DNA of 64,000 nt from positions 40-64,039 of the forward strand of contig JAZQFD010000038.1 of the NCBI GenBank assembly GCA_045539335.1, in the 5' to 3' direction. Both the position numbers and the translations under genes were made by a program. This DNA comes from Eubacteriales bacterium. Lineage in GTDB: Bacteria; Bacillota; Clostridia; Oscillospirales; QAKW01. Within the stretch, counting starts at the first letter, position 1, and the number at the start of each line of letters is the position of its first letter. Under the pieces are notes generated by a model that saw only the letters and a list, made by a program, of their open reading frames with translations, did not search any database and was not told the DNA's origin. This document shows positions 1 through 64,000 of this stretch, one piece after another.

Positions 1-239
1 GTGTTAGATTTTTGTCATTGCATTTAAACGAAAAATCTGTGTCTCAAAACTGCCTTTGGCACCTTAAAATGGCGCAGTTTGGATGCAAGTCAAGGCGAAA
101 GGCGCAGGCATCCTGACGGATGGCAAGCATTTTTAACGCAGAATTGCGCCGAAATGCACCGTTTTAAGGCGAATATTCCCTAACTGAGGGTGCCCAATGT
201 GCCTCTTTTTTGTTCTGCGCCATTTTCAGCGGGTTATTC

Positions 240-1805
240 TTATTCAATAGCGCCGGCCTTTACAGCCTCAAAATCTTCTTCGATCTCTTTGGAGGGGGCC
301 TTGGTCAGCAAGGATACCACAACAATGCAGATGGAGGAGAAGATAAAGGCGGGAAGCAACTCATAGATGGCAAGCACACCGCCAAGGGGAGCGATCACCA
401 GCTTCCAGAAGAAGACCATAGCGGCACCGCCCACCATACCGACGATAGCACCGGCACGAGTGGTGCGCTTCCAGAAGAGGGAGAAGAGCATCAAGGGGCC
501 AAAGGTGGCACCAAAGCCTGCCCATGCAAAGGACACGATCTCGAAGATCACACTCTTTTCATCCAAAGCCAGCACAATACCGATCAACGCCAGTACCAAA
601 AGGGTGATGCGAGTCACCCACATGACTTGCTTTTCGGTGGCATTCTTTTTGCAAACACCATGGTATACATTCTTTGCCAGAGCGGAAGCAGCAATCAAAA
701 GATAAGAGTCGGAGGAGCTGATGGTGGCAGCCAGAATGCCGGCCATCACAAAGCCTGCCAGAATGGGAGGCAAGAAGCTTTGAGACATGGTGATGAAGAT
801 ACTCTCAGCAGCCGATTTGGTAAGATGCTCCACAGGGAACAAAGCACGGCCCACAATACCGATAAAGACGGCAACAGCCAGAGAAATGCAGACCCAGATC
901 ATAGCGATACGACGGGAACGCTTCAATTCCTCTTCCTTCCGGATGGCCATAAAGCGCAGGAGTACCTGAGGCATACCAAAATAACCCAGTCCCCACGCCA
1001 TCATGGAGCAAACGGAAAGAATTCCATAGGGAGCGGCAGCACCGAATTGAGGTACACCGTCTACCACCTGCTGAACACCTTCGGCATCCAAAGCGGGGGT
1101 GGCAAGGCCAAAGAATTCAAAGAAGCCATCAATGCTCTTGGCATTTTCCATCACTGCACCAAAGCCGCCGGCATGAACCACACCCAGCACTACAATAATG
1201 GTCAGAGCAACGATCATCACAATGGCCTGCATAAAGTCTGATGCGCTCTCAGCCAAGAAGCCGCCCAGAATGGTATACAGCAACACAAATGCAGCACCCA
1301 AGATCATCATCAGCTTATAATCCAGACCAAAGAGGGTGGAAAACAATTTGCCGCAGGTCACAAAGCAGCTTGCTGCATAAACGGTAAAGAAGATCAAGAT
1401 AAAGGCTGCGGACAAGATCATGATAATCTTATTTTTCTCACGGAAACGATTGGAGAAAAACTCCGGCAGAGTAATAGAGTTATTGGCTCTTACGCTATAG
1501 CGACGAAGTCTTTTGGAAACGATCAGCCAGTTCACATAAGTACCCACTGCCAGACCCAAGGCCGTCCAAAACGCATCAGCCAGACCACACCAATAGGCAA
1601 CACCGGGCAGACCCATCAAAAGCCAGCCGCTCATATCCGAGGCCTCGGCACTCATTGCGGTAACCCATGGGCCCAGGGAACGACCGCCTAAAAAATATTC
1701 TTCGGAACTCTTATTGGCACGCTTTGCATAAAGCACACCGATCAGAATGACCGCCGCCATATAGATGACCATAGCGATCAGGGTTTGCAATTCTTTGCTT
1801 CCCAT
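240..1805 (-). CDS. putP: Sodium:solute symporter family protein, PutP-like sodium/proline symporter
   Basis: 521-aa polytopic membrane ORF. N-terminal block YFLGGRSLGPWVTAMSAEASDMSGWLLMGLPG is typical of SSS/PutP. AAGGAGGG RBS lies 7 nt upstream of the ATG. Confidence 0.85.
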   Translation of the reverse strand: MGSKELQTLIAMVIYMAAVILIGVLYAKRANKSSEEYFLGGRSLGPWVTAMSAEASDMSGWLLMGLPGVAYWCGLADAFWTALGLAVGTYVNWLIVSKRLRRYSVRANNSITLPEFFSNRFREKNKIIMILSAAFILIFFTVYAASCFVTCGKLFSTLFGLDYKLMMILGAAFVLLYTILGGFLAESASDFMQAIVMIVALTIIVVLGVVHAGGFGAVMENAKSIDGFFEFFGLATPALDAEGVQQVVDGVPQFGAAAPYGILSVCSMMAWGLGYFGMPQVLLRFMAIRKEEELKRSRRIAMIWVCISLAVAVFIGIVGRALFPVEHLTKSAAESIFITMSQSFLPPILAGFVMAGILAATISSSDSYLLIAASALAKNVYHGVCKKNATEKQVMWVTRITLLVLALIGIVLALDEKSVIFEIVSFAWAGFGATFGPLMLFSLFWKRTTRAGAIVGMVGGAAMVFFWKLVIAPLGGVLAIYELLPAFIFSSICIVVVSLLTKAPSKEIEEDFEAVKAGAIE

Positions 1806-1840
1806 ATCCGATTCCCTCCTTCATTTATAAAATAATATGT

Positions 1841-1869
1841 ATTATATCAAATTTCTTGTCACATTGCAA
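1841..1869 (-). promoter_or_regulatory. Sigma-70-type promoter for putP (TTGCAA-17 nt-TATAAT on minus strand)
   Basis: Read directly: -10 TATAAT is plus 1841-1846 and -35 TTGCAA is plus 1864-1869, with an exact 17-nt spacer about 35 nt upstream of the putP start. Confidence 0.55.
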
Positions 1870-1925
1870 GTATTTTAACGCAGCAGAGGAAAAAAGGTCC
1901 TGTAAAAATCGGGTTTGGATACTAC

Positions 1926-1966
1926 TATAAATAAAAGATGCCGAAAGCCAAAGGGCTTTCGGCATC
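1926..1966 (-). terminator. Rho-independent terminator after the 2286-aa exoprotein gene
   Basis: 13-bp perfect stem GATGCCGAAAGCC/GGCTTTCGGCATC (1937-1949 / 1954-1966), followed on the minus strand by TTTTATTTAT. Confidence 0.8.
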
Positions 1967-1982
1967 TTGGTTTTATTGGGAA

Positions 1983-4900
1983 TTAACCGAGAACGGCATT
2001 CAGAACCTCTGCAGAGCAGGGAACCATGTCTCTCATGTACTCGATTACATAAGGAGTGATCAGCTCATAACCATTGGCATTGGCATGAGTACCATCCTTG
2101 GTATTCTTCTCATAGATGGTTCCGATATCGCTCATGTTGAGTGCATTATTCAGGTCCTCATTATTGTAGAGATCCAGGTAAGCAATGCCCCACTTCTCGC
2201 AGACCTCTTCGGCAGCTGCGTACATTTGAGCATGCTTGGTGGTATCTGCCTTCAGCTTATAGGTGCTCATGAAGCCGATGGCCGCATTGTCACCATAAAG
2301 CTTGATGGCCTTATAGATGGTGTACTCCAACGCACCGGTGAAGGTGGATTGATCGAAGGTAGCGGGATCGAAGGAATCGGTAATGGTTCCGATACCGGAG
2401 ATCTTGCTTGCATCGTTGGTACCACCCTGCAGCAGTACATACTGATAATCATTAGCCGTGTACTTATCCAGCAGCTTATGAATGGAATCATACTTATCGG
2501 TGGTTGCATTACAGAAGTACCATCCGCTGGTACCGGCGTTGGTAGCGGCCAAACCGGTATCACGCTGCACACGCAGAGCCCAACCGCCGGGCTGAGTCTG
2601 AGTTGCCATGGTGTCATGGCTATAGAGACCATGGTTGATGGAGTCGCCTGCGAAGAGGCCGGCTTTGTTGAACAAAGCATCTGCTACTGCAGCATTGGAA
2701 ATGCCGGTCTGAGCAGTATAGTCTGCCACACCAAAGACCTTATTCTTCATCACCAGATACTTGCCGATCATGGAGGCAGGAACGTTCACACGAACGGACT
2801 CAACGCCGGCAGGAACCTTATAAGAATAAACCTTCAGACCCTTGGCGAAGGATTCGCCCTCCGTCATATTAACGGCGTTGATCAGTTCAACAGCCTTGCC
2901 GGAAGCATCAAAGGCATAGCCCAAAACAACCTGTGCGGTAGATGCAGGACCGATGGTGAGGACATCGCCTTCGGTTACATTAATCGCATGAGTCAGATTG
3001 TAGGAAACAGAGGAGGTGATAGCACCCTTCCAATCGACGGTTTCGGAGGTATGATCCAAAACGCCATCATAGAGGTTGATACCATCCTGCTTGCTCCAGT
3101 AAGCATAATAATCTTCAGTGGTCATCTTCTGACCCAAGGAGATCAGGAAGCGATCTGCATAGTTTGCAGAAGCATTCACCATAACGGTACCGGCCTCGGG
3201 AGCGGTATAAGAATAGATCTTATAGTTGCCGCCGAAGGAGGAAACCTCGGTCACACCTGCCACGCCAATGGTATCAGCGCCGGAGGTGGCACCGGTGAAG
3301 ACCAGCATATCAGCCTGAGATGCAGCGGTGGGACCAAACCATACGGTCTCGCCTGCCTTCACCGAGAAGGCAACGCCTGCATTCTGCAGATGGCTGGTGG
3401 AATTCTTAGAGCCAACAGGCTTCAGAATGGAACCGGGATGAGCCAGATGCCAGAGGATCATCTGAGCATCCACAACGGTGAGACCGGCCTTACCATCCAG
3501 TTCGCCGGCGGCGGGCTGGGTCATGGTGGGAGTGGCCAAACCAACGGTATCCTGCATAACCAGAACGGCATCGTCAGACAATACGCTGTTGGACTTGTTC
3601 ACATCGCCCCACAGGAAGTCATCGCCTTCTACAACGATGGCGCACTTGCCGTCGGCATAAGCGGTCACATTCTTGTTCTCATCGATAACATCCATGGTAG
3701 AGATGGTAACAGCATCGGGATAATTACCAAAGCCTACCGTGTCTTTCACCTTCAGGGTCAGCACGAATGCAGCATCATTGGCAGTCACCACGGTGGGATT
3801 GGCAACGATAACCTTAAAGGGTGCAATGGGAGCGGCGGCGCCGGTATTGTAGCCCATGAAGTAACGGAACAGGCCGGTGCCCTCTACATCGATGACAGAG
3901 AACTTATCAAAATCAAGATTTACATTGAAGGTAGCACCCTTCAGACCGGGATTGTTATCAAAGCCAACTTCAACCTTTACAAAGTCGCCGGGCTTCGCAA
4001 CACCCACAGGATTCACAGTGATATTACCCAGCACCATGGCAACCACGGTGGTATCCTCGGTAAAAATCACATTGGTAATATCGCCCTTCACATCCCAATA
4101 ACCATTCAAAATGGTGGTATCGGGCTGATAGAGATTACCGTTGATATCGGTATAACCGGTGGCAACAGCATTTCCATCCTTCTCGAAGGTAATGGTATGC
4201 TTCTCCTGCTTGCCGGCCAAAACCAGAGCGGGATATCCGGTCTTACCATTCATATTCCACTTAGCGGTAGCATCCACCAAAGCGGTGTTCATGGCATCCA
4301 CGGAGGTATAACCATTATTGCCATAGGTCTTTGCATTGGTAACGGCAACGGTTCCGTTGAACAAAGCGGCCATCTTATTGTTGCCGGTGAAGACATTGGA
4401 TGCGGTAACGGTGCCGGTTCCCAAGGTGGCAACGGCGGCAACGGCATTGCCCAGAGCGCCGAACACGCCAACATTATTGATCACAACAGCAGCATCGCCT
4501 GCATTGCCGATCAGCAAACCGGTGGTGGCATTGGCATTTACGGTGTAATCCACGGCTTCACTGTTCTTCACGGTAAGCTTACCGGTTGCGGTGCCCACCA
4601 AAGCAGCAACACCGGTGGAATTCAGAACAGAAATACCATCAATGGTAACATCGCCGGCAGTAGCATTCACCAAAACGGCGGCATCTGCTACTTGGGCATT
4701 CTCGAAGTTTACATTCTTCAGAGAAGCACCGGCATAATTCATAAAGAAGGAATGATCTGCAACAAAGTTTGCTACAGTATGGCCCAAACCATCAAAGGAA
4801 GCAACCATATCCTGGATGCCGGCAAAGTTCACGCCGGAGAGATTGATATCGGCATTGAGGTAAACCGTCTGCTCAGCAGGCAGGTACATTCCCAATACGG

Positions 4901-7900
4901 CCAGATACTCCAGATCGTCGCCATTATTAATGGTGTAGCCGGGAGCATCCTCATAGAGGAATGCCTCACCGATAGCGGGTAACTTGGTAACATCCTTCAC
5001 ATATACCATCAAATCGGCCAGAGCCTTGGCATCTGCATCAACAGCAGCCTGGGTGGTATATTCGGCATTCATAACCTTTTCCACCAAAGCATCAATGGCT
5101 TCGGCATTTTCAAAGTGAGCGCTATCCTTCAAAAGGAAGTAGAAGAGATTTTCCGTCAGCTCGGTGTAATCCAAGGGATTGACGGTTGCGGTCATGTTGA
5201 TCACTCGGGTGTAGTCTGCATCTGTTACAGGCTTCACGGTCAGTACATCACCGGACAGGCTTGCCAGATCCTTGCTATCGTCCTTCAGGACATAGCCGCT
5301 GACAAAGAGAATATCCAATACGGTCTCGGCATTGCCGGCCACATAGAGATACTCGGTGGTTCCATCATTCAGAGCCACAGCAACCTTGCGAAGCTGAACA
5401 GCCTTTTGCTCATCCAAGGTATTGGGATCGGTATTGTCGGCCAGAGCCAACAGACCGTCTTTCATGGTGAACCAGTTGCGCTCCACCAGATCGGTGCGCA
5501 CATAATTCTGGTTGATCAAATATCCAACCTCACCGGTATAATAGGCATCCTCTTCCAGGATCTTACCGGCAAAGGCAGCATCTTTGCTCATCAGCTTATC
5601 GCCAACGCCGTAAACATTCTTAAGACCATTGGCTGCGCCGCCCTTTTCATAGCCACCGACTACATAGCCGGACATGCCATAGGTGCAAAGGAGAGTACCG
5701 GCACCGAAGCTATTGTAAACAGTTGCTTCACCGTTCACCAGATCGGAAACCAGATCGCCGCCGAAGATGGTGCCCACATTATAGCAGGAATCCAATACAG
5801 CACCGGCATCGGCATAACCAACCAAACCAGCCACAGGGTTCTCATAAGCAGGGGCTTTGAGAGAAACAACCGAAACATCTGCAGCATTCCAAGCCTGCAG
5901 AACTTTTGCACTGGGACCGGCATGACCAATCAAGGCAGCAACGCCATAATCATCCAGATCCACATTATAGAATACATTTACTGCACCGCTGGCCACGCCC
6001 ACATCACGAACGGTGCCCAGCAAAACACTGATCATACCAACAGGAGCGCCATTGGTGGTAACAGCAAGATTCAAATTCTCAAAAGCATGACCATGACCAT
6101 TGAGGGTACCCTCTAAAATGGGCAGCGGCATAATCTCGGCATACTCCAAATCGATGCTGTCCACCAAGTGGAGGGTGATACCGGCGAAGGTTTCATCGTC
6201 ACGACCTTCATTGATCGCCTCAAACCAGTCATCCTTGGTGCCGATGGCATAATCGGTGGTTTTGCCGAACTGCTCATACAGATCACGCTGAGAATAAGGA
6301 ACGTAATTCGGATAAGTATTGACCAACTGCAGGTCCAGATTGTTGGCCAGCTTCACCAAATCCAAAATTTCATCATTGATGATGGCAAGATCGGCGCTGG
6401 GCTGGCCTTCCAGAGGACCATAGCTATCCACAAGGTCTTTTGCATCGGCAATCGCTACCTTAGCGGGATCGCTGTCCACAAAGAGATCCAGGTCATATTT
6501 TTGCAGTTTTTCGGAAACATTATTTACGGGGAGAAGATTTACTACCGTATTATTATATTGGACAACCACTTCCTTACCGGGCATCACAAAGGTATTGGTT
6601 TCATCGGTACCGGCAGGCAAGGTGGAACGATCCATCACAAACCCTTCATAATCGGGGGCGGTTACTTTAGAACCGGGAACATAGTAGATACTGCTCAGTT
6701 CTGCAGCTTCCTCGCCTCTGATTGCCATAATGGTGCGGAAAGGAGCAGGAACCTGAGAAGCAGTACCGGGAGCCACATGACCATCCTTGGTCAAGGTGTA
6801 AGTACCCTTGCCCATTTGGGTCAGCAGGTAAGCAAACTCACCACTGCCGGAAACCTTAACCATACTATTGGCCAAGGCCAGGTCCATATTCGCATTGAGG
6901 ACGCTGGGTTTTTCGGTAGCTGCATACATCACATTGGTGATGCGCTCCATGGCAACTGCGGCGGTGCCACGAACATAGCCCACCGGGCCGGCCTTGAAGG
7001 TAGAGCCGTCTGCCATCACAACATTGGCATCGCACCAGCTATCGCTGATGTTGAATGCGGGCATCTGAGCGTTACCGATCAGACCGCCGACGGTGGATTT
7101 TTCAACCGTCTCATTGACGCTGTTCATGTAGTAAACCGTACCGGAAACCGTACAGTTCATAACGGTGGCAGAGCCATAAGCTGCACCGACCAGCAGGCCG
7201 ACGCTGACATCACGCTTGCCCTCTTCACGGGTGGAGTAATCGTTGATATCATGCCAACGGGTTACTTTTGCACCCACCAGATTGATGTTGCGAACGGTGC
7301 CGCCGTTGATCTGGCCGACCAAGCCGGAGTTACCAACGTCACCGTTGTTGGGAGAATAAACATTCCAGTTATAAATTGTGTGGCCGTTACCTTCCAGCAC
7401 CACGTTGGCAAAACCATAGTTCTGCGAGGTTTGGTTACTGGTACCGCCCAAGGGGAAGCAGTAGGGAACGCCATTTGCATCACGAGGGATATTGGGCAAG
7501 GTGACATCCTTCATGTCGATATCGGCTGTGATATCAACCTTGGTGATATCATAGTCACTACCGGGGTTGTTCCAGCCCTGCCAGATCAGACCCAGAAGGT
7601 ACAGATCGTCAGCACTGTCAACGGTGACGGTGCCAACATTGATATAACCGCCGTTGTAGGAAGGCAGGAAGCGAGCATATACATCGCTGGCGCCCATCCA
7701 TGCAGCGCTGTCGCCATTGATGTTGGCGGAGGTATGAGGCAAACGACGAACGGCAACCTCTCCGTTCTTGGAGTAGGTCAGCACAGGATAATCATATCCG
7801 TCCACATTGGCGTAAGCCACAGTATAACCGTCTACTGCACCCAGCGTGTTAACATCGGTATCGGCAGTTGCGCCTGCATTCAGTTCAGCAGCCACCGTAC

Positions 7901-8843
7901 CGTCGGCAAATGCCATGGGAGCACGGGCACGATCGGTGTTGTAGTGGTCATAACCGAGAGTGTTGCGATAGAAGCTGTTGGCAGTGCCGGCAGTTTCCAC
8001 ATCTGCAGCAGACTGAGTAGACACACGATAGAGTGCGGTATAGAGATAACCGGTTGCACCGGCATTGTAGTAAGAATAGCGCAGGTCACCGGCATTATAA
8101 CTGTTCTTAAACTCGATGGTCGCATCGGCTTTACCTGCCATACCTGCGGCAAAGTAGATACCGCTGCAGACCAGACCTAAGTTATAGCAGTTATAGAACT
8201 TACAGCCTGCACCGGTGCTTCCTGAAATACTGGAAGCACAACCGCTGGAACGGCTACCGCCGATGGTGGTGGAAGCAACCCAGCAGTTGATGAACGAAGT
8301 ATTGGCGGAGTAACCGCTGATGGCAGCAGCAAAGAAACCACCGGCTACCAGACCGCTGGCGATACCCACGTTCTTAAAGGTGGCTCCGCTACTGTTGCCA
8401 AACAGACCGGAGGATTGAACGCCATAGACAAACAGATTGGTGATGACAAAGCCATTTCCGTCGAAAGTGCCGGAGAAGGTGCTCTTCGTCTTCACGCTGA
8501 CAATGCCGATCCCTTCAAAGGGAGCGGTGCCCATGTCGATATCGGCCATCTGATAGAAGGTGTAGCCCGCAAAGGTTTTAGCCTCAAAGTTTACAAGATC
8601 AGCCAGCTTATTCATACCGGCACGGTCGGTGATCTTGTAGGCCTTGGCATCGTCTAACAGGCCGTTCTTGATATCCGGCAATGCGGACGCATCATACAGA
8701 CCGGTCTCCGACACGATCTCGCCGTTAACCACATCCGTCGTGGCTGCGCCGGCAGGCAGCGCAAAGCAAGTCAGCAGAGAGACCAGCATCATGAGCGCAC
8801 ACAACGCGGATAATGCACGAGTCTTCTTTTTGGTGAACATCAT
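1983..8843 (-). CDS. Giant secreted multidomain protein: four beta-helix (GLUG-like) modules, cohesin-like module, dockerin-like module, C-terminal SGNH/GDSL hydrolase
   Basis: 2286-aa ORF with signal peptide MMFTKKKTRALSALCALMMLVSLLTCFALPAGA. Four copies of F/L-x-G-x-F/L-D/N-G-x-G-F/H-x-I/V/F-x-N occur at about aa 123, 478, 910 and 1346. See the sub-features for the C-terminal modules. GGAGGA RBS is present. Confidence 0.85.
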   Translation of the reverse strand: MMFTKKKTRALSALCALMMLVSLLTCFALPAGAATTDVVNGEIVSETGLYDASALPDIKNGLLDDAKAYKITDRAGMNKLADLVNFEAKTFAGYTFYQMADIDMGTAPFEGIGIVSVKTKSTFSGTFDGNGFVITNLFVYGVQSSGLFGNSSGATFKNVGIASGLVAGGFFAAAISGYSANTSFINCWVASTTIGGSRSSGCASSISGSTGAGCKFYNCYNLGLVCSGIYFAAGMAGKADATIEFKNSYNAGDLRYSYYNAGATGYLYTALYRVSTQSAADVETAGTANSFYRNTLGYDHYNTDRARAPMAFADGTVAAELNAGATADTDVNTLGAVDGYTVAYANVDGYDYPVLTYSKNGEVAVRRLPHTSANINGDSAAWMGASDVYARFLPSYNGGYINVGTVTVDSADDLYLLGLIWQGWNNPGSDYDITKVDITADIDMKDVTLPNIPRDANGVPYCFPLGGTSNQTSQNYGFANVVLEGNGHTIYNWNVYSPNNGDVGNSGLVGQINGGTVRNINLVGAKVTRWHDINDYSTREEGKRDVSVGLLVGAAYGSATVMNCTVSGTVYYMNSVNETVEKSTVGGLIGNAQMPAFNISDSWCDANVVMADGSTFKAGPVGYVRGTAAVAMERITNVMYAATEKPSVLNANMDLALANSMVKVSGSGEFAYLLTQMGKGTYTLTKDGHVAPGTASQVPAPFRTIMAIRGEEAAELSSIYYVPGSKVTAPDYEGFVMDRSTLPAGTDETNTFVMPGKEVVVQYNNTVVNLLPVNNVSEKLQKYDLDLFVDSDPAKVAIADAKDLVDSYGPLEGQPSADLAIINDEILDLVKLANNLDLQLVNTYPNYVPYSQRDLYEQFGKTTDYAIGTKDDWFEAINEGRDDETFAGITLHLVDSIDLEYAEIMPLPILEGTLNGHGHAFENLNLAVTTNGAPVGMISVLLGTVRDVGVASGAVNVFYNVDLDDYGVAALIGHAGPSAKVLQAWNAADVSVVSLKAPAYENPVAGLVGYADAGAVLDSCYNVGTIFGGDLVSDLVNGEATVYNSFGAGTLLCTYGMSGYVVGGYEKGGAANGLKNVYGVGDKLMSKDAAFAGKILEEDAYYTGEVGYLINQNYVRTDLVERNWFTMKDGLLALADNTDPNTLDEQKAVQLRKVAVALNDGTTEYLYVAGNAETVLDILFVSGYVLKDDSKDLASLSGDVLTVKPVTDADYTRVINMTATVNPLDYTELTENLFYFLLKDSAHFENAEAIDALVEKVMNAEYTTQAAVDADAKALADLMVYVKDVTKLPAIGEAFLYEDAPGYTINNGDDLEYLAVLGMYLPAEQTVYLNADINLSGVNFAGIQDMVASFDGLGHTVANFVADHSFFMNYAGASLKNVNFENAQVADAAVLVNATAGDVTIDGISVLNSTGVAALVGTATGKLTVKNSEAVDYTVNANATTGLLIGNAGDAAVVINNVGVFGALGNAVAAVATLGTGTVTASNVFTGNNKMAALFNGTVAVTNAKTYGNNGYTSVDAMNTALVDATAKWNMNGKTGYPALVLAGKQEKHTITFEKDGNAVATGYTDINGNLYQPDTTILNGYWDVKGDITNVIFTEDTTVVAMVLGNITVNPVGVAKPGDFVKVEVGFDNNPGLKGATFNVNLDFDKFSVIDVEGTGLFRYFMGYNTGAAAPIAPFKVIVANPTVVTANDAAFVLTLKVKDTVGFGNYPDAVTISTMDVIDENKNVTAYADGKCAIVVEGDDFLWGDVNKSNSVLSDDAVLVMQDTVGLATPTMTQPAAGELDGKAGLTVVDAQMILWHLAHPGSILKPVGSKNSTSHLQNAGVAFSVKAGETVWFGPTAASQADMLVFTGATSGADTIGVAGVTEVSSFGGNYKIYSYTAPEAGTVMVNASANYADRFLISLGQKMTTEDYYAYWSKQDGINLYDGVLDHTSETVDWKGAITSSVSYNLTHAINVTEGDVLTIGPASTAQVVLGYAFDASGKAVELINAVNMTEGESFAKGLKVYSYKVPAGVESVRVNVPASMIGKYLVMKNKVFGVADYTAQTGISNAAVADALFNKAGLFAGDSINHGLYSHDTMATQTQPGGWALRVQRDTGLAATNAGTSGWYFCNATTDKYDSIHKLLDKYTANDYQYVLLQGGTNDASKISGIGTITDSFDPATFDQSTFTGALEYTIYKAIKLYGDNAAIGFMSTYKLKADTTKHAQMYAAAEEVCEKWGIAYLDLYNNEDLNNALNMSDIGTIYEKNTKDGTHANANGYELITPYVIEYMRDMVPCSAEVLNAVLG
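1986..2666 (-). other. SGNH/GDSL hydrolase domain of the giant protein (aa ~2060-2286)
   Basis: Ordered blocks are FAGDSINHG (block I Ser), LLQGGTNDA (block III) and DGTHANANGY (block V Asp-x-x-His). Confidence 0.7.
3438..3614 (-). other. Dockerin-like module of the giant protein (aa ~1744-1802)
   Basis: Two Ca-loop/helix segments, GDVNKSNSVLSDDAVLVMQ and GELDGKAGLTVVDAQMILWHL. The reading frame was checked against the DNA at 3600-3602 (Val1748). Confidence 0.55.
3618..4028 (-). other. Cohesin-like module of the giant protein (aa ~1606-1742)
   Basis: ITVNPVGVAKPGDFVKVEVGFDNNPGLKGATFNVNLDFDKFSVIDVEG... fits the cohesin N-terminal strand pattern (v.v..v.a.pGd.v.v.v......l.g..f.l.yD...l). Confidence 0.55.
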
Positions 8844-8932
8844 ACAGTTCCTCCTTCAATAGGGTTTTATAACTGGAGCGTTTACCTCGAAATTTATGAT
8901 AAAAATCGATATAGACGCTATTATATAGATAT

Positions 8933-8941
8933 ATTATAGCA
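8933..8941 (-). promoter_or_regulatory. Possible extended -10 element (TGcTATAAT) upstream of the giant gene
   Basis: Minus-strand TGCTATAAT sits about 90 nt upstream of the start codon in an AT-rich spacer. The -35 is weak (TTTCAA). Confidence 0.35.
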
Positions 8942-9010
8942 CACCGCTTTTTACATTGAAACTATCTTATGTTGTTTTTTTTGCACGATATGTGAAATAT
9001 TTCGATTTTT

Positions 9011-9988
9011 TCATTTAAAGCAAAAAGAGGTGACGGAGCGGAAGGGTTCCCCTGCCTTCAGGGTTGCAGAGGGGAACTGAGGCTGATTGGGAGAGTCGGG
9101 ATAGAATTGAGTTTCCAAGCAAAACCCATGACGCTTTTCATAAACCGGCTCCAAAAAGTTGCCCGAATAGAGCTGTACGCCGGGCAGATCAGTCCAGCAT
9201 TCCATTTTGATGCCGGTGGCGGGAGAGACGGCCTCTGCCGCCTTGCGGAAGCCGGTGCCTCGCACCGCAAAGGTATGGTCATAACCGCCGCCAATGAGCA
9301 GCTGCTCCTCTTTTTGGTCAATTTCTGCTCCGATCGCCTTGGGCGTATTAAAATCAAAGGGAGTGCCGGCCACAGGGCGCAGCTGCCCCAAGGGGATCAG
9401 CACATCATTTACCGGCACAAAGGCATCGGCTTCGATGGCGAGAAGATGGTTTTCCACCGAGCCGTTTCCCACACCGTTGAGATTAAAATAACTATGATTG
9501 GTGGGATTAAAGACGGTATCCCGATCCGAGCAGGCTTCATAAGTAATGGAAAGGGTGTTGTGTTCCACCCCAAAGGTCACCGAGACCTCCAGCCTTCCGG
9601 GATAGCCCTCTTCTCCGTCTGCCAAGGTATGGCAAAGGCGCAATCGGTTTTCCTGCAGGTCGGCTATCGCCCACATTTTATGGCTGAGCCCCACCTTTCC
9701 CCCATGAAGATGCCCTCGGCCTTTTTCATTACAACCCACATCATAAAGAGTGCCGTTTAAAACGAACCGACCGCCGTTAATGCGATTGGCATAGCGGCCC
9801 ACGGTGGCACCTAAATATCCACTCTTCGTCTGATAATCCTCCAAGGTGGGATGCCCCAATGCAACCTCTATGCCTTTATAGCGCACCGCTTGAACGGTGG
9901 CACCGTATGTAAGAACAGAAACTTCCAGATCGCCGTTGGTAATGGTGATTTTTTCAGCTGTGCCGAAGGGTTCTTTTCGAATACTCAT
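9011..9988 (-). CDS. galM: Aldose 1-epimerase (galactose mutarotase)
   Basis: Mutarotase-like sequence ([20 protein letters not shown]..., GRYANRI, HLHGG, NHSYFNL). The ATG at 9988 overlaps the ung stop (ATGA) and has a TGGAG RBS. The ORF-track start at 10000 is a TTG extension. Confidence 0.85.
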
Positions 9989-10641
9989 GTTAAACTCCAA
10001 TCGATAGGTTGATTTAAAAATTCATTAACTTTTTTGAAATGTCCGCAGCCGAAAAAGCCGCTATAGGCCGAAAGAGGACTTGGGTGCGCCGCCTCCAGCA
10101 CCAAATGGGCAGGATTGGTGATCCGTTCCTTTTTAGCTCGGGCATGGCTGCCCCAAAGCAAAAAGACCATGGGCTCCTGCCGCTGATTCAGCAAATCGAT
10201 GATCCGATCGGTAAAAAGCTCCCAACCCTTACCCCGATGGGAGGCGGGGGCGGAATCCCGCACGGTCAGTACGGTGTTCAGCAACAACACCCCTTGCTCT
10301 GCCCACCGGCTCAGATCCCCATGGTCGGGGATTTCAAAGCCTAATTCCGCCTGCAATTCTTTATAAATGTTCTTTAAAGACGGCGGCGGGACCACTCCTT
10401 TTTGCACCGAAAAGCAAAGGCCATGGGCCTGCCCCGGCTGATGATAAGGATCCTGCCCCAAAATCACCACTCGTACCTTTTCATAGGGGGTTTTCTTCAG
10501 GGCGTTAAAAATATCATACATGGAAGGATACACCGTGTGTTGGCGATATTCTCCCTTAAGAAATTCCCGCAATTCTTTATAGTAGGGTGCTTCAAACTGA
10601 TCCGCCAGCAGCGCATCCCAACTATTGCCCAATTGCACCAT
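9985..10641 (-). CDS. ung: Uracil-DNA glycosylase, family 1
   Basis: Motifs VILGQDPYH...[10 protein letters not shown] and the C-terminal HPSPLSA leucine-loop region. GAGGTG RBS is present. Confidence 0.92.
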
Positions 10642-10650
10642 TTTTTCACC

Positions 10651-11031
10651 TCATTCCCATTTTTCGCATAGCCTGCGGATTCCTCGGCATACAAACCGAA
10701 TGGGCACTCCCAAAAGAAACCACAAGCAGCTATACGGCAAGCAGATCTGCCCCATAAAATGAAAGGGCTTTTTGGAATAATCCCACACATTCTGCTTTAA
10801 ACATATATTGAAGATAAAACCAAAAACCAGCTCAATGCCGGTGATGACCGCCGCCGTTTTGCAGCAGATCCAGCGAGCTCCTTTTTTCCCGCAAAGGGGA
10901 TAGAGCAACAGCCCCGCCACACCCCCTGCCAGCGCCATGCTCCAATGGGTTCTCCCCCGCCAGAGCAGCTCCAAAAGAGGGTAGCCCACAAAGCCCACAG
11001 TAAAGACTGCCATTTTTTCACTTTTTTTCAT
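10651..11031 (-). CDS. Small polytopic membrane protein (CmpB / 'putative ABC-transporter type IV'-like, DUF1113-like)
   Basis: Four hydrophobic segments and a VWDYSKKPFHFMGQICLPYSCLWF block typical of that family. The ATG at 11031 has an AGAGGTG RBS. The track start at 11061 is TTG. Confidence 0.6.
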   Translation of the reverse strand: MKKSEKMAVFTVGFVGYPLLELLWRGRTHWSMALAGGVAGLLLYPLCGKKGARWICCKTAAVITGIELVFGFIFNICLKQNVWDYSKKPFHFMGQICLPYSCLWFLLGVPIRFVCRGIRRLCEKWE

Positions 11032-11072
11032 TTTGAACACCTCTTGCTTTAGGGTGTTCAAAATTCATAGAA

Positions 11073-11408
11073 TTAGCCGCCTATTTTGGTGCGATCCACC
11101 CAGACAATACAGGCGATATAGCCCAAGATCGTCCATCCCAGCAGCAAATTAACCAGCAAAAAGGTCTTTCTCTTTTTCATCGCCTTGCGAAAAGCAAAAT
11201 AAGACGGTAGTGTATAGATGGGGAAAAAGACCATGGACGCCACCATCACCACCAAATAGGCCGCCGGAGGGGTCATGCCGGTAAAGCCGGTATTCAGGCT
11301 GAAAAAGGCCACCATCGCCGCAATCATGGCGGTGGAAAAGCAAAAGGCCCAAAGGATCTTCCAAAACAGATAGATCGGATTTTCTTTTCGGGGCACCGGA
11401 TACTCCAT
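11073..11408 (-). CDS. Superinfection-immunity-like small membrane protein (Imm_superinfect-type C-terminus)
   Basis: 111 aa with three TM segments. C-terminal IYTLPSYFAFRKAMKKRKTFLLVNLLLGWTILGYIACIVWV matches the NlllGWT..G...a.vW pattern. Confidence 0.55.
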   Translation of the reverse strand: MEYPVPRKENPIYLFWKILWAFCFSTAMIAAMVAFFSLNTGFTGMTPPAAYLVVMVASMVFFPIYTLPSYFAFRKAMKKRKTFLLVNLLLGWTILGYIACIVWVDRTKIGG

Positions 11409-11572
11409 GGGGCTCCTCCTTTTTTTAAAACTAAGAGGGCGGAAAGAACCTCTTTTCGCCCCATCCTCATCTTAACATATTATTTAAAATTTTTCCATTG
11501 AAATTTTTACCAAAAAAGATATAATAGAATTGGTAGTTGTAACAATAGTTTTGGAAAGGAGCATAGGATCCC

Positions 11573-12457
11573 ATGGGAAAAAGTGCCTTGGTAATTGTAA
11601 ACCCCTTGGCAGGGCAGAAAAAATCAAAAAAAATCATGTTTGACATTGTGGATGCTCTATCCCATGCAGGATATCAGGTTTCCGCCCAAACCACCACCAA
11701 GCGTGGAGATGCCACCGAACTGATCCAGGAATACGGCAAAAAGCAGCAGTTGATTGTTTGCTGCGGAGGAGACGGCACTCTCAACGAAGTCATCAACGGT
11801 ATGCTGGAAGCGGGCTGCACGGCTCGGCTGGGCTATATTCCAGCCGGCACTACCAATGATTTTGCTCGTACCCTTAAATTGCCTAAAAAAACCGAAAAAT
11901 GCATTTCTCATATCATCAACGGCGGTGCTCGGCGGTTGGATATCGGTGCCTTTAACGGCCGAAACTTTACCTATATTGCCTCCTTAGGGGCTTTTACCAA
12001 AATCTCTTATTCCACCCCTCAAAAGCTGAAGAATATTTTCGGCCATTCGGCCTATCTCATGGAAGGGGTTAAAGAAATCGGTAAGATTGATCCCTTTAAA
12101 GCAGTAGTGGAGGTGGACGGAGAGACCATTGAGGGAGAATTTGTATTCGGATCGGTCACCAATTCCACCTCTGTGGCAGGGCTTTTTAAGCTCAATGAGT
12201 TGGATGTGCGCTTGGACGATGGTGAGCTGGAACTGACCCTGATCCGCAACCCCAAAAACGCCAATGCACTGGTGCAGATTCTGCGGGGCTTGGTCTATTG
12301 CCGCTATAATCCGGAATATGTGGTTTTCAAGCACGCCAAAGAAGTGATCATTAAAACCGAACTCCCCCAACGCTGGACGCTGGACGGTGAGCGAGGCAGC
12401 AAGGTCACCGAAGCCCACATCAAAGTGATCGACGGTGCAATCCGCTTCATTATGTAA
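11573..12457 (+). CDS. dagK: Diacylglycerol/lipid kinase, YegS/BmrU/DagK family
   Basis: Family motifs NP.AG, GGDGTLNEVINGM and GTTNDFAR. AGGAG RBS is present. Confidence 0.85.
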   Translation: MGKSALVIVNPLAGQKKSKKIMFDIVDALSHAGYQVSAQTTTKRGDATELIQEYGKKQQLIVCCGGDGTLNEVINGMLEAGCTARLGYIPAGTTNDFARTLKLPKKTEKCISHIINGGARRLDIGAFNGRNFTYIASLGAFTKISYSTPQKLKNIFGHSAYLMEGVKEIGKIDPFKAVVEVDGETIEGEFVFGSVTNSTSVAGLFKLNELDVRLDDGELELTLIRNPKNANALVQILRGLVYCRYNPEYVVFKHAKEVIIKTELPQRWTLDGERGSKVTEAHIKVIDGAIRFIM

Positions 12458-12460
12458 TAA

Positions 12461-12497
12461 AAAAATCCCGAAACCATGCGGTTTTCGGGATTTTTTG
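12461..12497 (+). terminator. Rho-independent terminator after dagK
   Basis: TCCCGAAACC/GGTTTTCGGGA stem followed by T6. Confidence 0.8.
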
Positions 12498-12578
12498 TTT
12501 TTTTCTTTTCACTGTACGGTTTTTTGGACACCGTTCTTGTTACAATGCAATTGTAATCAAAAGAAAGGAGAAGAAAAA

Positions 12579-12734
12579 ATGAGCATTATTTGGTATGTAT
12601 CGGTGTGCGCCGTGTTCTTTGGTGTTGCTTACGCCTTCTCCAAAAGAGAAGAAAACAAACGCCTGCGTGCCCAGCTTTCCGCCACCCTGCAAGAGGCGGA
12701 GTTTCCTCGCCGATTTGTGAACCTGAGCGCATGA
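12579..12734 (+). CDS. Hypothetical 51-aa single-TM protein
   Basis: MSIIWYVSVCAVFFGVAYAF... is preceded by AAAGGAG at an 8-nt spacing and followed by a strong hairpin terminator. No homolog was recognised. Confidence 0.45.
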   Translation: MSIIWYVSVCAVFFGVAYAFSKREENKRLRAQLSATLQEAEFPRRFVNLSA

Positions 12735-12736
12735 AA

Positions 12737-12772
12737 AGAGCCTCCAAGGAGTTTTTCCTTGGAGGCTTCTTT
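12737..12772. terminator. Bidirectional terminator between the small ORF (+) and EEP lipoprotein P1 (-)
   Basis: 12-bp stem AGCCTCCAAGGA/TCCTTGGAGGCT flanked by an A-run and a T-run. Confidence 0.75.
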
Positions 12773-14148
12773 TATCGATACATGAAATAGGGACCGTTTT
12801 CGCCGTAATCATAGGGCTCACGCCAGTATTGAGAATAATCCGGCGTGGTGCCGATCCGCAAGCGAACCAAAACCGCCCAGTGATCCGAAATCATACCCTT
12901 GGCGATCCCCTCTTCCGGATAGTCATAGAGGGTATAGTCCATGCCATAATAATCCACGCAAACATTGGGATGGGGCTTCATGGTAATATGGTCGATCTGG
13001 GTTTTGCCGCCCAGCTCCGATTCGGGAGGAATCTGACCTTTATTAAAATGAGAGCCGTTGTAGGAGCCGTTCAAGGGGCCCAGCTCGCAAAGACCATCGT
13101 CATTAAGATACATAGCCATATCCCGCAGGTCAATGATCTTATCCCATTCGATCATGGTATTATAATCCTCTCCTCGATAGGTGGCATTATAGTCGCCGCC
13201 CACAAAGGCATAGGCATCGGGCTCCATCTTTTCAAACCGCTGATAGAACAGCTGCATGGCGCCTACGCAAGCCTCCAGATTATCGGAGCCATGATAGGTA
13301 TGCAGACAGTGGATATATACGATCTCGCCGGTTTCCTTCACCTGCAGCTTTGCCCAAGTGGAAACATCCGCACCGGCCTGACCACTGAAGCCGGGGCCCT
13401 CCTGCCAGGGGGTGGGAGAGATCCAGAAATGGCCGGTATCCAGGGTCTTAAAGGTGGCGTTTTTCCAAATGACCGGCTCACTCATCAAATGGCCGTCCAA
13501 GGTGGAGTGGCGATCATGATACACATAATCATAAACCTGCTCCAGATAGGGATCTTCATTAAAGAAGTTTTTAAAGGTGATCTTGGCTTCGTTAAAGAAA
13601 ATGACATCGGGGTCTTGTTTCTTGATCATGGTCTTCAGGCGGCGAAGACGATTGTAAATGTTATTATTGGTGCCGTCCCCCTTTTCGCCATACGCCGCAT
13701 AGCCCGCATGCTTTACATTCTGAGAGATCATGGTCAAGGCAGTACCGCTGGACTCTTTTTCCATCTTGACCCATTCTTTTTCCCCATCCTCGGGGTTCTT
13801 GGTATCCTCAGGATCTTTGGTATCCTCAGGCTCCTTAGAGTCTTCAGGGTCTTTGGTATCCTCCGGGTCTTTCGTGTCCTCAGGATCTTTGGTATCCTCG
13901 GGCTCTTTGGAGTCTTCAGGATCTTTGGTATCCTCGGGCTCTTTGGAGTCTTCAGGGTCTTTGGTATCCTCCGGGTCTTTGGTGTCCTCAGGATTCTTGG
14001 TGGGCTCCTTCTTATCGTCGCCGGACTCCTCTTCCAGCACATCGGCAACGCCGAAGCCTTCCTCCTCTTCCTTCCCCTTACAGCTTGCCAGCATGGTAAG
14101 GCTCATGGTCAATATCAGTAATAAACAAATCCATCTGAATTTCTTCAT
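12772..14148 (-). CDS. EEP-family (endonuclease/exonuclease/phosphatase fold) lipoprotein, paralog P1, with (PEDTKD)n acidic spacer
   Basis: Lipobox MKKFRWICLLLILTMSLTMLASC. EEP blocks are SQNVKH, FFNEA, CLHT, GGDYN, QIDH and SDHW. The ATG at 14148 has a GAGGAT RBS. The upstream extension to 14187 runs through the P2 terminator. Confidence 0.85.
   Translation of the reverse strand: MKKFRWICLLLILTMSLTMLASCKGKEEEEGFGVADVLEEESGDDKKEPTKNPEDTKDPEDTKDPEDSKEPEDTKDPEDSKEPEDTKDPEDTKDPEDTKDPEDSKEPEDTKDPEDTKNPEDGEKEWVKMEKESSGTALTMISQNVKHAGYAAYGEKGDGTNNNIYNRLRRLKTMIKKQDPDVIFFNEAKITFKNFFNEDPYLEQVYDYVYHDRHSTLDGHLMSEPVIWKNATFKTLDTGHFWISPTPWQEGPGFSGQAGADVSTWAKLQVKETGEIVYIHCLHTYHGSDNLEACVGAMQLFYQRFEKMEPDAYAFVGGDYNATYRGEDYNTMIEWDKIIDLRDMAMYLNDDGLCELGPLNGSYNGSHFNKGQIPPESELGGKTQIDHITMKPHPNVCVDYYGMDYTLYDYPEEGIAKGMISDHWAVLVRLRIGTTPDYSQYWREPYDYGENGPYFMYR
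13793..14008 (-). repeat. In-frame 18-bp tandem repeat (~12 units) encoding (P-E-D-T/S-K-D/E)n in P1
   Basis: The unit GGATCTTTGGTATCCTCA and close variants are read directly on the plus strand. Confidence 0.9.
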
Positions 14149-14166
14149 CGGTATATCCTCATCTTT

Positions 14167-14201
14167 TGAAAAAAGCCTGCCGATCACATCAAGCAGGCTT
14201 T
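14167..14201 (-). terminator. Terminator after P2
   Basis: AGCCTGC/GCAGGCT stem followed by T6 on the minus strand. Confidence 0.6.
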
Positions 14202-14211
14202 TTATTCTTAA

Positions 14212-15648
14212 TTATCCAAGTACCTTGGCAGGCACATTGCTTTCACGCCAATACAAAGGACCATCACCATAATCATGGGGCATCATGTACTGGGAATAAT
14301 CCACATTGGTATCAATGCGGACATCCACGATCAACGCATAGTGGTCGGAGATCCAGCCTTCTTGGGCACCCTCTTCGGGGCAAGCATAACGACCATAATC
14401 ATTTCCATAATAATCAATGGTCATTTTGGGATTGTATTTTGCCATCAGATGGTCGATCTGCCTACTGCCGCCGGGATTGGCTACATTGGCCACATTGTTA
14501 TCAAAAGCGGAGCCGATAAAGGAACCGTTCATTTCGCCCAGTTCGCACAGATCATGCTCCCAAAGGTTCAAAGCCACGTCACGCAGGTCAACGATCAAGC
14601 TCCAATCCATCATGGTATAGTACTTCTCGGTACGGTACTGCACATTATAGTCGCCGCCGGCAAAAAGATATTCATCCGGCTTCATCTTCTCTACGATCCG
14701 CAGATACTGCTGGAAAGACTTGATCTGGGACACCTGACCGGTATGGGCATAGTGAACACAATAAGCGGTAAAGACCGAGCCGGTCTGCTTATCCTTTACC
14801 TTTACCCAGCAGTTTACATCGCCATAATCGGCATCGGCATCATAAGACTTGGAGGGACGGTCGGGGGTTTCCGAGGTCCACATATAACCCTTCTCCAATT
14901 CCTTATACTTGGAGGTCTTCCAAAGGATGGGCTCGGTCTGACGACCGCCATCCATGCTGGGGCTGGGGTTTCTCCAGGTCCAGCAAATATCATAAACCTG
15001 AGAGAAATAAGGGTTATTTTCAAAGAAATCAATGGTGGCCGCACGGGCTTCCTGCTCCATGATGATATCGGGATCGTACTTCTTCACCATGGTGGTAAAA
15101 CGGTTCAGACGGTTGATCTTAGAGATGCTGGTACCGTCACCCACCACGCCGTAGCTACCGCCGGAGTGCTTAATGTTCTGAGAAAGGAAGCGGATCTTGG
15201 TGCCGCTGCCGTCATCCTTTACCGGCTCTGCCGTTTTAGGATCAAACTGCTCCAACTCATCATCCTCAAAGATCGGCTCATCGGAAGGTTCCTCCTCAGA
15301 AGGATCATCGGAGGGGTCCTCATTGGAAGGATCGTCGGAAGGATTCTTGGAGGGATCCTCATTGGAAGGATCGTCCTTATCATCCGGTTCATCGGCAGGG
15401 TCATCCTTATCGTCGGGCTCGTCGGTAGGGTCATCCTTATCGTCGGGCTCGTCGGTAGGATCATCCTTATCGTCAGGCTCGTCGACAGGGTCATCCTTAT
15501 CGTCGGGCTCTTTGGTATCATCGTCTTCTACCTCGACCCACTCGCCGGCGGTTGCGCCCTCTTCTTCATCAACGGTTTTGCAACTTGCCAGCATGGTAAC
15601 GCTCATAATCACAACCAACAGCAAGCACAGCCATCTCAAATGCTTCAT
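14212..15648 (-). CDS. EEP-family lipoprotein, paralog P2, with (DDKDDPxDEP)n acidic spacer
   Basis: Lipobox MKHLRWLCLLLVVIMSVTMLASC. EEP blocks are SQNIKH, MEQEA, CVHY, GGDYN, QIDH and SDHY. The ATG at 15648 has a GGAGGA RBS. Confidence 0.85.
   Translation of the reverse strand: MKHLRWLCLLLVVIMSVTMLASCKTVDEEEGATAGEWVEVEDDDTKEPDDKDDPVDEPDDKDDPTDEPDDKDDPTDEPDDKDDPADEPDDKDDPSNEDPSKNPSDDPSNEDPSDDPSEEEPSDEPIFEDDELEQFDPKTAEPVKDDGSGTKIRFLSQNIKHSGGSYGVVGDGTSISKINRLNRFTTMVKKYDPDIIMEQEARAATIDFFENNPYFSQVYDICWTWRNPSPSMDGGRQTEPILWKTSKYKELEKGYMWTSETPDRPSKSYDADADYGDVNCWVKVKDKQTGSVFTAYCVHYAHTGQVSQIKSFQQYLRIVEKMKPDEYLFAGGDYNVQYRTEKYYTMMDWSLIVDLRDVALNLWEHDLCELGEMNGSFIGSAFDNNVANVANPGGSRQIDHLMAKYNPKMTIDYYGNDYGRYACPEEGAQEGWISDHYALIVDVRIDTNVDYSQYMMPHDYGDGPLYWRESNVPAKVLG
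15370..15510 (-). repeat. In-frame 30-bp tandem repeat (~4.7 units) in P2
   Basis: The unit GTCATCCTTATCGTCGGGCTCGTCGGTAGG is repeated head-to-tail. Confidence 0.9.
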
Positions 15649-15738
15649 AATCAGGTCCTCCTTGCGGAAAAGATATATATACACATTAATAATAACATAT
15701 TAATTGATAAATGCAAACCTTTTTTGCATTTTTTTAAC

Positions 15739-15770
15739 AAAAAAAATCCCCAAAGAGATTCTTTGGGGAT
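15739..15770 (-). terminator. Terminator after P3
   Basis: TCCCCAAAG/CTTTGGGGA stem followed by T8 on the minus strand. Confidence 0.75.
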
Positions 15771-15780
15771 TTTAAAGACA

Positions 15781-17130
15781 TCATCGCCAGTAAATAGGAT
15801 TATTGCCGTAGTCATGCTCGGTTTGATAATAGGTATAGTCGGCATCGGTATCCAGCCGCAACTTTACCACCAAACCATAGTGGTCGGCAATATAGCCGCT
15901 TTGAATATCATCGGCAGGGTAGGTATAGTGGGTATAGTCAAAGCCATAATAGTCGATGGCCATATGGGGGTTGGGCTTTGCCATCAGATAGTCGATCTGA
16001 TGCTTATTTCCGGGGGTGGGATCTTCTTCATTTTTATCGAAACGACCGGCGGTGCCGCTGCCGTACATGCCACCCAATTCGGTCAGTCCGTCGGTATACA
16101 TATTCATGGCCACATCCCGCAGATCCATCAGCTTATCCCATTCCATCATCATCATATAATCATCGCTGCGATAGAGCACATTCCAGTCGCCGCCGATAAA
16201 GGCATAGGTGCCATCCTTCAGATCCGCAACGGTATTGCTCAGCTGCTCTTGGGATTTGAGCTGGCCGGTTTCACCAAAGCCGAAATGGTTGGAATAGGCA
16301 TAGAACTCCACGCCGGTGGCTTTATCCTTCAGCTGCACCCAAGTAATGATACGACCGTATGCCGATTCATCATCATAAGAGGTAGAGGGCATTTTGGGGG
16401 TTTCGGAAAGCCAGAAAAAGCCACTGTTTAGCTTGGTATATTTCTTGGTTTTCCAAAGAAGGGGGGTACACTCATCGCCGCCGGGTACATCGCCGGGGCC
16501 TCGCTTTTGCCAGATGACGGTATAATCCGCAAACAGCTCACTTTCAAAGGCTTTGGTCCAGCCGATACGCCCTTCTTGCCCTAAGATCACATCGGGATCA
16601 TGGGCATCCACCATGGCACGGAAACGGCGAATACGGTTATAAATGTTGTTGCCGGTGCCGTCGTTTTTCTCACCTAAACTGACGCCGGCGTGCTTTAAGT
16701 TCTGAACCAAAATAGTTACCGGAGTGCCGCTGCTTTCTTTTTCCACAGGGCCGGGCACAGAAGGCTCATCCTCCGAAGGCTCATCCTTAGAGGGTTCGTC
16801 AGAAGGCTCCTCATTGGAGGGCTCATCCTTCGAAGGCTCGTCCTTGGAGGGTTCGTCTTCCGAAGGCTCATCCTCAGTGGGATCCTTATCGGAGGGCGCC
16901 TCAGAGGGCTCCTCATCGGAAGGTTCGTCCTTCGAAGGCTCATCCTCAGTGGGATCCTCATCGGAGGGCTCCTCTTCAGACGGCTTTTTATCGCCGTTGT
17001 CTTTATCAAAATTACCGTCCAGGGTCTCGGTGAAGCCCAATTCTTCCTCCTCCGAGCTCTTGCAGCTTGCCAGCATGGTGACACTCATCACCAAAATCAG
17101 CAGCAAACTAATCCATCTTAAATGCTTCAT
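15781..17130 (-). CDS. EEP-family lipoprotein, paralog P3, with (EPSxD/E)n acidic spacer
   Basis: Lipobox MKHLRWISLLLILVMSVTMLASC. EEP blocks are VQNLKH, GQEG, SNHF, GGDWN, QIDY and ADHY. The start at 17130 lies only 16 nt after the P4 stop. Confidence 0.85.
   Translation of the reverse strand: MKHLRWISLLLILVMSVTMLASCKSSEEEELGFTETLDGNFDKDNGDKKPSEEEPSDEDPTEDEPSKDEPSDEEPSEAPSDKDPTEDEPSEDEPSKDEPSKDEPSNEEPSDEPSKDEPSEDEPSVPGPVEKESSGTPVTILVQNLKHAGVSLGEKNDGTGNNIYNRIRRFRAMVDAHDPDVILGQEGRIGWTKAFESELFADYTVIWQKRGPGDVPGGDECTPLLWKTKKYTKLNSGFFWLSETPKMPSTSYDDESAYGRIITWVQLKDKATGVEFYAYSNHFGFGETGQLKSQEQLSNTVADLKDGTYAFIGGDWNVLYRSDDYMMMMEWDKLMDLRDVAMNMYTDGLTELGGMYGSGTAGRFDKNEEDPTPGNKHQIDYLMAKPNPHMAIDYYGFDYTHYTYPADDIQSGYIADHYGLVVKLRLDTDADYTYYQTEHDYGNNPIYWR
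16761..16985 (-). repeat. Imperfect in-frame short tandem repeats encoding the Pro/Ser/Asp/Glu spacer of P3
   Basis: Reiterated GAAGGCTCATCCT/GAGGGTTCGTC-type units. Confidence 0.7.
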
Positions 17131-17146
17131 CTTCTTTTCTTCCTTT

Positions 17147-18460
17147 TTATGTTTCAAAATACATGGGGCCATCCCCATAATCATAAGGCTCTTCCTGATA
17201 TTGGGAATAATCGGCATCGGTGGCGATCCGCACCTTGACCACCAAGCCGAAATGGTCGGAAATATGCCCCGGCTTTACGTCGTCGGCGGGGTAATCATAG
17301 GTGGTGTAGTCAAAGCCGTAATAATCCACCGCCACATGGGGGTCGGGCTTCATCATCACATAGTCGATTTGACTCCCTTCCTTTTTGACCTCCGGCATCA
17401 AATGCACATCCTCGGTGGCGGCATCATAATTCACATTGGTGCCGGTATACATTCCGCCCAATTCCGTCAGCCCATCATCATACATATAAAGGGCCACATC
17501 CCGAAGATCCACCACCTTCTCCCAGTCCATCATGCTTTCATAGGCAAATTTGCGGTAATGGGAATTGAAATCTCCGCCAAAAAAGGTATAGATTCCTTCT
17601 TCCATTTCATCCGCCACCTGATGATATTGCAGCATGGAGGGAACCACAATATCGGCATCATTTCCCGGTCGAAAATGGGTAGAGGCGCAATAGAGCTTTT
17701 CGCCGCTGGCTTTTTCCTGCAAAATTGCCCAGCTGACGATGGTTTCTCCACCATCATAGCTGGAGGGGACATGCGGAGTTTTACTCAGCCAGAAAAAGCC
17801 TTGATCAACCGCCTTAAAACGGGCCGTTTTCCAAAGAAGCGGCTCTGCCTGCACTCCGTTTTCATACCGATAGTGGGTGGTGTAGGTCTCCATAAAATAC
17901 CGATCCTGCTCCGTCAAAAAGGAGATAGCGCCCTTGCGGGCTTCGCTATAAAAAATAATATCGGGATCATGGGTCTGCACCAAGGATTTAAAGCGGCGCA
18001 TTCGGTTATAGATATCGTTGCCGGTGCCATCCCCTTTAACGCCCATTCGAGTGCCGGAATGGCGCACATTCTGGGAAAGAAAGGTGATGGCCACTCCGCT
18101 ATCCTCTTTTTCCACCGGCTTTGGCTTTTGCTCCGGTTCCGAAGGCGGTTCCTCTTGGGGAGGCTCCTCATCAGGCTTCTCCGAGGGGAGTTGCTCCTCC
18201 TTGGGTTCTTCCGAAGCATCCGGCGTTTCTTGGGGCGGTTGCTCCACATCCGGTTCTTTATTTGTTGGGTCGGAAGAGGGCTCTTTTGGAGAATCCTCTT
18301 CCTTCTCCGGCTCTTTTTCCGGCATTTTTTCTTCTTCCTGCTCCAGCACATCGGCAATGCCGAGATTCTCCTCTTCGGGGGCTTTGCAGCCTTCCGAAAG
18401 AGTCAGACACAGAGCCAAAAGTAACAAAAAACTAATCCATCTTAATTGTTTCATTCTCAT
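17147..18460 (-). CDS. EEP-family secreted protein, paralog P4 (atypical lipobox, non-repetitive Pro/Glu spacer)
   Basis: Signal peptide MRMKQLRWISFLLLLALCLTLSEGC has Glu at -2 of the lipobox. EEP blocks are SQNVRH, YSEA, STHF, GGDFN, QIDY and SDHF. Confidence 0.8.
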   Translation of the reverse strand: MRMKQLRWISFLLLLALCLTLSEGCKAPEEENLGIADVLEQEEEKMPEKEPEKEEDSPKEPSSDPTNKEPDVEQPPQETPDASEEPKEEQLPSEKPDEEPPQEEPPSEPEQKPKPVEKEDSGVAITFLSQNVRHSGTRMGVKGDGTGNDIYNRMRRFKSLVQTHDPDIIFYSEARKGAISFLTEQDRYFMETYTTHYRYENGVQAEPLLWKTARFKAVDQGFFWLSKTPHVPSSYDGGETIVSWAILQEKASGEKLYCASTHFRPGNDADIVVPSMLQYHQVADEMEEGIYTFFGGDFNSHYRKFAYESMMDWEKVVDLRDVALYMYDDGLTELGGMYTGTNVNYDAATEDVHLMPEVKKEGSQIDYVMMKPDPHVAVDYYGFDYTTYDYPADDVKPGHISDHFGLVVKVRIATDADYSQYQEEPYDYGDGPMYFET

Positions 18461-18463
18461 TTA

Positions 18464-18495
18464 CCAAAAAGGCGCCTTCACAAGGGAAGACGCCT
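18464..18495 (-). terminator. Terminator after P5
   Basis: AGGCGTCTTC/GAAGGCGCCT stem (one mismatch) followed by T5 on the minus strand. Confidence 0.6.
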
Positions 18496-18502
18496 GATTT
18501 TA

Positions 18503-19909
18503 TTAACTGTTGTAGTACTTCATTTCAAAGTTGAAATAGCGAGGCTTATCGCCGAATTCATAGGGTCCTTGCTGATATTGAGAATAATCGGCATCGGTAT
18601 TGATGCGAACCTTCACCACCAAGCCCCAGTGATCGGAAATATGGCCGTGGGCAATGCCTTCGGCTTTATAATCATAGACCGTATAGTCAAAGCCATAATG
18701 ATCCACCGCCACATGAGCGTTAGGCTTCATCATCACATAGTCGATCTGATGAGAGGTGCCAATGGCATCGGGATCGGATACACTGGGTTCCGGCTCATTT
18801 CTACCAAAGGCAAGGTTATGGCCGCTGCCCATGCCGCCGAAGGTGGTTAGGTTATGGTCGCCCATCCAAAGGGCCACATCCCGCAGATCTACGATCTTAT
18901 CCCATTCCAGCATCTGAATGTATGTATCGCTGCGATAATAGCAGTTATAGTCGCCGCCTACGAAAGCATAAGCGTCCTTTTCAATCTTTTCAAAACGGTC
19001 ATAGTAAAGCTGCATAGCACCGATATCCGCCTCGGGATTGCCGGGGTCGGTATGGAGGCAGTAGGCATAGATGATCTCACCGCTCTTCTTCACCTTCAGC
19101 TTTACCCAGGTAGAAACGTCGGCACCCTTCTGACCGCCAAAGCCCGGACCCTCTTGATTGGGGGTGGGAGAGATCCAGAAATGGCCTCTTTCCAACTCCT
19201 TGAACATGGAGGTTTTCCAAAGGACCGGCTCACTCATCAAGTGACCGGCCAAGGTAGAATGGCGATCCTGCCACACAAAATCATAAGTCTGGCTCATATA
19301 AGGATCTTCGTTGAAAAACCGCTTAGCGGTTTCTTTTGCTTCATTATAGAAAATGATATCGGGATCATTGACCGTCACCATGGTTTTGAACCGACGCAAA
19401 CGGTTATAAATATTCATATCAGTGCCGTCGCCTTTTTCCCCATAAGGAGTATAGCCGGCGTGCTTTACGTTTTGAGACACAAAGGTAATGGCGGTGCCGC
19501 TGTTTTCTTTTTCTACCGGCTTAACCTCTACCGGCTTCTCATCATCCCCCTGCTCAGGATCCTTATCGGGCTCTGTGCCCTCATCAGGCTCCTTGGTATC
19601 CTCAGGGTCTTTGGTATCCTCAGGATCCTTGGTGTCCTCGGGATCCTTGGTATCGTCGGGATCTTTGGTATCGTCGGGATCCTTGGTGTCATCAGGATCT
19701 TTGGTATCGTCGGGATCCTTGGTTTCATCAGGATCTTCAGAATCGTCGGGATCGTCTTTGGAGGAGTTATCATCCTCATCCTTATTAAAGTTATTATCCA
19801 GCGTCTCGGTAAAGCCCAGGTCTTCTTCCTCGGGGCCCTTGCAGCTTGCCAGCATGGTGATGCTCATCATTACAATCAGCAAAAGGCTGATCCATCTAAG
19901 ATGCTTCAT
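18503..19909 (-). CDS. EEP-family lipoprotein, paralog P5, with (DPD/EDTK)n acidic spacer; closest to P1
   Basis: Lipobox MKHLRWISLLLIVMMSITMLASC. EEP blocks are SQNVKH, FYNEA, CLHT, GGDYN, QIDY and SDHW. AGGAGA RBS is present. Confidence 0.85.
   Translation of the reverse strand: MKHLRWISLLLIVMMSITMLASCKGPEEEDLGFTETLDNNFNKDEDDNSSKDDPDDSEDPDETKDPDDTKDPDDTKDPDDTKDPDDTKDPEDTKDPEDTKDPEDTKEPDEGTEPDKDPEQGDDEKPVEVKPVEKENSGTAITFVSQNVKHAGYTPYGEKGDGTDMNIYNRLRRFKTMVTVNDPDIIFYNEAKETAKRFFNEDPYMSQTYDFVWQDRHSTLAGHLMSEPVLWKTSMFKELERGHFWISPTPNQEGPGFGGQKGADVSTWVKLKVKKSGEIIYAYCLHTDPGNPEADIGAMQLYYDRFEKIEKDAYAFVGGDYNCYYRSDTYIQMLEWDKIVDLRDVALWMGDHNLTTFGGMGSGHNLAFGRNEPEPSVSDPDAIGTSHQIDYVMMKPNAHVAVDHYGFDYTVYDYKAEGIAHGHISDHWGLVVKVRINTDADYSQYQQGPYEFGDKPRYFNFEMKYYNS
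19586..19756 (-). repeat. In-frame 18-bp tandem repeat (~9 units) in P5
   Basis: The unit GGATCCTTGGTATCGTCG and variants. Confidence 0.9.
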
Positions 19910-19935
19910 AGTATTTCTCCTTTTTTGCAGGTTCT

Positions 19936-19972
19936 AGAAAAAAGACCCGTGAAAAGATCTATTCACGGGTCT
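19936..19972 (-). terminator. Terminator after P6
   Basis: 11-bp stem AGACCCGTGAA/TTCACGGGTCT followed by T6 on the minus strand. Confidence 0.8.
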
Positions 19973-19985
19973 GATTTTAATTGGA

Positions 19986-21425
19986 TTACTCAGCCATATC
20001 CATATTGAACCAAACGTCTCTACCCTTTGCCTTATAGTCATAAGGATCACGGTAGTACTGAGAATAATCAGGCTCGGTATCGATACGAACCTTTACCACC
20101 AACCCCCAGTGGTCAGAGATCTGGCCCTTTTGAACCTTATCTTCCGGTGCATCGTATACTTTATAATCAAAACCATAATGGTCGATGGCCATATGAGCCA
20201 TGGGCTTTGCCATTACAAAGTCGATCTGAGAGCCCTTGCCCACCACATCGGGATTTACAACCTTGGGAAAGCCCTTGGGATCGGGATCATAATTATAGTT
20301 ATGTCCGCTGGCCATGCCGCCCAAAGTGCAAAGACCATCGTCATTAAAGTACATAGCGGCATCACGCAGGTCGCAAACCAAGCTCCAATCCTTCATCATA
20401 TCGCTATAGCGAGTAGACTTGGAGTTCATGTCACGATAGTAAGCGTTGAAATCGCCGCCCAGGAAGTAATACTCATTGTCGGCCGTCTTCTTAATACGAT
20501 CATAGTAGATCTGCATGGTCTTGGGGCAAACCTCCTCACCGGAGGGGCTGGTATGTACCGAAGCGGCATAGAAGACAACGCCGGTCTTCTTATCCTGCAG
20601 CTTTGCCCAAGTATTGATATCGCCGTATGCTGCATCAGAGTCCCAAGACTTACCGGGAGCGTTCTGCTTATCGTTCAGCCAGATAAAGCCGCTTTCCAGT
20701 TCCTTAAAGCGGGAGGTCTTATAAAGCAGAGGCTCTGCCTGGTCACCGCCCAGAATGGAGTTGCCGGATTCGAACCAACGATATTTCCAAAGCAGCTTAT
20801 AGGTTTGAGCAAAATAAGGATCCTCCGACAGAAAGGCAATGTTGCCGGAACGAGCCTCATTATAGAAGATGATATCGGGATCATTGGCCTTTACCATGGA
20901 TCTGAAACGACGCATCTTATTATACACGCCCAAACCGGTACCATCGCCGGCAGCGCCCACAGAACTACCGTCATGACGGATGTTCTGCGCCATAAAGGTG
21001 ATGGCGGTACCGCTGCTTTCCTTCTCCATCTTTACCCATTCTTTTTCTTCATCGGGCTCCTTGGAGGGCTCATCAGAAGGATCATCCGAGGGATCATCGG
21101 AAGGATCATCGGAAGGGTCATCCGAGGGATCGTCAGCAGGGTCATCGGAAGGATCGTCCGAGGGCTCATCCGAAGGCTCATCGGAAGGGTCATCCGAGGG
21201 ATCATCCGAAGGATCGTCTGAAGGATCATCGGAATCGTCGGGCTCACGGGTCTCGTCGCCTTCATAAGGGACGGTAACGCTATCCGGCTTATCTTCAACC
21301 TCAACAACGTCAACATTACCGGCACGATCCGGATATGTTGCACCGCCTGCGCAGGATGCCAGCATGGTGCTGAGCATCGCCACAACAACGATTAAGGTTG
21401 CTGCTTTCATCCATTTCATTTTCAT
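19986..21425 (-). CDS. EEP-family lipoprotein, paralog P6, with (DDPS)n acidic spacer
   Basis: Lipobox MKMKWMKAATLIVVVAMLSTMLASC. EEP blocks are AQNIRH, FYNEA, SVHT, GGDFN, QIDF and SDHW. GGAGGA RBS is present. Confidence 0.85.
   Translation of the reverse strand: MKMKWMKAATLIVVVAMLSTMLASCAGGATYPDRAGNVDVVEVEDKPDSVTVPYEGDETREPDDSDDPSDDPSDDPSDDPSDEPSDEPSDDPSDDPADDPSDDPSDDPSDDPSDDPSDEPSKEPDEEKEWVKMEKESSGTAITFMAQNIRHDGSSVGAAGDGTGLGVYNKMRRFRSMVKANDPDIIFYNEARSGNIAFLSEDPYFAQTYKLLWKYRWFESGNSILGGDQAEPLLYKTSRFKELESGFIWLNDKQNAPGKSWDSDAAYGDINTWAKLQDKKTGVVFYAASVHTSPSGEEVCPKTMQIYYDRIKKTADNEYYFLGGDFNAYYRDMNSKSTRYSDMMKDWSLVCDLRDAAMYFNDDGLCTLGGMASGHNYNYDPDPKGFPKVVNPDVVGKGSQIDFVMAKPMAHMAIDHYGFDYKVYDAPEDKVQKGQISDHWGLVVKVRIDTEPDYSQYYRDPYDYKAKGRDVWFNMDMAE
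21064..21240 (-). repeat. In-frame 12-bp tandem repeat (~15 units) in P6
   Basis: The unit GGATCATCCGAG and variants. Confidence 0.9.
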
Positions 21426-21644
21426 GGGGGTTCCTCCTTCCGCTTTTGAGCAGAATAATACATAGAGATATTTTTAGATATTAATATTATAGCATCTCTT
21501 CGTCCATCTTTTAATAGCATAATGTTGTTTTTATATTACACGGTGTTGCCAATTCCCCTCTTTTCAAAAAATCCACAATTTGCTTGAATAAATGGTTTTA
21601 TTGATATAAAATAAGATTAAATCACTTTTTTGGAGGCTCTTTTT

Positions 21645-23138
21645 ATGACACAACGGCGCAGCGGCATTCTGCTGCACATTTCATCCTTGCCCGGTCCCTT
21701 CGGCATCGGCGTATTTGGCGAGGAGGCCTTGGGCTTTCTCACCTTTTTAAAAGCCGGCGGGTTCGGCAGTTGGCAGGTATTGCCCTTTACCCTTCCCGAT
21801 ATTTGCAATTCTCCTTATAAAAGCGTCAGCGCCTTTGCGGGCAACCCCCTTTTCATCGATCCCCGCCCCCTAAAAGAGGCCGGTCTGATCACCGAAAGCG
21901 AGCTGGCAGGCTGCAAGGTGGGCTCCTCCTATCGAGTGGATTACCCCGCCCTTTATGCGCAGCGAAAAGACCTTTTTGATGCCGCCTTTTCCCGCCTGAC
22001 CCCTGCTTGGAAAGAAAAGATCGCCGCTTGGCGCAAGGAGCAGGCTTGGCTGGAGGATTTTGCTCTCTATACCGCTCTGCAGGAAGAAACCGGCACCGAT
22101 TGGGCCGATTGGGATGCGCCCCTTCGCAAGCGGGAACCTGCCGCTCTGCGTGTCGCCAAGGAGCGCTTGGCCAAGGAGATGGAGAAAACCATCTTTTTGC
22201 AATATCTTTTCTTTACTCAATGGAAAAAAATCCGAGATTATGCCGAGGATCTGGGAATTGAGATCATCGGCGATATGCCGATCTATGTTTCTTATGAAAG
22301 TGCCGATGTTTGGGCCAATCAGCATCTTTTTGATCTGGATGAGGAGGGCAGACCCTCTGCGGTGGCAGGGGTTCCTCCCGATTACTTTAGCGAAGACGGT
22401 CAGTGCTGGGGAAATCCTCTCTACGATTGGAAGGCCATGAAGCAGGAGGGCTATGATTGGTGGATCAAGCGGGTGCGCCATGGGGCCTCTCTCTTTGATC
22501 GGATCCGCATTGACCATTTCCGAGGCTTTTCCGCCTATTGGTCGGTGCCTGCCGAGGCCGAAACCGCCAAGGAAGGAAAATGGCTGGAAGGCCCCGGCAT
22601 GGATCTGCTGACCGCCCTCTTTGAGGCCGTTTCCCAAAAGACCCTCATTGCCGAGGATCTGGGAGTCCGAGACGAAGCCTTAGAACAGCTTTTGGCCGAT
22701 TCTCACCTGCCGGGCATGCGGGTTTTGCAATTTGCCTTTTTGAGTCGGGACGATGGCATGCACCTTCCCCACCATTATCCCGTCAATTCCATCGCCTATA
22801 CCGGCACCCATGATAATAATACCCTTTTGGGTTATCTTTGGGAACTGACCCCCGAGGATCGCCGCTATTGCTTTGATTATTGCGGCTATACGGCCGAGGA
22901 ATGGCAAAGCGGCGGGGTGGAAAATCCTGCCATTCGCAGCATTTTGCGCACCCTTTGGATGTCCCCTGCGGCAACGGTGATTGTGCCCATCCAAGATCTT
23001 TTGGGCTATGGCTCCGACTGCAAGATGAACAGCCCCGGCATTGCCAAAGGCAACTGGGAATATCGCCTCTCCGATGAAGCCTTCCAATCCTTAGATGCCT
23101 GCATCTATCGCCAACTGAATCAATTATACGGACGATAA
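21645..23138 (+). CDS. malQ: 4-alpha-glucanotransferase (amylomaltase, GH77)
   Basis: RRSGILLHISSLPGPFGIGVFG... N-terminus and the GDMPIYV and DHFRGF blocks. The ATG at 21645 lies 8 nt after GGAGG. The track start at 21630 is TTG. Confidence 0.9.
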   Translation: MTQRRSGILLHISSLPGPFGIGVFGEEALGFLTFLKAGGFGSWQVLPFTLPDICNSPYKSVSAFAGNPLFIDPRPLKEAGLITESELAGCKVGSSYRVDYPALYAQRKDLFDAAFSRLTPAWKEKIAAWRKEQAWLEDFALYTALQEETGTDWADWDAPLRKREPAALRVAKERLAKEMEKTIFLQYLFFTQWKKIRDYAEDLGIEIIGDMPIYVSYESADVWANQHLFDLDEEGRPSAVAGVPPDYFSEDGQCWGNPLYDWKAMKQEGYDWWIKRVRHGASLFDRIRIDHFRGFSAYWSVPAEAETAKEGKWLEGPGMDLLTALFEAVSQKTLIAEDLGVRDEALEQLLADSHLPGMRVLQFAFLSRDDGMHLPHHYPVNSIAYTGTHDNNTLLGYLWELTPEDRRYCFDYCGYTAEEWQSGGVENPAIRSILRTLWMSPAATVIVPIQDLLGYGSDCKMNSPGIAKGNWEYRLSDEAFQSLDACIYRQLNQLYGR

Positions 23139-23168
23139 AAAAGAACCCCTGCAGGGGTTCTTTTTTAT
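23137..23168. terminator. Bidirectional terminator between malQ and ispE
   Basis: Perfect palindrome GAACCCCTGCAGGGGTTC flanked by A6 and T6. Confidence 0.85.
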
Positions 23169-24052
23169 TCAAGTTTTGTACGCATGGGGCGGCAAACAGG
23201 GCGGGTAATATAAACATTTCGGGTATACGCCCTCAAATTCCGCATGGCCTTGCGGGCGGCCCGCTCCTCCTCAAAAAGGCCGAACACACAGCTTCCGCTG
23301 CCGCTCATCAGAGCATGGATGGCGCCCTCTTTGATCATGGCTTCTTTGATCTGGGCCACCTGAGGTCTTAGCGCAAAGGTAGCCCCCTCCAATACATTTT
23401 CGCTTGCCTCATGCAAAGCAGCAAGATTTCCCTCTTCCAGCGCCGCCAAGACCTTGGGCGTGTCGGGGTGGCGAGGAATCCCCACCTCTGCCAGCTTTTC
23501 ATAGATCATTTTGGTGGATGCTCCTACCTTGGGTTTGGCCAACACAATATAGCAATCCTTCAAGGGCGGCGCAGGACTCAGCACCTCGCCGATGCCTTCG
23601 GCCAGCATGGTTCCTCCATATAGAAAGAAAGGAATGTCCGCTCCCAAGGGGGTTAAAATTCTAATGGCTTCTTCGGTGGAAAAGGAGACTCCATACAGGC
23701 GGCAAAGGGCAGAAAACACCGCTGCACCGTTGGAACTGCCGCCTCCCAGACCTGCTCCCGAGGGGATGGTCTTTTTCAGATCGATGGTCACTTGATAATC
23801 GGCAATTTCCGCCGCCTTAAAAAAGGCGGTGGCGGTTTTATGAACGATATTGCGCTCATCGGTGGGAATAAAGGGTAAATTGCAATGGATGGTGATGCCG
23901 CCGTTGCCATTCTCCCGCTTCACCCGAATGCCATCATAAAGGGAAATTTGCTGAAAGACCGAGGAGAGCAGATGGTAGCCATCCTCCCGCACGCCGGTCA
24001 CATCCAGACTCAGATTGATTTTTGCATAGGAACGTAAGGTAACCGTATTCAT
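23165..24052 (-). CDS. ispE: 4-diphosphocytidyl-2-C-methyl-D-erythritol kinase
   Basis: AKINLSLDV.G.R.DGYH N-terminus and the GHMP-kinase loop IPSGAGLGGGSSNGAA. Confidence 0.9.
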   Translation of the reverse strand: MNTVTLRSYAKINLSLDVTGVREDGYHLLSSVFQQISLYDGIRVKRENGNGGITIHCNLPFIPTDERNIVHKTATAFFKAAEIADYQVTIDLKKTIPSGAGLGGGSSNGAAVFSALCRLYGVSFSTEEAIRILTPLGADIPFFLYGGTMLAEGIGEVLSPAPPLKDCYIVLAKPKVGASTKMIYEKLAEVGIPRHPDTPKVLAALEEGNLAALHEASENVLEGATFALRPQVAQIKEAMIKEGAIHALMSGSGSCVFGLFEEERAARKAMRNLRAYTRNVYITRPVCRPMRTKLE

Positions 24053-24119
24053 AAAAGTACCTCATAAAACACTTAATATTTTTATTTTATCAATAATCCT
24101 CTTATTTTTCAAGAAAGGA

Positions 24120-24147
24120 TTGATTTTTCCTATAAAAATGATAAAAT
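24120..24147 (+). promoter_or_regulatory. Candidate promoter for the ACT/UPF0210 pair (TTGATT-16 nt-TAAAAT)
   Basis: Hexamers read directly, about 35 nt upstream of the ATG at 24183. Confidence 0.45.
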
Positions 24148-24182
24148 AGAGGCAGAATTTTTTAGAAAAGAGGATTAGATCG

Positions 24183-24455
24183 ATGAACGCTGTTGTATCG
24201 GTTATCGGCAAGGATCGGGTGGGTATCATTGCTCGCTTGTCCAATATCTGCGCCGATAATAATGTGAATATTAATGATATTACTCAGAAAGTACTCCATG
24301 AGACCTTCACCATGATCATGTGGGTCAGCATGGATGAAAAAACCGAGAAAGATTTTGTGTCCTTTGCTCATCTGATGGAAGAGGCCGGCGCCGAGATGGG
24401 GCTGGTGATCCATGTGATGCACGAGGATGTTTTCAACTCCATGCATCGGGTATAA
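24183..24455 (+). CDS. ACT domain-containing protein (UPF0237 family)
   Basis: 90 aa. AVVSVIGKDRVGIIARLS is an ACT beta-alpha start. It has the conserved pairing with the following UPF0210 gene. Confidence 0.8.
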   Translation: MNAVVSVIGKDRVGIIARLSNICADNNVNINDITQKVLHETFTMIMWVSMDEKTEKDFVSFAHLMEEAGAEMGLVIHVMHEDVFNSMHRV

Positions 24456-24467
24456 GGAGCTTGAATC

Positions 24468-25826
24468 ATGCTAAGACATCGTGACATAATCGAAACCATT
24501 AAAATGATCGACGAGGAGCATCTGGACGTCCGCACCATCACCATGGGTATTTCCCTGTTTGATTGCGTGGATCGGGATGTGGATGCTTTTTGTGAGAGGG
24601 TTTATGAGAAGATCACCCGTCTGGCGGGCAATCTGGTGCAGACCGGTGAGGACATCTCTGCCGCCTTCGGTATTCCCATCATCAATAAGCGGGTATCGGT
24701 AACCCCCATTGCCTTGGTCACCCCCGGCTATTCGGTGGAGGATATGGTTCAGGTGGCCAAAACCTTGGAGCAGGCCGCCATTACCTGCGGGATCAACTTT
24801 GTGGGTGGTTTTTCCGCCTTGGTGCATAAAGCCGCCACCCAAAGCGATCTGAATCTGATTCGCTCTCTGCCCCGTGCATTGAAGGAGACCTCTCGGGTTT
24901 GCTCCTCCATCAATGTGGCCACCACCAAGGCCGGCATCAATCTGGATGCAGTGAAGTTGATGGGCGAAATTATTAAAGAGTGTGCCGAAGCCACCGCCGA
25001 GGAGGATTCCATCGGCTGTGCCAAGCTGGTAGTCTTTGCCAATGTGCCGGAGGATAACCCCTTTATGGCCGGCGCCTTTCACGGCGTGGGCGAAGGCGAA
25101 TGCGTCATCAATGTAGGCGTTTCCGGCCCCGGCGTGGTGGCAAACGCCATTGCCAAGCATCCGGAAGCCAATATTACCGAGATTGCCGACATTGTGAAAA
25201 AGACCGCCTTTAAGATCACCCGTATGGGTCAGATGGTGGCCAATGAAGCCTGCAAGCGGCTGGATGTACCTTATGGCATTGTGGACCTTTCCTTGGCCCC
25301 CACCCCCGCCGTTGGCGATTCGGTGGCTCATATTCTGGAGGAAATGGGTTTGGAGCGTTGCGGCACCCATGGCACCACCGCTTGCCTTGCCCTGCTCAAT
25401 GACGCTGTGAAAAAGGGCGGCACCATGGCCTCCTCCCATGTGGGCGGCCTTTCCGGCGCCTTTATCCCCGTGTCGGAGGGTGCGGGCATGATCCGTGCCG
25501 CCTCCGAGGGAGTTTTGACCCTTGATAAGTTGGAAGCCATGACCGCCGTTTGCTCGGTGGGCTTGGATATGATCGCCATCCCCGGCGACACTTCCGCCGC
25601 CACCATTTCCGCCATTATTGCCGATGAGATCAGCATTGGCGTGATCAACAACAAAACCACCGCCGTGCGGGTGATCCCCGCCATCGGCAAGGGCGTTGGA
25701 GATACGGTATTCTTCGGCGGCCTGCTGGGCGAAGCACCCATTATGCCGGTGCACAACGAAAGCAGCGAGGCCTTTATCAACCGTGGCGGAAGAATTCCCG
25801 CTCCTATTCATTCTCTGAGAAACTAA
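24468..25826 (+). CDS. PFL-like UPF0210 (DUF711) family protein
   Basis: 452 aa. [24 protein letters not shown] is the characteristic N-terminus. AAGGAG RBS is present. Confidence 0.8.
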
Positions 25827-25832
25827 ATAAGA

Positions 25833-25866
25833 AAAGTCGCAATTCATCCGAATGCGACTTTTCCCA
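25833..25866 (+). terminator. Terminator after the UPF0210 gene
   Basis: AAAGTCGCA/TGCGACTTT stem with a following T-run. Confidence 0.6.
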
Positions 25867-25889
25867 TTCTTCATATGGGAGGCTCAACC

Positions 25890-26537
25890 ATGCATGCTCT
25901 CTTTTTAATCTTAGAACTCATCGGAGTGGTCGCCTTTTCCGTTTCGGGGGCGATGGTCTCGGTAAAAAAGAATATGGACATTTTCGGCATCGTCCTTTTA
26001 GGGCTTCTCACCGCCTTCGGCGGCGGCATTTTAAGAGATTGCCTTTTGGGGAGCACTCCGCCGGCATTCTTCACCAATTATTGGATGATTTTGGCCGGAA
26101 CGGTGGCGGCGATTGCCGTTTTTATGGTAGCCCGCCTTTTGAAAGAGCGGTATTTTTCCAATGAACTGGCCATTGAACGGATCAACAATGTGTTTGATGC
26201 TTTGGGCTTGGGAGCCTTTGCCGTTACCGGCTCTCGCATCGCCATGGATGCAGGCTTTGAGCGCCAATGGTTTTTGGTGCTCTCCATGGGACTGGTCACC
26301 GCCATCGGCGGCGGTTTGATCCGTGATCTGATGCTGCGGGAGATCCCCTTTGTGCTTAACCGCCGCATTTACGCCATCGCTGCCCTGCAGGGAGCCGGCG
26401 CCTATTATCTTTTGCAATTGGCAGGGGCTGAGGAATTCCTTGCCGCCTCTTTAGGCATCGCCTTAACCTTCCTTTTGCGGATGCTGGCCACCAAGTATAA
26501 GTGGAATCTGCCCCATCCCAAAAGGGAAAAGCAGTAA
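25890..26537 (+). CDS. Trimeric intracellular cation channel-like membrane protein (UPF0126/YadS family)
   Basis: Two internal repeats each end in GGG(I/L)(L/I)RD. The ATG at 25890 lies 8 nt after GGGAGG. An alternative ATG is at 25875. Confidence 0.8.
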   Translation: MHALFLILELIGVVAFSVSGAMVSVKKNMDIFGIVLLGLLTAFGGGILRDCLLGSTPPAFFTNYWMILAGTVAAIAVFMVARLLKERYFSNELAIERINNVFDALGLGAFAVTGSRIAMDAGFERQWFLVLSMGLVTAIGGGLIRDLMLREIPFVLNRRIYAIAALQGAGAYYLLQLAGAEEFLAASLGIALTFLLRMLATKYKWNLPHPKREKQ

Positions 26538-26569
26538 TAATGGCCGCTTTTCATAAAAGTGGGACTATA

Positions 26570-26597
26570 AAAAAGCACGGTACCCCGTGCTTTTTTA
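26570..26597. terminator. Bidirectional terminator
   Basis: GCACGG-TACC-CCGTGC stem flanked by A5 and T6. Confidence 0.65.
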
Positions 26598-27008
26598 TTT
26601 TTCTTTATGAATGCTCACCAAGAGTTCCTTGATACACGGCTCTTCTTCTATTTCTTGAAAAGTTAACGGCAACACAATCGGCACTGCAAGGTTCATCACC
26701 AAGAACTTGCCTTTTGTCTCCAAAGGAAATCGATACTCTACACAACGAAAGCCATGTTCCAAATAAGCAATACGAACCCCTTCTAACCCCCTTAGTTTCA
26801 CCGAATCAAGCGGCTCCTCAATGACGAATCCATCTTCTTCCGGCGAAATAAGAAATCGTTCGTCGGTCGTCTTAATATAAATCTGCCAATCTCGTTTCGA
26901 CATAAGCGTCATCTCGAATATAAAACCTCTTTTTACATCTGCCGAAAAATATATCCCGTTTGGAATCGAAAACGCTATATTTTCACACCGAATTTGAAGT
27001 TCCAGCAT
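26595..27008 (-). CDS. Hypothetical protein (137 aa), visibly AT-richer than its surroundings
   Basis: Strong GGAGGGGAG RBS and an uninterrupted ORF. No family was recognised. Confidence 0.6.
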   Translation of the reverse strand: MLELQIRCENIAFSIPNGIYFSADVKRGFIFEMTLMSKRDWQIYIKTTDERFLISPEEDGFVIEEPLDSVKLRGLEGVRIAYLEHGFRCVEYRFPLETKGKFLVMNLAVPIVLPLTFQEIEEEPCIKELLVSIHKEK

Positions 27009-27023
27009 CTTACTCCCCTCCGT

Positions 27024-27042
27024 TTACACTATATTACACTAT
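27024..27042. promoter_or_regulatory. Tandem direct 9-mers TTACACTAT-A-TTACACTAT in the divergent promoter region (candidate operator)
   Basis: Read directly. The 10-bp period places them between the divergent hypothetical gene and the RHH gene. Confidence 0.35.
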
Positions 27043-27104
27043 TTTATCGTGTGTTTCAATATTTAACATCGTTTTGCATTATACTTTTTTATGAGGTGAA
27101 GTAA

Positions 27105-27260
27105 ATGAAACCGTTAAAAGAAAGCGTAAGCATTACATTAGATGCGGATCTATTGAAAAAGATTCGTGACATTGCAGAATATGACGATCGCTCCTTATCC
27201 CAGTATATCAATGTGGTATTAAAGAAGCATTTAAAGGAATTGGATGAAAAGAAAAAATAA
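27105..27260 (+). CDS. Ribbon-helix-helix (CopG/antitoxin-like) 51-aa protein
   Basis: Not in the ORF track (<60 aa). I translated it as MKPLKESVSITLDADLLKKIRDIAEYDDRSLSQYINVVLKKHLKELDEKKK. The S.t.d..L...ld..a......sRS..I pattern is RHH-like. AGGTGA RBS is present and a terminator follows. Confidence 0.55.
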   Translation: MKPLKESVSITLDADLLKKIRDIAEYDDRSLSQYINVVLKKHLKELDEKKK

Positions 27261-27273
27261 AAAGGGCTACATT

Positions 27274-27307
27274 GCGAGACTTCTCATAAGGAAGTCTCGC
27301 AGTTTTA
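27274..27307 (+). terminator. Terminator after the RHH gene
   Basis: 10-bp stem GCGAGACTTC/GAAGTCTCGC followed by a T-run. Confidence 0.7.
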
Positions 27308-27321
27308 TTCGCCAAAGGCGA

Positions 27322-27474
27322 GTGATATTGCTTCGCAGTTATATGATGCTTTCGCATCGTGATATTTTCCTACGGACAGTTTTTAGGGCGAATAAAATAT
27401 CACTACGACCAGAGGGAGTAATATCACTTTCACAAAGTGAAAATATCACTCTTTGCACAGCAAAGAATATCACT
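27322..27474. repeat. Array of AATATCAC(T) 8/9-mers: two inverted copies, then four direct copies at a 22-24-nt period, each separated by a short palindrome
   Basis: GTGATATT is at 27322 and 27359. AATATCAC is at 27396, 27420, 27442 and 27466. The intervening palindromes are TTCGCCAAAGGCGA, TTCACAAAGTGAA and CTTTGCACAGCAAAG. Confidence 0.8.
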
Positions 27475-27562
27475 TATCTTTCTTGTTTGTTGTTAAAAGG
27501 GTTTGGGTATCACCCAAAATGAAGCATTTGTACTCACAAATGCGATGCTGGTTCTTTCCGAT

Positions 27563-27598
27563 AAGCATAAGAAAAGCCTCGATGAATTTCATCGAGGC
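27563..27598 (-). terminator. Orphan hairpin plus U-tract oriented on the minus strand
   Basis: 11-bp palindrome GCCTCGATGAA-T-TTCATCGAGGC followed on the minus strand by TTTTCTTATGC. No annotated minus-strand gene lies upstream. Confidence 0.4.
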
Positions 27599-27654
27599 TT
27601 TAATCATCCTTATGAGAAGTAGTCTTTTGTAGCTCTTTTTTATTTGATTTTTTT

Positions 27655-29214
27655 ATGTTTTCCCAATATTCGTCCATTGTTTTCAACGGGAGGGCGGGCT
27701 ATAATGAAACCATGAACAGTAAAATAATTAAAAAAACGAATAAAAACTTGGTGCCTGACAAGGTCAACCCCTCCCCCGACTACTATTGCACCTGGCAGAC
27801 CCAGCTTTACGCCACCTGCGACGGAAAGCCGGCGGGTCAGCGTGCCATCATCGGAGAGAAGGGCATGTTTTCCAAAGAAAAGCCCTTTGGCTGGGCATAC
27901 TTTTATGAGAACGCCCGAGAAGATCTTTATTTTGTGATGGACGACAGTTGGGATGTGCCCTTAGAGGACGACCCTGCCTACTACGGCAGTCTCCTTTTAA
28001 ATCAGGAAAAATTCCCCGCCTCCTATGCCAAAACCCAAGACCCCACCGAGGCTTTAAAAACTCTGACCCGCCGCATGAAGGAACTGGGCTGGAAGGGCTT
28101 GGGCGGATGGGTTTGTGCTCAGGAATCGGAGCGCTTTTTAAAAGGGCGCACCCCCGAGGAATACTGGAAGGATCAACTGACGGCCGCCCATGAGGCCGGC
28201 TTTTCCTATTGGAAGGTAGACTGGGGCAAAAAGGATACCGATCTGACCTTTCGCCGGATGTTGACCGATTTGGGGCGGCAATACGCCCCCGGGCTCATAA
28301 TTGAACACGCCAAATGCCCTGAGGCAGTGCCCTATGGGGATAGCTACCGCACCTATGACGTGCCGGCCATTATGTCCATCCCCATGACCCTGCAAAAGCT
28401 CAAGGAGCTGAGCCATACGCCCGCCGCCCAAGGGGGTGCCGGCATGATCAACTGCGAGGACGAGGCCTACATCGCCGCCGCAGGAGGCTTCTCCATGGGC
28501 ATTATGCGCCACCCTTATACGGGAGATTTTATCAACGGCAAGGCAGATGTTTCCTTCCCCGCCTTTCATCGCAACATTAAATCCAAGCTTACCGAGATCA
28601 CCCGTGCCGTCCGTTGGCATCGCTTGGCCCCTGCCTTTGGAGTAGACGGCACGCCTTTCTATATCGACCCCCAAGAGCTAACCGACACTTGGCGCTTTGA
28701 ACGTCCGGAAGAAGAATTGGAGGACTGGTGGTTCCGCAAGCCCTTTATTAAAAACTGCATTGCCGAGGGAGTGCTGACCAAAACCGCTCCTGCCCGCATT
28801 GCAAGGGGATGCCCGCCCGCTCAGGTGACTCCCGATTCCGAGGGCAATCTACCCTATACTCTTACCTGCAGTCATCCCAATGGAGCCTTCTCTATTGTAA
28901 CGGCAGGGCGAACGGCTGACCGCTCTTATTTCCTGCCCCGCTGCGCCATCTGCGCTCAAAGCGGAGCCGCCACCACCATCGGCATCTTCGGTTGCTATGA
29001 GACGCTGACTCTGCAAACGGATTTTTCCGCCATCAAGGAAGTATGGATGCAGGACCTTGCCGACGATGCCGCCTATGATATTACCGATGTCGTACCCTTT
29101 GAGCAGGGAAATTTGACCCTCTCGGGGTCGCTGATTCAAAAAATCGGCACCTCTGCCCAGCCGGAAGGCGATACCTCCGAGCCGGGGGTGGTGGTGTTCA
29201 TCAAGACCCCTTGA
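27655..29214 (+). CDS. Hypothetical cytoplasmic protein, possibly a TIM-barrel glycoside hydrolase (clan GH-D-like)
   Basis: Long clean ORF. The GFSYWKVDWGKKD block resembles the (D/Y)(Y/L)K.DW motif of melibiase-type enzymes, and there is no signal peptide. The start is uncertain (27655 or 27712) and neither candidate has a well-placed RBS. Confidence 0.6.
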   Translation: MFSQYSSIVFNGRAGYNETMNSKIIKKTNKNLVPDKVNPSPDYYCTWQTQLYATCDGKPAGQRAIIGEKGMFSKEKPFGWAYFYENAREDLYFVMDDSWDVPLEDDPAYYGSLLLNQEKFPASYAKTQDPTEALKTLTRRMKELGWKGLGGWVCAQESERFLKGRTPEEYWKDQLTAAHEAGFSYWKVDWGKKDTDLTFRRMLTDLGRQYAPGLIIEHAKCPEAVPYGDSYRTYDVPAIMSIPMTLQKLKELSHTPAAQGGAGMINCEDEAYIAAAGGFSMGIMRHPYTGDFINGKADVSFPAFHRNIKSKLTEITRAVRWHRLAPAFGVDGTPFYIDPQELTDTWRFERPEEELEDWWFRKPFIKNCIAEGVLTKTAPARIARGCPPAQVTPDSEGNLPYTLTCSHPNGAFSIVTAGRTADRSYFLPRCAICAQSGAATTIGIFGCYETLTLQTDFSAIKEVWMQDLADDAAYDITDVVPFEQGNLTLSGSLIQKIGTSAQPEGDTSEPGVVVFIKTP

Positions 29215-29273
29215 ATTTTGGCTGCTCCTGTGTTATAATAATAGCACTATCTGTTGAAAGGTTTTAGTTTGTT

Positions 29274-29639
29274 ATGCGTTTACAGGAATCCGGCGAAATG
29301 TATCTGGAAACCATCTATGTTCTCTCCAAAAAAAGTAAGGACGTTCATTCGGTAGATGTGGGAGAATATATGGGCTATTCCAAGCCCAGCGTCAGTCGAG
29401 CCATCGGGCTTTTAAAGCAGGGCGGCTTTGTGCTGATGAATAAAGACGGTGCCCTGACCTTAACCGAGGAGGGCTTGCAGGTGGCTCAAAAGATCTATGA
29501 TCGCCACACCCTGCTGACCCGCTTTTTGACCCACATCGGGGTGGATAATGAAACCGCCGCCGAGGATGCCTGCAAAATGGAGCACGATATCAGCGATGCC
29601 ACCTTTGAGGCCATCAAGACCTTTATGGAGCAAGCATAA
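29274..29639 (+). CDS. DtxR/MntR-family metal-dependent transcriptional repressor (short, no SH3 domain)
   Basis: ESGEMYLETIYVL...VHSVDVGEYMGYSKPSVSRAIGLLKQGGFV winged-helix region and the metal-site region HxLxxFL...E..A...EH. Confidence 0.8.
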   Translation: MRLQESGEMYLETIYVLSKKSKDVHSVDVGEYMGYSKPSVSRAIGLLKQGGFVLMNKDGALTLTEEGLQVAQKIYDRHTLLTRFLTHIGVDNETAAEDACKMEHDISDATFEAIKTFMEQA

Positions 29640-29677
29640 CCCAAAAGCTTTATGCCGTTCCAAACATTTTTCTAAAA

Positions 29678-29718
29678 GAAAGAGCTGTGAAAAAACCATG
29701 TTTTTCACAGCTCTTTTT
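29678..29718. terminator. Bidirectional terminator between the repressor gene and the MBL-fold gene
   Basis: 14-bp stem AGAGCTGTGAAAAA/TTTTTCACAGCTCT. Confidence 0.8.
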
Positions 29719-29720
29719 AC

Positions 29721-30404
29721 TTATTGTAATAATTCTTTCACAGAATACTCTTTGTCGAATTCCAACACCTTGCTGCCTTCCACTTTTTCGGTGAATTTGC
29801 AGGGATCCTCGGTATTGGAGGCAAACATATCATAATGATTGGGGATGCTGACCTTGGCGCCGATGGCATGGGCGGTAGTCACCGCTTCCTCCACCGTCAT
29901 ATTCCCCAGCTTACCGTTGATGCAAAGAAAGGCCAAGTCCGGCTTTTCCTCGGCAATCTCAAACAGCCGCTCATCAAAGAGGGTGTCGCTGCTGAAATAA
30001 AGGGTATACCCTTCTGCCCGCACCAAAAGACCAAAGGCCTCGCAGGTATGGCAGGCGTAGACCGCCTGAAGGATGAAATCTCCTACCCGAAGGGTATCCC
30101 CCAGAGAGAGCGCAGTCACATGAATCTGCCCCAATTCGGCCAGATGAGCCTTGCCCTCTCGGGTCGTGATAAAAAACTGATCCTTGGGCATTGCTGCGGC
30201 GGCTTCGGGGTCCAAATGATCCATATGATCATGGGTGCAGATTACGGCATCCGCCTGAATCTTAGCCGGATCCAAGGGAGACGGTAAGGAGCGTTCTCTG
30301 CCGGCCACCTTGTTCACAATATCCGACAAATAGGGATCTAAAATCAGCTCTGTGGCGCCGCTTTTTAAAACATAGCCGCTTTGGCCGATGGGTCGAATGA
30401 TCAT
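29721..30404 (-). CDS. MBL-fold metallo-hydrolase (UlaG/COG2220-like; candidate lactonase)
   Basis: THDHMDHLD metal motif in a 227-aa protein. The start overlaps the SDR stop (ATGA). Confidence 0.75.
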   Translation of the reverse strand: MIIRPIGQSGYVLKSGATELILDPYLSDIVNKVAGRERSLPSPLDPAKIQADAVICTHDHMDHLDPEAAAAMPKDQFFITTREGKAHLAELGQIHVTALSLGDTLRVGDFILQAVYACHTCEAFGLLVRAEGYTLYFSSDTLFDERLFEIAEEKPDLAFLCINGKLGNMTVEEAVTTAHAIGAKVSIPNHYDMFASNTEDPCKFTEKVEGSKVLEFDKEYSVKELLQ

Positions 30405-31132
30405 TGGACGCTTTTGCCTCCGTCTACATAGATATTCTGACCGGTGATGTACCGCCCTTCCTCACTGCATAAAAGCGTCACGATGCCGGCGCAATCCTCG
30501 GGAGTGCCATAAAAGCCAACGGGGATGCTGTCCCGCACCTTTTGGGCATAGGCCTCATCCGACAAGGCCTCTGCATTGCGGTCGGTATCGATGACTCCGG
30601 GAGCCACGTTATTGACGGTGATGCCGTCTTTGGCCAGTTGCAGGGCCAAAGATTGCACCATATTGGTCTGAGCCGCCTTGGAGGCGGAATAGACCAGCAT
30701 ATCGGGATGGGGCTTGGCCTCCTGCACCGAACCAATGGTCACAATACGGCCCCATTTTTTGACCTGCATGGCCGGAGCCAGCAGTTGAATCAGCCGCATG
30801 GAGGACACAAAATTGCAATTAAGCTGCTCATAGCAGGCCTCCACCGTAATCTCCTTCCAAGGAGTGCGATACTGCAAAGAGGCATTGAGGACCAACACAT
30901 CCACCTGTCCTACCTGCTGAGCCAATCCTTCCGTTTCCTGAAGGTTGCAAAGATTGCCCCAAACGGTCTCGGCCTTGCCGCCCTTCTGCTCAATGAGGGC
31001 TTTGACCTCTGCCGCCTTGGGATTGCCTTCCTTAACGCTATGAACATATACCATAAAGCCCTGCTCAGCCAATGCCAAGGCCAAGGCTCTGCCGATCCCT
31101 CGAGAGGAACCGGTGATCAATGCTTTTTTCAT
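30401..31132 (-). CDS. Short-chain dehydrogenase/reductase (classical SDR)
   Basis: TGSSRGIGRA cofactor motif and the NAS...S...YSASK catalytic set. The start overlaps the GH10-like stop. Confidence 0.85.
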   Translation of the reverse strand: MKKALITGSSRGIGRALALALAEQGFMVYVHSVKEGNPKAAEVKALIEQKGGKAETVWGNLCNLQETEGLAQQVGQVDVLVLNASLQYRTPWKEITVEACYEQLNCNFVSSMRLIQLLAPAMQVKKWGRIVTIGSVQEAKPHPDMLVYSASKAAQTNMVQSLALQLAKDGITVNNVAPGVIDTDRNAEALSDEAYAQKVRDSIPVGFYGTPEDCAGIVTLLCSEEGRYITGQNIYVDGGKSVQ

Positions 31133-32445
31133 GCTTTATCTTCCTTTTGAATTGAAAACTCTTTTGAAAAACCCTCTGCGGTGGCAATATAATCGCCATA
31201 AAAGCCTCGGAAGGAGACCTCGCCCTTTTCATCGGCGGTTAAGGTCAGATCCGTGTGCCACTTATGGTGAACCAGATCATACAACCGATCTGCCGCCTTT
31301 TTGGGGGTCAGATCCCGATGGAAAAGGCCGCCCCGACAGTTATTTTCATTGCGGCCGGGCTCCACAAAGGCATAGCCATCGCAGCTATTCCAATAAACAA
31401 TGGCATCCACGCCGGGATGAGAGAACCAAAGAGAATACAGCTTCTCCAGCAGATCTGCCTGCAGCTCCTCCCCTGCCTCATCCTCGGTGAAGGTGGGCAC
31501 CGTTACCTCGGTGATCTCAATGGACTTGCCGAACTCGGCCAAAAGATCCAGATCCCGATAATTCTGATAGGCATCATAATATTTCAGCCCATCCAGCACC
31601 GACCGCTCATAAGCCTCCTGCTCCATGGCACGAACGCCGGTAAACTGATGGCGCTGAATGCCGATGCGATCGATTTTTGCCCCTTGCTTTAAAAGACTGT
31701 CCAGATACAGATAATAGGGGCTCATATCCTCTCTGGTCAATACCGTGTTACTGCCGGTCTCATTGATGGTCAACTGATCGGCAGGGAAATACTTCTCCGC
31801 CATATCAAAGCAATGCTTCACAATATCCCGCTTGCGGCTCATGGCCGTCTTGCGGTCGCCGACGCAGAAATGCTCATTGACCACCTCTACCTCAAACATC
31901 TTGCCGGCATACCGCTCTGCGATCTGGGAAAAACGCTTCTCTAATTTTTCAAGGCAGGTCTCCAGATCGGCATCGTACAGCCACTTGGGAGAAAACTTAT
32001 CGTAATACAGCACATGAAGCTTGGGCTCTACTCCATACTCTTGGCAATAATTGAAGCAAAGATCGGTGGCAGGGCGGCGATAGATATTAGGACTGTCGGC
32101 ATCATAGCGAGGACTCCCCTCCTCCGGCTCCAAGGTATCCCAATAAAAGGGAATGGTTCCCAAATTGAAATGCTTGGCAAAAAGTTCCCGATACTCCAGA
32201 TTTTTCTCGGGGGTATCCAGCTGATCCAGCAGCAGGAGATTGGCGCCGAATTTAAAGGCATGGCTCTTTTGGGTAATATGCACGGTTTTGCCCGCCATCT
32301 CTTTGCCCAGCTTCAGGGTGCAATCTCCCTTGCGGTATTGCTCAATGCCCTGCTCTATTTTTTGGTCCAGTCCTTCATATTCCGCCCATTTGGCTTCATA
32401 TAAAGCCCGAACTTCCTCTAATTTTTCGGTTTGAAAGTTTTTCAT
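31129..32445 (-). CDS. Intracellular GH10-like glycoside hydrolase (beta-1,4-xylanase family fold)
   Basis: IPFYWDTLEPEEG, VVNEHF (acid/base Asn-Glu) and IEITEVTV (nucleophile Glu) occur in GH10 order. There is no signal peptide. AGGAG RBS is present. Confidence 0.6.
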   Translation of the reverse strand: MKNFQTEKLEEVRALYEAKWAEYEGLDQKIEQGIEQYRKGDCTLKLGKEMAGKTVHITQKSHAFKFGANLLLLDQLDTPEKNLEYRELFAKHFNLGTIPFYWDTLEPEEGSPRYDADSPNIYRRPATDLCFNYCQEYGVEPKLHVLYYDKFSPKWLYDADLETCLEKLEKRFSQIAERYAGKMFEVEVVNEHFCVGDRKTAMSRKRDIVKHCFDMAEKYFPADQLTINETGSNTVLTREDMSPYYLYLDSLLKQGAKIDRIGIQRHQFTGVRAMEQEAYERSVLDGLKYYDAYQNYRDLDLLAEFGKSIEITEVTVPTFTEDEAGEELQADLLEKLYSLWFSHPGVDAIVYWNSCDGYAFVEPGRNENNCRGGLFHRDLTPKKAADRLYDLVHHKWHTDLTLTADEKGEVSFRGFYGDYIATAEGFSKEFSIQKEDKA

Positions 32446-32470
32446 CGGTTACTCCTTTGAATATATGCAA

Positions 32471-32765
32471 AAGCGCCAAAAATCCGCCTTTATCTGTAAG
32501 GAAAAGATTCCAAAATTCTGCCGTTATCTGTAAGGAAAAGATTCCAAAAATCTCCTTTATCTGTAAGGAAAAGTTTGAGAATATTTTTCGTCTTCTTCGA
32601 ACGAAGGCGTATACCGATACGCCGAGAGAGAAAAGGCGGAAAAGATTCCAAAATCCCTCTTATTGGTAAGGCGAAGTTTCGGATGATTTTTTCGTTTCTC
32701 CGAACGAAGGCGTATGTCGATACGCCGAGGGCGGAAAACGGGAAAAGCGCCGAAAATCCGCCTTA
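32471..32765. repeat. Modular intergenic repeat: three 33-34-bp units followed by two ~105-bp units carrying a GGCGTAT-n4-ATACGCC hairpin
   Basis: TTATCTGTAAGGAAAAGATTCCAAAA occurs at 32490, 32524 and 32557. CGAACGAAGGCGTAT(AC/GT)CGATACGCCGAG occurs at ~32598 and ~32701. Flanking AAAAGCGCC(A/G)AAAATCCGCC occurs at 32469 and 32744. Confidence 0.85.
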
Positions 32766-33677
32766 CAGGGCTGTCTGTGTGTCGTTGGGATCCCCGTTTC
32801 TAGCCAGCTCATATTCTTTGGACCAATCAAGATCCCGATACTCCGCACCTCTCGGATCATTCTTGATCCAGTCGGTCAGCAGATCCAGCATTTCTTCGGT
32901 CCAGGTGTTGCGGTCGATCTGAGCGGTAGTAAATCGACCTTGGGCGATCATTTCGAAACCGAAATCATCTTTAACGTGGGTTTTGGCTGCTCCTTCTACC
33001 ACCTCAGCCACCAAATGGCTGGGGATAAAGAGCACACCGCCGCCGGCACCAAAGACCACATCGCCGGGCAGGCAGACAGCGCCGCCGAAATAGGTAATAT
33101 CGTTCCAATCCTTCATGACAAACTCCCGAATGGGGGTGGGATCGATGCCACGATAATAGACCTGCACATCGGGAACCTGCTTCATCTGCTCCACATCACG
33201 GATGCCGCCCCATACCACAGCGCCGCCGGTTTTGGTGCGCTTTTGGAGAGCGGTGGTGAGGTTGCCGCCTAAAAAGGTTCCTTTGTATATTTTATCATAC
33301 ATGTCAACAACCACAACGTCCCGTTCCACCAAGCTATCGATGACCCATTGGTTGTAGTTTCCGCTACGACCGTCCTCCGCACCTTTTTCAAACTGCACCT
33401 CATGGAGATCGGGGCGGGTGGGGCAATAACTGCAGGTAACCGCACGGCCCACCAGCTTTCTGCCGTCATCATGGAGGGTATGCAGGGGTGCTAAGCCCCC
33501 GCCCACAAACTGATGCTCATAGCCCAGCACATAGATGGGCTTCCAAACCTCCTCCAAGGTCATATCCTTTAAGGCGTCTAAGTATTTATCCTCTACTTTA
33601 GGTCTGCCGTCGGGCAGGCGCTCCCCTTTCCATTGGGGGGTCAAGGCAATAATGCGTTCACGATCATTAAAATTCAT
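32763..33677 (-). CDS. RraA-like / HMG-CHA-aldolase-fold protein
   Basis: GGNLTTALQKRTKTGGAVVWGGIRDVEQM matches the RraA/dimethylmenaquinone-methyltransferase-family core. The ATG at 33677 has a TGGAG RBS. The track start at 33692 is TTG. Confidence 0.7.
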   Translation of the reverse strand: MNFNDRERIIALTPQWKGERLPDGRPKVEDKYLDALKDMTLEEVWKPIYVLGYEHQFVGGGLAPLHTLHDDGRKLVGRAVTCSYCPTRPDLHEVQFEKGAEDGRSGNYNQWVIDSLVERDVVVVDMYDKIYKGTFLGGNLTTALQKRTKTGGAVVWGGIRDVEQMKQVPDVQVYYRGIDPTPIREFVMKDWNDITYFGGAVCLPGDVVFGAGGGVLFIPSHLVAEVVEGAAKTHVKDDFGFEMIAQGRFTTAQIDRNTWTEEMLDLLTDWIKNDPRGAEYRDLDWSKEYELARNGDPNDTQTAL

Positions 33678-33682
33678 AACGG

Positions 33683-35020
33683 TCAACTCCAAATTCTATC
33701 GTTTGAAAATTCTTGATTCCACTGATCGGTAGGCTCAAAATAGCCGGGGATCTGGGGATTGATATGGGCACGAAGCACCTCTTCATTCAGATCGTCAAAT
33801 CCAAGGCCGGGCTTCTCAGGCACTTTAATAAAGCCATTTTCAAAAATGGGATTGGCAATGCCCGTTACCATATCGGCCCACCAAGGCACATCCACCGAAT
33901 GGAACTCCAGCGCCAGTACGCTATGCATAGCAGCAGCCGCATGAACGGCGGCCAAGCAAGCAACCGGGCTTTCGGCCATATGAATGGCAGTAGCCACGCC
34001 ATGCTCATCGGCATAATCGGCAATCTTTTTCAGCTCCAAAGCGCCGCCGCAGGTGAGAATATCGGGATGGATCACCGAAACGCCGCCGGCATCGATTAAG
34101 TTCTTGAAGCCTTCCTTTAAATAGATATCTTCACCGGTGCAAACGGGAACGGTGGTATTATTCTTCAGCCGCACATACTGATCGGTATAGATCCAAGGCA
34201 CCATATCCTCGATCCATGCCAGATTATAGGGCTCCATTCTCTTGGCAAAGCGGATGCAATCCTCTACGCAAACATGGCCGAAATGATCAATGGCCAAAGG
34301 CACCTCATAGCCAATGACCTCCCGCACCTCTTTCACATAGTTTTCCAAATAATCCAAGCCCTTTTCGGTCAGATGAATGCCGGTGAAGGGATGGGCGGTG
34401 GTAACGATATCATAGCTCTTTTGATGCTTGAGCATATCGGAGGTCACACTGCCGCCCTGCACATTCAGAATGTGGGAGGCATATTTTTTCATCTCATCAA
34501 TATAACCCAAGGGGGCATTGATGGTGCCGGGCTCGTCCAAGAGCAGGCCGATGCCCAAATCCATTTTCAGGAAGGTAAAGCCCATTTCCATTCTCTTTTT
34601 CAGGGCAAGACCCATATCATGACCGGTATGCTTACCGTCTACATCGGTATCACAATAGACCCGAATCTCATCACGGAACTTTCCGCCCAGCAGTTGATAA
34701 AGGGGAACGCCATAGGCCTTTCCTGCCAGATCCCAAAGAGCGATCTCGATACCCGAGACGCCGCCGCCCTGACGGGAGGGACCGCCAAACTGCTTAATCT
34801 TGCGGAAAATCTTATCCACATTACAAGGGTTTTCGCCGATGATGCGGCTTTTGAGCATCAAGGCATAGGTCTTGCTGGAGGCATCCCGCACTTCGCCGAA
34901 GCCGGAAATGCCTTGGTTGGTATCGATCCGCAGGATGGTACAGCGCTTGGGAGCGCCATCAATATCCACAAAGCGAAGATCGGTGATCCGAAGATCAGAA
35001 GGATTGGAACAAGTATTCAT
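33683..35020 (-). CDS. Enolase-superfamily dehydratase (mandelate racemase/muconate lactonizing family, acid-sugar dehydratase-like)
   Basis: ITDLRF...ILRIDTNQGISGFGEV capping domain and barrel blocks LAIDHFGH, WIEDM and TGEDIY carrying the metal-ligand D/E/E pattern. The ATG at 35020 has an AGAGGTG RBS. Confidence 0.8.
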   Translation of the reverse strand: MNTCSNPSDLRITDLRFVDIDGAPKRCTILRIDTNQGISGFGEVRDASSKTYALMLKSRIIGENPCNVDKIFRKIKQFGGPSRQGGGVSGIEIALWDLAGKAYGVPLYQLLGGKFRDEIRVYCDTDVDGKHTGHDMGLALKKRMEMGFTFLKMDLGIGLLLDEPGTINAPLGYIDEMKKYASHILNVQGGSVTSDMLKHQKSYDIVTTAHPFTGIHLTEKGLDYLENYVKEVREVIGYEVPLAIDHFGHVCVEDCIRFAKRMEPYNLAWIEDMVPWIYTDQYVRLKNNTTVPVCTGEDIYLKEGFKNLIDAGGVSVIHPDILTCGGALELKKIADYADEHGVATAIHMAESPVACLAAVHAAAAMHSVLALEFHSVDVPWWADMVTGIANPIFENGFIKVPEKPGLGFDDLNEEVLRAHINPQIPGYFEPTDQWNQEFSNDRIWS

Positions 35021-35132
35021 ATCAGCACCTCTTGACAATTAAACTTTTTTATTTTATACTACACCAAACGCCTTATATTTTCATCAACTATATTATCCTT
35101 TTTACAAACTATTTTAAGATTTAGAGGTTTTT

Positions 35133-35987
35133 ATGATTCAATCCATCGGTGCACTTCATTCCCCCGGCGGTGCCACGCTCCTGAAAATGTGGAAGGTGCG
35201 GGTGCCGGCCGGCAAGCGGCCGTTGCAACGGCATTTTCATACTCGCTTTGAGATTACCTTCATCCTATCGGGCGGCGGTACCTACACCACCGACAGTGGC
35301 GAGCACCCTATGGAGGCGGGAGACGCCTTTGTGTTTGCCGGCAATGAATTTCATTGCATCTCTCAGGTGGCCGAGGAAGGGCTCACCATTATGAACCTGC
35401 ACTTTGAGCCTTATTTTTTGGAAGGGTTCAGCGAGGAGCATCTGAATGTATGCTATGCCCACTCCCCCGCCTTTTCCAATCGGATTCCCGCAAAAGATGC
35501 GGCCGATCTGCGCCCCTCCTTTTTCGCCATTCAAGCCGAGCTGGAGCAGCAGGGCGAGGAGTATCCCATGGCCATTCGCAGCCATCTGCAGCAGTTGATG
35601 ATCGCCCTTTTGAGAAACCATGGCTATGCGGACTCTCAAGCCCCTCGTCCTCAGATGCAAACGCTGATGGAGAGCCTTCGCTATATTGATTCCCATTTTA
35701 CCCAACCTCTGACCTTGGAGGATTTATCGAAGATCGCAGGACTGACGCCCCCTTATTATTCCGCCGCCTTTAAGCATGCCTTCAATCGCACCCCTTGGGA
35801 CTATATTTTAAATAAGCGGGTGGAATATGCCATTCATCTGCTTCTTTCTCAGCGGGATCAGAATATGCTGGAGATCGCCACTTTGGCCGGCTTCAACAAC
35901 ACCGCCAATTTCAATAAGCAATTCAAACGGCTCACCGGCATGACCCCCACGGCCTATCGCAATTCCAAGGGGCAGATCGTTCACTAA
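35133..35987 (+). CDS. AraC-family transcriptional regulator (cupin sensor plus HTH)
   Basis: N-terminal cupin (HFHTRFEITFILSG), C-terminal AraC HTH (IATLAGFNNTANFNKQFKRLTGMTPTAYR). It is divergent from the dehydratase operon. Confidence 0.85.
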   Translation: MIQSIGALHSPGGATLLKMWKVRVPAGKRPLQRHFHTRFEITFILSGGGTYTTDSGEHPMEAGDAFVFAGNEFHCISQVAEEGLTIMNLHFEPYFLEGFSEEHLNVCYAHSPAFSNRIPAKDAADLRPSFFAIQAELEQQGEEYPMAIRSHLQQLMIALLRNHGYADSQAPRPQMQTLMESLRYIDSHFTQPLTLEDLSKIAGLTPPYYSAAFKHAFNRTPWDYILNKRVEYAIHLLLSQRDQNMLEIATLAGFNNTANFNKQFKRLTGMTPTAYRNSKGQIVH

Positions 35988-36054
35988 AAATGCCTTGATT
36001 TTTTACCCCAACAGGTGTAGAATAACCTTCTACATATTATAAAGGAAGGAGTGG

Positions 36055-36717
36055 ATGCCATTGGATCTCATTTATCTGCCTCGGCTGGCGCTGGCGGCAG
36101 GTTTGGGTGTTTTGATCGGGATAGAGCGCAGTTTTCGCCGCAAGGAAGCGGGCGTGCGCACTCATGCCCTCTTTGCTCTTGCATCCGCTCTTTTTATGGT
36201 GCTCTCCAAATATGCCTTTTTTGATTTGGCGGGAGCGCTGGATGCAGACCCCACCATGATCGCTTGCCAGATCGTGATGGGCTTTAACTTTTTAGCGGCA
36301 GGGCTGATTTTCCGCACCCAAACCCCCGTTGCCTCCGGCATTCATACCGCCGCAGGACTTTGGGCAACCGTTGCCATCGGCATGGCTTGCGGCGGCGGAA
36401 TGGAGGGACTGGCCCTTCTTTCCACCCTCCTCCTCATCGCCCTGCAAATCTGGATCTACCGCTTTAATATCGGGCGTTCTGCCTATCCGGTGCAGGAGCT
36501 TCGCCTCACCGCCCGCAATACCTCCGCCGTCTGGAAAGCCTTCAGCCTTTGGCAGCATAAACACAAATTGGAGATCCTGGCCGCCCATTATCGGCGGGAT
36601 GAGAAATCCAATACCGTTACGATGACCCTGCAGACCCGCAGTCCCAAAGCCATCACCATGGAAGAAGCCTTGCGGTTCTATGATAAGAACGAAGAAGTTT
36701 TAGAAATCTCGGTTTAA
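36055..36717 (+). CDS. MgtC/SapB family membrane protein
   Basis: LGVLIGIERSFRRKEAGVRTHALFAL MgtC signature plus a C-terminal ACT-like soluble domain. Confidence 0.8.
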   Translation: MPLDLIYLPRLALAAGLGVLIGIERSFRRKEAGVRTHALFALASALFMVLSKYAFFDLAGALDADPTMIACQIVMGFNFLAAGLIFRTQTPVASGIHTAAGLWATVAIGMACGGGMEGLALLSTLLLIALQIWIYRFNIGRSAYPVQELRLTARNTSAVWKAFSLWQHKHKLEILAAHYRRDEKSNTVTMTLQTRSPKAITMEEALRFYDKNEEVLEISV

Positions 36718-36732
36718 AAAGGAGCAGATACC

Positions 36733-37452
36733 ATGACCGCACTCATTCAAACCATCACCGCCGCTTTTGACGGTCAAAATTTACTGGGCTATTTTCTACG
36801 CATTGCCGTTGCCACCCTTTGCGGGGTGCTTATCGGCTTGGAGCGCACCAAGCGTTCCAAAGAGGCAGGCGTGCGCACCCATAGTATCATCGCTTGCGCC
36901 TCAGCGCTGATTATGATTATCTCTAAATACGGCTTTGCCGATATGATCGATGCCGCCGGCAACGCTTTAGCGGGCACCCGAGGGGTGGATCCCTCCCGTA
37001 TTGCGGCGCAGGTCGTCAGCGGCATCAGCTTTTTGGGCGCCGGCGTGATCTTTAAAAACGGCAACACCGTGAAGGGCCTGACCACCGCCGCCGGCATTTG
37101 GGCAACGGCAGGTATCGGTCTTGCCTGCGGCGCCGGCATGTATTCGGTGGCCTTGATTGTGACGGTGCTGATCATTTTAGTTCAACTGCTGATGCATAAA
37201 TTCAGCATTGGCAACGATGCTTATTTCAACGGTGAGATCCGCATCTCCATGGTGGACTCCCCCGAAATTCGTGCGGCCCTGAAAGCCAAGCAAAAGGAAC
37301 TGGGGATCACCGTGACCAACACCCGCATTTCCGCCGGAGAGGGCGGCATCCTTTCCTTGGTATTGCAGGTGCGCTTAAAGCAGGACATTCCCTTTAAAGA
37401 GATTATGAAGTTTATGGATGAGCATCCCGAAATCAAATCCTTAAGCATTTAA
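36733..37452 (+). CDS. MgtC/SapB family membrane protein (tandem paralog)
   Basis: GVLIGLERTKRSKEAGVRTHSIIA signature. Same architecture as the preceding gene. Confidence 0.8.
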   Translation: MTALIQTITAAFDGQNLLGYFLRIAVATLCGVLIGLERTKRSKEAGVRTHSIIACASALIMIISKYGFADMIDAAGNALAGTRGVDPSRIAAQVVSGISFLGAGVIFKNGNTVKGLTTAAGIWATAGIGLACGAGMYSVALIVTVLIILVQLLMHKFSIGNDAYFNGEIRISMVDSPEIRAALKAKQKELGITVTNTRISAGEGGILSLVLQVRLKQDIPFKEIMKFMDEHPEIKSLSI

Positions 37453-37481
37453 GGGCTGTAAAAATATTCATCGCAAAAATT

Positions 37482-37522
37482 AAAAGAGCGACCAAGGGCA
37501 GCCCTTGGTCGCTCTTTTTTTA
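37482..37522. terminator. Bidirectional terminator between mgtC-like (+) and dockerin-EEP D1 (-)
   Basis: 14-bp stem AGAGCGACCAAGGG/CCCTTGGTCGCTCT flanked by A4 and T7. Confidence 0.85.
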
Positions 37523-38875
37523 TGTAATAACAAATTCGGCAAAGACGCCTAAATGATCGGAAACCCAATAGCCATTCCACTTTTCATCTGCGATGGTATA
37601 GTTGGGATTATAGCCGCCGAAATTCTCCAGTTCGTTGAGATTTTCGTCGTAGGTTTCTTCCATAACATTGTAGCGCACGCAGGTGGCATGCTGGATATCG
37701 TCGGTGAAAAAGATATCGCCACGAACCGGAATGGTGCCATCCTCTTGCACATTTCTGCCCCAGCGGGGGAAGGTGCCCTGCAACTGGCCCATCAGTTCGC
37801 CCACATCGGTAAAGGTGGTGGCCAGTTCATTGAAGAAGGGGGCATCGGATGGATTGCAATAATCCAGATTCATATCGCCCCCCATCACAATGGGGGCATC
37901 GCCGTATTTGGCAGTAAGCTCTGCCTGTTTGTTGTTCAGAAGATCTGCCACCGCCTTACCATAAAGAGTGGCTTCTGCATCGTCGAGATTGGGGCCATGG
38001 CAGTTGATGAAGTAAAACTCCTCGCCGGTATGGTTATCATGGAGCTTGACCCAAACGGCTTGGCGCTGGTTGCCGTCATAATAAAGACCTTCCTCATTGG
38101 CGGTAACCTCCGGAGCACCGAAATAGTGGCTCATAACATCGGGGGTCTCAGAAAACCAAAAATTACCTTTAACGGGATTACCATCGGCATCGGTGCAAAG
38201 GTCAAAGCGCTCATCATTCCAGAAAACGGCGGCATATTCTTCGATATAAAGCGGCATCTCCGCAGAAGAACCCGCCCCCTCCCGCTCATTCAGCGAAAGA
38301 TCCACACGGCAAACAATATGGTTTTCATACTCGCCGGCAGGGAAAATGGTCTGCTCAAACAAGGTGCGCCAGTCGGTCCAGCGATATTCCTGCAGACCGA
38401 TTACATCGGGCTGATACTTTTCCATCAAGAGGGGCATCCGTTGCATGCGGTATTTCTTAGCATCCAGCGGCCGAGAACCACCGCCGCCATGAAGAATGTT
38501 TTGGATCATAAATTTGACCCGATAATTCTCAAAATGATAAATGCCGGTCTTATCATGGGTAGCCACCACCGCATCGTCGGGAGCGGCTTCCAGTTCTACC
38601 TCCCAGCCTGCGGCCTTGCGAAGCAGCAGCACCGCATCGCTCATATCGGCGGCACCGTCCCCGGAAACAAACATGTTCTTTTCTTGCTTGACGCCGGCAT
38701 AAGATTGACCTGCCAACAGTCTTAAAGTAACGGCCGCATCCAAAATATCAATGGTCCCGTCTTGATTCACATCACCGGGGGTTATGGCAGCCGCCGAAGC
38801 AGCAGGCGCTCCCAGCCATGTTCCCATAAAGATCGCAAACGCCAGCAAAGTGGCCGTCAACTTCTTTCTTTTCAT
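37520..38875 (-). CDS. Secreted dockerin-like plus EEP-family phosphoesterase, paralog D1
   Basis: Signal peptide ...WLGAPAASAAA and dockerin-like GDVNQDGTIDILDAAVTLRLLAG. EEP blocks are IQNILH, LQEY, NCHG, GGDMN, RGDIFF and SDHL. The ATG is at 38875 (GTG at 38878 is possible). Confidence 0.85.
   Translation of the reverse strand: MKRKKLTATLLAFAIFMGTWLGAPAASAAAITPGDVNQDGTIDILDAAVTLRLLAGQSYAGVKQEKNMFVSGDGAADMSDAVLLLRKAAGWEVELEAAPDDAVVATHDKTGIYHFENYRVKFMIQNILHGGGGSRPLDAKKYRMQRMPLLMEKYQPDVIGLQEYRWTDWRTLFEQTIFPAGEYENHIVCRVDLSLNEREGAGSSAEMPLYIEEYAAVFWNDERFDLCTDADGNPVKGNFWFSETPDVMSHYFGAPEVTANEEGLYYDGNQRQAVWVKLHDNHTGEEFYFINCHGPNLDDAEATLYGKAVADLLNNKQAELTAKYGDAPIVMGGDMNLDYCNPSDAPFFNELATTFTDVGELMGQLQGTFPRWGRNVQEDGTIPVRGDIFFTDDIQHATCVRYNVMEETYDENLNELENFGGYNPNYTIADEKWNGYWVSDHLGVFAEFVIT
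38603..38776 (-). other. Dockerin-like module of D1 (aa ~35-92)
   Basis: The first repeat is canonical (D-V-N-Q-D-G-T-I-D-I-L-D plus helix). The second, VSGDGAADMSDAVLLLRKAAGW, is degenerate. Confidence 0.6.
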
Positions 38876-38897
38876 CACGATAATCCTTTCTATAAAC

Positions 38898-38928
38898 CAT
38901 TACTGCCTGCAAAAAGCAGGCAGTAATG
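38898..38928 (-). terminator. Hairpin between D2 and D1 (weak terminator)
   Basis: 13-bp stem CATTACTGCCTGC/GCAGGCAGTAATG. The minus-strand downstream tract is only GTTTAT. Confidence 0.4.
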
Positions 38929-38936
38929 AAAAAAGA

Positions 38937-40316
38937 TTAGGTTAATACAATATCGGCGCAGATTCCCAAGTGATCGGAAACCCAATAGCCGAAGCAACGG
39001 TCTTCCCCGTCCACGGTACCTTCAGGGTTAAAGCCGCCGAAGTTTTCCAGCTCATTAAGATTCTCGTCGTAGGTTTCTTCCAATACCTTATAATTGGCAA
39101 TCGATAAATCATCGTCGTTAAAGGTAAAGAAATAGTCGATACGGGCTTTAATGGTACCATCCGGCTGTACATTGCGGCTAAAATTGGGGAAGGTGCCCTG
39201 CATATTGCCGGTAGCCACTGCCAGATCCGTAAAGCCGTAGTTCACAAACTGGTCATAGGCAACTCGGTCGCAGGCCAGGGCATAATTTAAGTTAAAGTCG
39301 CCGCCCATAATAACGGGGGCTTCGCCGTACTTTTCAAAATACAACTGCACCCGATCATTGAGCAGCTTTACGGCGGGGATCAAACTCGCTTCTACACCGG
39401 CCGCCGTATCGCTGGCGTTGGGGCCGTGAACGGCATAGTAATAAAATTCTTTGCCGGTATGATTGTCGTGGAGTTTGACCCACACGCATTGGCGCTGACG
39501 GCCATCAATGTAGTTCCCTTCATCATCTTGCCCCACAGATTGGGTACAACCGAAATAAGTAGACATCACATCGGGAGTCTCGGAAAACCAGAAGTTGCCC
39601 TTAATGGCATTGCCCTCGCTATCCAGGCAAAGGTCAAACCGCTCGTCCTTCCAAAAGATTGCCATCTTTTCTTCGATGTACAAGGGCATCTCAGGGGTGG
39701 ATCCTGCGCCCTCCCGCTCGTTTAAAGAAAGGTCCACACGGCAAACGATATGGTTTTCATGAGTGCTGGCAGGGAAAATGGTATTTTCAAACAGGTTGTA
39801 CCAGTCACTCCACCGATACTCCTGCACGCTGCAAATATCCGGCTGATATTTGCCCATCAAAACCGGCATCCGCTGCATGCGGTATTTCTTTTTGTCCAAC
39901 GCTCTGGCGCCGCCGCCTGCATGAAGAATATTCTGATTAAGCACCCGCATGGAATAATCATCGTAGTAATAGAACAGTGATTCCTCATGCTGGGCAACCG
40001 TTGCGTCCGATTGGGCCGCCTGCATTTCTACATCCCATCCGGCGGCATTGCGGAGCATCAGCACCACATCGGCCATATTGGCAACGCCGTCACCACTAAC
40101 AAACATACCCTTCTCTTGCTTGGTGCCATTATAAGCGGCACCGGAAAGCAACCGCAGGCTGACGGCAACATCCAAAATATTGGATACGCCATCTCCGTTT
40201 ACATCGCCGGGTACGATGGTAGCTGCTTGAGCCGGCAATTGAGCGACGCCCAAGGTGCCAACCAGCATCACTCCCGCCAAAAGCCCGCAGATTTTTCTTT
40301 TCATGGTGCCCATCAT
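38937..40316 (-). CDS. Secreted dockerin-like plus EEP-family phosphoesterase, paralog D2
   Basis: The start at 40316 (GGAGGA RBS, MMGTMKRKICGLLAG...) avoids overlap with D3. Dockerin-like GDVNGDGVSNILDVAVSLRLLSG. EEP blocks are NQNILH, VQEY, AVHG, GGDFN, RIDYFF and SDHL. Confidence 0.85.
   Translation of the reverse strand: MMGTMKRKICGLLAGVMLVGTLGVAQLPAQAATIVPGDVNGDGVSNILDVAVSLRLLSGAAYNGTKQEKGMFVSGDGVANMADVVLMLRNAAGWDVEMQAAQSDATVAQHEESLFYYYDDYSMRVLNQNILHAGGGARALDKKKYRMQRMPVLMGKYQPDICSVQEYRWSDWYNLFENTIFPASTHENHIVCRVDLSLNEREGAGSTPEMPLYIEEKMAIFWKDERFDLCLDSEGNAIKGNFWFSETPDVMSTYFGCTQSVGQDDEGNYIDGRQRQCVWVKLHDNHTGKEFYYYAVHGPNASDTAAGVEASLIPAVKLLNDRVQLYFEKYGEAPVIMGGDFNLNYALACDRVAYDQFVNYGFTDLAVATGNMQGTFPNFSRNVQPDGTIKARIDYFFTFNDDDLSIANYKVLEETYDENLNELENFGGFNPEGTVDGEDRCFGYWVSDHLGICADIVLT
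40032..40208 (-). other. Dockerin-like module of D2
   Basis: GDVNGDGVSNILDVAVSLRLLSG ... VSGDGVANMADVVLMLRNAAGW. Confidence 0.6.
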
Positions 40317-40335
40317 GGGATCCTCCACTTTCTTC

Positions 40336-41676
40336 TTATTCAAAGACCATTTCCGAAACGATTCCATAGTGGTCTGAGCAAACACCCTCTACCGTTACCG
40401 TTTGGCCGGTGGTAGAATCGGTATAGGTTGCAGGGGCCACATCCTTCACAACCTTATAGCTGACCACATTGGGCTTGCCGTTGGTAAAGAAATAGTCGAT
40501 GCGGTTCAGTGCGGTTCCGGGCTGCCCGTTCTTGTAATCGTTATAAGCACTGAAGGTGCCGCCTTCATCGCCCATCAGTACCGCCACGTCGGTAAGGTTT
40601 TCTCCTAAGGGCACATACGCCTCAGTGGTGGGATACAGGTTAAAGTCACCACTGATTACGGCCGGATAATCTCCTGCAATGCTCTTTAAGCGATCCACTA
40701 CCAACTGAGAAGATTTGGTGCGGGATTCAATGGTCGTGGAGGCATTCAAATGAGTGTCGAAATAATAGAAGATGTCACCGGTCAAATTATCCTTCAGCTT
40801 TACCCAGATACACAGACGGTTGCGGTTATCCACATAGTAGCTGACGGTGGTATCGTTGTAGGTGCCGGTTGCAATATCACTGTCCGTCAAGGTGGTATCA
40901 TGGGGCGCAGAGTTCACATCGGGAGTGGCGCTGAGCCAATAATGTCCCTGATCCAGGCAGGTGAACCGACTGGTCTTCCAGAAAATTGCCAAACGCTCAT
41001 CGGGCTGATAGGCCTCCTCGGGAACGCCGGTACCGCCACGGGCATAAGCCAAAGCCTTCGCCTCGGTTTCGGTATCCCGAGCAGGATCGGCACGGGTTAC
41101 CACATACTTACTGTAGACCGAAGGGTCTAGAATGGTGGTCGATGCATTAGTGCCTTCCCAAGCGGCGAACCAAGTACTATGCCGATACTCCTGCACACCG
41201 ATCACATCGGGGCTATACAGGGGGATGATTTTTTGGAATCGCTGAATACGGGCGGCGCGGCTATTGGGGTCTGCATCGTTGGAATGGCGGATGTTTTGGC
41301 TCATAAATTTCACATAGGCGCCGTAGTAGAAGACATGGTTATCCTCATTCTCCTCCACGGTAACACCGGAGGGGATACCGGACAATTCCACATCCCAACC
41401 GGCGGCCTTGCGAAGCAACAGAACTGCATCGCTCATATCAGCCACATTATCACCACTGACAAAAAGGCTCTCCTTTTGAACGGTACCGCCATAAGAAGCG
41501 CCGGAATACAGCCGCAAGGAAATGGCGGCATCCAACACGTTGACCTTACCGTCTTTATTCACATCACCGGGGGTCACAGTTGCCGCATGAGAGGAAAATT
41601 GCGTCATTCCCATCATACAAACCACCGTTACCACTCCGCAAAGAGCAGAAATTTTACGAATCCATGTGTTTTTCAT
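40336..41676 (-). CDS. Secreted dockerin-like plus EEP-family phosphoesterase, paralog D3 (most divergent)
   Basis: Signal peptide ...MTQFSSHAA and dockerin-like GDVNKDGKVNVLDAAISLRLYSG. EEP blocks are SQNIRH, VQEY, DTHL, SGDFN, RIDYFF and SDHY. GGAGG RBS is present. Confidence 0.85.
   Translation of the reverse strand: MKNTWIRKISALCGVVTVVCMMGMTQFSSHAATVTPGDVNKDGKVNVLDAAISLRLYSGASYGGTVQKESLFVSGDNVADMSDAVLLLRKAAGWDVELSGIPSGVTVEENEDNHVFYYGAYVKFMSQNIRHSNDADPNSRAARIQRFQKIIPLYSPDVIGVQEYRHSTWFAAWEGTNASTTILDPSVYSKYVVTRADPARDTETEAKALAYARGGTGVPEEAYQPDERLAIFWKTSRFTCLDQGHYWLSATPDVNSAPHDTTLTDSDIATGTYNDTTVSYYVDNRNRLCIWVKLKDNLTGDIFYYFDTHLNASTTIESRTKSSQLVVDRLKSIAGDYPAVISGDFNLYPTTEAYVPLGENLTDVAVLMGDEGGTFSAYNDYKNGQPGTALNRIDYFFTNGKPNVVSYKVVKDVAPATYTDSTTGQTVTVEGVCSDHYGIVSEMVFE
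41395..41568 (-). other. Dockerin-like module of D3
   Basis: GDVNKDGKVNVLDAAISLRLYSG ... VSGDNVADMSDAVLLLRKAAGW. Confidence 0.6.
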
Positions 41677-41777
41677 AATGCCTCCAACCTACAGTTTCAA
41701 AATTGTAGTAAATACTTACACATTGTGTATTTTACCACTTTATTTCCAAGATTGCAATAGTTTTTATGTAATTATAT

Positions 41778-41816
41778 ATAAAGAAAAGGCGTCTTTTTTC
41801 GATAAAAGACGCCTTT
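41778..41816 (-). terminator. Terminator closing the FAD-oxidoreductase/LbH operon
   Basis: 13-bp stem AAAGGCGTCTTTT/AAAAGACGCCTTT followed on the minus strand by TTTCTTTATAT. Confidence 0.75.
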
Positions 41817-41833
41817 GTGATCTGCAATTTATG

Positions 41834-41968
41834 CTATTGCAAGAACCGTTTGATGTTATTATGATAAATGTCCTCCAGCATGGAATCAGGAAGCCCCAAA
41901 GGGTGAAGCTCCATTCCCTCCACCGAAATGAGGGAAGAAATGTGAATATGGGCATCCAGTTTTTTCAT
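41834..41968 (-). CDS. 44-aa ORF translationally coupled (ATGA) to the LbH gene; possible remnant of an amidohydrolase
   Basis: I translated it as MKKLDAHIHISSLISVEGMELHPLGLPDSMLEDIYHNNIKRFLQ. It lies between the LbH stop and the terminator and is not in the ORF track. Confidence 0.3.
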   Translation of the reverse strand: MKKLDAHIHISSLISVEGMELHPLGLPDSMLEDIYHNNIKRFLQ

Positions 41969-42639
41969 TCTTTTTTCCTCTTTTCCACAATCTCGCCCTG
42001 CTTTTTATAGATGGAATCCGCCGCCACGGTGCCCCGCACCATGGACAAAGGATACACCACCGTGTTGCGGCCGATCACCGTGCCGGGATTGAGCACACTA
42101 TTGCAGCCGATATCGGCGCCATCCCCTAAGATAGCACCGAATTTCCGAAGGCCGGTTTCCACCCGCTCCCCCTGATGGTGAACGGGAACCGGACCATGGT
42201 CACTGCGGAAATTGGAAAGCACCACCCCTGCGCCGGTATGGGCTTTATAGCCCAAAATAGAGTCTCCCACATAATTGAAATGGGGCACCTCCACCTCATC
42301 AAACAGGATGGCATTTTTCACCTCGGTGGAGTTTCCCACCACCGCCCCTTTGCCGATGAGGGCACTCTCTCGCAGATAGGCGCAATGACGCACCCGGGCA
42401 TGGGCGCCGATGATGATCCCCTCCCCCAAAAATGCAGTCGGCGCCACCGAAGCGGTCTTATGAACCCAAACGGTAGGCAGGGGTTGGTCATACTCCTCCA
42501 AGGAAAGGCTTTTTCCCAGCTCCAAGATAAATTCTTTTAATGGAGCAAGGGCTTCCCAAGGGAAACCCGCCCGCTCCAATAAGGAGCGGGCGTCGGTTTT
42601 TTCAAGATTTAATAAACTGGTGACATAAAGATTGTTCAT
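41965..42639 (-). CDS. Left-handed beta-helix (hexapeptide-repeat) protein, GlmU C-terminal-like acyltransferase
   Basis: Reiterated [LIV]-G-x-x-x-x hexapeptides (IGAHARVRHCAYLRESALIGKGAVVGNSTEVKNAILFDEVEV...). The start overlaps the upstream stop. Confidence 0.7.
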   Translation of the reverse strand: MNNLYVTSLLNLEKTDARSLLERAGFPWEALAPLKEFILELGKSLSLEEYDQPLPTVWVHKTASVAPTAFLGEGIIIGAHARVRHCAYLRESALIGKGAVVGNSTEVKNAILFDEVEVPHFNYVGDSILGYKAHTGAGVVLSNFRSDHGPVPVHHQGERVETGLRKFGAILGDGADIGCNSVLNPGTVIGRNTVVYPLSMVRGTVAADSIYKKQGEIVEKRKKE

Positions 42640-44033
42640 TCGTTCTCCGAAAGCTTTCTTCCCATTAATACACCCATCACCGAAGCCATCATCAGGCCAC
42701 GAGTCCAGCCGCTGGAGTCACCCAAACAATGCAAACCTTCTACGCTGGTGTTGAAATCGGTATCCATGGTCACTCGATTGCTGTAGAACTTCAGCTCGGG
42801 GGAATAAAGCAGGGTCTCGGTAGAGGCAAAGCCCGGCACCACATGGTCCAGCGCCTGAATGAAGTTGATGATATTCATCATGGCACGGTAGGGAATGGCG
42901 GCGGTGATGTCTCCTGCCACTGCATCGGGCAATGTGGGCTTTAAGTTGGACCGCGCCAGTTCTTTTTGCCAAGTGCGCTTTCCGTCTAAAATATCGCCGA
43001 AACGTTGCACCAAAATGTGCCCGTTGGCCAGCATATTGGACAGTTCGCCCACCTTTTGGGCATAGGCAATGGGTTGGTTAAAGGGATTGGTAAAATTATG
43101 GGACACTAAAATTGCGAGGTTGGTATTATTGCTCTTGAGTTCTTTATAAGAATGGCCGTTGACCACCGCCAGATCATTATCATAATTCTCTTGGCTGACA
43201 AAGCCGCCGGGATTCTGGCAGAAGGTACGCACCTTATTCTTAAAGGGCTGAGGATAACCCACCAACTTAGACTCATACAGCACCTCATTGACCTTTTCCA
43301 TCACCTCATTGCGAACCTCAACACGAACGCCGATATCCACAGTACCGGGCATATGCTGAATCTGATGCTCGGTGCAAAGGTGCTCCAGCCATTCGGCACC
43401 CCGCCGGCCGGTAGCAACGATGGTATGCTCTGCATAAATCTCTTCGGTGGTCTTACCGTTGCTGATATAGCCACCCAAACATTTTTGATCCTCAATGATC
43501 AGGTTGGTGCACTCCTCATTGAAGCGCATCTCCACCCCATGCTCCAGCAAATACTGCTCGATGGCATAGTAAATATCCTGCGCTTTTTCGGTGCCCAGAT
43601 GTCGAATCGGGCAATCCACCAACTTCAAGCCTGCCTGAATGGCACGCTTACGGATATCCTTGACCGCCTCGGGATTGCTGACGCCCTCCACATGGGTATC
43701 GGCACCGAATTCCAGATAAATGCTATCGGTATAATTGATGGTCTCCTGCGCCAGATCCTCTCCGATGAGGGTGGGCAGATCCCCGCCCACATCACTGCTC
43801 AAGGAAAGCTTACCATCGGAAAAAGCGCCGGCACCGGAAAAGCCGGTGGTAATATGGCAATATGGCTTACAGCTGACGCATTGCTTGGTCTTGGCCTTGG
43901 GGCAACGGCGCTTTTCCACCGGCAGCCCTTTTTCCACAATCAAGATTTTTTGCTTACTGCCCTTACGAATCATTTCAAGAGCCGTAAAGATACCGGCAGG
44001 GCCGGCACCAATGATCAGTACATCATATTTCAT
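42636..44033 (-). CDS. FAD-dependent oxidoreductase (COG2509-like uncharacterised flavoprotein)
   Basis: MKYDVLIIGAGPAGIFTALEM Rossmann GxGxxG motif at the N-terminus of a 465-aa protein. Confidence 0.75.
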   Translation of the reverse strand: MKYDVLIIGAGPAGIFTALEMIRKGSKQKILIVEKGLPVEKRRCPKAKTKQCVSCKPYCHITTGFSGAGAFSDGKLSLSSDVGGDLPTLIGEDLAQETINYTDSIYLEFGADTHVEGVSNPEAVKDIRKRAIQAGLKLVDCPIRHLGTEKAQDIYYAIEQYLLEHGVEMRFNEECTNLIIEDQKCLGGYISNGKTTEEIYAEHTIVATGRRGAEWLEHLCTEHQIQHMPGTVDIGVRVEVRNEVMEKVNEVLYESKLVGYPQPFKNKVRTFCQNPGGFVSQENYDNDLAVVNGHSYKELKSNNTNLAILVSHNFTNPFNQPIAYAQKVGELSNMLANGHILVQRFGDILDGKRTWQKELARSNLKPTLPDAVAGDITAAIPYRAMMNIINFIQALDHVVPGFASTETLLYSPELKFYSNRVTMDTDFNTSVEGLHCLGDSSGWTRGLMMASVMGVLMGRKLSENE

Positions 44034-44056
44034 AGTCTATACATCCTTTCGGGAAA

Positions 44057-44098
44057 TATGCCACCACTAAGCATATTAAGTGATGGCATACTTTTTTT
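44057..44098. terminator. Hairpin between the ABC permease gene and the flavoprotein gene
   Basis: 12-bp stem TATGCCACCACT/AGTGATGGCATA (one mismatch). The good T7 tract is on the plus strand and only TTTCCC on the minus strand, so the orientation is ambiguous. Confidence 0.4.
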
Positions 44099-45086
44099 AT
44101 CGTTCTTCACGGAAATAAGGAAGCCCCAAACTCTCAGGCGGCTGATGTTCTCTCTTTTTACGCATGCTGGTGATAATCAATACCACCAAGGTTACCACAT
44201 ACGGCAGCATCTTAAAGAGCTCTTGGGTTTCGGTGCCCAAGCCCTGCACATAATTGTTTGCATTGCAAAGGGCGCCGAATAGGAAGGAACCCAAAATAGC
44301 CATAGAAGGCTTCCAAAGGGCGAAAATAACCAAAGCGATGGCCATCCAGCCACGATCGCCAAAGGCGTTGTTGGACCACACGCCGTCGGCATACGCCATC
44401 ACATACTGCAAGCCGCCCAAGCCTGCTACCGCACTGCCAATGCAGGTGGCAACATACTTATAGCGAGTTACATTGATACCGGCAGCATCGGCGGTGGCAG
44501 GGTTTTCACCCACAGCCCGCAGATTCAGCCCTACTCTGGTCTTGCTCAACACAAAGGTGGCGATCAACGCAATGGCGATGGCCGCATAGGTCAAAAAGTC
44601 ATGGGACAGGAAGATCTGGCCGAACCAGCCCAGATCATCGGCAAAGGGAAGCTCTGCTTTAAAGAACTTACTGGTCTTGGTCAACGCAATGGAGGGCAGA
44701 TCGCTATCCACCAATTTAGCCAAGGAGCCGCCGAAAAAGTTGCCAAGGCCAATACCAAAGGTGGTCAGCGCAAGGCCGGTTACATTCTGGTTGGCCCGCA
44801 GGGTAACCGTCATAAAGCTATAGATCAAACCCATCAAGACCGAAAACAGAATAGAGGTCATCAGCGGAATCAAAATAGCCAAGGCGGGACTCATATTCTC
44901 CGCCACATTGCCACAAGCATTTTCATAAAGGAAAGCGCCGATCACGCCGCCGATGGCGCCGCCGTACATAATACCGGGGATACCCAGATTCAGATGGCCC
45001 GCTTTTTCGGTGAGGATCTCACCGGTGGAACCGTAGAGAAGCGGAACACTCAAAAGAATGGCTCTGCTGATAAATTCAACAATCAT
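44097..45086 (-). CDS. ABC transporter permease (BMP/nucleoside-type, NupQ-like)
   Basis: 329-aa polytopic protein, the last gene of the SBP-ATPase-permease-permease set. Confidence 0.8.
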   Translation of the reverse strand: MIVEFISRAILLSVPLLYGSTGEILTEKAGHLNLGIPGIMYGGAIGGVIGAFLYENACGNVAENMSPALAILIPLMTSILFSVLMGLIYSFMTVTLRANQNVTGLALTTFGIGLGNFFGGSLAKLVDSDLPSIALTKTSKFFKAELPFADDLGWFGQIFLSHDFLTYAAIAIALIATFVLSKTRVGLNLRAVGENPATADAAGINVTRYKYVATCIGSAVAGLGGLQYVMAYADGVWSNNAFGDRGWMAIALVIFALWKPSMAILGSFLFGALCNANNYVQGLGTETQELFKMLPYVVTLVVLIITSMRKKREHQPPESLGLPYFREER

Positions 45087-46192
45087 GCTTCTACCCCCTT
45101 CTTGGTACGACGCAGCCGAACCGAATACTGAATAAAGAACTCACAGCCCACCAGCATCAAAATAACCAGACCCACAGAGATGTCTGAGAAGGAACTGTTC
45201 AAAAAGCTATGGTCGGCCACCTTGGCGGTGCCGGTCTTCAAAAAGACGATCAAGGAAGACATAGCTGCCATCACAAAGGGGTTAAATTTACCCAGCCAAG
45301 CCACCATAATGGCGGTAAAGCCTTGGCCGCCCACCGTATTGGTATTGATGGAATGGTCGGTGCCCGCCACCAAAAGCATACCGGTAATACCGCAAACGGC
45401 ACCGGAGAGCATCATGGTGCGCAATACCACCTTTTTTACATTGATGCCAATATAGCGGGCAGTATTTTGGCTTTCACCCACCACTGCGATCTCATAGCCT
45501 TGCTTGCTGTATTTCAGGTAAATGTACATAGCCACCGTCAGCGCCACAACGATCAGGATATTCAATAAGTATTGCATATTGCCGATGGTGGGCAGAGCAC
45601 CGGTCCGCACCGGATTGATGACATTGGAGCCGCCGCCCACGATATACACATAATAAGCGATCAACTGGGTTGCCACATAGTTCATCATCAGGGTAAACAA
45701 GGTCTCATTGGTGTTCCAACGAGCTTTGAAGATGGCGGGGATCAAGCCCCAGATAGCACCGGCAATAATACTGGCTGCGATCACAATGGGAACCAGCAAG
45801 AATTCAGAGATCTTGCCGCCGAATTCGATCATACAAAACATGGCCGCCAAGCCGCCGATCAGCGCCTGACCTTCAGCGCCGCAGTTCCAGAATTTCATCT
45901 TAAAGGCAGGAGCCACCGCAAGGCCGAGGCAAAGGAGAATCACCGTATCCTGCCCGAATTTCCAGAGCATATTGGTCTTGCCCTCAAAGATGCGGCCAAA
46001 CACGCCACGAAACATGATATTATAAACTTCAAAGAAACTTTCGCCGGTAAGGATGGCAGAAACAACCCCTACCAAAAGAACGCCGATCACAATGGCCGCC
46101 AGCCGGATTCCCCAAGCTTGCCAGCCCATCAGATCGTCCCGCTTCACGATATGGATCAGCGGCTCATGATGCTTTTTCACCTTTTGGCTCAT
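45083..46192 (-). CDS. ABC transporter permease (BMP/nucleoside-type, NupP-like)
   Basis: 369-aa polytopic protein with overlapping stop/start codons at both neighbours. Confidence 0.8.
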   Translation of the reverse strand: MSQKVKKHHEPLIHIVKRDDLMGWQAWGIRLAAIVIGVLLVGVVSAILTGESFFEVYNIMFRGVFGRIFEGKTNMLWKFGQDTVILLCLGLAVAPAFKMKFWNCGAEGQALIGGLAAMFCMIEFGGKISEFLLVPIVIAASIIAGAIWGLIPAIFKARWNTNETLFTLMMNYVATQLIAYYVYIVGGGSNVINPVRTGALPTIGNMQYLLNILIVVALTVAMYIYLKYSKQGYEIAVVGESQNTARYIGINVKKVVLRTMMLSGAVCGITGMLLVAGTDHSINTNTVGGQGFTAIMVAWLGKFNPFVMAAMSSLIVFLKTGTAKVADHSFLNSSFSDISVGLVILMLVGCEFFIQYSVRLRRTKKGVEA

Positions 46193-47724
46193 TCTTCTGC
46201 ACCTCCTTCGGTTTTGGTCATTAACAAGCCCACCTGCTCCTTAGTGGCGGTGCGGCCGTCCACAATGCCGGTGACCTTACCGCCGCCGATAACCAGGATT
46301 CGGTCGCAAAGTTCCAAAAGAACATCCAGATCTTCGCCCACGAAGATCACGGCAACGCCTTTTTCCTTCTGTTGATTCAACAGATTATAAATGGTATAGG
46401 AGGAGTTGATGTCCAGACCACGGACGGGATACGCCGCCATCAACACGGTGGGAGAGGCTGCGATCTCACGGCCCACCAATACCTTCTGCACATTACCACC
46501 GGACAAACGGCGTACAGGAGTGGATGCAGAGGGGGTTACCACCTCTAAATCTTCAATGATATGCTCCGCCAAATCCTTGGGGGCCTTGCGCTCCAAGAAG
46601 GCGCCATGACCCTTACGGTAACTGCGCAACATCATATTATCGGTAATATCCATATTCCCCACAAGACCCATACCCAAGCGATCCTCCGGCACAAAAGAAA
46701 GGCGGACTCCCAGTTCACGGATCTGCAGGGGGGTCTTATTTTGCAGGTTATCTACATTGCCGGTTTTAGGATTGTGGTACAGCACGGCGCCACTGTCGCT
46801 CTTCTGCAGGCCGGCGATCACTTCCAAAAGTTCTCGCTGACCGGAGCCGGCGATACCGGCAACGCCCAGAATCTCTCCGGCGTTTACATGGAAGGATACA
46901 TCATCCAGCACCAAGGAACCTTCCCGATTGGTGCAATCCACATGGTGCACCTCCAGCCGAACCTGAGGATCCTTGGGCTCACTCCGCTCAATGTTGAGGG
47001 AGATCTTCTTGCCCACCATCATTTCAGTCAGCTCGCTTTCGGTGGTTTGAGCCGTCTCCACCGTGCCGATATATTCGCCTTTTCTAAGCACTGCCACCCG
47101 ATCAGAAAGGGAGAGCACTTCATGCAGCTTATGGGTGATAATGATGATGCACTTTCCATCGTCCCGCATGCGGCGAAGCACTGCAAACAATTTTTGGGTC
47201 TCCTGCGGAGTCAGCACCGCAGTAGGCTCATCCAGAATCAAAATATCAGCACCCCGATAAAGCACTTTGATAATTTCCACCGTCTGCTTTTCGGAAACCG
47301 CCATGGTATAGATCTTCTTTTTGGGGTCCAGCTCAAAGCCGTACTGCTCACAGATGGCACTGATCCGCCCTTCAGCAGCCTTAATATTATAGCGGCCCTC
47401 TTCCTCCAGCCCCAACACAATGTTTTCGGCGGCGCTGAAGACATCCACCAGCTTAAAATGCTGATGAATCATGCCGATCTTATAATCGAATGCATCTCGA
47501 GGCGATGCAATAACCGCCGGTTTTTCATCAATGAAGATTTCACCTTCATCGGGGAAATAGATGCCGGAGATCATATTCATCAAAGTGGTTTTTCCGCTTC
47601 CGTTCTCCCCGAGAATGGAGAGAATTTCGCCACGGTTCGCCGTAAGGTTCACGTTTTTGTTTGCCACCACGCTGCCAAAGGTCTTGGTGATGTTTTTCAG
47701 CTCAATTGCTGCTTGATTAGCCAC
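46189..47724 (-). CDS. ABC transporter ATP-binding protein with duplicated ATPase domains (NupO/RnsB-like)
   Basis: Walker A GENGSGKTT, signature VSEKQTVEI and Walker B ILILDEPT in domain 1. GIAGSGQRE, LSGGNVQK and the second Walker B are in domain 2. GTG start with a GGAGGAGG RBS. Confidence 0.9.
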   Translation of the reverse strand: MANQAAIELKNITKTFGSVVANKNVNLTANRGEILSILGENGSGKTTLMNMISGIYFPDEGEIFIDEKPAVIASPRDAFDYKIGMIHQHFKLVDVFSAAENIVLGLEEEGRYNIKAAEGRISAICEQYGFELDPKKKIYTMAVSEKQTVEIIKVLYRGADILILDEPTAVLTPQETQKLFAVLRRMRDDGKCIIIITHKLHEVLSLSDRVAVLRKGEYIGTVETAQTTESELTEMMVGKKISLNIERSEPKDPQVRLEVHHVDCTNREGSLVLDDVSFHVNAGEILGVAGIAGSGQRELLEVIAGLQKSDSGAVLYHNPKTGNVDNLQNKTPLQIRELGVRLSFVPEDRLGMGLVGNMDITDNMMLRSYRKGHGAFLERKAPKDLAEHIIEDLEVVTPSASTPVRRLSGGNVQKVLVGREIAASPTVLMAAYPVRGLDINSSYTIYNLLNQQKEKGVAVIFVGEDLDVLLELCDRILVIGGGKVTGIVDGRTATKEQVGLLMTKTEGGAEE

Positions 47725-47870
47725 GCTCTGCCTCCTCCTTTTATTTCAACAGTTAAAATGATCCCACCCTTTTACAGGCCGATCTTTTCCGCCGCTTTAT
47801 TGAACTCTCTTAAGCCCTAAAACGCTCAAAGCCGCCCTGCTTTGGCAGCAGTGCGGGTTTCAGTCTTTTA

Positions 47871-47912
47871 GAAAAAATGACTAAGGCGGGGCGCGTTTGG
47901 GCCCCGCCTTAG
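47871..47912 (-). terminator. Intra-operon terminator/attenuator after the substrate-binding-protein gene
   Basis: 12-bp GC-rich stem CTAAGGCGGGGC/GCCCCGCCTTAG followed on the minus strand by TCATTTTTTC. Confidence 0.75.
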
Positions 47913-47923
47913 CTTAGAATGGA

Positions 47924-49111
47924 TTAACCGTAGTTACGATCCAACAGGGTAATACCGTCGATCTCCAGATTGAAGTAAGGAGCGGAACGATATTTGGATT
48001 CCTCAACAATACCATCGGCAATAACCTCGGTATCGGGGGTGAACTTATCATCGGTATTAACGTCGGCCATGAAGGAGGTAACCTTCTCGTTGCCAACGGT
48101 GAAGTTCGCAGTATCAAATACCTTGATGGTGCCATCCTTCAGACCCTTTTCAACCTCGGCCAGTTTCTCTGCAGTGCCTTCAGCAACATTCTTGCCCAGC
48201 TCGGTCAGAGCAACAGAACCGTTGTCCAGATTGCCGGCCCAGTCTACATCAATAGCGGCGCCGTTCTTCACCTGAGTGATCATGTACTCGAAATAGGGAG
48301 TCCAGTTGATGCGGGAAGAGATCAGGAAGGTCTCGGGGCAAGCGGTGGCGGTGGAACCATTGTAGGAAACATTGGGAACACCGGCAGTCTCGCAAGCAGT
48401 GGGAGCGCCCATAGAGTCAGCATGCTGGCTGATCAGCACACAACCGCCGGCGATCAAAGCCTGAGCTGCTTCTTTTTCCTTCTGCTCATCATACCAAGAA
48501 CCGGTGAACTTAACGTCCATGGTCACGGTGGGGCATACGGACTTAGCGCCCAGATAGAAAGAGGTATAACCGGACATTACTTCTGCGAAGGTGAATGCGC
48601 CGACATAACCCATCTTAGCCTGATCAGCAGTGATTTTACCGGCAGCAATCATCTCATTGAGCTTCATGCCGGCAACAACGCCTGCCAGATAACGACCCTG
48701 ATAAATGTGAGCAAAAGCGTTATGGAAGTTGTCCAACTCCGCAGTGTGAGCCTGGGTGCCGGTGGCATGGCAGAACTCTACATCAGGATACTCTTCGGCA
48801 GCCTTGAGCAGGAAGTTCTCATGGCCAAAGCTATCTGCAAAGATAATGTCGCAACCGTCGGATTCGATCAGTTCAACAGCAGCATCATAGCATTTGTTGG
48901 ACTCAGGAATCTGGGTCTTCTGAACCATGGTCACGCCCATGTTCTTGCAAGCTTCCACAGCAGCGTCGATAAAGTTCTTATCGTAGGTAGATTGTTCGTC
49001 GTGCAGGAAGATGAAGCCTACCTTCAGTTCATCTTTCTCCTCGTTGGTGCCGCAAGCAGCCATGGTGAACAGCATCATGACAACCAACAGCGCAGCAAGT
49101 AACTTTTTCAT
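47924..49111 (-). CDS. BMP-family (basic membrane protein/PnrA/NupN-like) ABC substrate-binding lipoprotein
   Basis: Lipobox LFTMAAC followed by the BMP-family fold pattern (KVGFIFLHDE..., GYVGA...). Confidence 0.85.
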   Translation of the reverse strand: MKKLLAALLVVMMLFTMAACGTNEEKDELKVGFIFLHDEQSTYDKNFIDAAVEACKNMGVTMVQKTQIPESNKCYDAAVELIESDGCDIIFADSFGHENFLLKAAEEYPDVEFCHATGTQAHTAELDNFHNAFAHIYQGRYLAGVVAGMKLNEMIAAGKITADQAKMGYVGAFTFAEVMSGYTSFYLGAKSVCPTVTMDVKFTGSWYDEQKEKEAAQALIAGGCVLISQHADSMGAPTACETAGVPNVSYNGSTATACPETFLISSRINWTPYFEYMITQVKNGAAIDVDWAGNLDNGSVALTELGKNVAEGTAEKLAEVEKGLKDGTIKVFDTANFTVGNEKVTSFMADVNTDDKFTPDTEVIADGIVEESKYRSAPYFNLEIDGITLLDRNYG

Positions 49112-49162
49112 TGGTCTTTCCCTCCAAAATATTTTTTTATAATAATCCGCCCTTTGCGGTTA

Positions 49163-49735
49163 TTACCCTCTGAATTTCAAGGAATGATCGGTCATCTCAT
49201 CAATGATGGCCAAGGATTCCACCCGAATGCCTTCGGCCCGCAGACCGTCTCCCCCGCCCTGAAAGCCTTTTTCAATGGCGGTGGCACAGCCCACAACGGT
49301 GGCACCGGCCTGCTTCACAATATCGATCAGCCCACGCAGGGCGCAACCGTTGGCAAGAAAATCATCAATGATCAGCACCCGATCCTCGGGCTGCAGATAT
49401 TCCTTACTGACCACCACATGATTGTCCACATTATGAGTATAAGAATGGACCTTTGCGGTATAAACCTCGGCGTCCACATTACTGGTCTTTTTCTTTTTTC
49501 CAAAGACCAACGGCACGCCCATGGCTGCTGCCGCCGCAAAGGCAAGAGCAATGCCGGAGGCCTCCACCGTCATCACTTTATTGGGGCGATCCTCCTCGAA
49601 TAAGCGAGCGATTTCTTCGCCCATCTCCATCATAAAAGGAGCGTCGATCTGATGATTCAGAAAATTGCCGACCTTCAATACATGACCGGGAAGAACTTGT
49701 CCGTCTTTTAAAATTCGCTCCTCTAACGCTCTCAT
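49163..49735 (-). CDS. xpt: Xanthine phosphoribosyltransferase
   Basis: MRALEERILKDGQVLPGHVLKVGNFLNHQID... N-terminus and the PRPP loop VLIIDDFLANG. Confidence 0.9.
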   Translation of the reverse strand: MRALEERILKDGQVLPGHVLKVGNFLNHQIDAPFMMEMGEEIARLFEEDRPNKVMTVEASGIALAFAAAAAMGVPLVFGKKKKTSNVDAEVYTAKVHSYTHNVDNHVVVSKEYLQPEDRVLIIDDFLANGCALRGLIDIVKQAGATVVGCATAIEKGFQGGGDGLRAEGIRVESLAIIDEMTDHSLKFRG

Positions 49736-49770
49736 TCGAACCCCTCAAAATTAAAAAATATTACAGATAC

Positions 49771-49799
49771 ATGATATCAAATCAGGCGTTTTTTGTCAA
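49771..49799 (-). promoter_or_regulatory. Sigma-70-type promoter for xpt (TTGACA-17 nt-TATCAT)
   Basis: -10 is plus 49771-49776 and -35 is plus 49794-49799. The -35 lies inside the loop/arm of the upstream terminator hairpin. Confidence 0.55.
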
Positions 49800-49827
49800 C
49801 AAAAATTGCAACAAAAAACGCCTGATT
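49780..49827 (-). terminator. Hairpin after the 49839-50525 gene
   Basis: 17-bp arms AATCAGGCGTTTTTTGT/ACAAAAAACGCCTGATT with a short downstream U-tract (TTTGAT). Confidence 0.5.
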
Positions 49828-49838
49828 TTTAATGTTTT

Positions 49839-50525
49839 TTACCCGTTTATGTAGTTCCACAAAACTGCGGTCATTTCCGCATTTAAGCCAAAGGTATACT
49901 GGGGGCAGCCGGCATAAGAAATAGCGCCGTTTTCATATAAGGTGAAGAGGAAAAAGTCCCCATTATAGCCCTTCACGATCAGCTCGGTGGATTTTCCGGA
50001 GGGCGCAACAATCTCCGCCTCGCCGAAGGCGGTACCCAGATCGGAAAGCTCCATAGAGGTCATGGGCAAAAAGATAAAACTGTCCCGATCCTTGCTGTAA
50101 CGATAGACAGTAGCAAAGGCATTATGCAGCCCCAAAGGCTCCACAACGGTGCGCCCGATGGTGACGGTGCGGATGGACTCATGGCTGGTCACCAGATAGC
50201 AATGCTGATTTTCCGGCAATACCGCCACCAGCATCACTTTATTGTTTTCGCCCTTAAGGCCATAGACCTGGGTTCCCTCAGGAAAGGTGCCGGTCAACTC
50301 TTTGCCGACGGCGCCGAATTCATTGGTACGATAATCCAGATAGCCCCGATTCTCCACCGTGGGCACAAATACATAAGGAGTTCCCTTGGTAGTATAAGTG
50401 CGATTATTCACCACCACCTCATAATCACCCAGTTCCGGCACGGGAAGACCCTTTTCTTTTTTCTCACAACCATTGCCGCAAAGCAACACACAAAGGAGCA
50501 GCGCCCCTGCCAAAAACCGTTTCAT
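49839..50525 (-). CDS. Hypothetical secreted protein/lipoprotein
   Basis: Signal peptide MKRFLAGALLLCVLLCGNGC (Cys after the h-region). The ATG at 50525 is best spaced from AAAGGA. No family was recognised. Confidence 0.6.
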   Translation of the reverse strand: MKRFLAGALLLCVLLCGNGCEKKEKGLPVPELGDYEVVVNNRTYTTKGTPYVFVPTVENRGYLDYRTNEFGAVGKELTGTFPEGTQVYGLKGENNKVMLVAVLPENQHCYLVTSHESIRTVTIGRTVVEPLGLHNAFATVYRYSKDRDSFIFLPMTSMELSDLGTAFGEAEIVAPSGKSTELIVKGYNGDFFLFTLYENGAISYAGCPQYTFGLNAEMTAVLWNYING

Positions 50526-50625
50526 ATCCATCCGTCCTTTTGAATCAAATATATTTCATTCTACTCGCTCCCCCGTTATTTGTCAATAATAGATAAATTT
50601 TCATTTTCTTTTCACATTCAATGTG

Positions 50626-50655
50626 TTGACACTGCCTTCTTTTTAGTGTTATACT
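50626..50655 (+). promoter_or_regulatory. Candidate promoter for the cohesin / TIM-barrel operon (TTGACA-18 nt-TATACT)
   Basis: Hexamers read directly about 40 nt upstream of the ATG at 50694. Confidence 0.5.
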
Positions 50656-50693
50656 AGTGAAGTAAAATCGTTATTTAAGAAAGGATTTGTTTT

Positions 50694-51920
50694 ATGAAAC
50701 GATTACTCTGTATTATTCTTTGCGTACTGTTGATGATTCCCTCGGTAAGCGCCGCCGGCGAAATGACTCTTACGGTGGATCGTGTGCAGGGCGAAGTGGG
50801 CGAGACGGTAACCATCACCGGTCGGGTAACCAACGCCCCCAAGTGCTCTTCTTTCCGTGTGATCCTCACTTACGATAAAACCTGCCTGGAAATCACCGAT
50901 GCCAGAATCGGCAAGAGCGTTTCCGGCAACTCCTCCGTCAATAAAAATACCACCTATCAAAACAAAAGCGCCGTGGTGGCTCTTTCTGCCAGCACCGGCA
51001 CCGCTCTGAGCGGCAATGCCGAGCTTTTTGTGCTGACCGCCAAGATCATCGGCGTGCCTGCCGACGGCAGCACCTCCACCACCCTGACGGTGGCTCATCA
51101 GGAGTTCTTTGATGTGGATCTTAAGAGGGTTTCTCCTGCCTCGGTTCGTTCCGGTCTGCTGATTTATACCAAGCTGCCCTCCACCGGACCTGCAACCCCC
51201 TCCAATCCCTCTACTCCTTCCACCCCCTCTACCCCTTCCAATCCCTCTACTCCCTCTACTCCTTCTACTCCCTCTACCCCCTCTACCCCCGCTTTGCCTG
51301 AGGGCGATTGGGGTGTCAACGATAAGGGCGATGTGGTTGTAAAGGATGAAAACGGAAACGAGAATAAATTTGAGGCCGACATTCCCGAGGATCTGAAGCC
51401 CGGCGATAAGGTGGATGTAGACCTGAAGGATGAAAACGGCAATGTGGTTGGCTCTGTTACCGTGGAAAAAGACGAGCAGGGCAATGTGATCGTCAAGGAT
51501 CCCGTTTCCAAGCCCTCCACCGAGTCTACCGGCAAGCCCAACAGCAACTGGGTGGTGGCCGGCGATCAGTTTGTTTACATCGATGAAGAAGGCAATACCC
51601 ACCTTTATGATTCCTCCACCGGCGTTCCTCAGAACCCCGGCGACCGTGCTGAGATCGAATTGAAGGATGAAAACGGCAACATCATCGGAAATGTGGTGGT
51701 GGAAAAAGGGGAAGACGGCACCATCCATGTTGTGGAAGATAAAATCAATATCGCCGAAGACGGCGAGGGCAAAAAAGCCATCTGGCCTTGGATCGTCTTC
51801 CCCGCCATCTTTATTTTAGGCGGCGGCGCTGTTGTATTGTGCATCTATCTGAGCAATAAAAAGAATCAGAAACCTGCTGTAAAAAAAGACGAGGAGCCTG
51901 TTGAGGAGCCTGTCGAGTAA
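50694..51920 (+). CDS. Membrane-anchored cohesin-domain protein (signal peptide, one cohesin, Pro/Ser/Thr linker, KDENGN repeat region, C-terminal TM anchor)
   Basis: Signal peptide MKRLLCIILCVLLMIPSVSAA and cohesin pattern LTVDRVQGEVGETVTITGRVTNAPKCSSFRVILTYDKTCLEI. The linker is (PSTPSN)n. The C-terminal anchor is IWPWIVFPAIFILGGGAVVLCIYL followed by a basic-then-acidic tail. Confidence 0.8.
   Translation: MKRLLCIILCVLLMIPSVSAAGEMTLTVDRVQGEVGETVTITGRVTNAPKCSSFRVILTYDKTCLEITDARIGKSVSGNSSVNKNTTYQNKSAVVALSASTGTALSGNAELFVLTAKIIGVPADGSTSTTLTVAHQEFFDVDLKRVSPASVRSGLLIYTKLPSTGPATPSNPSTPSTPSTPSNPSTPSTPSTPSTPSTPALPEGDWGVNDKGDVVVKDENGNENKFEADIPEDLKPGDKVDVDLKDENGNVVGSVTVEKDEQGNVIVKDPVSKPSTESTGKPNSNWVVAGDQFVYIDEEGNTHLYDSSTGVPQNPGDRAEIELKDENGNIIGNVVVEKGEDGTIHVVEDKINIAEDGEGKKAIWPWIVFPAIFILGGGAVVLCIYLSNKKNQKPAVKKDEEPVEEPVE
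50757..51173 (+). other. Cohesin-like module (aa ~22-160)
   Basis: See the parent CDS. The strand pattern ends around LLIYTK. Confidence 0.6.
51196..51290 (+). repeat. 9-bp-period repeat encoding the PSNPSTPSTPSTP... linker
   Basis: CCCTCTACT/CCTTCCACC-type units read directly. Confidence 0.85.
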
Positions 51921-51949
51921 GAGTTACATTCAACCAAAGGAGAACCACT

Positions 51950-52819
51950 ATGAAAATTGCTATCAAAAATGGACTGTTACTGAAAAACTGGTCGGCAGAA
52001 GAAAGCCTGAAAATGATTAAAGACGCCGGCTTCGACGGAGTGGATCTGGATGTGGCCACCATGATGCGGGAAAAATACGATCCCGACGGCCGCTGGAGCG
52101 GCGAGGCTTATTTGGAAGAAGCCAAAAAGCTGGGCGCCTATGCCAAAGAATTGGGGCTGACCATTGTGCAGGCCTCCGGCGTTGGCAACGATCATCACTT
52201 TGATTTTGAAACGGTGATGCTGCCCCAGATTCTGCGCAGTATTGAGATCTCCGCCGCAGTGGGCGCTCCCTATGTGATCATTCCTGCGCTGACCCGTGGT
52301 GCTTATCGGGGCAGTGAAGAAAAGTTCTTTGAGTCCAACATGGAATTCTACGGTCAGCTGGCAGATACCGCCAAGGCCTGCGGCATTAAGATCGCTTTGG
52401 AAAACCAGGTTGCTTTCGATTGGGCGCACTTTGTGCTCAACCATCATGTTTGCTCCCATGCAGAGGAATTCTGCAGATACATCGACACCCTCAACGAAAC
52501 CCACGGAGATCTCTTCGTGGCCTGCGTCAACCCTGCAAGAGCCCCTCTAACCGGTCAGGAGCCCGAGGCCTTGACCAAAGGCTTGGGGGATCGGATGAAG
52601 CTGGTACATATTAACGACAACGATTACCGCAAGGATAATAAGGCCGTTCCCGGCTATGGCGCTCTGGACATCAATCGGATGGTCACCGCTCTGAAGGACG
52701 CTTCCTATAAAGGCTATTTCACCCTGCAGGTAGGCACCACCCTTCCCGCTGAGCTGATGCCTTCCGCTCTGGCTCATATGGCAGAGATTGCTCGCTACTG
52801 GGCAGGAAAGGCAGAGTAA
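51950..52819 (+). CDS. Xylose-isomerase-like TIM-barrel protein (sugar phosphate isomerase/epimerase family), paralog T1, divergent motif residues
   Basis: Family blocks ALENQ and LVHINDND are present. However it has CVNPARA where T2-T4 have C(L/V)D(I/V)GH, and FTLQV where they have (F/Y)(T/A)LE(C/V). Confidence 0.75.
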   Translation: MKIAIKNGLLLKNWSAEESLKMIKDAGFDGVDLDVATMMREKYDPDGRWSGEAYLEEAKKLGAYAKELGLTIVQASGVGNDHHFDFETVMLPQILRSIEISAAVGAPYVIIPALTRGAYRGSEEKFFESNMEFYGQLADTAKACGIKIALENQVAFDWAHFVLNHHVCSHAEEFCRYIDTLNETHGDLFVACVNPARAPLTGQEPEALTKGLGDRMKLVHINDNDYRKDNKAVPGYGALDINRMVTALKDASYKGYFTLQVGTTLPAELMPSALAHMAEIARYWAGKAE

Positions 52820-52825
52820 GCGCCC

Positions 52826-53689
52826 ATGAAAACCGTTGCCAACCTTGGAGGCATTGCCAAGGGCACGCCGGAGGAGAAGCTGGCCATGATTAAGGCCGCC
52901 GGCTTTGATGCCGCCGATATTACCATTTGCGGAGCGGCCCTCTCCCTGCTGGAAGGAGACTATATCGCCAGAGCCAAAGCCCTTCGTGCCAAGGCCGACG
53001 AATTAGGACTTCCCATTCTGCAGGCCCACGCTCCCTTTGACAGCACCACCGCTTACGCCGAAGAAAAATTCGAGCTGACCAAGCGAAGCATTGAGTTTGC
53101 CGCCCTCTGCGGCGCCGAATTCATTGTGGTGCATCCCATTCAGCATCTGAGCTACTTTGACGATCCTAAAAATCCCGAGATCTTATTCGACTATAACATG
53201 GAGTTCTACGGTCGGTTAAAGCCCATTGCCGATGCATACGGCATTAAGATCGCCACCGAGAATATGTGGCGCACCAATAAGATGCGTCAGGTGATCGACC
53301 ATTCGGTCTGCTCCCGTCCGGAGGAATTCTGCCGCTATGTAGACGGCCTGCAGCAACGCTACGGTGATACCTTCACCGGCTGTCTGGACATTGGACACAC
53401 GGTGCTGGTGGGAGTAGACCCCTGCCAAATGATCCGCACCATGGGTTCCCGCATCGGCACCCTCCATGTACACGACAACGATTATCATAAAGACCTGCAT
53501 CTGGCGCCCGGTCTTGGCTCTATGGATTATGATGCCATCACCGCCGCCTTAAAAGAGATCGGATACAAAGGCCCCTTTACCTTGGAATGCCACACCTGCT
53601 CGCTGGATCAGGAGGGCACCGCCCTGTATCTGCAGTTTTTGGCCGGCACCGCCCGGCTGCTTGCCGACAAAAGTGAGGAAACATTATGA
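52826..53689 (+). CDS. Xylose-isomerase-like TIM-barrel protein, paralog T2
   Basis: Family blocks VVHP, ATENMW, CLDIGHT, LHVHDNDYH and FTLECH. Confidence 0.8.
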   Translation: MKTVANLGGIAKGTPEEKLAMIKAAGFDAADITICGAALSLLEGDYIARAKALRAKADELGLPILQAHAPFDSTTAYAEEKFELTKRSIEFAALCGAEFIVVHPIQHLSYFDDPKNPEILFDYNMEFYGRLKPIADAYGIKIATENMWRTNKMRQVIDHSVCSRPEEFCRYVDGLQQRYGDTFTGCLDIGHTVLVGVDPCQMIRTMGSRIGTLHVHDNDYHKDLHLAPGLGSMDYDAITAALKEIGYKGPFTLECHTCSLDQEGTALYLQFLAGTARLLADKSEETL

Positions 53690-54507
53690 GAATTGCCATG
53701 AACACCGGCACCTTGGTGGGCCGGTATACCATTGAAGAAGCCATGCGCTTATCCAAAGCCGCCGGCTTTGACAGCGTGGATATTGCCATGAACGTTTTGA
53801 CCCAACCCGGCTGGGAGGGGGATCAATGCTATGAGCAGGCGGTAAAGATCCGCAAGCTCTCGGAGGAGCTGGATCTGCCGGTCACCCAGACCCATGCCGG
53901 CGGCGATAAGGTTAAAAGCGCCAAGGTTACTGCCCTTTTGGGCTGTCCGGTGATGGTGATCCATCCCCGCATCATCCTGCCTCATGTGGGCTATGAAGAC
54001 AAAAACTACGAAGCCAATATGGAATATTTGGCCGCCTTTGCCCCTCTGGCCGAGGAAAACAATATTAAAATCGCCGTGGAGAATATGTTTAAGTGGGACC
54101 TGAAGCGGGAAGTGATCAACCACAGTACCTGCTCCACCACCGCCGAATTCTGCCGCTATATGAAAGGTCTTCATGAGCGGTTCGGCGATCTTTTCGGCGC
54201 TTGCGTGGATGTGGGACATCTGGCCCTGGTGGGCACCGATCCCGCCGAGACCATTCGTGCCTTGGGCGATGATCTCCTGGCCCTTCATGTACACGATAAT
54301 GACCTGCACACCGATCAACATACCATTCCGGGCGCCGGCGTTATCAACTTTGTGGAAGTATCGAAAGCATTGAAGGATATCAAGTATAAAGGCGATTATG
54401 CACTGGAGGTTGGTCTGCACCATCCCAAAGAGCTGTTGCCGGTGGCTGTGGAGTATCTGGCTCAGGTCTGCCGCTATTTCGCCGATCTTGCATCCAATGA
54501 GGGTTAA
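53686..54507 (+). CDS. Xylose-isomerase-like TIM-barrel protein, paralog T3
   Basis: Family blocks VIHP, AVENMF, CVDVGHL, LHVHDNDLH and YALEVG. ATGA overlap with T2. Confidence 0.8.
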   Translation: MRIAMNTGTLVGRYTIEEAMRLSKAAGFDSVDIAMNVLTQPGWEGDQCYEQAVKIRKLSEELDLPVTQTHAGGDKVKSAKVTALLGCPVMVIHPRIILPHVGYEDKNYEANMEYLAAFAPLAEENNIKIAVENMFKWDLKREVINHSTCSTTAEFCRYMKGLHERFGDLFGACVDVGHLALVGTDPAETIRALGDDLLALHVHDNDLHTDQHTIPGAGVINFVEVSKALKDIKYKGDYALEVGLHHPKELLPVAVEYLAQVCRYFADLASNEG

Positions 54508-54510
54508 ACG

Positions 54511-55350
54511 ATGAAAATTGCCATGAACGCCTCCCGCTTTTGGGGGCACACCTTAGAAGAAATCTTAATGTTTTGCAAAGAGGCCGGTTTTGATGCGGTG
54601 GATATTCCCGTTCAAAATATTTTAGGCCTCCCCGAATGGGATGAGGAGCATTATGTGGAATCCGCCAAAAAGATCAAGGCGCTTTGCGAGGAACTGGATC
54701 TGCCGGTAGTGCAAGCCCATGCCGGCGGCAGAACCTTTGAGGATATTTGCCGTGCCATCCGCATTGCCGCCCTTTTGGGTTCTCCCTCTATTGTGGTGCA
54801 TCCCAAAATTGCCCGCCCCTATAAAGGGCAGGAAGAAAAATATTTCGAGATGAACATGGAGTTCTACGGTTCCTTTGCTCCCCTGCTGAAGGAATTGGGG
54901 ATCAAGATCGCCGTGGAAAACATGTTTGGCTGGGATCTGGAGCGGATGGTTATCTGCCATAATATCGTTTCCCAAACCCAAGAGTTTTTGCGGTATATGG
55001 ACACCTTGGAGGAACGGTATCCCGGTTGCTTCACCGCCTGTGTGGACATTGGGCACATGGCCTTGGTGGGCACCGATCTTTATGAGGTGATCACCGCACT
55101 GGGCAAAAAGAATTATCTCACCGCCCTTCATGTCCATGATAATGATACCCATATGGATATGCACGCACCCATCAATATCGGCACCATCGATTTCAAAAAG
55201 GTGGCCGCCGCCTTAAAGGAAATCAACTATCCCGGCGTCTTCACCTTGGAGGTGGGAATTCACGGAAACATTCCCCATGATCTGTACCCCGCCACCTTCC
55301 GCTATATTGCGAGAGTCACTCGCTTTTACGCCGATCTGGCTTCCAACTAA
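54511..55350 (+). CDS. Xylose-isomerase-like TIM-barrel protein, paralog T4
   Basis: Family blocks VVHP, AVENMF, CVDIGHM, LHVHDNDTH and FTLEVG. Confidence 0.8.
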   Translation: MKIAMNASRFWGHTLEEILMFCKEAGFDAVDIPVQNILGLPEWDEEHYVESAKKIKALCEELDLPVVQAHAGGRTFEDICRAIRIAALLGSPSIVVHPKIARPYKGQEEKYFEMNMEFYGSFAPLLKELGIKIAVENMFGWDLERMVICHNIVSQTQEFLRYMDTLEERYPGCFTACVDIGHMALVGTDLYEVITALGKKNYLTALHVHDNDTHMDMHAPINIGTIDFKKVAAALKEINYPGVFTLEVGIHGNIPHDLYPATFRYIARVTRFYADLASN

Positions 55351-55352
55351 AT

Positions 55353-55387
55353 TAAAAAACCGCAACGCTTTGGCGTTGCGGTTTTTT
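55353..55387. terminator. Bidirectional terminator between T4 (+) and the his operon end (-)
   Basis: 14-bp stem AAAAACCGCAACGC/GCGTTGCGGTTTTT. Confidence 0.85.
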
Positions 55388-56187
55388 CATAGCGCATAAT
55401 ACACTCTACCGGCGGCGGTAAGAGAAGCGGCATGGGTGAAGCCTGCGGCTTTGGCAAGGGCCACCGCCTCTTGGCGGAATGCCCCTAAATAGGTACGGTC
55501 GTGGCAATCTCCATTGAGGATGATCTCGCCGCCTTTTTGTCGAATATAGGTCAAAAGAGGCAACGCCGGATAGGGAGCGGTGCGATACCCACGGGACATG
55601 GCCCCCACATTGATCTCAAAAAGAGCGCCGGTGGGGATCAGCCGATCCACCGCCTTTTGATAGGCGGCCACATAGCGGGGATGGTTGGGATCCAGCCAAG
55701 GCTCCCGCTCCAGATATTTGGTGATCAGATCGATATGGCCGATGATATCCCCCTTCAGGGCACCCACCTGCTCATAATAGGCTTCCGCCAAGGCATACGG
55801 ATCGCCGCCGAAGGCCTTCACCGCCTCCTTGAGATGCTCCAAGGACCAATCCATCTCCCAGCGCTTGCCGGTGGGGTCTTTTACCCCATGGACGCTGGCC
55901 ACCACATACTCATAAGGGGCGGTGGATTCTCGGCAATCGGCATCCTGCTCGATGCCCAAAAGAATCTCCAGACGATCTGCATACTGCTCTTTCAGGCGCA
56001 AGATCTCCCTGCGGTATTCTTCTGCCTTTTGGGCGGGGATAATCCAATCTCCATAATCCACCTCGGGACTGTGCATGGAAAAGCCCAAGACGGAAAAGCC
56101 CTTTTCCAAGGCGGCTTCAATCATCTGCTCCGGCGTGTTTTCTCCGTCGCAAAAGCAGGTATGGACATGAAAATCCGAAAGGATCAT
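55387..56187 (-). CDS. hisJ: Histidinol-phosphatase, PHP family
   Basis: [14 protein letters not shown] motif in a 266-aa protein that is the last gene of the his operon. Confidence 0.85.
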
Positions 56188-56828
56188 ACCATCTTCTCCT
56201 GCTTCACCTTATGGTCGATCACATGGCGGCCGGCCAATTCCTTGCGGATATCCTCCACCGAAATGCCCATTTCCACCATCAGCACCATAATATGATAGGC
56301 AAGGTCTGCGATTTCGTAGACCGTTTCTTTTTTATCCTCCGCCTTGCCGGCAATGATCACCTCGGTAGACTCCTCCCCTACCTTCTTTAAGATCTTATCC
56401 AAGCCCTTTTGGAAAAGATAGGTGGTATAAGAGCCCTCGGGAAGGGTGTCTTTTCTTCCCTGCAGCAGACCGTACAGCCCCTCCAAAGAGAAGGGCTCCT
56501 CGCCGCTTTCATACACCCGCTCATTGAAGCAGGAATCGGTGCCCAAATGGCAGGCGGGGCCGTCTTTTTTTACCAGCACCGTCAGAGCATCCCTATCGCA
56601 ATCGGCGGTAATGGACACAATATGCTGGTAATTGCCGCTGGTCTCCCCTTTGAGCCAAAGCTCCTGACGGGAGCGACTCCAAAAGCAGGTCAGCCCTTTT
56701 TCCATAGAGATGGCAAGGCTTTCTTTATTCATATAAGCAAGGGTCAGCACCTTTTTGGTGTCGGCATCCACCACAATGGCGGGGATGAGCCCCTTATCGT
56801 CGAATTTCAGTTGGTCGATGTTGATCAT
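56184..56828 (-). CDS. hisIE: Bifunctional phosphoribosyl-AMP cyclohydrolase / phosphoribosyl-ATP diphosphatase
   Basis: HisI block [18 protein letters not shown]...DCD and a HisE MazG-like C-terminus. Confidence 0.9.
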
Positions 56829-56830
56829 AG

Positions 56831-57589
56831 TTATAACCTCACATTAATGCCCTGTTCTCTCAGGGTTTGCTTTAAGTCGGCGATCTTCACCTCGCCGAAA
56901 TGGAAGATGGATGCCGCAAGACCGGCGTCTACCTTGGGCAGGGTCTGAAAGAGGGTCACAAAATCCTCCTGACAGCCGGCGCCGCCGGAGGCAATCACCG
57001 GCACATGCACCGCATTGCACACCGCATCCAGCATCTCCAGATCAAAGCCCTTTTTCACCCCATCGGTATCGATGGAATTGAGCACCACCTCACCGGCGCC
57101 TCGCTCCACGCAGGATTTGATCCATTCAATGGCCTCCATGCCGGTATTCTCCCGACCGCCTTTGGCGAAGACTCGGTATACTCCGTCTACCCGCTTTACA
57201 TCGGCAGAGAGCACCACGCACTGATCGCCGTATTTCTTCGCCGCCTCGGTAATCAAGGCGGGATTGCGAATGGCGCCGGAATTGACGCTGACCTTATCGG
57301 CGCCGCATTTGAGCACTCGATCAAAATCCGCCAATGTATTGATGCCGCCCCCAACGGTCAGGGGGATAAAGATGGTTTTGGCCACTTCTGTTAAAATATC
57401 GGTAAAGAGGGCCCGACCCTCGGCAGAGGCGGTAATGTCATAAAACACCAACTCGTCTGCCCCATTATCGCTATAATATTTTCCCAGCTCCACCGGAGAG
57501 GAAACATCGGCAAGGCCTTGGAAATTCACGCCCTTGACCACCCGACCGTCTCGCACATCCAGACAGGGAATAATCCGCTTTGTGATCAT
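56831..57589 (-). CDS. hisF: Imidazole glycerol phosphate synthase cyclase subunit
   Basis: [17 protein letters not shown]-terminus and the TVGGGI and ASGGAG phosphate-binding blocks. Confidence 0.92.
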
Positions 57590-58299
57590 ACTGCCACCTC
57601 AATCGCTTCTTTTAAATCAATGGCGCCGATATAATAGGCTTTGCCGATAATGGCACCGTAAAGATCCATGGCTCTTAAGGCTTTAATATCCTCTATGGAA
57701 GACACGCCCCCCGATGCCACCAGATCAATGGCATACTTTTGGCTCAGATCCTGATACAGCCCCCGATTGGTGCCTTGCATGGCACCATCCTTGGAGATAT
57801 CGGTGCAGATCACCGTTTGAACCCCCAAGCTTTCCATTTTGGCAAAGAAGGCATCGGCGGTCAGTTGGGATTTCTCGGTCCAGCCCTTGATGGCCACATA
57901 CCCATCCTTCAAATCCACGCCCACGGCGATTTTATTTCCGTATTGGGCAAGGGCTTCTTTTAAAAAGGCCTCGTCGGTTACGGCGGCGGTGCCTAAAATC
58001 ACCCGATCTACACCGGCGGAGAGATAGGTCTCCACCGTTTCCATGGTGCGGATTCCGCCCCCCACCTCCACAAACAGTTCCGTGGTGGCCAGTATTTTTT
58101 TAATGGTGGGCAGATTTTCGGGCACGCCGCTTTTGGCGCCCTCCAGATCCACCAGATGCAGGAATTTTGCCCCTGCTTTTTCAAATGCTGCGGCAACGGC
58201 GGCAGGATTTTCGCTATAAACGGTCATTTGATCATAGTCCCCTTTAAAGAGGCGCACCGCCTTGCCGTCTACCAAATCAATGGCAGGAAAAATATTCAT
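57586..58299 (-). CDS. hisA: 1-(5-phosphoribosyl)-5-[(5-phosphoribosylamino)methylideneamino]imidazole-4-carboxamide isomerase
   Basis: MNIFPAIDLVDGKAVRL start at 58299 overlaps the hisH stop (ATGA). The 73-codon upstream extension in the ORF track overlaps hisH and is not credible. Confidence 0.9.
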   Translation of the reverse strand: MNIFPAIDLVDGKAVRLFKGDYDQMTVYSENPAAVAAAFEKAGAKFLHLVDLEGAKSGVPENLPTIKKILATTELFVEVGGGIRTMETVETYLSAGVDRVILGTAAVTDEAFLKEALAQYGNKIAVGVDLKDGYVAIKGWTEKSQLTADAFFAKMESLGVQTVICTDISKDGAMQGTNRGLYQDLSQKYAIDLVASGGVSSIEDIKALRAMDLYGAIIGKAYYIGAIDLKEAIEVAV

Positions 58300-58913
58300 G
58301 ATACTACCTCGCAGAATGCTTTTAAGATGGCAAGTCCCACCTTGCCGCTTTTTTCGGGATGGAATTGACAGCCGAAAAGATTGCCCTTGGCTACTGCGGC
58401 GGTCAGTTCCTTCCCATAGGAAGCGGTGGCGGCCAAGGAATCCTCGCACCCTTCTGCATAGAAGGAATGAACGAAATACACATGGTCTCCCTCTTGAATA
58501 TGGGCAAAGAGCGGGCAATCCGGCTTCTGAAAGGTCAGACTGTTCCAGCCGATATGGGGGATCTTCAGTTCCTTGGGCAAAACCCCCTCCATAGGCACCA
58601 CCTGCCCTTTTAAGAGCCCTAAGCCCTCATGGTCGCCATACTCCAGACTCCGCTCAAAGAGCATCTGCATCCCAAGGCAGATGCCCAAAAGGGGCTTGCC
58701 TGCGGCCGCCTGCTCCTTCACAAACCCATCCAAGCCACTCTCTTTGAGCTTGGCGGCGGCGTCCCCAAAGGCGCCCACCCCGGGCAGAACCAAGCGGTCT
58801 GCTTTTTTCAATTCTTCGGCGTTGCCGGACACAAATACCTTCTCCCCAATAGCCTCAAAGGAGGATTTTAAGGAAAAAAGGTTGCCCACGCCATAATCAA
58901 TAATTCCAATCAT
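58296..58913 (-). CDS. hisH: Imidazole glycerol phosphate synthase glutaminase subunit
   Basis: MIGIIDYGVGNL, LPGVGAF, GICLGMQ (catalytic Cys) and FHPEKS blocks. Confidence 0.92.
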   Translation of the reverse strand: MIGIIDYGVGNLFSLKSSFEAIGEKVFVSGNAEELKKADRLVLPGVGAFGDAAAKLKESGLDGFVKEQAAAGKPLLGICLGMQMLFERSLEYGDHEGLGLLKGQVVPMEGVLPKELKIPHIGWNSLTFQKPDCPLFAHIQEGDHVYFVHSFYAEGCEDSLAATASYGKELTAAVAKGNLFGCQFHPEKSGKVGLAILKAFCEVVS

Positions 58914-59494
58914 TATAATACACCTTTCGTGGAGGGCACGGCATCGCCGCCGGTCAGCGCCACCGCCGCCTTCAGGGAGCGGGCAACGGATTTAAAGGCG
59001 CCTTCCGCAATATGATGGGAATTACTGCCGGAGAGCTTGCGGAGATGCAGGCTCATGGGGCATTGGCGCACAAAGGCCAAGAAAAATTCCTCCACCAATT
59101 CGGTATCGAAGGTGCCGATCTTCTGGGCGGGAATCTCCAACTCATAGCCCAAATAGCTGCGGCCGGAAAGATCTAATGCAGAGAGGATCAGGCTTTCATC
59201 CATAGGCAGGATAAAGAAGCCATAGCGGGCAATGCCCCGCTTCTCGCCCAAGGCCTCCTCCAAGGCTTTGCCCAGGCAAATGCCCACATCCTCCACCGTG
59301 TGGTGATCGTCCACTTGGGTATCGCCCTTGCATTGAACCGAAAGGTCAAAGCCCCCATGGGCGGCAAAAAGGGTCAGCATGTGATCCAAAAAGCCACAGC
59401 CGGTATCCACGGCGCTTTTGCCGCTCCCGTCTAAATTCAAGGTTAAGGAAATATCGGTTTCTGCCGTTTTACGGTTGATGGTCGATGTTCTCAT
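58913..59494 (-). CDS. hisB: Imidazoleglycerol-phosphate dehydratase
   Basis: RKT.ETDI, DDHHTVED and NSHHI.E..FK motifs. Confidence 0.92.
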   Translation of the reverse strand: MRTSTINRKTAETDISLTLNLDGSGKSAVDTGCGFLDHMLTLFAAHGGFDLSVQCKGDTQVDDHHTVEDVGICLGKALEEALGEKRGIARYGFFILPMDESLILSALDLSGRSYLGYELEIPAQKIGTFDTELVEEFFLAFVRQCPMSLHLRKLSGSNSHHIAEGAFKSVARSLKAAVALTGGDAVPSTKGVL

Positions 59495-60546
59495 TTCTTT
59501 AAGATCTCCTTTACGGTTTTGATCAGGGCTTCCATCTGCCCTTGGGTGCCAATGGTGATGCGGTTAAAATCTCGGATCCGCTCCTTGGTGAAGTGGCGGA
59601 CCAAAATGCCCTTCTTTTTCAGTTCCAGATAAAGAGCCTCGCCGCTCAGCTCGGGGGTTTTGGCAAAGAGGAAATTGGCATGGGAGGGCAAGACCTCAAA
59701 GCCCAATTTCTTCAGTTCCTTTGCCGTCCACTCCCGCACACGGATAATTTCTTGGCATTTTTCTTGGTAATAGGCCTCCGCCTCCACCGTTTTCTCCCCC
59801 AGCATCAGGGTCAGGCGGTTGATGTTATAAGGATTGGTGGAATACTTGATCTTCTCCAGATCGGCGATCAGCCCCTTGGGGGCAATGGCATAGCCCAGCC
59901 GTCCCCCCGCCAAACAGCGGGATTTGGAGAAGGTGCGAACCACCAGCAAATTCTCATATTGGTTGATCAAAGGATAAACGCTTTCCCCGCCGAAATCCAC
60001 ATAGGCCTCATCCATCACCACCACTCCATGAGGATTGGCTTTTAAAATCGCCTCGATTTGGGAGAGGGGCAGGCTCATGCCGGTGGGGGCATTGGGATTG
60101 GCAATTACAATAAGTTTATTTTTATTAAGATATTCCTCATAGTTAATGGAAAAATCCGCCCTCAGAGGAATTTCGGTAGCCTCCACCCCATGCAGCTCTG
60201 CAAACACCGGATAAAAGCCATAGGTGATATCGGGATAAACGGCGCCCTGTTCCCCATAGGCCATAAAGGCAAAATTGAGGATATCATCGGAGCCGTTGGA
60301 GAGAAAGATATTCTCCGGCTCCACTCCATAGAGAGCGGCCAGCTTCTCCTTTAAGCCTTTGGCGGTGGGGTCGGAATACAGCCGCAGATTCTCCACCTCC
60401 CCTTCGGTCATGGCCGCCACCACGGAAGGTGCCGGCGGGAAGGGGGATTCATTGGTATTCAGTTTGATATATTCCATATCCCGAGGCTGTTCCCCGGGAG
60501 TATAGGCCTCCATCTTTTCATAGGAGGCTTTTAAAAATCGACTCAT
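59491..60546 (-). CDS. hisC: Histidinol-phosphate aminotransferase
   Basis: Class-II aminotransferase. NTNESPFPP, NPNAPTG and RTFSKS (PLP Lys) blocks. Confidence 0.9.
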   Translation of the reverse strand: MSRFLKASYEKMEAYTPGEQPRDMEYIKLNTNESPFPPAPSVVAAMTEGEVENLRLYSDPTAKGLKEKLAALYGVEPENIFLSNGSDDILNFAFMAYGEQGAVYPDITYGFYPVFAELHGVEATEIPLRADFSINYEEYLNKNKLIVIANPNAPTGMSLPLSQIEAILKANPHGVVVMDEAYVDFGGESVYPLINQYENLLVVRTFSKSRCLAGGRLGYAIAPKGLIADLEKIKYSTNPYNINRLTLMLGEKTVEAEAYYQEKCQEIIRVREWTAKELKKLGFEVLPSHANFLFAKTPELSGEALYLELKKKGILVRHFTKERIRDFNRITIGTQGQMEALIKTVKEILKK

Positions 60547-60548
60547 GG

Positions 60549-61823
60549 TTACTCCTCAAATCGGCTGGTGACGCTCTTGGCATGGGCGGTCAGCCCTTCC
60601 TGCTCGGCAAAGTAGGCCACCTCTTGACCCACTCGATCCAGCGCTTCTTTGGTATAATAGGTATATTGGCTTTTCTTCACAAAATCGTCCACCGACAGGG
60701 GGCTGGAGAACCGTGCGGTTCCGCTGGTGGGCAGAGTGTGGTTGGGGCCGGCATAATAGTCTCCCAAGGCTTCGGGGCAGTAGCGGCCCATAAAGATGGA
60801 GCCGGCGTGTTTGATGCCGTCCAGATAATCAAAGGGGTTGTCTACCATCAGTTCCAGATGCTCGGGAGCGATCTCATTGGCAATATCGATCACCACCCGC
60901 AGATCCTCGGCCACAATGATCTTGCCGTTGCGGTCGATGGATTCTCTGGCGATCTCGCAGCGAGAGAGCAGCGGGATCTGCCGCTCCAATTCTGCCTGCA
61001 CCTTTTGGGCAAGCTCCATGCTATCGGTTACCAATACTGCGCTGGCCAGCTTATCATGCTCTGCTTGGGAGAGCAGATCGGCGGCCACATGGGCGGGATT
61101 GCTCTTACCGTCGGCCACCACCAAGATTTCGCTGGGGCCGGCAATCATATCAATGGACACCTGCCCGTAAACCTGCCGCTTGGCTTCGGCCACAAAGGCA
61201 TTGCCGGGGCCCACGATCTTATCCACCCGAGGCACGCTTTGGGTACCATAGGCAAGGGCTGCCACCGCTTGGGCACCGCCTACCTTGAAGATGCGCTGAA
61301 CACCGGCGATCTTGGCGGCGGCCAGAATCACGGGGTTGACCTTTCCATCCTTGCCGGGCGGGGTGACCATCACAATCTCTCTGCAGCCGGCGATCTTAGC
61401 GGGGACGCTGTCCATCAGCACGGTGGAGGGATAAGCGGCGGTGCCACCGGGCACATAAAGCCCCACCTTTTCAATGGGGGTGATCTTTTGGCCGGTAATG
61501 ACTCCGTCGGTCTCATTGATAATAAAGCTATTGCGCACCTGCTTTTGATGGAAGGCACGAATATTAGCCTCGGCCTTGCGCAAAATCTCTAAAAATTTCG
61601 GTTCTACCGCCTCAAAGGCCTCTTGGATCTCTTCCTCGGTAACCTCCAAGGAAGAAAGGTCACATCCGTCAAACTTTTTATTATAGGCCAAAAGGGCTTG
61701 GTCGCCCTCTTTGCGAACAGTGGCAATAATTTCTGCCACAATCTCGGTAGGATTGAATTTCGCTTCCTCACGGGCGAAAATCTCATCATAGGAAAGTTCC
61801 GAATAGTTTAAAATTTTAATCAT
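60549..61823 (-). CDS. hisD: Histidinol dehydrogenase
   Basis: The start MIKILNYSEL at 61823 overlaps the hisG end by 8 nt. SQAEHD and GDY.AGPNHTLPT blocks are present. The track N-terminal extension is rejected. Confidence 0.9.
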   Translation of the reverse strand: MIKILNYSELSYDEIFAREEAKFNPTEIVAEIIATVRKEGDQALLAYNKKFDGCDLSSLEVTEEEIQEAFEAVEPKFLEILRKAEANIRAFHQKQVRNSFIINETDGVITGQKITPIEKVGLYVPGGTAAYPSTVLMDSVPAKIAGCREIVMVTPPGKDGKVNPVILAAAKIAGVQRIFKVGGAQAVAALAYGTQSVPRVDKIVGPGNAFVAEAKRQVYGQVSIDMIAGPSEILVVADGKSNPAHVAADLLSQAEHDKLASAVLVTDSMELAQKVQAELERQIPLLSRCEIARESIDRNGKIIVAEDLRVVIDIANEIAPEHLELMVDNPFDYLDGIKHAGSIFMGRYCPEALGDYYAGPNHTLPTSGTARFSSPLSVDDFVKKSQYTYYTKEALDRVGQEVAYFAEQEGLTAHAKSVTSRFEE

Positions 61824-62451
61824 GGTTGATTTGCTCCTCCATTCCTGCCCGCAGAGCAAGAATTGCCTCTTTTTTGAATTTATAGGCGGCCTTATTGGCA
61901 ATGAGACGGGCGCTGATAGGCACAATGGTCTCCAAAGGCTCCAGATCATTTTCCAATAAGGTGGTGCCGGTCTCCACAATATCCACAATCACATCCGAAA
62001 GCCCCAAAATCGGCGCAATCTCGATGGAACCGTTTAGTTTAATGATATCGATGTCCCGACATTTTTCATTATAATAAGTGGCGGCGATATTGGGGAATTT
62101 GGTTGCCACCCGCAGGGTCTCCCCCTTGGGATCCCGAAAGCCCTTGGGCCCTGCCACCGCCATGCGGCATTTGCCCATCTTCAGATCCAAAAGTTCATAC
62201 ACATCGGGGCGATACTCCAGCAAGATGTCCTTGCCGGCCACGCCGATATCGGCGGCGCCCCGCTCCACATAGATGGCCACATCCGAGGGCTTCACCCAAA
62301 AGTAGCGAACCCCTTTTTCGGGATTTTCAAAGATGAGTTTTCGATTGTTTTCTTCAATGGAGGGGCACTCAAAGCCCGCTTCCTTAAAAAGGCGGTAAAC
62401 CTTTTCTCCCAATCTTCCTTTGGGCAGGGCGATATTGACCATGGTTTTCAT
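61816..62451 (-). CDS. hisG: ATP phosphoribosyltransferase, short (HisZ-dependent) form
   Basis: 211 aa. ALPKGRL and DIVETGTTL blocks, with no C-terminal regulatory domain. Confidence 0.9.
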   Translation of the reverse strand: MKTMVNIALPKGRLGEKVYRLFKEAGFECPSIEENNRKLIFENPEKGVRYFWVKPSDVAIYVERGAADIGVAGKDILLEYRPDVYELLDLKMGKCRMAVAGPKGFRDPKGETLRVATKFPNIAATYYNEKCRDIDIIKLNGSIEIAPILGLSDVIVDIVETGTTLLENDLEPLETIVPISARLIANKAAYKFKKEAILALRAGMEEQINHD

Positions 62452-63542
62452 GCCTTTTGCCCTCCTTTAAATTCCACCAAGCGGCGATAGCTCAGATCCT
62501 CGGGCACCGCCGTTACCACTCGCACGCTTCCCTCTTGGGAAAGGCGCTGGGCTTCCTTCACCAATGCGGCCGCATCGGCATCGGGGCCATGAATCAGCAG
62601 GGTATCCACATCAAAGTCCTCTGCCTTTTTCTCCAACCGCTCCAAAAGATCCAAATACACGGCAAAGCCGATGGCGCCGCTTTTACGGCCCAGTTTTTTG
62701 AGCAATTTATCATACTGACCGCCGGAGAGAACGCCGGTAGGCACCCCTTCCAGATAGCCCTTAAAAACGACACCGCTATAATATTTCATATCATTGCCCA
62801 CAGAGAAATCCACCTGAACGTTTTCCCCAAGTCCGCTCTCCTCCAAAATGGCGGCCAGCGCTTCAAATTCCGCAAAGGCCTCTTTTTCGGCGGCAGTTTC
62901 CATCAATGGCTTAATGACAGAGAGCACCTTGGCGGGAGCGCCGGAGCACTCGCAGAGGGTCAGCAATTTATCTGCCATCATCCCCTCTTTTTCGCATAAT
63001 GCCTTCAATTCATGGCCGCTCTTTTGATGGATAAAGGTCAGGGCATCCTTTTGCCCCTCTTGGGAAAGTCCGCTCTCCTCCAGCATGGCGGAAAGCAGAC
63101 CCATATGGGAAAGATCCAGCATAAAGCGATCGCTGAGCAGAGAAAGACTCTTTACTGCCAAGAGCACTACCTCGGCGATTTCATAACTGCCCAGATCACC
63201 GATACATTCCAAACCCGCCTGCATGATCTCTTTAAAGGAATGGGTTCCCTTGGCCACACGGAAAACATTTTCATTATAATATACCTTTTGTACCGTGCCG
63301 GCCCGATCCTCGGTATTTTTAATAATGGAGAGGGTCACATCCGGCTTCAGCGCCAAAAGACGGCCGGTATGGTCGGTAAAGGTGATGACCTCATCCGATA
63401 CCAAAAAGTCTTTATTCCGCACATACAGGTCATATTCCTCAAAGCGGCTCATTTTATATTGAGCGTACCCGAATTTACGATAAAGGCTCCGAAGGGCAAA
63501 AATAGCCTGCTCATCTTTTTTCACAACGCTTTGGTCAATCAT
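62448..63542 (-). CDS. hisZ: ATP phosphoribosyltransferase regulatory subunit (HisRS paralog)
   Basis: Class-II aaRS-like core without an anticodon domain, upstream of short hisG. The start MIDQSVV at 63542 overlaps the upstream stop (ATGA). Confidence 0.85.
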   Translation of the reverse strand: MIDQSVVKKDEQAIFALRSLYRKFGYAQYKMSRFEEYDLYVRNKDFLVSDEVITFTDHTGRLLALKPDVTLSIIKNTEDRAGTVQKVYYNENVFRVAKGTHSFKEIMQAGLECIGDLGSYEIAEVVLLAVKSLSLLSDRFMLDLSHMGLLSAMLEESGLSQEGQKDALTFIHQKSGHELKALCEKEGMMADKLLTLCECSGAPAKVLSVIKPLMETAAEKEAFAEFEALAAILEESGLGENVQVDFSVGNDMKYYSGVVFKGYLEGVPTGVLSGGQYDKLLKKLGRKSGAIGFAVYLDLLERLEKKAEDFDVDTLLIHGPDADAAALVKEAQRLSQEGSVRVVTAVPEDLSYRRLVEFKGGQKA

Positions 63543-63838
63543 TGCAGCTTCCCTTCTTTCTTCAAACGGTCGATGACGGTGCGATAGCCCCCATCTCCAT
63601 AATTCAGGCATTTATTGACCCGACAAATGGTGGCGGTGGAGGCGCCGGTCTCTTTATTGATTTCCTGATAGTTGCGGCCCGCATCCAAGGCGCAGGCCAC
63701 TTGAAATCGCTGGGCGATCTCTTGGATTTCCTTAATGGTGCAGGCATCCTCAAAAAAGCGGTAGCACTCCTCCACGCTGGAAAGGGCCAAGATTCCCTCA
63801 AACAGTTGATCAATTTCTTGATTTTTCATTTTACTCAT
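63539..63838 (-). CDS. yerC: TrpR-like YerC/YecD-family DNA-binding protein (predicted his-operon regulator)
   Basis: 99 aa. ...RFQVACALDAGRNYQEINKETGASTATICRVNKCLNYGDGGY is the YerC/YecD HTH signature. It is the first gene of the operon. Confidence 0.8.
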   Translation of the reverse strand: MSKMKNQEIDQLFEGILALSSVEECYRFFEDACTIKEIQEIAQRFQVACALDAGRNYQEINKETGASTATICRVNKCLNYGDGGYRTVIDRLKKEGKLQ

Positions 63839-63883
63839 GTTGCTTCACTCGCTATTTATATATTATATATTACAATGTGGTAC

Positions 63884-63912
63884 ATTTTATCACTTTATCA
63901 CGCTAAAGTCAA
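63884..63912 (-). promoter_or_regulatory. Sigma-70-type promoter of the his operon (TTGACT-17 nt-TAAAAT)
   Basis: -10 is plus 63884-63889 and -35 is plus 63907-63912. Confidence 0.55.
63886..63901 (-). promoter_or_regulatory. Abutting tandem 8-mers GTGATAAA-GTGATAAA overlapping the -10 (candidate operator)
   Basis: Read directly. The plus strand shows TTTATCAC at 63886-63893 and again at 63894-63901. Confidence 0.4.
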
Positions 63913-64000
63913 TAGATTTTTCAGAACTTTTTCATTTCTCTCTTATTCCCCTTCAAAAGCCCGTTTTTGCAACAAAAAAGGGAACGGACAAAAGTGCGTG

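Follow-up and report, generated by a model that had tools for sequence, protein, structure and literature searches.

The giant gene and its modules

On the minus strand of the window, i.e. the whole 64-kb stretch of DNA that was analysed, positions 1983..8843 are a real open reading frame of 2286 residues with an ATG start. A ribosome-binding site, GAAGGAGG, is found 7 nt 5' of the start, and a terminator-like hairpin is located directly 3' of the stop codon (1935..1968, not assigned to a strand, 15-pair stem with 8/15 G-C, a T-run on both strands). The protein starts with a type I signal peptide (aa 1-33, 8745..8843), which was recognised in the sequence from its basic N-terminus, hydrophobic core and AGA-A cleavage site (...LPAGA-A) and is kept in the homologues. 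The exoprotein of the initial annotation is thereby confirmed. In the sequence of the giant protein there is no visible LPXTG motif, SLH domain or membrane helix at the C-terminus.

Two long open reading frames on the opposite strand, 1938-4982 (+) and 6168-8180 (+), were considered as genes and rejected, as both lie wholly within the well-supported giant gene. An assembly or frameshift artefact was likewise rejected as the explanation of the fusion, since the same architecture is conserved in three independent assemblies.

Scans of the full-length protein against Pfam and NCBIfam gave one sub-threshold GLUG match and nothing else, phmmer against PDB gave no match, and self-BLAST of the whole protein gave no output, so that a module-by-module comparison was required. 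The domains were recovered from isolated segments, from family profiles and from two confident AlphaFold models. After the signal peptide follow about 1550 residues with four GLUG-type beta-helix modules, then a cohesin, a dockerin, two beta-sandwich modules and an SGNH hydrolase, all on the minus strand. The domain coordinates of the initial annotation turned out to be correct within a few residues.

The beta-helix region

The four beta-helix modules match each other in pairwise comparisons with E-values from 7e-8 to 0.07, and between them small beta-rich domains and helical spacers are found. Module 1 (aa ~55-340, 7824..8681, motif FDGNGFVI at aa 127) is of the GLUG type, and is identified by the profile, by Foldseek and by short repeating strands in the AlphaFold model with a pLDDT of about 85-95. 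This type of module is repeated in other giant proteins. Module 2 (aa ~400-665, 6849..7646, motif LEGNGHTI at aa 483) is assigned from the module comparison, the model and the weak Pfam GLUG match (PF07581), which covers one stretch, aa 547-570, in the full-length protein with 19.4 bits against a cut-off of 20.5 (E 1.3e-3). It is followed by a small beta-rich linker domain (aa ~690-762, 6558..6776; model strands at 671-736), whose fold is tentative, as Foldseek relates it only weakly to the InlB B-repeat and to SraP-like modules, and by an alpha-helical spacer (aa ~770-850, 6294..6536; helices at model residues 742-830). The module comparison, the model and the motif LNGHGHAF at aa 914 define module 3 (aa ~860-1110, 5514..6266). 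Module 4 (aa ~1295-1545, 4209..4961) lies outside the structure models and is assigned only by its similarity to modules 1-3 and its motif, FDGLGHTV at aa 1350.

It had been claimed that each of the four modules opens with one strict motif, F-x-G-x-F/L-D/N-G-x-G-H/F-x-I/V-x-N. The four modules stand, as judged by the pairwise matches, the model and the motif, but the strict form occurs once, at aa 123, and looser forms are found at aa 483, 914 and 1350.

The AlphaFold model of aa 30-1229 has a pLDDT of 85.0 and consists of runs of short strands. Its best Foldseek matches are 7jgj_A, 3n6z, 7uvl_P, 6xjb and 7uvk (probability 0.99-1.00, E 1.6e-3 to 1.5e-2), the top one being the beta-helix domain of an IgA1 protease, and the family profile matches 3n6z with an E-value of 9.8e-8. 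The model, Foldseek and the profile agree on a right-handed beta-solenoid like the N-terminal domain of IgA1 protease and 3n6z.

The cohesin and the dockerin

The cohesin (aa ~1600-1740, 3624..4046) stays under the Pfam cut-off in the query itself. On the isolated segment the Pfam Cohesin family (PF00963) has an E-value of 3.8e-4 and 21.1 bits, below the cut-off of 24.1, and a sequence search of the cohesin-dockerin segment alone against PDB gives only weak matches. A profile of 13 family members matches solved cohesins with an E-value of 3.5e-11, and Pfam Cohesin matches all 13 aligned members at E <= 0.01, the best at 8e-15. When the clade of the query is compared with the canonical clade by HHalign, the cohesin obtains a probability of 99.0% and an E-value of 3.7e-18.

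The AlphaFold model of the C-terminal part has a pLDDT of 89.6, with about 82-94 in the cohesin region. Its top 27 Foldseek matches in PDB are all cohesins, with a type I cohesin first (3ul4_A, E 1.5e-8, TM 0.69); 2jh2_A is a further cohesin match (TM 0.77). According to the model and Foldseek, the domain is a nine-stranded flattened beta-sandwich, the jelly-roll of cohesins.

The dockerin (aa ~1742-1810, 3414..3620) directly follows, with a conserved junction and no linker. Pfam Dockerin_1 (PF00404) has no match in the query, neither in the full-length protein nor in the segment, and in none of the five clade members (0/5), while 8 of 13 aligned relatives pass its cut-off. The family profile matches solved dockerins with E-values from 1e-10 to 4e-9, and HHalign between the two clades gives 98.5% (E 3e-15). 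The three expected helices are present in the AlphaFold model at aa 1756-1766, 1777-1780 and 1790-1801. Over aa ~1606-1802, family profiles and HHalign thus retrieve cohesin and dockerin relatives, and Foldseek retrieves cohesins, which bears out the proposal of a cohesin-like module directly abutting a dockerin-like module.

The two calcium loops, DVNKSNSVLSDD and ELDGKAGLTVVD, are divergent. In loop 1, D1, N3 and D12 are kept and S5, N6 and L9 are present, so Gly6 is lost and position 5 has Ser for Asp/Asn; loop 2 has E1, D3, K5, T9 and D12. Asp5 and Gly6 of loop 1 are lost in the three cassette-bearing proteins and retained in a shorter orthologue (P0004). Because of these atypical calcium loops, dockerin function should not be assumed: the degenerate loops may result in weak, different or no binding. 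The second dockerin repeat is, on the other hand, the best-conserved stretch of the cohesin-dockerin region: within the five-member clade its mean pairwise identity is 78%, and that of the cohesin 52%. As judged from this alignment the dockerin therefore appears to be under selection.

The esterase cassette

The initial annotation had placed a region of unknown fold at aa ~1800-2050. Instead, AlphaFold and the relatives show two beta-sandwich modules there. Module A (aa ~1818-1925, 3069..3392) is all-beta in the AlphaFold model, with a pLDDT of 93-97, and module B (aa ~1930-2045, 2709..3056) is defined by the model and by relatives. Neither module has a Pfam match, a PDB sequence match or a PDB fold match at E <= 1e-3. 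They are followed by the SGNH/GDSL hydrolase (aa ~2060-2286, 1986..2666; Ser2068, Gly2104, Asn2143, Asp2250, His2253).

Lipase_GDSL_2 (PF13472), which is not detected in the scan of the full-length protein, matches the isolated segment over the whole model (positions 1-178) with an E-value of 3.8e-12 and 47.5 bits against a cut-off of 32.9. All four conserved SGNH blocks are present (GDS at aa 2066-2068, NAGTSG at 2102, GGTND at 2140 and DGTH at 2250-2253), and in 58 sampled cassette relatives the conservation of the G-D-S, Gly, Asp and His is 90% or higher. A phmmer search of the segment alone against PDB gave no match; by fold, Foldseek finds the GDSL lipases 4nrd_A (E 8e-6, TM 0.70) and 4m8k_A. 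The Pfam score, the motif blocks and the fold support the earlier assignment of a terminal SGNH/GDSL esterase. The nearest SGNH structures are uncharacterised structural-genomics entries.

The two beta-sandwich modules and the SGNH domain are one cassette. The twin modules form a small uncharacterised domain family (183 representative clusters for module A), nearly always tied to one SGNH subfamily, which makes the family tractable for substrate finding. Elsewhere the cassette occurs in stand-alone lipoproteins (P0044-P0054) with 40-65% identity to the cassette of the giant protein, and among the 58 sampled relatives eight carry a dockerin and one an SLH domain. It is also related to SGNH proteins of Clostridium phage virions, with an E-value of 6e-21 in a Foldseek search of BFVD; module B and the SGNH domain align with the esterase of phage phiCP34O, where tblastn covers aa 122-446 of the cassette with an E-value of 2e-8. 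As an independent unit, the cassette is brought to the surface by different means (lipoprotein, dockerin, SLH). Cassette and EEP genes recur together, as a fusion in P0055, in L001, L004 and L005, and in the 64-kb window itself.

Relatives and the origin of the fusion

The orthologues share one gene position, between an epimerase gene and an SSF-symporter gene, and throughout the family cohesin and dockerin are part of a single chain. The shared gene order is a mark of how closely the genomes are related and need not have a functional meaning. Two syntenic orthologues (P0005 and P0006) stop directly after the dockerin. Since they end there, we infer that the family originally had the cohesin-dockerin tail as its C-terminus and that the esterase cassette is a later, lineage-specific C-terminal addition. 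An origin of the esterase from an adjacent gene was rejected, as the symporter gene directly follows the cassette-less orthologues.

A profile search with the cohesin-dockerin alignment returned 4 proteins, and the scan of species-representative genomes found one distant relative only, in a Clostridia MAG from roe-deer colon (28% identity). Exact look-ups of the giant protein and of P0054 gave no record.

Candidate partners and proposed function

The window encodes a membrane-anchored cohesin protein and three dockerin-EEP enzymes, so that candidate partners exist for both the cohesin and the dockerin of the giant protein. The candidate anchor is a 408-aa protein (50694..51920, plus strand) with a signal peptide, a cohesin, a Pro/Ser/Thr linker, repeats and a C-terminal membrane helix; its cohesin (aa ~24-150) is matched by Pfam Cohesin (E 1.2e-11) and by the family cohesin HMM (E 5e-6). 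The candidate cargo is encoded by three tandem genes (37520..41676, minus strand), each with a signal peptide, an N-terminal dockerin (aa ~30-110) and an EEP (Exo_endo_phos) domain. Among the nearest solved relatives of the EEP domains is the mannosyl-6-phosphatase 4c1r. The genes of these putative partners are 29-42 kb from the giant gene and are not co-transcribed with it. The window holds the components expected for an adaptor scaffoldin: cohesin and dockerin in one secreted chain, a putative anchoring cohesin protein and dockerin-bearing candidate cargo.

We consider it about an even bet that the giant protein is a secreted, non-cellulosomal adaptor and at the same time an enzyme of a surface complex. 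As it seems to lack an anchor of its own, its dockerin would plug into the cohesin of another protein, most likely the membrane-anchored protein at 50694-51920, and this would tether it to the cell. The cohesin of the giant protein would be a socket for dockerin-bearing proteins, for instance the three dockerin-EEP enzymes at 37520-41676, and the beta-helix modules would form a long stalk or a binding arm. The substrate is a guess, namely a glycan or a polymer of the cell surface. From this the SGNH cassette would cleave groups bound through an ester, with O-acetyl or another acyl as the most likely kind, and phosphate-linked groups would be taken off by the EEP enzymes that the giant protein recruits.

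A bolder version of the adaptor reading, which we regard as improbable, is a non-cellulosomal machine of cohesins and dockerins, not described so far, which frees glycopolymers of their non-sugar decorations. Here the anchor would hold the giant protein, the giant protein would recruit the EEP enzymes, and SGNH and EEP would act jointly on polymers with acyl groups and phosphate, for instance the teichoic acids, capsules or phosphomannans of other microbes. If this were true, the repeated pairing and fusion of SGNH and EEP and the presence of the cassette in Clostridium phage virions would be due to that shared target.

The likeliest alternative, which we consider rather unlikely all the same, is a head-to-tail self-assembly, where the cohesin of one copy binds the dockerin of the next and chains or sheets of beta-helix stalks with esterases are formed, as proposed for Amy4. 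The family-wide presence of both modules in one chain and their conserved, linkerless junction are consistent with this, as is the fact that the cohesin of Amy4 recognises its own dockerin. However, with further dockerins and a second cohesin encoded in the vicinity, heterologous pairing is equally possible, binding specificity is not readable from sequence, and an unanchored polymer would still need other means of retention at the cell.

It is also improbable that the pair is intramolecular or vestigial, i.e. that the dockerin lies against the cohesin of its own chain and the two form a rigid unit, or that the dockerin decayed once it had become internal, and that the protein recruits nothing and acts as a free or substrate-bound esterase or adhesin. 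The lack of a linker would fit such a rigid unit, the fairly high pTM (0.68) of the multi-domain model points the same way, and so do the missing Pfam match of the query dockerin and the loss of Asp5 and Gly6 that P0004 does not share. Against decay speaks the conservation of the second repeat, and internal dockerins are functional in known cellulosomal enzymes.

Finally, that the beta-helix modules are the main catalytic, glycan-cleaving domains, as in pectate lyases and phage tailspikes, and that the cohesin-dockerin and the esterase only assist them, is very improbable: the fold is common to many polysaccharide lyases and hydrolases and related modules occur in giant proteins with heparinase II/III-like lyase domains, but structurally the modules come closest to 3n6z and to the beta-helix domain of IgA1 protease, which is non-catalytic, tailspikes and GH55 have Foldseek probabilities of 0.02-0.12, the lyase of P0024 and P0027 is a separate Pfam domain (aa ~400-575) apart from the GLUG modules (aa ~660 onwards), and no catalytic motif was identified.

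Cellulosomes and, more recently, amylosomes are the familiar examples of cohesin-dockerin systems. With the adaptor role proposed above, the locus would add a system of uncultured herbivore-gut Clostridia where the cargo is esterases and phosphatase-like enzymes, not glycoside hydrolases, and where the adaptor is a giant beta-helix protein. The protein is also a clear case of domain accretion, as a surface esterase cassette, present elsewhere in lipoproteins, dockerin proteins and virion proteins of phages, has been joined to a scaffold after its dockerin.

Comparison with known systems

The best matches to the N-terminal modules of the giant protein are the IgA1 proteases of streptococci and Gemella (7jgj, 6xjb, 7uvk) and BACOVA_03286 (3n6z). 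The matches are weak for a long multi-domain query, and unlike the IgA1 proteases the giant protein has no M26 metalloprotease domain. At the C-terminal end, the arrangement of beta-sandwich and SGNH domain is shared with gp13 of phage phiCP34O, with CPD2 and CPS1, and with the lipoproteins P0044-P0054. There the cassettes are separate proteins, encoded by phage structural-module genes or lipid-anchored, whereas in the giant protein the cassette is fused after the dockerin. Cellulosomal SGNH carbohydrate esterases with a dockerin, e.g. CE3 of C. thermocellum, resemble the giant protein in that the SGNH domain is dockerin-displayed. The CE3-type esterases are small and carry a dockerin only, without a cohesin, a beta-helix region or the twin beta-sandwich.

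In the initial annotation the combination of cohesin and dockerin with an esterase and adhesin-like beta-helices was not recognised as a described architecture. Chains that unite a cohesin, a dockerin and an enzyme are known from Amy4 and ScaA, so this part is not new in principle; a literature search on GLUG, beta-helix and dockerin together found nothing on the architecture of the giant protein. In the amylosome of Ruminococcus bromii, the cohesin of Amy4 binds the dockerins of other enzymes in addition to its own. Like Amy4, the giant protein is secreted and unites a catalytic module with both a cohesin and a dockerin in a single polypeptide, in a non-cellulosomal setting of gut Clostridia. 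Amy4 differs in having a GH13 amylase instead of an SGNH domain, no beta-helix modules and a C-terminal dockerin, and it has about half the length of the giant protein, where binding is a prediction.

In Acetivibrio cellulolyticus, ScaB is an adaptor and ScaA bears a GH9 module. The giant protein resembles these scaffoldins in uniting cohesin and dockerin in one polypeptide, and adaptors of this kind link enzymes to an anchoring cohesin protein. Scaffoldins of the ScaA/ScaB type, which serve to degrade plant cell walls, contain CBMs and X-modules next to several cohesins, while the giant protein has a single cohesin, directly joined to a single divergent dockerin, and lacks both a CBM3 and a glycoside hydrolase. 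In contrast to the cellulosomal scaffoldins, the dockerin proteins encoded near it are EEP phosphatase-like enzymes. ScaC of R. flavefaciens is likewise an adaptor scaffoldin that combines cohesin(s) and a dockerin. With Amy4, ScaA and ScaB as direct precedents, a role as an adaptor or in self-assembly is allowed, and in its architecture the giant protein is an unusual yet recognisable variant of the adaptors that build cell-surface enzyme complexes.

Domain content of the giant protein

The giant protein is the 2286-codon product of a single ORF with an ATG start (1983-8843, minus strand). When the whole chain is scanned, the sole Pfam match is GLUG, below threshold, and there is no match in NCBIfam or the PDB. 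Scanning isolated segments against Pfam gives a different result. The terminal SGNH esterase proposed in the initial annotation is recovered at aa 2040-2286, where Lipase_GDSL_2 matches over the full model length (47.5 bits, cut-off 32.9, E 3.8e-12). The region aa 1590-1745 matches Cohesin with 21.1 bits, below the cut-off of 24.1 (E 3.8e-4), and neither the dockerin segment nor aa 1800-2060 alone has a Pfam match.

A cohesin near aa 1606-1742 with a dockerin directly after it had also been proposed, and family comparisons agree with both. By BLAST, the cohesin-dockerin region matches the tails of the homologues P0006 (E 1.5e-19) and P0008 (E 1.7e-13). A profile of 13 such segments from the family matches solved cohesins (E 3.5e-11) and solved dockerins (E 1e-10 to 4e-9). 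Pfam Cohesin matches all 13 segments and Dockerin_1 eight; the five without a Dockerin_1 match are exactly the clade of the giant protein. This clade and the canonical members, aligned independently, match each other in a profile-profile comparison for both the cohesin (99.0%, E 3.7e-18) and the dockerin (98.5%, E 3e-15). AlphaFold models aa 1595-2286 with confidence (mean pLDDT 89.6, pTM 0.68). Type I cohesins head the PDB matches to this model (3ul4_A, E 1.5e-8, TM 0.69), which also shows the helices expected of a dockerin (aa 1756-1766, 1777-1780 and 1790-1801).

The dockerin is divergent. Loop 1 (D-V-N-K-S-N-S-V-L-S-D-D) has a serine at position 5 and lacks the glycine at position 6, and loop 2 (E-L-D-G-K-A-G-L-T-V-V-D) has a glutamate at position 1 and a lysine at position 5. 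Within the clade, conservation in this region peaks at the second dockerin repeat, with a mean pairwise identity of 78%, compared with 61% for the first repeat and 52% for the cohesin, which argues for a retained dockerin function despite the divergent loops, perhaps through a single binding face.

Beta-helix modules

In the N-terminal 1550 residues, the four modules of the initial annotation exist; its strict motif, however, occurs only once, at aa 123, and related G-x-G-H/F motifs start the other three (aa 483, 914 and 1350). The modules match one another in the same register (E 7e-8 to 0.07), and the family profile matches 3n6z, a "putative IgA1 protease" from B. ovatus (E 9.8e-8). The AlphaFold model of aa 30-1229 (pLDDT 85.0) shows extended runs of short strands, with small beta-rich domains and helical spacers separating the modules. 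Its best PDB matches are 3n6z and the beta-helix domain of IgA1 proteases from streptococci and Gemella (probability 0.99-1.00, E 1.6e-3 to 1.5e-2), while tailspikes and GH55 reach negligible probability only. Other giant proteins repeat the same module type three or four times, and some also have a separate heparinase II/III-like lyase domain. We infer that the modules are non-catalytic stalk or binding units; catalytic beta-helices are a possible alternative.

The esterase cassette

The region at aa ~1800-2050, previously considered of unknown fold, is modelled as two all-beta modules (aa ~1818-2045, pLDDT 93-97) that have a repeated sequence pattern in common and form one cassette with the esterase. 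These beta-sandwich modules have no match in Pfam and no sequence or fold match in the PDB. Only 183 clusters with these modules emerged when HMMER was run against the full set of 1.84 billion representative proteins. Among 58 sampled relatives, Lipase_GDSL_2 is also present in 50, a dockerin in eight, an endonuclease/exonuclease/phosphatase (EEP) domain in two and SLH in one; conservation at the SGNH positions Ser, Gly, Asp and His is 90% or more.

Among free-standing proteins, matches to the last 479 residues span 97-100% of the length and have an identity of 40-65%. Among the homologues, P0044-P0054 are lipoproteins consisting of a lipobox, a low-complexity tether and the cassette, and P0055 is a fusion of the cassette with an EEP domain. 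A comparison with predicted structures of viral proteins gives very strong matches of the cassette to SGNH esterases from Clostridium phages and other phages (E 6e-21, ~380 aligned columns). The phage protein phiCP34O gp13, encoded among head and tail genes, matches the second beta-sandwich module and the SGNH domain (tblastn, E 2e-8).

Cassette and EEP genes also occur together at the loci L001 and L004/L005. In L001 (GCA_054292625.1, contig JAZPKR010000026.1, 7950-8030), the 480-aa cassette ORF P0040, with a GTG start and no signal peptide, overlaps the end of a different, 1879-aa beta-helix giant by 23 nt. The in-frame residues just upstream (LLQPV) resemble the linker of the fused proteins. 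The two ORFs could be one fusion split by a frameshift, which might be real, programmed or due to a sequencing error. Downstream of P0040 are three EEP genes and a GxDLY SGNH gene. In another metagenomic organism (L004 4885-9698, L005 362-5175), the cassette is present as three tandem SGNH paralogues of 569, 453 and 565 aa, with two EEP genes ~5 kb away.

Family and gene context

The family comprises proteins of 1580-2470 aa from gut metagenomes and MAGs labelled Clostridia; a literature search found no paper describing it. P0002 and P0003 are full-length equivalents (58-59% identity), P0004 and P0005 (47-50%) finish right after the dockerin, and in some twenty members that are more distant (27-36%) the chain closes with a cohesin and then a canonical dockerin. 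In most of the distant members (P0006-P0023), Cys-rich repeats (C-x2-C … H … C, e.g. TCTEGGYTEHTCxxCGY) follow the beta-helix region and precede the cohesin by about 150-400 aa; the query clade lacks them altogether.

The order epimerase, giant, symporter is common to the query, P0003, P0005 and P0006 loci. Since the syntenic P0005 and P0006 stop after the dockerin, with the symporter gene directly next, the cohesin-dockerin tail is ancestral, and the lineage that comprises the query, P0002 and P0003 gained the esterase cassette behind it.

The neighbours of the giant gene are housekeeping or transport genes, among them a sodium:solute symporter (240-1805), an aldose 1-epimerase (9011-10000) and a uracil-DNA glycosylase family protein. 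A ribosome-binding site (GAAGGAGG) lies 7 nt upstream of the start, and a hairpin with a perfect 15-bp stem and T-runs on both strands (1935-1968) directly follows the stop codon, so the gene looks like its own transcription unit. The giant gene and the symporter region have convergent-looking ends, and the hairpin between these could be a bidirectional terminator. Two very long antisense ORFs inside the gene, 1938-4982 (plus strand, 1014 aa) and 6168-8180 (plus strand, 670 aa), are most likely shadow ORFs arising from its codon composition.

Candidate partners and proposed function

The N-terminus is a typical type I signal peptide (…LPAGA|A). At the C-terminus, the sequence contains no LPXTG, SLH or membrane segment, and the chain finishes in the esterase domain. 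When all ORFs of the window were scanned with family-specific HMMs, one further cohesin and three further dockerins were found. The cohesin belongs to a 408-aa protein (50694-51920, plus strand; Pfam Cohesin E 1.2e-11) with a signal peptide, the cohesin, a Pro/Ser/Thr linker (PSTPSTP), two repeated DENGN-rich segments and a C-terminal membrane helix with a charged tail, a layout predicting membrane anchoring, not sortase or SLH anchoring.

Three tandem paralogues (37520-41676, minus strand; 452, 482 and 446 aa) carry the dockerins at the N-terminus, together with a signal peptide, and also have an EEP domain. The solved proteins most closely related to this EEP domain include 4c1r, a mannosyl-6-phosphatase of B. 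thetaiotaomicron. EEP enzymes that bear dockerins are not typical cellulosome cargo. The lipobox LASC marks a fourth EEP protein (12772-14187, minus strand) as a lipoprotein; its long tether consists of PEDTKD repeats, and its layout resembles that of the cassette-bearing lipoproteins.

With the architecture, its conservation, the modular spread of the cassette and the presence of candidate partners established, we propose that the dockerin would tether the chain to the membrane-bound cohesin protein. The cohesin would recruit dockerin-bearing enzymes or another copy of the giant protein, and the esterase, acting alongside the EEP enzymes, would deacylate a glycan or cell-surface polymer. Alternatively, the protein might self-assemble through its own cohesin and dockerin, or the pair might be intramolecular or vestigial.

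Like the giant protein, R. bromii Amy4 unites a cohesin and a dockerin with a catalytic module in a single chain, and its cohesin binds its own dockerin. Of the A. cellulolyticus scaffoldins, ScaA includes a GH9 module, and ScaB serves as an adaptor. What is new compared with these systems is that the cohesin-dockerin pair is accompanied by four IgA1-protease-type beta-helix modules, that the cohesin is directly fused to a divergent dockerin, that an SGNH cassette is positioned after the dockerin and, likely, that EEP enzymes serve as cargo.

Follow-up and report, generated by a model that had tools for sequence, protein, structure and literature searches.

The six consecutive genes P6 to P1, found on the 64,000-nucleotide stretch of DNA that was analysed as a whole (the window), encode paralogous proteins that we tentatively assign as surface-displayed, Mg2+-dependent, BT3783-like EEP phosphoesterases. 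The best guess for their substrates is phosphorylated extracellular carbohydrates, and we give this reading a probability of roughly 45%. The host of the array is an uncultured gut Clostridia bacterium, a monoderm, Gram-positive organism. With the ATG ahead of each MKxxRW signal peptide taken as start, the six paralogous ORFs fill positions 12772-21425 of the minus strand exactly (Table 1). Each protein consists of a signal peptide, an acidic tether of 94-116 aa and an EEP domain of 326-352 aa, which agrees with the six consecutive three-part genes described in the earlier note, made from the sequence alone. The strong acidity that it ascribed to the spacer also holds (36-50% Asp+Glu in the six paralogs), but not the length of 60-100 aa. 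The DNA coding for the tethers is built of tandem repeats with periods of 12, 15, 18, 30, and 36 (Tandem Repeats Finder). As lipoprotein signals we regarded a basic N-terminal region, a hydrophobic region and a lipobox [LVI][ASTVI][GAS]C. The G+LPP lipobox regular expression is matched by P1, P2, P3, P5, and P6, as well as by all six orthologs on the related metagenome contig L004, and the signal peptides of P2, P3, and P5 are nearly identical. Lipidation at the lipobox cysteine is thus predicted for five of the six proteins, whereas P4, for which a lipoprotein signal had been claimed as well, has a degenerate lipobox (LSEG|C) that does not match the G+LPP pattern; the lipobox of the P4 orthologs in L004 and in the relative L001 is canonical.

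Table 1. Positions of the array genes and of further features of the window.
Feature	Position	Strand	Description and basis
Terminator 3' of P1	12739-12767	both	bidirectional hairpin, common with the convergent dagK-like gene; scan
P1	12772-14148	-	last gene; lipoprotein EEP paralog, nearest to P5 (60-61% identity)
P1 tether repeats	13786-14001	-	period 18/36; Tandem Repeats Finder, linker composition
P2/P1 terminator	14169-14202	-	GCCTGC / GCAGGC, A-U-extended, 12-nt loop, TTTTTT; read from sequence
P2	14212-15648	-	lipoprotein EEP paralog; upstream promoter region of its own
P2 tether repeats	15278-15510	-	Tandem Repeats Finder
Second promoter-like site	15689-15717	-	TTTGCA-17-TATTAT, TG-extended, ahead of P2; scan
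P3/P2 terminator	15743-15773	-	14 bp + TTTTTTTT; scan and fold; hairpin at the L004 junction too
P3	15781-17130	-	lipoprotein EEP paralog; PF03372 33.2 bits; ADH as final motif
P3 tether repeats	16758-16985	-	Tandem Repeats Finder
P4	17147-18460	-	EEP paralog, degenerate lipobox; PF03372 18.9 bits; 16 nt upstream of P3
P5/P4 terminator	18470-18495	-	10 bp + TTTTT; scan and fold; in L004, absent from L001
P5	18503-19909	-	lipoprotein signal, PEDTKD-repeat tether, EEP domain (catalytic domain modelled)
P5 tether repeats	19581-19753	-	Tandem Repeats Finder
P6/P5 terminator	19943-19972	-	11 bp + TTTTTT; scan; RNAfold of whole intergenic region -22.5 kcal/mol
P6	19986-21425	-	first gene; MLASC lipoprotein signal (lipobox pattern fits), DPSD-repeat acidic tether, EEP domain; PF03372 23.5 bits and PT-repeat match (Pfam)
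P6 tether repeats	21070-21234	-	Tandem Repeats Finder
Array promoter region	21486-21548	-	TTAAAA-17-TATAAT with upstream TG; scan, 10/12 matches
Dockerin-EEP cluster	37520-41676	-	three tandem genes, signal peptide + type I dockerin + EEP; ORFs, Pfam Dockerin_1 and PF03372
Bmp/PnrA-type nucleoside ABC transporter	44097-49111		few kb from dockerin-EEP cluster
xpt	49163-49735		near dockerin-EEP cluster

All six copies contain the blocks QN.[KR]H, xE[AG], His, GGDxN, and QID in the alignment, and the residues N23, E66, H162, D196, N198, D266, D302, and H303 (numbering of the P5 domain) do not vary across 46 sequences or among the six paralogs. The full EEP catalytic set of Asn/Glu/His/Asp-Asn/Asp/Asp-His in canonical order, which had been read from the sequence before, is therefore complete throughout. 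The last block, given as SDH[WYF] for all copies, is SDH in five of them but ADH in P3. PF03372 (Exo_endo_phos), the Pfam family that was expected, matches all six proteins, although weakly (18.9-33.2 bits compared to a gathering cutoff of 24.5): P1, P3, and P5 pass the cutoff (27.7-33.2 bits), whereas P2, P4, and P6 stay below it (18.9-23.5 bits). Beyond PF03372 and a PT repeat, Pfam detected nothing in the six proteins, LTD and OB domains included. The AF2 model of the P5 catalytic domain (pLDDT 93.8, pTM 0.94) has BT3783 as its best Foldseek match (E 6e-21, target-normalised TM 0.77-0.81), and every entry in the Foldseek PDB top 50 is an EEP protein. Since the profile search of the PDB (best E 2e-18), the AF2 model and Foldseek agree, the affiliation of the six domains to the EEP superfamily with its predicted four-layer alpha/beta sandwich can be regarded as settled. 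The earlier EEP (DNase-I-fold) assignment with its Mg-binding constellation is thereby confirmed, but DNase I, CdtB, and sphingomyelinase, which had been suggested for structural comparison, are outside the Foldseek top 50.

In sequence as well as in modelled structure, the array enzymes appear closest to a BT3783-like EEP subgroup. The PDB profile search ranks BT3783 (3MPR/4C1R) first, followed by 3G6S and 3L1W (E values ranging to 3e-9). The Foldseek order is BT3783, then BVU_0621, TDP2, 3L1W, CNOT6L, and nocturnin, with BT3783, BVU_0621, and 3L1W together occupying ranks 1-6 and 8. BVU_0621 (3G6S) and 3L1W from E. faecalis are uncharacterised structural-genomics relatives of BT3783. P3 is the copy closest to BT3783, with 31% identity to its residues 5-199 (E 5e-16). 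P2 and P3 have a near-canonical signature loop W-L-S-E-T-P-x-x-P-S-K, P4 has a close and P6 a diverged version (WLNDKQNAPGKS), and P1 and P5 have WISPTPxQEGPG (FWISPTP) at this place. The clade is rare (45 clusters reach E<=1e-30 in a set of 1.84 billion representatives), and all of its close matches there stem from MAGs or metagenomes, none of them characterised. The view that the subgroup with the FW[ILT]S[EPK]TP block is uncharacterised is therefore right for the close homologs, but not for BT3783, a mannose-6-phosphatase that depends on Mg, has phosphorylated mannan glycans as substrates and belongs to the yeast-mannan PUL of B. thetaiotaomicron (PMC4978465). Besides the array, the window contains the three dockerin-EEP genes, distant paralogs with 22-27% identity to the P5 catalytic domain, which together with the six array copies account for the nine EEP domains counted previously. 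A cohesin protein is encoded within the window as well.

According to our proposal, each protein would be exported, and five of the six would be lipid-anchored at the conserved cysteine. The acidic, Pro/Ser/Thr-containing repeat tether of ~100 residues, if extended, would span the cell wall and end in a catalytic domain of 330-350 aa outside the cell. Such a surface display is suggested by the five canonical lipoboxes, the length and composition of the tether, the dockerin sisters together with the cohesin, and the SLH or LPXTG anchors found on more distant relatives. In the catalytic domain, the metal would be bound by Asn and Glu, and water activated by the Asp-His pair would cut the phosphate ester. 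As with BT3783, the substrates would be glycans or oligosaccharides that carry phosphate. Each paralog would be adapted to a sugar or linkage of its own, and dephosphorylation would make the glycan accessible to glycosidases or set phosphate free. By analogy with BT3783 we favour phosphorylated glycans over nucleic acids. Nevertheless, the transfer of the substrate is weak, because the paralogs are only 19-31% identical to BT3783 overall, have ~70 extra residues, and EEP subgroups switch substrate readily. Moreover, no glycoside hydrolase, PUL-like or sugar-transport genes linked to the array were found, and its neighbours malQ, ispE, DUF711, and dagK have housekeeping functions and owe their conservation to descent, which speaks against glycans. 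The same is true for the 318-aa relatives (~50% identity) without signal peptide, which adjoin RNase T-like and AddAB genes in L007 and are at least equally compatible with nucleic acids or small molecules as substrates, and for the nucleoside ABC transporter and xpt near the dockerin-EEP cluster.

These last two observations are also in line with a different, rather unlikely reading, namely that the nine enzymes are surface nucleases or nucleotide phosphodiesterases that digest extracellular DNA or RNA of lysed cells or digesta for nucleoside or nucleotide uptake. DNase I, ExoIII/APE1, and many bacterial surface nucleases have the EEP fold, TDP2 and CNOT6L as the next Foldseek neighbours after BT3783 act on nucleic-acid ends, and a long tether would suit a macromolecule unable to enter the wall. 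However, no NCBIfam nuclease model matches any of the six proteins at E<=0.01, and DNase I, ExoIII, and CdtB occur neither in the Foldseek top 50 nor among the PDB profile matches at E<=1. The best-conserved non-catalytic loops are common to a sugar phosphatase, BT3783, and nine individually conserved, specialised paralogs would seem beyond the need of DNA digestion. Both the catalytic domains, with net charges between -8 and -21, and the tethers are strongly acidic, which is a weak argument against nucleic acids because DNase I is acidic, too. Quite improbable is an activity of the phospholipase C/sphingomyelinase type, cleaving phospho(sphingo)lipid head groups of host, dietary or plant origin or lipoteichoic-acid-like polymers. 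Bacterial sphingomyelinase C is an EEP enzyme as well, and membrane tethering would put the array enzymes by lipid surfaces, but the matches to L. ivanovii SmcL (1ZWX, profile E 0.018) and to the NCBIfam sphingomyelinase model TIGR03395 (P2 only, E 0.0099, 15.3 bits compared to an equivalog cutoff of 248) are marginal and comprise only ~45 residues round GDxN. Furthermore, there is no sphingomyelinase in the Foldseek top 50, and the acidic tether would keep the enzyme off the cell's own membrane.

The array is old, and purifying selection has preserved every one of its genes in a related genome, as the comparison with L004 demonstrates at the sequence level. This contig has six genes in identical order, collinear with the window, and its orthologs share 70-85% identity with the array genes (72-73% for P6 and the ortholog g1, 78-79% for P5, 84-85% for P4), whereas the paralogs share 40-61% among themselves; dN/dS is 0.08-0.16 for every ortholog pair. 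P0022 is 100% identical to P4 across the catalytic domain. It is therefore misleading to call the array a six-fold amplification, as the earlier note did. The six copies are old paralogs, each retained as its own ortholog in related genomes, and would thus be specialised enzymes instead of dosage copies. In the two genomes, sites that are fixed within ortholog pairs but differ between paralogs flank every catalytic motif, which is soft evidence, since this pattern is expected for any old paralogs under purifying selection. The signal peptide and the head of the linker have an identity pattern opposite to that of the catalytic domain, which indicates gene conversion, and a conversion confined to the first ~44 codons would account for the N-terminal likeness. 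A recent amplification of one enzyme for dosage or surface variation, without functional differentiation, as the tandem arrangement, the near-identical signal peptides and the repetitive, slippage-prone linkers could imply, is refuted by these ortholog and paralog identities, together with the low dN/dS and the N-terminal conversion.

Terminators at four of the five internal junctions and at the 3' end, as noticed before, are supported by scan, direct reading and folds, and the 16-nt gap between P4 and P3, which had been singled out as the one junction without terminator, indeed contains no hairpin. The P2/P1 hairpin was overlooked by the scan because its loop exceeds the limit of 8 nt; RNAfold gives -17.5 kcal/mol. 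L004 has hairpins at matching junctions, P6/P5 among them, with stem sequences unrelated to those of the window. The array promoter is preceded by a conserved block with CAACACCGTGT, a motif with one exact match in the whole window; the block is kept in L004 and L001 and is weaker in L008. TG-extended -10 promoters are present only in the region of 204 nt ahead of P6 and in that of 132 nt ahead of P2, and also in L004, which shares the TGTTATTAT -10 element ahead of P2. The distances between hairpin and ATG of P5 (33 nt), P4 (10 nt), and P1 (~20 nt) are too short for promoters of their own, and in L001 three genes lie 5 and 25 nt apart without hairpin between them. Since there is promoter room only at P6 and P2, the earlier conclusion of independently expressed isozymes rather than an operon is not supported. 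Two transcription units with internal attenuating terminators are probably the more economical reading, in which two promoters, before P6 and before P2, would drive the array, and the intrinsic terminators inside each unit would lead to graded expression along it.

Among known systems, BT3783 has the EEP fold and the catalytic residues in common with the six paralogs, likewise originates from a gut bacterium and is secreted, as proposed here for the array enzymes. It is 29-31% identical to P3 and P2 across ~190 aa and shares with both the GDG loop after strand 1 and a near-identical FWLSETPxxPSKxxD loop. However, the domain of the six paralogs is ~70 residues larger: ~65 aa are inserted between GDxN and QID, and the domain closes with a ~40-aa C-terminal tail that has a conserved DYSQY. 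The C-terminal halves do not align in the profile search. BT3783 is a single gene within a PUL, whereas here 6+3 paralogs occur without PUL or glycosidase context, and unlike BT3783 the array belongs to a Gram-positive host and combines a lipid anchor with an acidic tether. The dockerin-EEP paralogs, whose cluster is kept in L001, resemble the array in EEP subgroup, catalytic residues and tandem layout, but in them lipobox and acidic tether are replaced by an SPase I-type signal and a type I dockerin. TDP2, CNOT6L, and nocturnin, EEP enzymes of eukaryotes with terminal phosphoesters as substrates, are the next structural neighbours (Foldseek E 1e-14 to 6e-17) with the same metal site and His/Asp chemistry, but they are intracellular and only 13-17% identical to the array enzymes, and TDP2 is not significant by sequence profile (E 0.73). 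Bacterial surface or secreted EEP nucleases are known as well, such as the streptococcal SpnA type, the ExeM/NucH/Xds type and Mycoplasma MnuA. The array enzymes are set apart from them by the NCBIfam family models and the missing LTD/OB accessory domains. Their general design, an EEP domain attached to the cell surface through a lipid, LPXTG or other anchor, is also that of the architecture proposed here. MnuA is named as a lipoprotein nuclease in PMC11729948.

The region 12772-21425 is completely occupied by six consecutive ORFs on the minus strand, which encode the lipoprotein EEP (PF03372) paralogs P6 (first gene) to P1 (last gene). Their starts were taken as the ATG ahead of each MKxxRW signal peptide, and each is preceded by a GGAGG-like ribosome-binding site. 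All six proteins can be aligned over their full length and have a signal peptide, a linker and a catalytic domain in common, hence the earlier note was accurate in describing six tandem genes for three-part proteins. The signal peptides of P1, P2, P3, P5, and P6 end with MLASC and match the G+LPP lipobox pattern. The lipoprotein signal that had been claimed for all six is thus canonical in five, but degenerate in P4, whose lipobox LSEG-C (Glu at -2; residues 20-25) fails the pattern, so that P4 may be unlipidated in this strain; the P4 orthologs of two related genomes have the canonical lipoboxes TASG-C and LVGG-C. The linker comprises 94-116 aa with 36-50% Asp+Glu, plus Pro, Ser, Thr, and Lys, and its DNA consists of tandem repeats with a period of 12, 15, 18, 30, or 36. 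The catalytic domain (326-352 aa) carries QN.[KR]H, xE[AG], His, GGDxN, QID, and SDH, the latter being replaced by ADH in P3.

Coordinates of the array genes, the hairpins and the dockerin and cohesin genes in the window
Feature	Position	Strand	Description or source
P1	12772-14148	(-)	458 aa
P2	14212-15648	(-)	478 aa
P3	15781-17130	(-)	449 aa
P4	17147-18460	(-)	437 aa
P5	18503-19909	(-)	468 aa
P6	19986-21425	(-)	479 aa
P6/P5 hairpin + T-tract	19972-19943	(-)	terminator scan
P5/P4 hairpin + T-tract	18495-18470	(-)	terminator scan
P3/P2 hairpin + T-tract	15773-15743	(-)	terminator scan
P2/P1 hairpin + T-tract	about 14202-14169	(-)	sequence inspection + RNAfold
post-P1 hairpin + T-tract	12767-12739	coding strand (-)	terminator scan
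three tandem dockerin-EEP genes	37520-41676	(-)	signal peptide + type I dockerin + EEP
cohesin-domain protein	50694-51920	(+)	408 aa, Pfam E 1.2e-11

PF03372, which had been expected on the C-terminal domain, was indeed matched in all six proteins, but weakly, with 18.9-33.2 bits against a cutoff of 24.5 that three of them exceed. NCBIfam gave no real family match for P1-P6; Mycoplasma LppA, SslE, TonB, and DnaX were rejected as spurious low-complexity or signal-peptide matches, all far below the cutoffs. A profile of the six proteins searched against the PDB retrieved 3MPR (E 2e-18) and 4C1R (7e-18), followed by 3G6S and 3L1W and, more weakly, by a sphingomyelinase (E 0.018) and TDP2 (0.73). 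The first two structures are both BT3783 of Bacteroides thetaiotaomicron, a Mg-dependent phosphatase that takes phosphate off phosphorylated yeast-mannan N-glycans (PMC4978465). It is the only relative of this branch with a known function, so the subgroup can no longer be called wholly uncharacterised, and a literature search by PDB code for the closest structures found the BT3783 paper alone. The proposed comparison of predicted structures with known folds led to the same protein. The AlphaFold2 model of the P5 domain, built from a 46-sequence alignment (mean pLDDT 93.8, pTM 0.94), has BT3783 as top Foldseek match in the PDB (E 6e-21, target-normalised TM 0.77-0.81, 19-20% identity), followed by BVU_0621, TDP2, 3L1W, CNOT6L, and nocturnin; DNase I, ExoIII, and CdtB are not among the top 50. 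Moreover, N23, E66, H162, D196, N198, D266, D302, and H303 (P5 domain numbering) are invariant in the 46 sequences, including three dockerin-bearing paralogs. Because the full EEP metal-binding and acid/base set is invariant, all six proteins look catalytically competent, as had been supposed from their catalytic blocks.

The six-fold array had been taken for an unusual amplification. A recent amplification was rejected, as L004, a 126-kb JGI metagenome contig, harbors, after ispE and malQ, six genes coding for 480, 465, 431, 452, 469, and 459 aa. Each of their catalytic domains has a single partner in the window, with P6 to P1 matched in unchanged order, and orthologs are 70-85% identical compared to 40-61% for paralogs. 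Across the six ortholog pairs dN/dS is 0.08-0.16 (Nei-Gojobori), ratios which are approximate because dS is saturated (1.1-1.9). Furthermore, the Eubacteriales MAG L001 contains four genes, similar to P6, P5, P4, and P2 and flanked by DUF711 and dagK, and on contig L008 malQ is followed by at least three array genes up to the contig end. The conserved array, the orthology and the low dN/dS argue that the six copies are individually maintained and that the array is ancient. Paralog-group-specific sites, fixed within ortholog pairs, lie next to every catalytic motif (63-65, 122, 131-138, 161-166, 189-197, 263, and 304); they fit divergent specificity as weak evidence from two genomes, and a stronger weighting was dropped, since with two genomes this pattern is expected for any old paralogs.

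The first 44 residues, comprising the signal peptide and the linker head, show the opposite pattern to the catalytic domains, which follow orthology. In this part P3 and P5 are 82% identical to each other, whereas their identity to the respective L004 orthologs is only 40% and 35%, and the L004 orthologs of P1, P3, and P5 have EDEMGVVDTVVPG in common with one another (L004 array 2726-11380). This indicates gene conversion between non-adjacent genes that would be limited to the 5' module (codons 1-44). The array may therefore serve as a model for modular evolution, in which the catalytic domains stay strict orthologs whereas the signal-peptide/linker module is homogenised by gene conversion, and this module-specific concerted evolution is among the most useful outputs of the analysis.

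The earlier note had placed hairpins with T-tracts at four of the five internal junctions and at the 3' end, with P4/P3 as the exception. All these positions were borne out, but not the conclusion that the six genes are expressed independently. The four hairpin-bearing intergenic regions fold with -16 to -35 kcal/mol (RNAfold) and have 5-8 T past each stem; no structure was found in the 16-nt P4/P3 gap. L004 has hairpins at the equivalent four junctions and the 3' end and none at the P4/P3-equivalent one, with unrelated stem sequences, thus the positions recur despite the sequence difference. Between hairpin and ATG only 33 nt (P5), 10 nt (P4), and about 20 nt (P1) are left, too short a stretch to accommodate a promoter; the intergenic regions ahead of P6 and P2 are longer. 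The 204-nt region upstream of P6 contains TTAAAA-17-TATAAT with TG (10/12 promoter matches) and the 132 nt upstream of P2 contain TTTGCA-17-TATTAT with TG, a good promoter match; both -10 elements recur in L004. In L001, hairpins follow the first and last genes only, and the other gaps measure 5 and 25 nt. The most economical reading is that the array probably forms two transcription units, one running from P6 to P3 and the other comprising P2 and P1, whose internal hairpins would act as leaky terminators or stabilise 3' ends. Promoters buried in upstream coding ends are possible, with weak candidates at 20002-19974 and 17207-17180.

A block of about 70 nt ahead of the first array gene is kept in three genomes (window 21486-21560 (-), L004 ~2610-2680, L001 ~8000-8090), in L001 even though malQ is not its neighbour there. 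It reads GGCAACACsGTGT...AAAAACAACATTATGCTATTAA...ATGCTATAAT and combines the near-palindrome CAACACsGTGT with two TG-extended -10-like elements (ATGCTATTAA and ATGCTATAAT), and may represent an operator combined with tandem promoters. The only exact match to CAACACsGTGT in the window is the one upstream of P6; copies with one mismatch lie elsewhere, none of them upstream of P2 or the dockerin cluster, and no regulon was definable. Neither an Rfam family nor a tRNA was found when the whole window was scanned, hence there is no discernible riboswitch or leader RNA.

Gene neighbourhoods were compared in four relatives (L001, L004, L006, L008). The array is flanked by genes for a uracil-DNA glycosylase, a dagK-type lipid kinase, malQ (GH77), ispE, and DUF711, all of them housekeeping genes with synteny by descent; the conserved neighbours ispE, DUF711, malQ, and dagK were therefore rejected as functional clues, and L006 has a singleton homolog in an unrelated context. 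The window contains three further EEP genes, whose products bear dockerins and are distant paralogs (22-27% identical to the P5 catalytic domain). This cluster is syntenic in L001, beside MgtC genes, and a literature search on dockerin-borne EEP enzymes or nucleases found no paper. The cohesin-domain protein is a possible docking partner of the dockerin-EEPs and of a 2286-aa secreted protein. The EEP family would therefore be displayed in two ways, and one phosphoesterase family in one cell would be deployed on both lipid tethers and dockerins. Pfam matches nothing in the 2286-aa protein itself (1983-8843 (-)) at a cutoff of E<=1e-3; on visual inspection, one segment resembles a dockerin (GDVNKSNSVLSDDAVLVMQ...GELDGKAGLTVVDAQMILW) and the C-terminal region looks similar to SGNH/GDSL proteins. 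A 519-aa ORF at 27655-29214 (+) has no Pfam match at E<=1e-3 either, and at 51950-55350 (+) there is another tandem array, consisting of four consecutive xylose-isomerase-like TIM-barrel paralogs (PF01261) of 273-289 aa each.

A word-indexed search of 5.8 billion proteins with P5, whose own entry was absent from the matches, found 37 relatives, the best being 80% identical. All of them are metagenome or MAG proteins under the label Clostridia bacterium, without any functional name. When the six-domain profile was run exhaustively with HMMER against 1.84 billion cluster representatives, it gave 5875 matches at E<=1e-3, 1869 at E<=1e-10, and 45 at E<=1e-30; about 35 of these matches span the whole domain, and the remaining ones mainly cover the N-terminal half shared with BT3783-like proteins. 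P0022 (426 aa) matches the P4 catalytic domain with 100% identity. A genome scan found only three loci, a count that is no systematic measure of copy number in the clade. Among more distant relatives, three SLH domains or an LPXTG anchor occur, and some of these proteins have two EEP domains; with such varied anchors surface display looks like a family trait. The array combines a familiar surface-display architecture with catalytic domains from a rare branch, divergent and uncharacterised, of a well-known enzyme superfamily. The clade also includes forms without an export signal: P0033, P0034, and P0043 (L007 2169-8957, GCA_017482195.1), of about 318 aa and 45-55% identical to P3, have neither signal peptide nor linker and are neighboured by genes for an RNase T-like protein, a cohesin protein, a GDSL lipase, another EEP, and addAB.

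Each array protein has an acidic repeat tether, a complete EEP active site and an export signal, with a canonical lipobox in five of six. It would be lipidated at the Cys, its tether, if extended, could span tens of nanometres and carry the enzyme through or past the wall, and a water activated by Asp-His would hydrolyse phosphate esters in a Mg-dependent manner. As substrates we favour phosphorylated carbohydrates, with a probability of roughly 0.4, on four grounds: the sole characterised close relative is a glycan phosphatase, the non-catalytic loops that are best conserved are those in common with it, neither nuclease nor sphingomyelinase models match, and the individual conservation of nine paralogs suggests a chemically diverse set of substrates. 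Nucleic acids are the somewhat less probable alternative. TDP2 and CNOT6L come next in the structural ranking, the L007 relatives without signal peptide lie near RNase T-like and AddAB genes, and a gene set of the nucleoside-uptake type (Bmp/PnrA-type lipoprotein, ABC ATPase, and two permeases), followed by xpt (xanthine phosphoribosyltransferase; 44097-49735 (-)), lies within a few kb of the dockerin-EEP cluster. Net charge and pI were dropped as a discriminator between nuclease and phosphatase, since DNase I is acidic too. Phospholipid or sphingolipid head groups are improbable substrates.

Starting from phosphorylated carbohydrates, one might speculate further, at rather long odds, that the six lipid-tethered and three dockerin-borne enzymes form a dedicated phosphate-removal battery of cohesin-dockerin Clostridia, each acting on a different phosphate mono- or diester of extracellular polysaccharides such as yeast phosphomannan, phosphorylated starch, and teichoic-acid or capsule fragments. 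If so, phosphoesterases would join the catalogue of cellulosome/amylosome-type components, and Firmicutes foraging on fibre or starch would have glycan dephosphorylation as a separate, conserved step. The present yield is nine well-defined candidate enzymes for biochemical screening rather than a new mechanism, and identified substrates would define an activity for a rare EEP branch specific to uncultured Clostridia.

Such a battery would correspond, in Gram-positive bacteria, to BT3783 in Bacteroides PULs. In local BLASTP with 195 BT3783 residues taken from the PDB profile alignment, P3 is closest (31% identity, E 5e-16), followed by P2 (29%), P6 (26%), and P4, P5, and P1 (21-24%). Features in common with BT3783 include a GDG loop and the FWLSETPxxPSKxxD loop; the latter is nearly identical in P2 and P3, similar in P4, and divergent in P6, and P1 and P5 have FWISPTPxQEGPG in its place. 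The array domain exceeds that of BT3783 by about 70 residues: GDxN and QID are separated by an insert of ~65 aa, the C-terminal tail is conserved and contains DYSQY, and the C-terminal halves do not align at the sequence level.

Follow-up and report, generated by a model that had tools for sequence, protein, structure and literature searches.

The window, a 64-kb stretch of genome from an uncultured gut Clostridia bacterium, carries three neighbouring, co-oriented minus-strand genes in the order D3-D2-D1, whose products are probably phosphoesterases tethered to the cell surface through cohesins, possibly acting on phosphorylated sugars. This is the explanation that we favour, with reasonable though far from full confidence, and we infer export, cohesin binding, location and substrate from sequence and by analogy. 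The three-gene operon would encode phosphoesterases that are secreted, depend on Mg2+ and belong to the BT3783-like branch of the endonuclease/exonuclease/phosphatase (EEP) superfamily. Sec export and cleavage of the signal peptide would expose a type-I-like dockerin of approximately 90 aa as the new N-terminus, and this dockerin would plug non-covalently into a cohesin, keeping the enzyme at the cell surface instead of letting it diffuse away. Two candidate sockets are present (Table 1), namely a single-cohesin protein with a C-terminal transmembrane helix and the cohesin of a 2286-aa secreted protein, whose second dockerin-like module could serve as an adaptor to the membrane anchor. Once docked, the enzymes would hydrolyse phosphate esters of an extracellular substrate, most likely a phosphorylated sugar or glycan if the analogy with BT3783 holds. 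Dockerins on the trio and cohesins in the same 64 kb suggest a small, non-cellulosomal surface-docking system.

Gene models and transcription unit

The tandem EEP trio that the initial annotation had placed on the minus strand was found exactly at those positions, as ORFs 37520-38878, 38937-40385 and 40336-41676 in the ORF listing of the window. The longest ORF of D2 extends to a GTG at 40385, but the start is most likely the ATG at 40316, 8 nt behind a GGAGG ribosome-binding site; a called gene with the resulting length of 459 aa is on record (P0163). With the start placed there, the apparent overlap of D2 and D3 disappears. Promoter-like sites upstream of D3 and flanking terminator-like hairpins appear to define D3-D2-D1 as its own transcription unit. 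The hairpin beyond D1 has a T-rich tail on the plus strand and a weaker one on the minus strand. Genes for MgtC, a hexapeptide-repeat protein, an FAD protein and a nucleoside-type ABC transporter neighbour the operon.

Concerning export, all three proteins begin with an n-region and an h-region followed by an AxA-type site (ASA↓AA, AQA↓AT and SHA↓AT), and none has a lipobox Cys. These features, read from the sequence, agree with the Sec signal peptide without lipobox originally proposed, and we infer Sec export of D1-D3. The dockerin begins approximately five residues past the predicted cleavage site.

Table 1. Positions in the window of the D operon, its domains and signals, and the other EEP, cohesin and dockerin-like sequences discussed.
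Feature	Position	Strand	Basis
D3 gene (446 aa), first of the operon; encodes signal peptide, dockerin module and EEP domain	40336..41676	-	ORF, Pfam, GGAGG before ATG
D2 gene (459 aa from ATG 40316)	38937..40316	-	ORF, Pfam, ribosome-binding site
D1 gene (451 aa, ATG 38875; P0001)	37520..38875	-	ORF, Pfam
D1 dockerin module: two repeats and beta-hairpin extension	38528..38785	-	family HMM, AlphaFold, Foldseek
D2 dockerin module	39960..40217	-	Pfam, family HMM, alignment
D3 dockerin module	41323..41577	-	Pfam, family HMM, alignment
D1 EEP catalytic domain	37523..38527	-	alignment, AlphaFold model, Foldseek
D2 EEP catalytic domain	38940..39959	-	Pfam, alignment
D3 EEP catalytic domain	40339..41322	-	Pfam, PDB sequence match, alignment
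Two overlapping sigma-70-like promoter matches upstream of D3	41702..41757	-	consensus scan only
Terminator-like hairpin (13-bp stem, T-run) between upstream hexapeptide-repeat gene and D operon	41785..41816	-	
Terminator-like hairpin (17-bp stem) directly after D1 stop, common to convergent MgtC gene	37482..37518	.	
Six tandem lipoprotein EEP paralogs with acidic low-complexity linkers	12772..21425	-	comparator
Candidate anchoring partner (408 aa, single cohesin)	50694..51920	+	Pfam Cohesin 45.5 bits, E 1.2e-11
Divergent cohesin, residues 1604-1740 of 2286-aa secreted protein (gene 1983-8843)	3624..4034	-	
Divergent 'type B' dockerin-like stretch directly after that cohesin	3435..3611	-	read by eye

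Dockerin module and catalytic domain

Sequence comparison and fold prediction together confirm the claim that the N-terminal module of D1-D3 is a genuine dockerin, apparently type-I-like. Dockerin_1 (PF00404) scores 31.6 bits in D1 and 27.0 bits in D3, above the curated Pfam cut-off of 22.9 bits, while D2 is marginal (21.8 bits, 1 bit below; E-value = 2.2e-4). The failure against dockerin HMMs that the initial annotation had named as a refutation thus did not occur. The D1 module matches the family dockerin HMM with an E-value of 2.3e-41, and phmmer matched the solved dockerin 6KG9 across both repeats (E-value = 7.9e-5). The AlphaFold model of the D1 module (pLDDT 90.4) has only dockerins among its 32 best PDB matches in Foldseek and superposes on CaDoc0917 with a TM of 0.87-0.90 and an rmsd of 1.1-1.2 Å. 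All three modules span about 90 aa and align to one another without gaps. Repeat 1 holds the fully canonical Ca2+ loop D-x-N-x-D-G-x-x-[DN]-x-x-D, and the loop motif first described is present with one trivial deviation, as D2 reads LDVAV and not LDAA. The second repeat is conserved yet degenerate, as had been noted: an invariant Phe replaces Asp at Ca-ligand position 1, while positions 3, 5, 9 and 12 are kept as S/N/D, D, D/N and D. Because of this Phe, Ca-dependent folding or binding may be atypical. Leu-Arg at positions 17-18, the putative recognition positions, is invariant in both repeats, and a conserved beta-hairpin of about 25 residues follows the second dockerin helix.

The catalytic domains exceed the Exo_endo_phos (PF03372) cut-off of 24.5 bits in all three proteins (25.6, 28.3 and 46.5 bits for D1, D2 and D3), and an NCBIfam scan gave only sub-threshold ExoIII matches. 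Residues N127, E164, H294, D335, N337, D388, D441 and H442 (D1, in 452-aa numbering) are invariant in 12 aligned sequences; judged from this alignment, the catalytic and metal-binding set (Asn, Glu, His, Asp-x-Asn, Asp and Asp-His) is intact in D1-D3. The previously listed motifs QNI, QEY, GD[MF]N, R[GI]D[IY]FF and SDH stand at the expected places, and the FW-type signature shows one trivial deviation, YWLSATPD in D3. The AlphaFold model of the D1 domain (pLDDT 80) agrees with the four-layer alpha/beta sandwich of the superfamily and gave 223 PDB matches at E-value ≤ 1e-3, of which the best 50 are all EEP enzymes; three lineage-specific insertions in D1 and D2 form low-confidence loops in the model. 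The domains are strongly acidic (net charge -13 to -31, pI 4.4-4.9), so a DNA-like polyanionic substrate fits poorly.

By sequence and modelled fold, the closest characterised relative of the catalytic domain is BT3783 of Bacteroides thetaiotaomicron (4C1R/3MPR). Together with BVU_0621 (3G6S) it is the best sequence match (E-values 9e-5 to 6e-12), and 3MPR/4C1R is the best fold match (E-value about 1e-19 to 1e-20; TM 0.74-0.79 normalised to the target). BT3783 and the D domains have the same catalytic residues and, after the central strand, the signature FWLSETPD, in its variant form in D3. Like BT3783, D1-D3 are predicted to be secreted Mg2+ enzymes of a gut bacterium. BT3783 differs in having no dockerin. 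It is an EEP-fold mannosyl-6-phosphatase of a yeast-mannan utilisation locus, where it stands among mannan-degrading enzymes; phosphorylated sugars were among the substrates from which it released phosphate, and a phosphorylated high-mannose N-glycan was also tried with it (PMC4978465). By analogy, D1-D3 possibly act on phosphorylated sugars or glycans. The assignment is weak, because the domains are just 21-22% identical to BT3783 and the D operon was not found to be flanked by genes for mannan degradation or other glycan-specific functions. The GH10 gene 5 kb away lacks a dockerin.

Paralogs, cohesins and rival explanations

The lipoprotein array that had been placed about 16 kb from the trio was recovered as six paralogs, 16.1 kb away. 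Hence the view that one EEP family is deployed with two attachment strategies holds, although catalytic-domain identity between D1-D3 and the six lipoproteins is only 19-30%, which makes them old paralogs and argues against a recent N-terminal swap. In lipoproteins P0025 and P0028, which share 33-36% identity with D3, a lipobox takes the place of the signal peptide and dockerin at the same junction; by sequence, this is a much cleaner N-terminal swap than the lipoprotein array of the window offers. In total, the 64 kb encode nine secreted EEP paralogs, three predicted to be docked and six to be lipid-anchored, which points to an unrecognised extracellular phosphate-ester substrate of importance to the organism.

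Tandem sets of two or three such genes occupy the same syntenic site in relatives. D3 is 85% identical to P0013 and D2 83% identical to P0002, and relative L081 has two genes at that site, without the D1 copy. The clade is rare and accounts for about 11 clusters in 1.84 billion representative proteins. The closest genomes, at about 50% identity, are gut MAGs of uncultured Eubacteriales/Clostridia. The ~90-aa module also occurs C-terminally in unrelated large proteins (LRR_5, DUF4886 and Metallophos+LamG+FIVAR), and from these sequences it is portable between otherwise unrelated proteins. Additionally, P0016 and P0018 combine the same dockerin, an EEP domain and a Pfam-significant cohesin on one polypeptide, and P0107, P0137 and P0155 have 3-6 tandem dockerin repeats with Flg_new repeats, no catalytic domain being detected in them. 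One of these last three also carries an N_methyl motif.

Both cohesin-like modules that the initial annotation had suspected in the window were found. The 408-aa candidate anchor is composed of a signal peptide, a cohesin (about 50754-51170), a Pro/Ser/Thr linker, two repeats, a C-terminal transmembrane helix (51777-51854) and a basic tail, and its cohesin also matches PDB cohesins. The cohesin of the 2286-aa protein, a huge beta-helix/SGNH-like carrier, stays under the Pfam Cohesin cut-off of 24.1 bits, with 21.5 bits over positions 3-125 of the 139 in the profile; profiled with the cohesins of P0016 and P0018, it matches the solved cohesins 3L8Q (E-value = 1.9e-10) and 1G1K (E-value = 1.3e-4). 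The type B stretch behind it has no Pfam match, and the same cohesin and type B cassette ends P0016. A three-sequence HMM of the giant-type cohesin missed the cohesin of the anchor (E-value = 0.74), which Pfam detected. Nothing was matched by a word-indexed homologue search with the cassette, nor was anything found in metagenome scans with the anchoring protein and with the neighbouring 230-aa lipoprotein, which looked for the anchor beside the locus in relatives. In the 64-kb window there are single-cohesin proteins only, with no multi-cohesin scaffoldin and no CBM; dockerins are confined to D1-D3 and, by eye, the giant protein, and the GH10 and GH77 genes lack them. Judged from these 64 kb of genome sequence, the locus does not qualify as a cellulosome sensu stricto.

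A more elaborate reading is a self-contained, non-cellulosomal three-tier docking system of the membrane-anchored cohesin, the giant adaptor with its cohesin and second dockerin type, and cargo with a distinct dockerin subtype, marked by one canonical Ca site, the Phe of loop 2 and the hairpin. In this lineage the cargo would consist mostly of phosphoesterases (EEP, and Metallophos in relatives) and LRR adhesins. We regard it as doubtful. If true, it would describe a surface 'phosphoesterase complex' that takes phosphate off phosphorylated glycans or further polymers, whether these belong to food, to the host or to neighbouring microbes.

The dockerin may also be an orphan, a Ca-binding dockerin-fold domain that docks to no cohesin and stabilises the enzyme or binds another ligand, the enzymes being released free. 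Dockerin_1 domains do occur in many organisms without cellulosomes, the second Ca loop of the D modules is degenerate, and the tandem-dockerin proteins without a detected catalytic domain hint at roles beyond enzyme tethering. Against this stand the two cohesins within 64 kb, the relatives that fuse the same dockerin with a cohesin in one chain, the invariant Leu-Arg pairs and the location of the module at the extreme C-terminus of many unrelated secreted proteins, a hallmark of docking tags, and we consider an orphan module unlikely. Somewhat less probable still is that the trio are extracellular nucleases which degrade environmental DNA or RNA and feed an adjacent Bmp/PnrA-type nucleoside ABC transporter and a phosphoribosyltransferase. 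DNase I, ExoIII and TDP2 all belong to the superfamily, and in the fold search TDP2, nocturnin and CNOT6L rank next (E-values about 1e-14 to 1e-15). P0083, a related dockerin protein, shows an LTD+EEP layout that is typical of nucleases that are secreted. Just upstream there are genes for a Bmp substrate-binding protein, an ABC ATPase, two permeases and a PRTase, a synteny that relatives keep. However, sequence and fold both match best with the sugar phosphatase BT3783 and with structural-genomics proteins related to it, which have the FWLSETPD signature in common, and the acidity of the catalytic domains speaks against nucleic acids. Moreover, a terminator and two unrelated genes separate transporter and D operon, and synteny with relatives extends over the whole region, MgtC, AraC and GH10 included, which makes the linkage unspecific; functional coupling to the transporter was rejected as the main reading on these same grounds. 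Finally, sphingomyelinase, phospholipase C and inositol 5-phosphatase activities exist within the EEP superfamily and the presence of nine secreted paralogs suggests that their substrates have diversified, but an attack on lipid or inositol phosphates of host or neighbour membranes is very improbable, as neither sphingomyelinases nor inositol phosphatases appear among the best 50 of the 223 structural matches or the PDB sequence matches.

Comparison with known cohesin-dockerin systems

Cohesin-dockerin assemblies have mostly been studied as machines for plant fibre or starch, and phosphoesterase-family cargo would widen the repertoire that gut Firmicutes display in this way. Although the cargo is indeed non-standard, as initially claimed, its uniqueness was overstated, since dockerin-EEP fusions recur in other lineages (P0057, P0076, P0070, P0083 and P0058). 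Dockerins on non-carbohydrate enzymes are already documented, including in rumen metagenomes (PMC6487960), and in systems of gut Oscillospirales many dockerin proteins are other than glycoside hydrolases (PMC13463774). The dockerin-tagged EEP trio extends this known idea and overturns no concept. No dockerin-linked EEP or phosphatase cargo was found in the literature searched. Three dockerins, two cohesins and a possible adaptor make the locus a compact set for studying binding specificity, and it offers atypical dockerin features, a single canonical Ca site and a hairpin extension.

Compared with type I cellulosomal dockerins (CaDoc0917 of C. acetobutylicum, 6KG9 and 6KGC-6KGF; C. thermocellum and C. 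cellulolyticum), the D modules have the same two repeats of about 22 residues, canonical first loop, three-helix layout and Leu-Arg at positions 17-18 of both repeats, with an rmsd of 1.1-1.5 Å over 56-62 residues. They depart from them in the Phe of loop 2, in the hairpin extension, in being N-terminal where type I dockerins are usually C-terminal, and in a phosphoesterase cargo in place of a carbohydrate-active enzyme. Adaptor scaffoldins, such as ScaC of R. flavefaciens, consist of one cohesin and one dockerin. The 2286-aa protein and P0016 likewise have one cohesin followed directly by a dockerin-like module, as would be expected if they linked cargo to anchor, but in the 2286-aa protein the cohesin and second dockerin are too divergent for Pfam and the carrier itself is a huge beta-helix/SGNH-like protein.

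A further parallel in architecture is with two non-cellulolytic systems that gut Oscillospirales possess, the amylosome of R. bromii and the R. difficilis type, which also use transmembrane-anchored single-cohesin proteins. Single-cohesin proteins with a C-terminal membrane helix have been described in gut and rumen ruminococci, and such systems also include scaffoldins bearing SGNH or LRR domains (PMC13463774). Those systems were described around amylases or plant-fibre enzymes, whereas the D trio brings EEP cargo, in a different, uncultured lineage.

Domain architecture of the dockerin-EEP genes

The initial annotation had placed three minus-strand genes of the endonuclease/exonuclease/phosphatase (EEP) superfamily at 37520-41676, each encoding an ordinary Sec signal peptide and a dockerin-like module with a conserved but degenerate second repeat, and our analysis bears this out. 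Three co-oriented ORFs, named D3, D2 and D1 in transcription order, occupy the region, and all three products pass the curated Pfam cut-off for Exo_endo_phos (PF03372; 24.5 bits) with 25.6, 28.3 and 46.5 bits for D1, D2 and D3, respectively. For Dockerin_1 (PF00404; cut-off 22.9 bits) the corresponding scores are 31.6, 21.8 and 27.0 bits, so that two of the three pass and D2 is one bit short; the D2 module aligns gap-free with the other D dockerins. For the D1 module, the sequence search returned the solved dockerin CaDoc0917 (6KG9), aligned over both repeats (E-value = 7.9e-5), as well as further cellulosomal dockerins. A model of the 94-residue module from a 14-sequence alignment (mean pLDDT 90.4) has helices at module residues 19-29, 40-43 and 53-63, and its best 32 PDB matches are all dockerins (TM up to 0.90, rmsd 1.1-1.2 A over 58-60 residues). 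The HMM failure that the initial annotation had named among its grounds for refutation has therefore not come about. Calcium loop 1 is canonical (D-V-N-x-D-G-x-x-[DN]-x-L-D). Loop 2 has an invariant Phe at Ca-ligand position 1 and retains S/N/D, D, D/N and D at positions 3, 5, 9 and 12, respectively. Both repeats invariably carry Leu-Arg at positions 17-18. Judged from the sequence itself, the N-termini of D1-D3 look like standard Sec signal peptides: an AxA-type site is present in each and a lipobox Cys in none.

The EEP catalytic set is complete and invariant in a 12-sequence alignment (N127, E164, H294, D335, N337, D388, D441 and H442, D1 numbering). The full-length D1 model (pLDDT 80, pTM 0.81) best matches 3MPR/4C1R (E-value = 4e-20 to 5e-19), which is BT3783, the EEP-fold mannosyl-6-phosphatase of Bacteroides thetaiotaomicron, followed by 3G6S and later by TDP2, nocturnin and CNOT6L (E-value about 1e-14 to 1e-15). 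Sequence searches rank the PDB relatives in the same way, and the FWLSETPD signature is shared. We regard the domain identities of D1-D3 as virtually certain; both Pfam labels were already on these proteins in automated annotation.

Concerning transcription, the longest D2 ORF begins at GTG 40385 and overlaps D3, while the ATG start leaves a gap of ~19 nt; the 459-aa product is that of a recorded called gene (P0163). Taken together, the promoter-like sites and flanking terminator-like hairpins suggest that the three genes are transcribed as a unit of their own. The 58-nt D2-D1 spacer holds an 8-bp-stem hairpin, CTGCCTGC-TTTTT-GCAGGCAG (about 38900-38921, minus strand), which may act within the operon as a partial terminator or as an element of mRNA processing or stability.

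Features of the window discussed in the text (consensus matches only for promoter-like and terminator-like entries)
Feature	Position	Strand	Remarks
Giant secreted protein	1983-8843	-	2286 aa
Six tandem lipoprotein EEP paralogs	12772-21425	-	
Terminator-like hairpin	37482-37518		17-bp stem; directly after D1 stop
D1 gene	37520-38875 (ATG 38875)	-	451 aa; P0001
Beta-hairpin in D1	about 38528-38596	-	residues about 95-118
D2 gene	ATG 40316 start	-	459 aa; GGAGG at suitable spacing upstream
D3 gene	40336-41676	-	446 aa; first transcribed
Promoter-like sites	41757-41702	-	
Terminator-like hairpin	41816-41785	-	after upstream hexapeptide-repeat gene
Single-cohesin protein	50694-51920	+	408 aa

A conserved beta-hairpin of ~25 residues (AP.D.TV......YYYE) follows the second dockerin helix and is predicted with confidence even when the module is modelled on its own. 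It is common to all dockerin-EEP proteins, forms the extreme C-terminus of non-EEP proteins bearing a D-type dockerin and is also found in lipoprotein EEPs devoid of a dockerin (carriers besides D1: P0050, P0056, P0071, P0089, P0104, P0158, P0025 and P0028). It thus occurs with either domain in the absence of the other, and may belong to either module.

Relatives, synteny and alternative attachment

When 1.84 billion representative proteins were searched exhaustively with a profile, 5176 EEP relatives were returned at E<=1e-3, of which no more than 22 reached E<=1e-30; about 11 clusters show the full layout of signal peptide, dockerin and EEP domain. A word-indexed search of 5.8 billion clusters gave 13 close family members; the dockerin-EEP clade is small. 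The combination is nevertheless recurrent and not unique, because ordinary dockerins are fused to EEP domains in other lineages, N-terminally (P0057, P0076), internally (P0070, P0083) or C-terminally (P0058). The D-type dockerin of ~90 aa itself appears to behave as a portable docking tag, as it ends otherwise unrelated large proteins (among them LRR_5, DUF4886 and Metallophos+LamG+FIVAR proteins). The profile search also retrieved metagenomic proteins with unusual arrays of 3-6 tandem dockerins (P0107, P0137, P0155), accompanied by Listeria-Bacteroides (Flg_new) repeats in P0107 and P0155 and by a type IV pilin-like N-terminal methylation motif in P0137.

The closest genomes are uncultured Eubacteriales/Clostridia gut MAGs (about 50% identity). 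Two to three tandem dockerin-EEP genes are kept at the same syntenic site in these and in L081, a closer metagenomic relative, with three copies in the window and in the MAG locus L002 and two in L081. D2 and D3 have orthologues with 83-85% identity, and between D1 and D2 the identity is about 60%. In L081 (8643-11374), the closest relative examined, D1 is absent and only D3 and D2 orthologues occur, the synteny being otherwise identical. Upstream of the operon, a nucleoside-salvage-like cluster (44097-49735, minus strand) comprises a Bmp/PnrA-type substrate-binding lipoprotein, a double ABC ATPase, two permeases and a phosphoribosyltransferase, and its synteny is kept in relatives. Elsewhere in the window, GC content falls to 0.438 at 26-28 kb, and a 519-aa ORF (27655-29214) has no match in Pfam.

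The lipoprotein EEP array was also recovered and comprises six paralogs at 12772-21425. They share 38-61% mutual identity, and in each of them lipobox and catalytic domain are joined by a long linker that is acidic and of low complexity (PEDTKD or DPSD repeats). The lipobox of the fourth paralog (17147-18460), LSEGC, is atypical. The view that one family is deployed with two attachment strategies holds at family level, but array and D1-D3 catalytic domains are old paralogs with just 19-30% identity. A closer swap is offered by P0025 and P0028, which are 33-36% identical to D3 and have, at the same junction, a lipobox and short linker in place of signal peptide and dockerin.

Cohesins and the proposed tethering

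Two cohesins were found in the window. The 408-aa protein consists of a signal peptide, a cohesin (45.5 bits, E-value = 1.2e-11, well over the Pfam cut-off) that matches solved cohesins, a Pro/Ser/Thr linker, two short KDENGN-type repeats, a C-terminal transmembrane helix and a basic tail. This layout predicts a single-cohesin protein anchored in the membrane, a type of architecture that recent work has reported for several ruminococci (PMC13463774); a metagenome scan with it retrieved no close relatives. The second cohesin is divergent (residues 1604-1740 of the giant protein) and scores 21.5 bits across nearly the entire Pfam profile, under the cut-off; a profile adding two related cohesins matches solved ones at 1.9e-10 and 1.3e-4. 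It is directly followed by a dockerin-like stretch without Pfam recognition, here called type B. The giant protein also bears a series of GLUG-type beta-helix units (FDGxGHxIxN), a pair of beta-sandwich-like repeats and, C-terminally, an SGNH-like block (LFAGDSINHG); no membrane or wall anchor is seen in its sequence. Its role in the docking system may be that of an adaptor or an adhesin.

We infer the binding, wiring and localisation as follows. The D proteins would be exported through Sec, and cleavage of the signal peptide would expose the dockerin, which would dock to the membrane-anchored cohesin directly or to that of the giant protein, whose type-B dockerin would then bind the membrane anchor; extracellular phosphate esters would be hydrolysed at the cell surface. 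Such cohesin tethering is probable. The degenerate second calcium loop might instead indicate an orphan module that does not dock, but we consider this unlikely, given the cohesins nearby and the relatives P0016 and P0018, in each of which one polypeptide unites a D-type dockerin with an EEP domain and a cohesin that is significant in Pfam. P0016 ends in the same cohesin and type-B cassette that the giant protein contains.

Alternatively, the TDP2-like fold and the synteny with the Bmp-type nucleoside ABC transporter and phosphoribosyltransferase could point to nucleases coupled to that transporter. However, a terminator and unrelated genes lie between transporter and operon, the synteny spans the whole region, BT3783 matches better, and the strongly acidic catalytic domains (net charge -13 to -31), with their acidic surfaces, speak, if only weakly, against a polyanion such as DNA as substrate, making this reading quite improbable. 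Action on lipids, unsupported among the matches found, seems very remote.

Comparison with known systems

A sugar or glycan phosphate is a possible, if tentative, substrate of the D proteins. BT3783 is part of the B. thetaiotaomicron yeast-mannan system; its release of phosphate from phosphorylated sugars was assayed, and the enzyme was also tried on a phosphorylated high-mannose N-glycan (PMC4978465). Its identity to the D proteins is only 21-22%, and the likeness therefore hints at the kind of chemistry and does not assign a substrate. What recommends the locus is its compact dockerin-cohesin set, which lends itself to testing, together with a dockerin of atypical subtype and the striking nine-fold expansion of secreted EEPs. 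Our literature search found no published EEP or phosphatase dockerin protein; non-carbohydrate dockerin cargo (PMC6487960; PMC13463774) and transmembrane-anchored cohesins (PMC13463774) have already been published.
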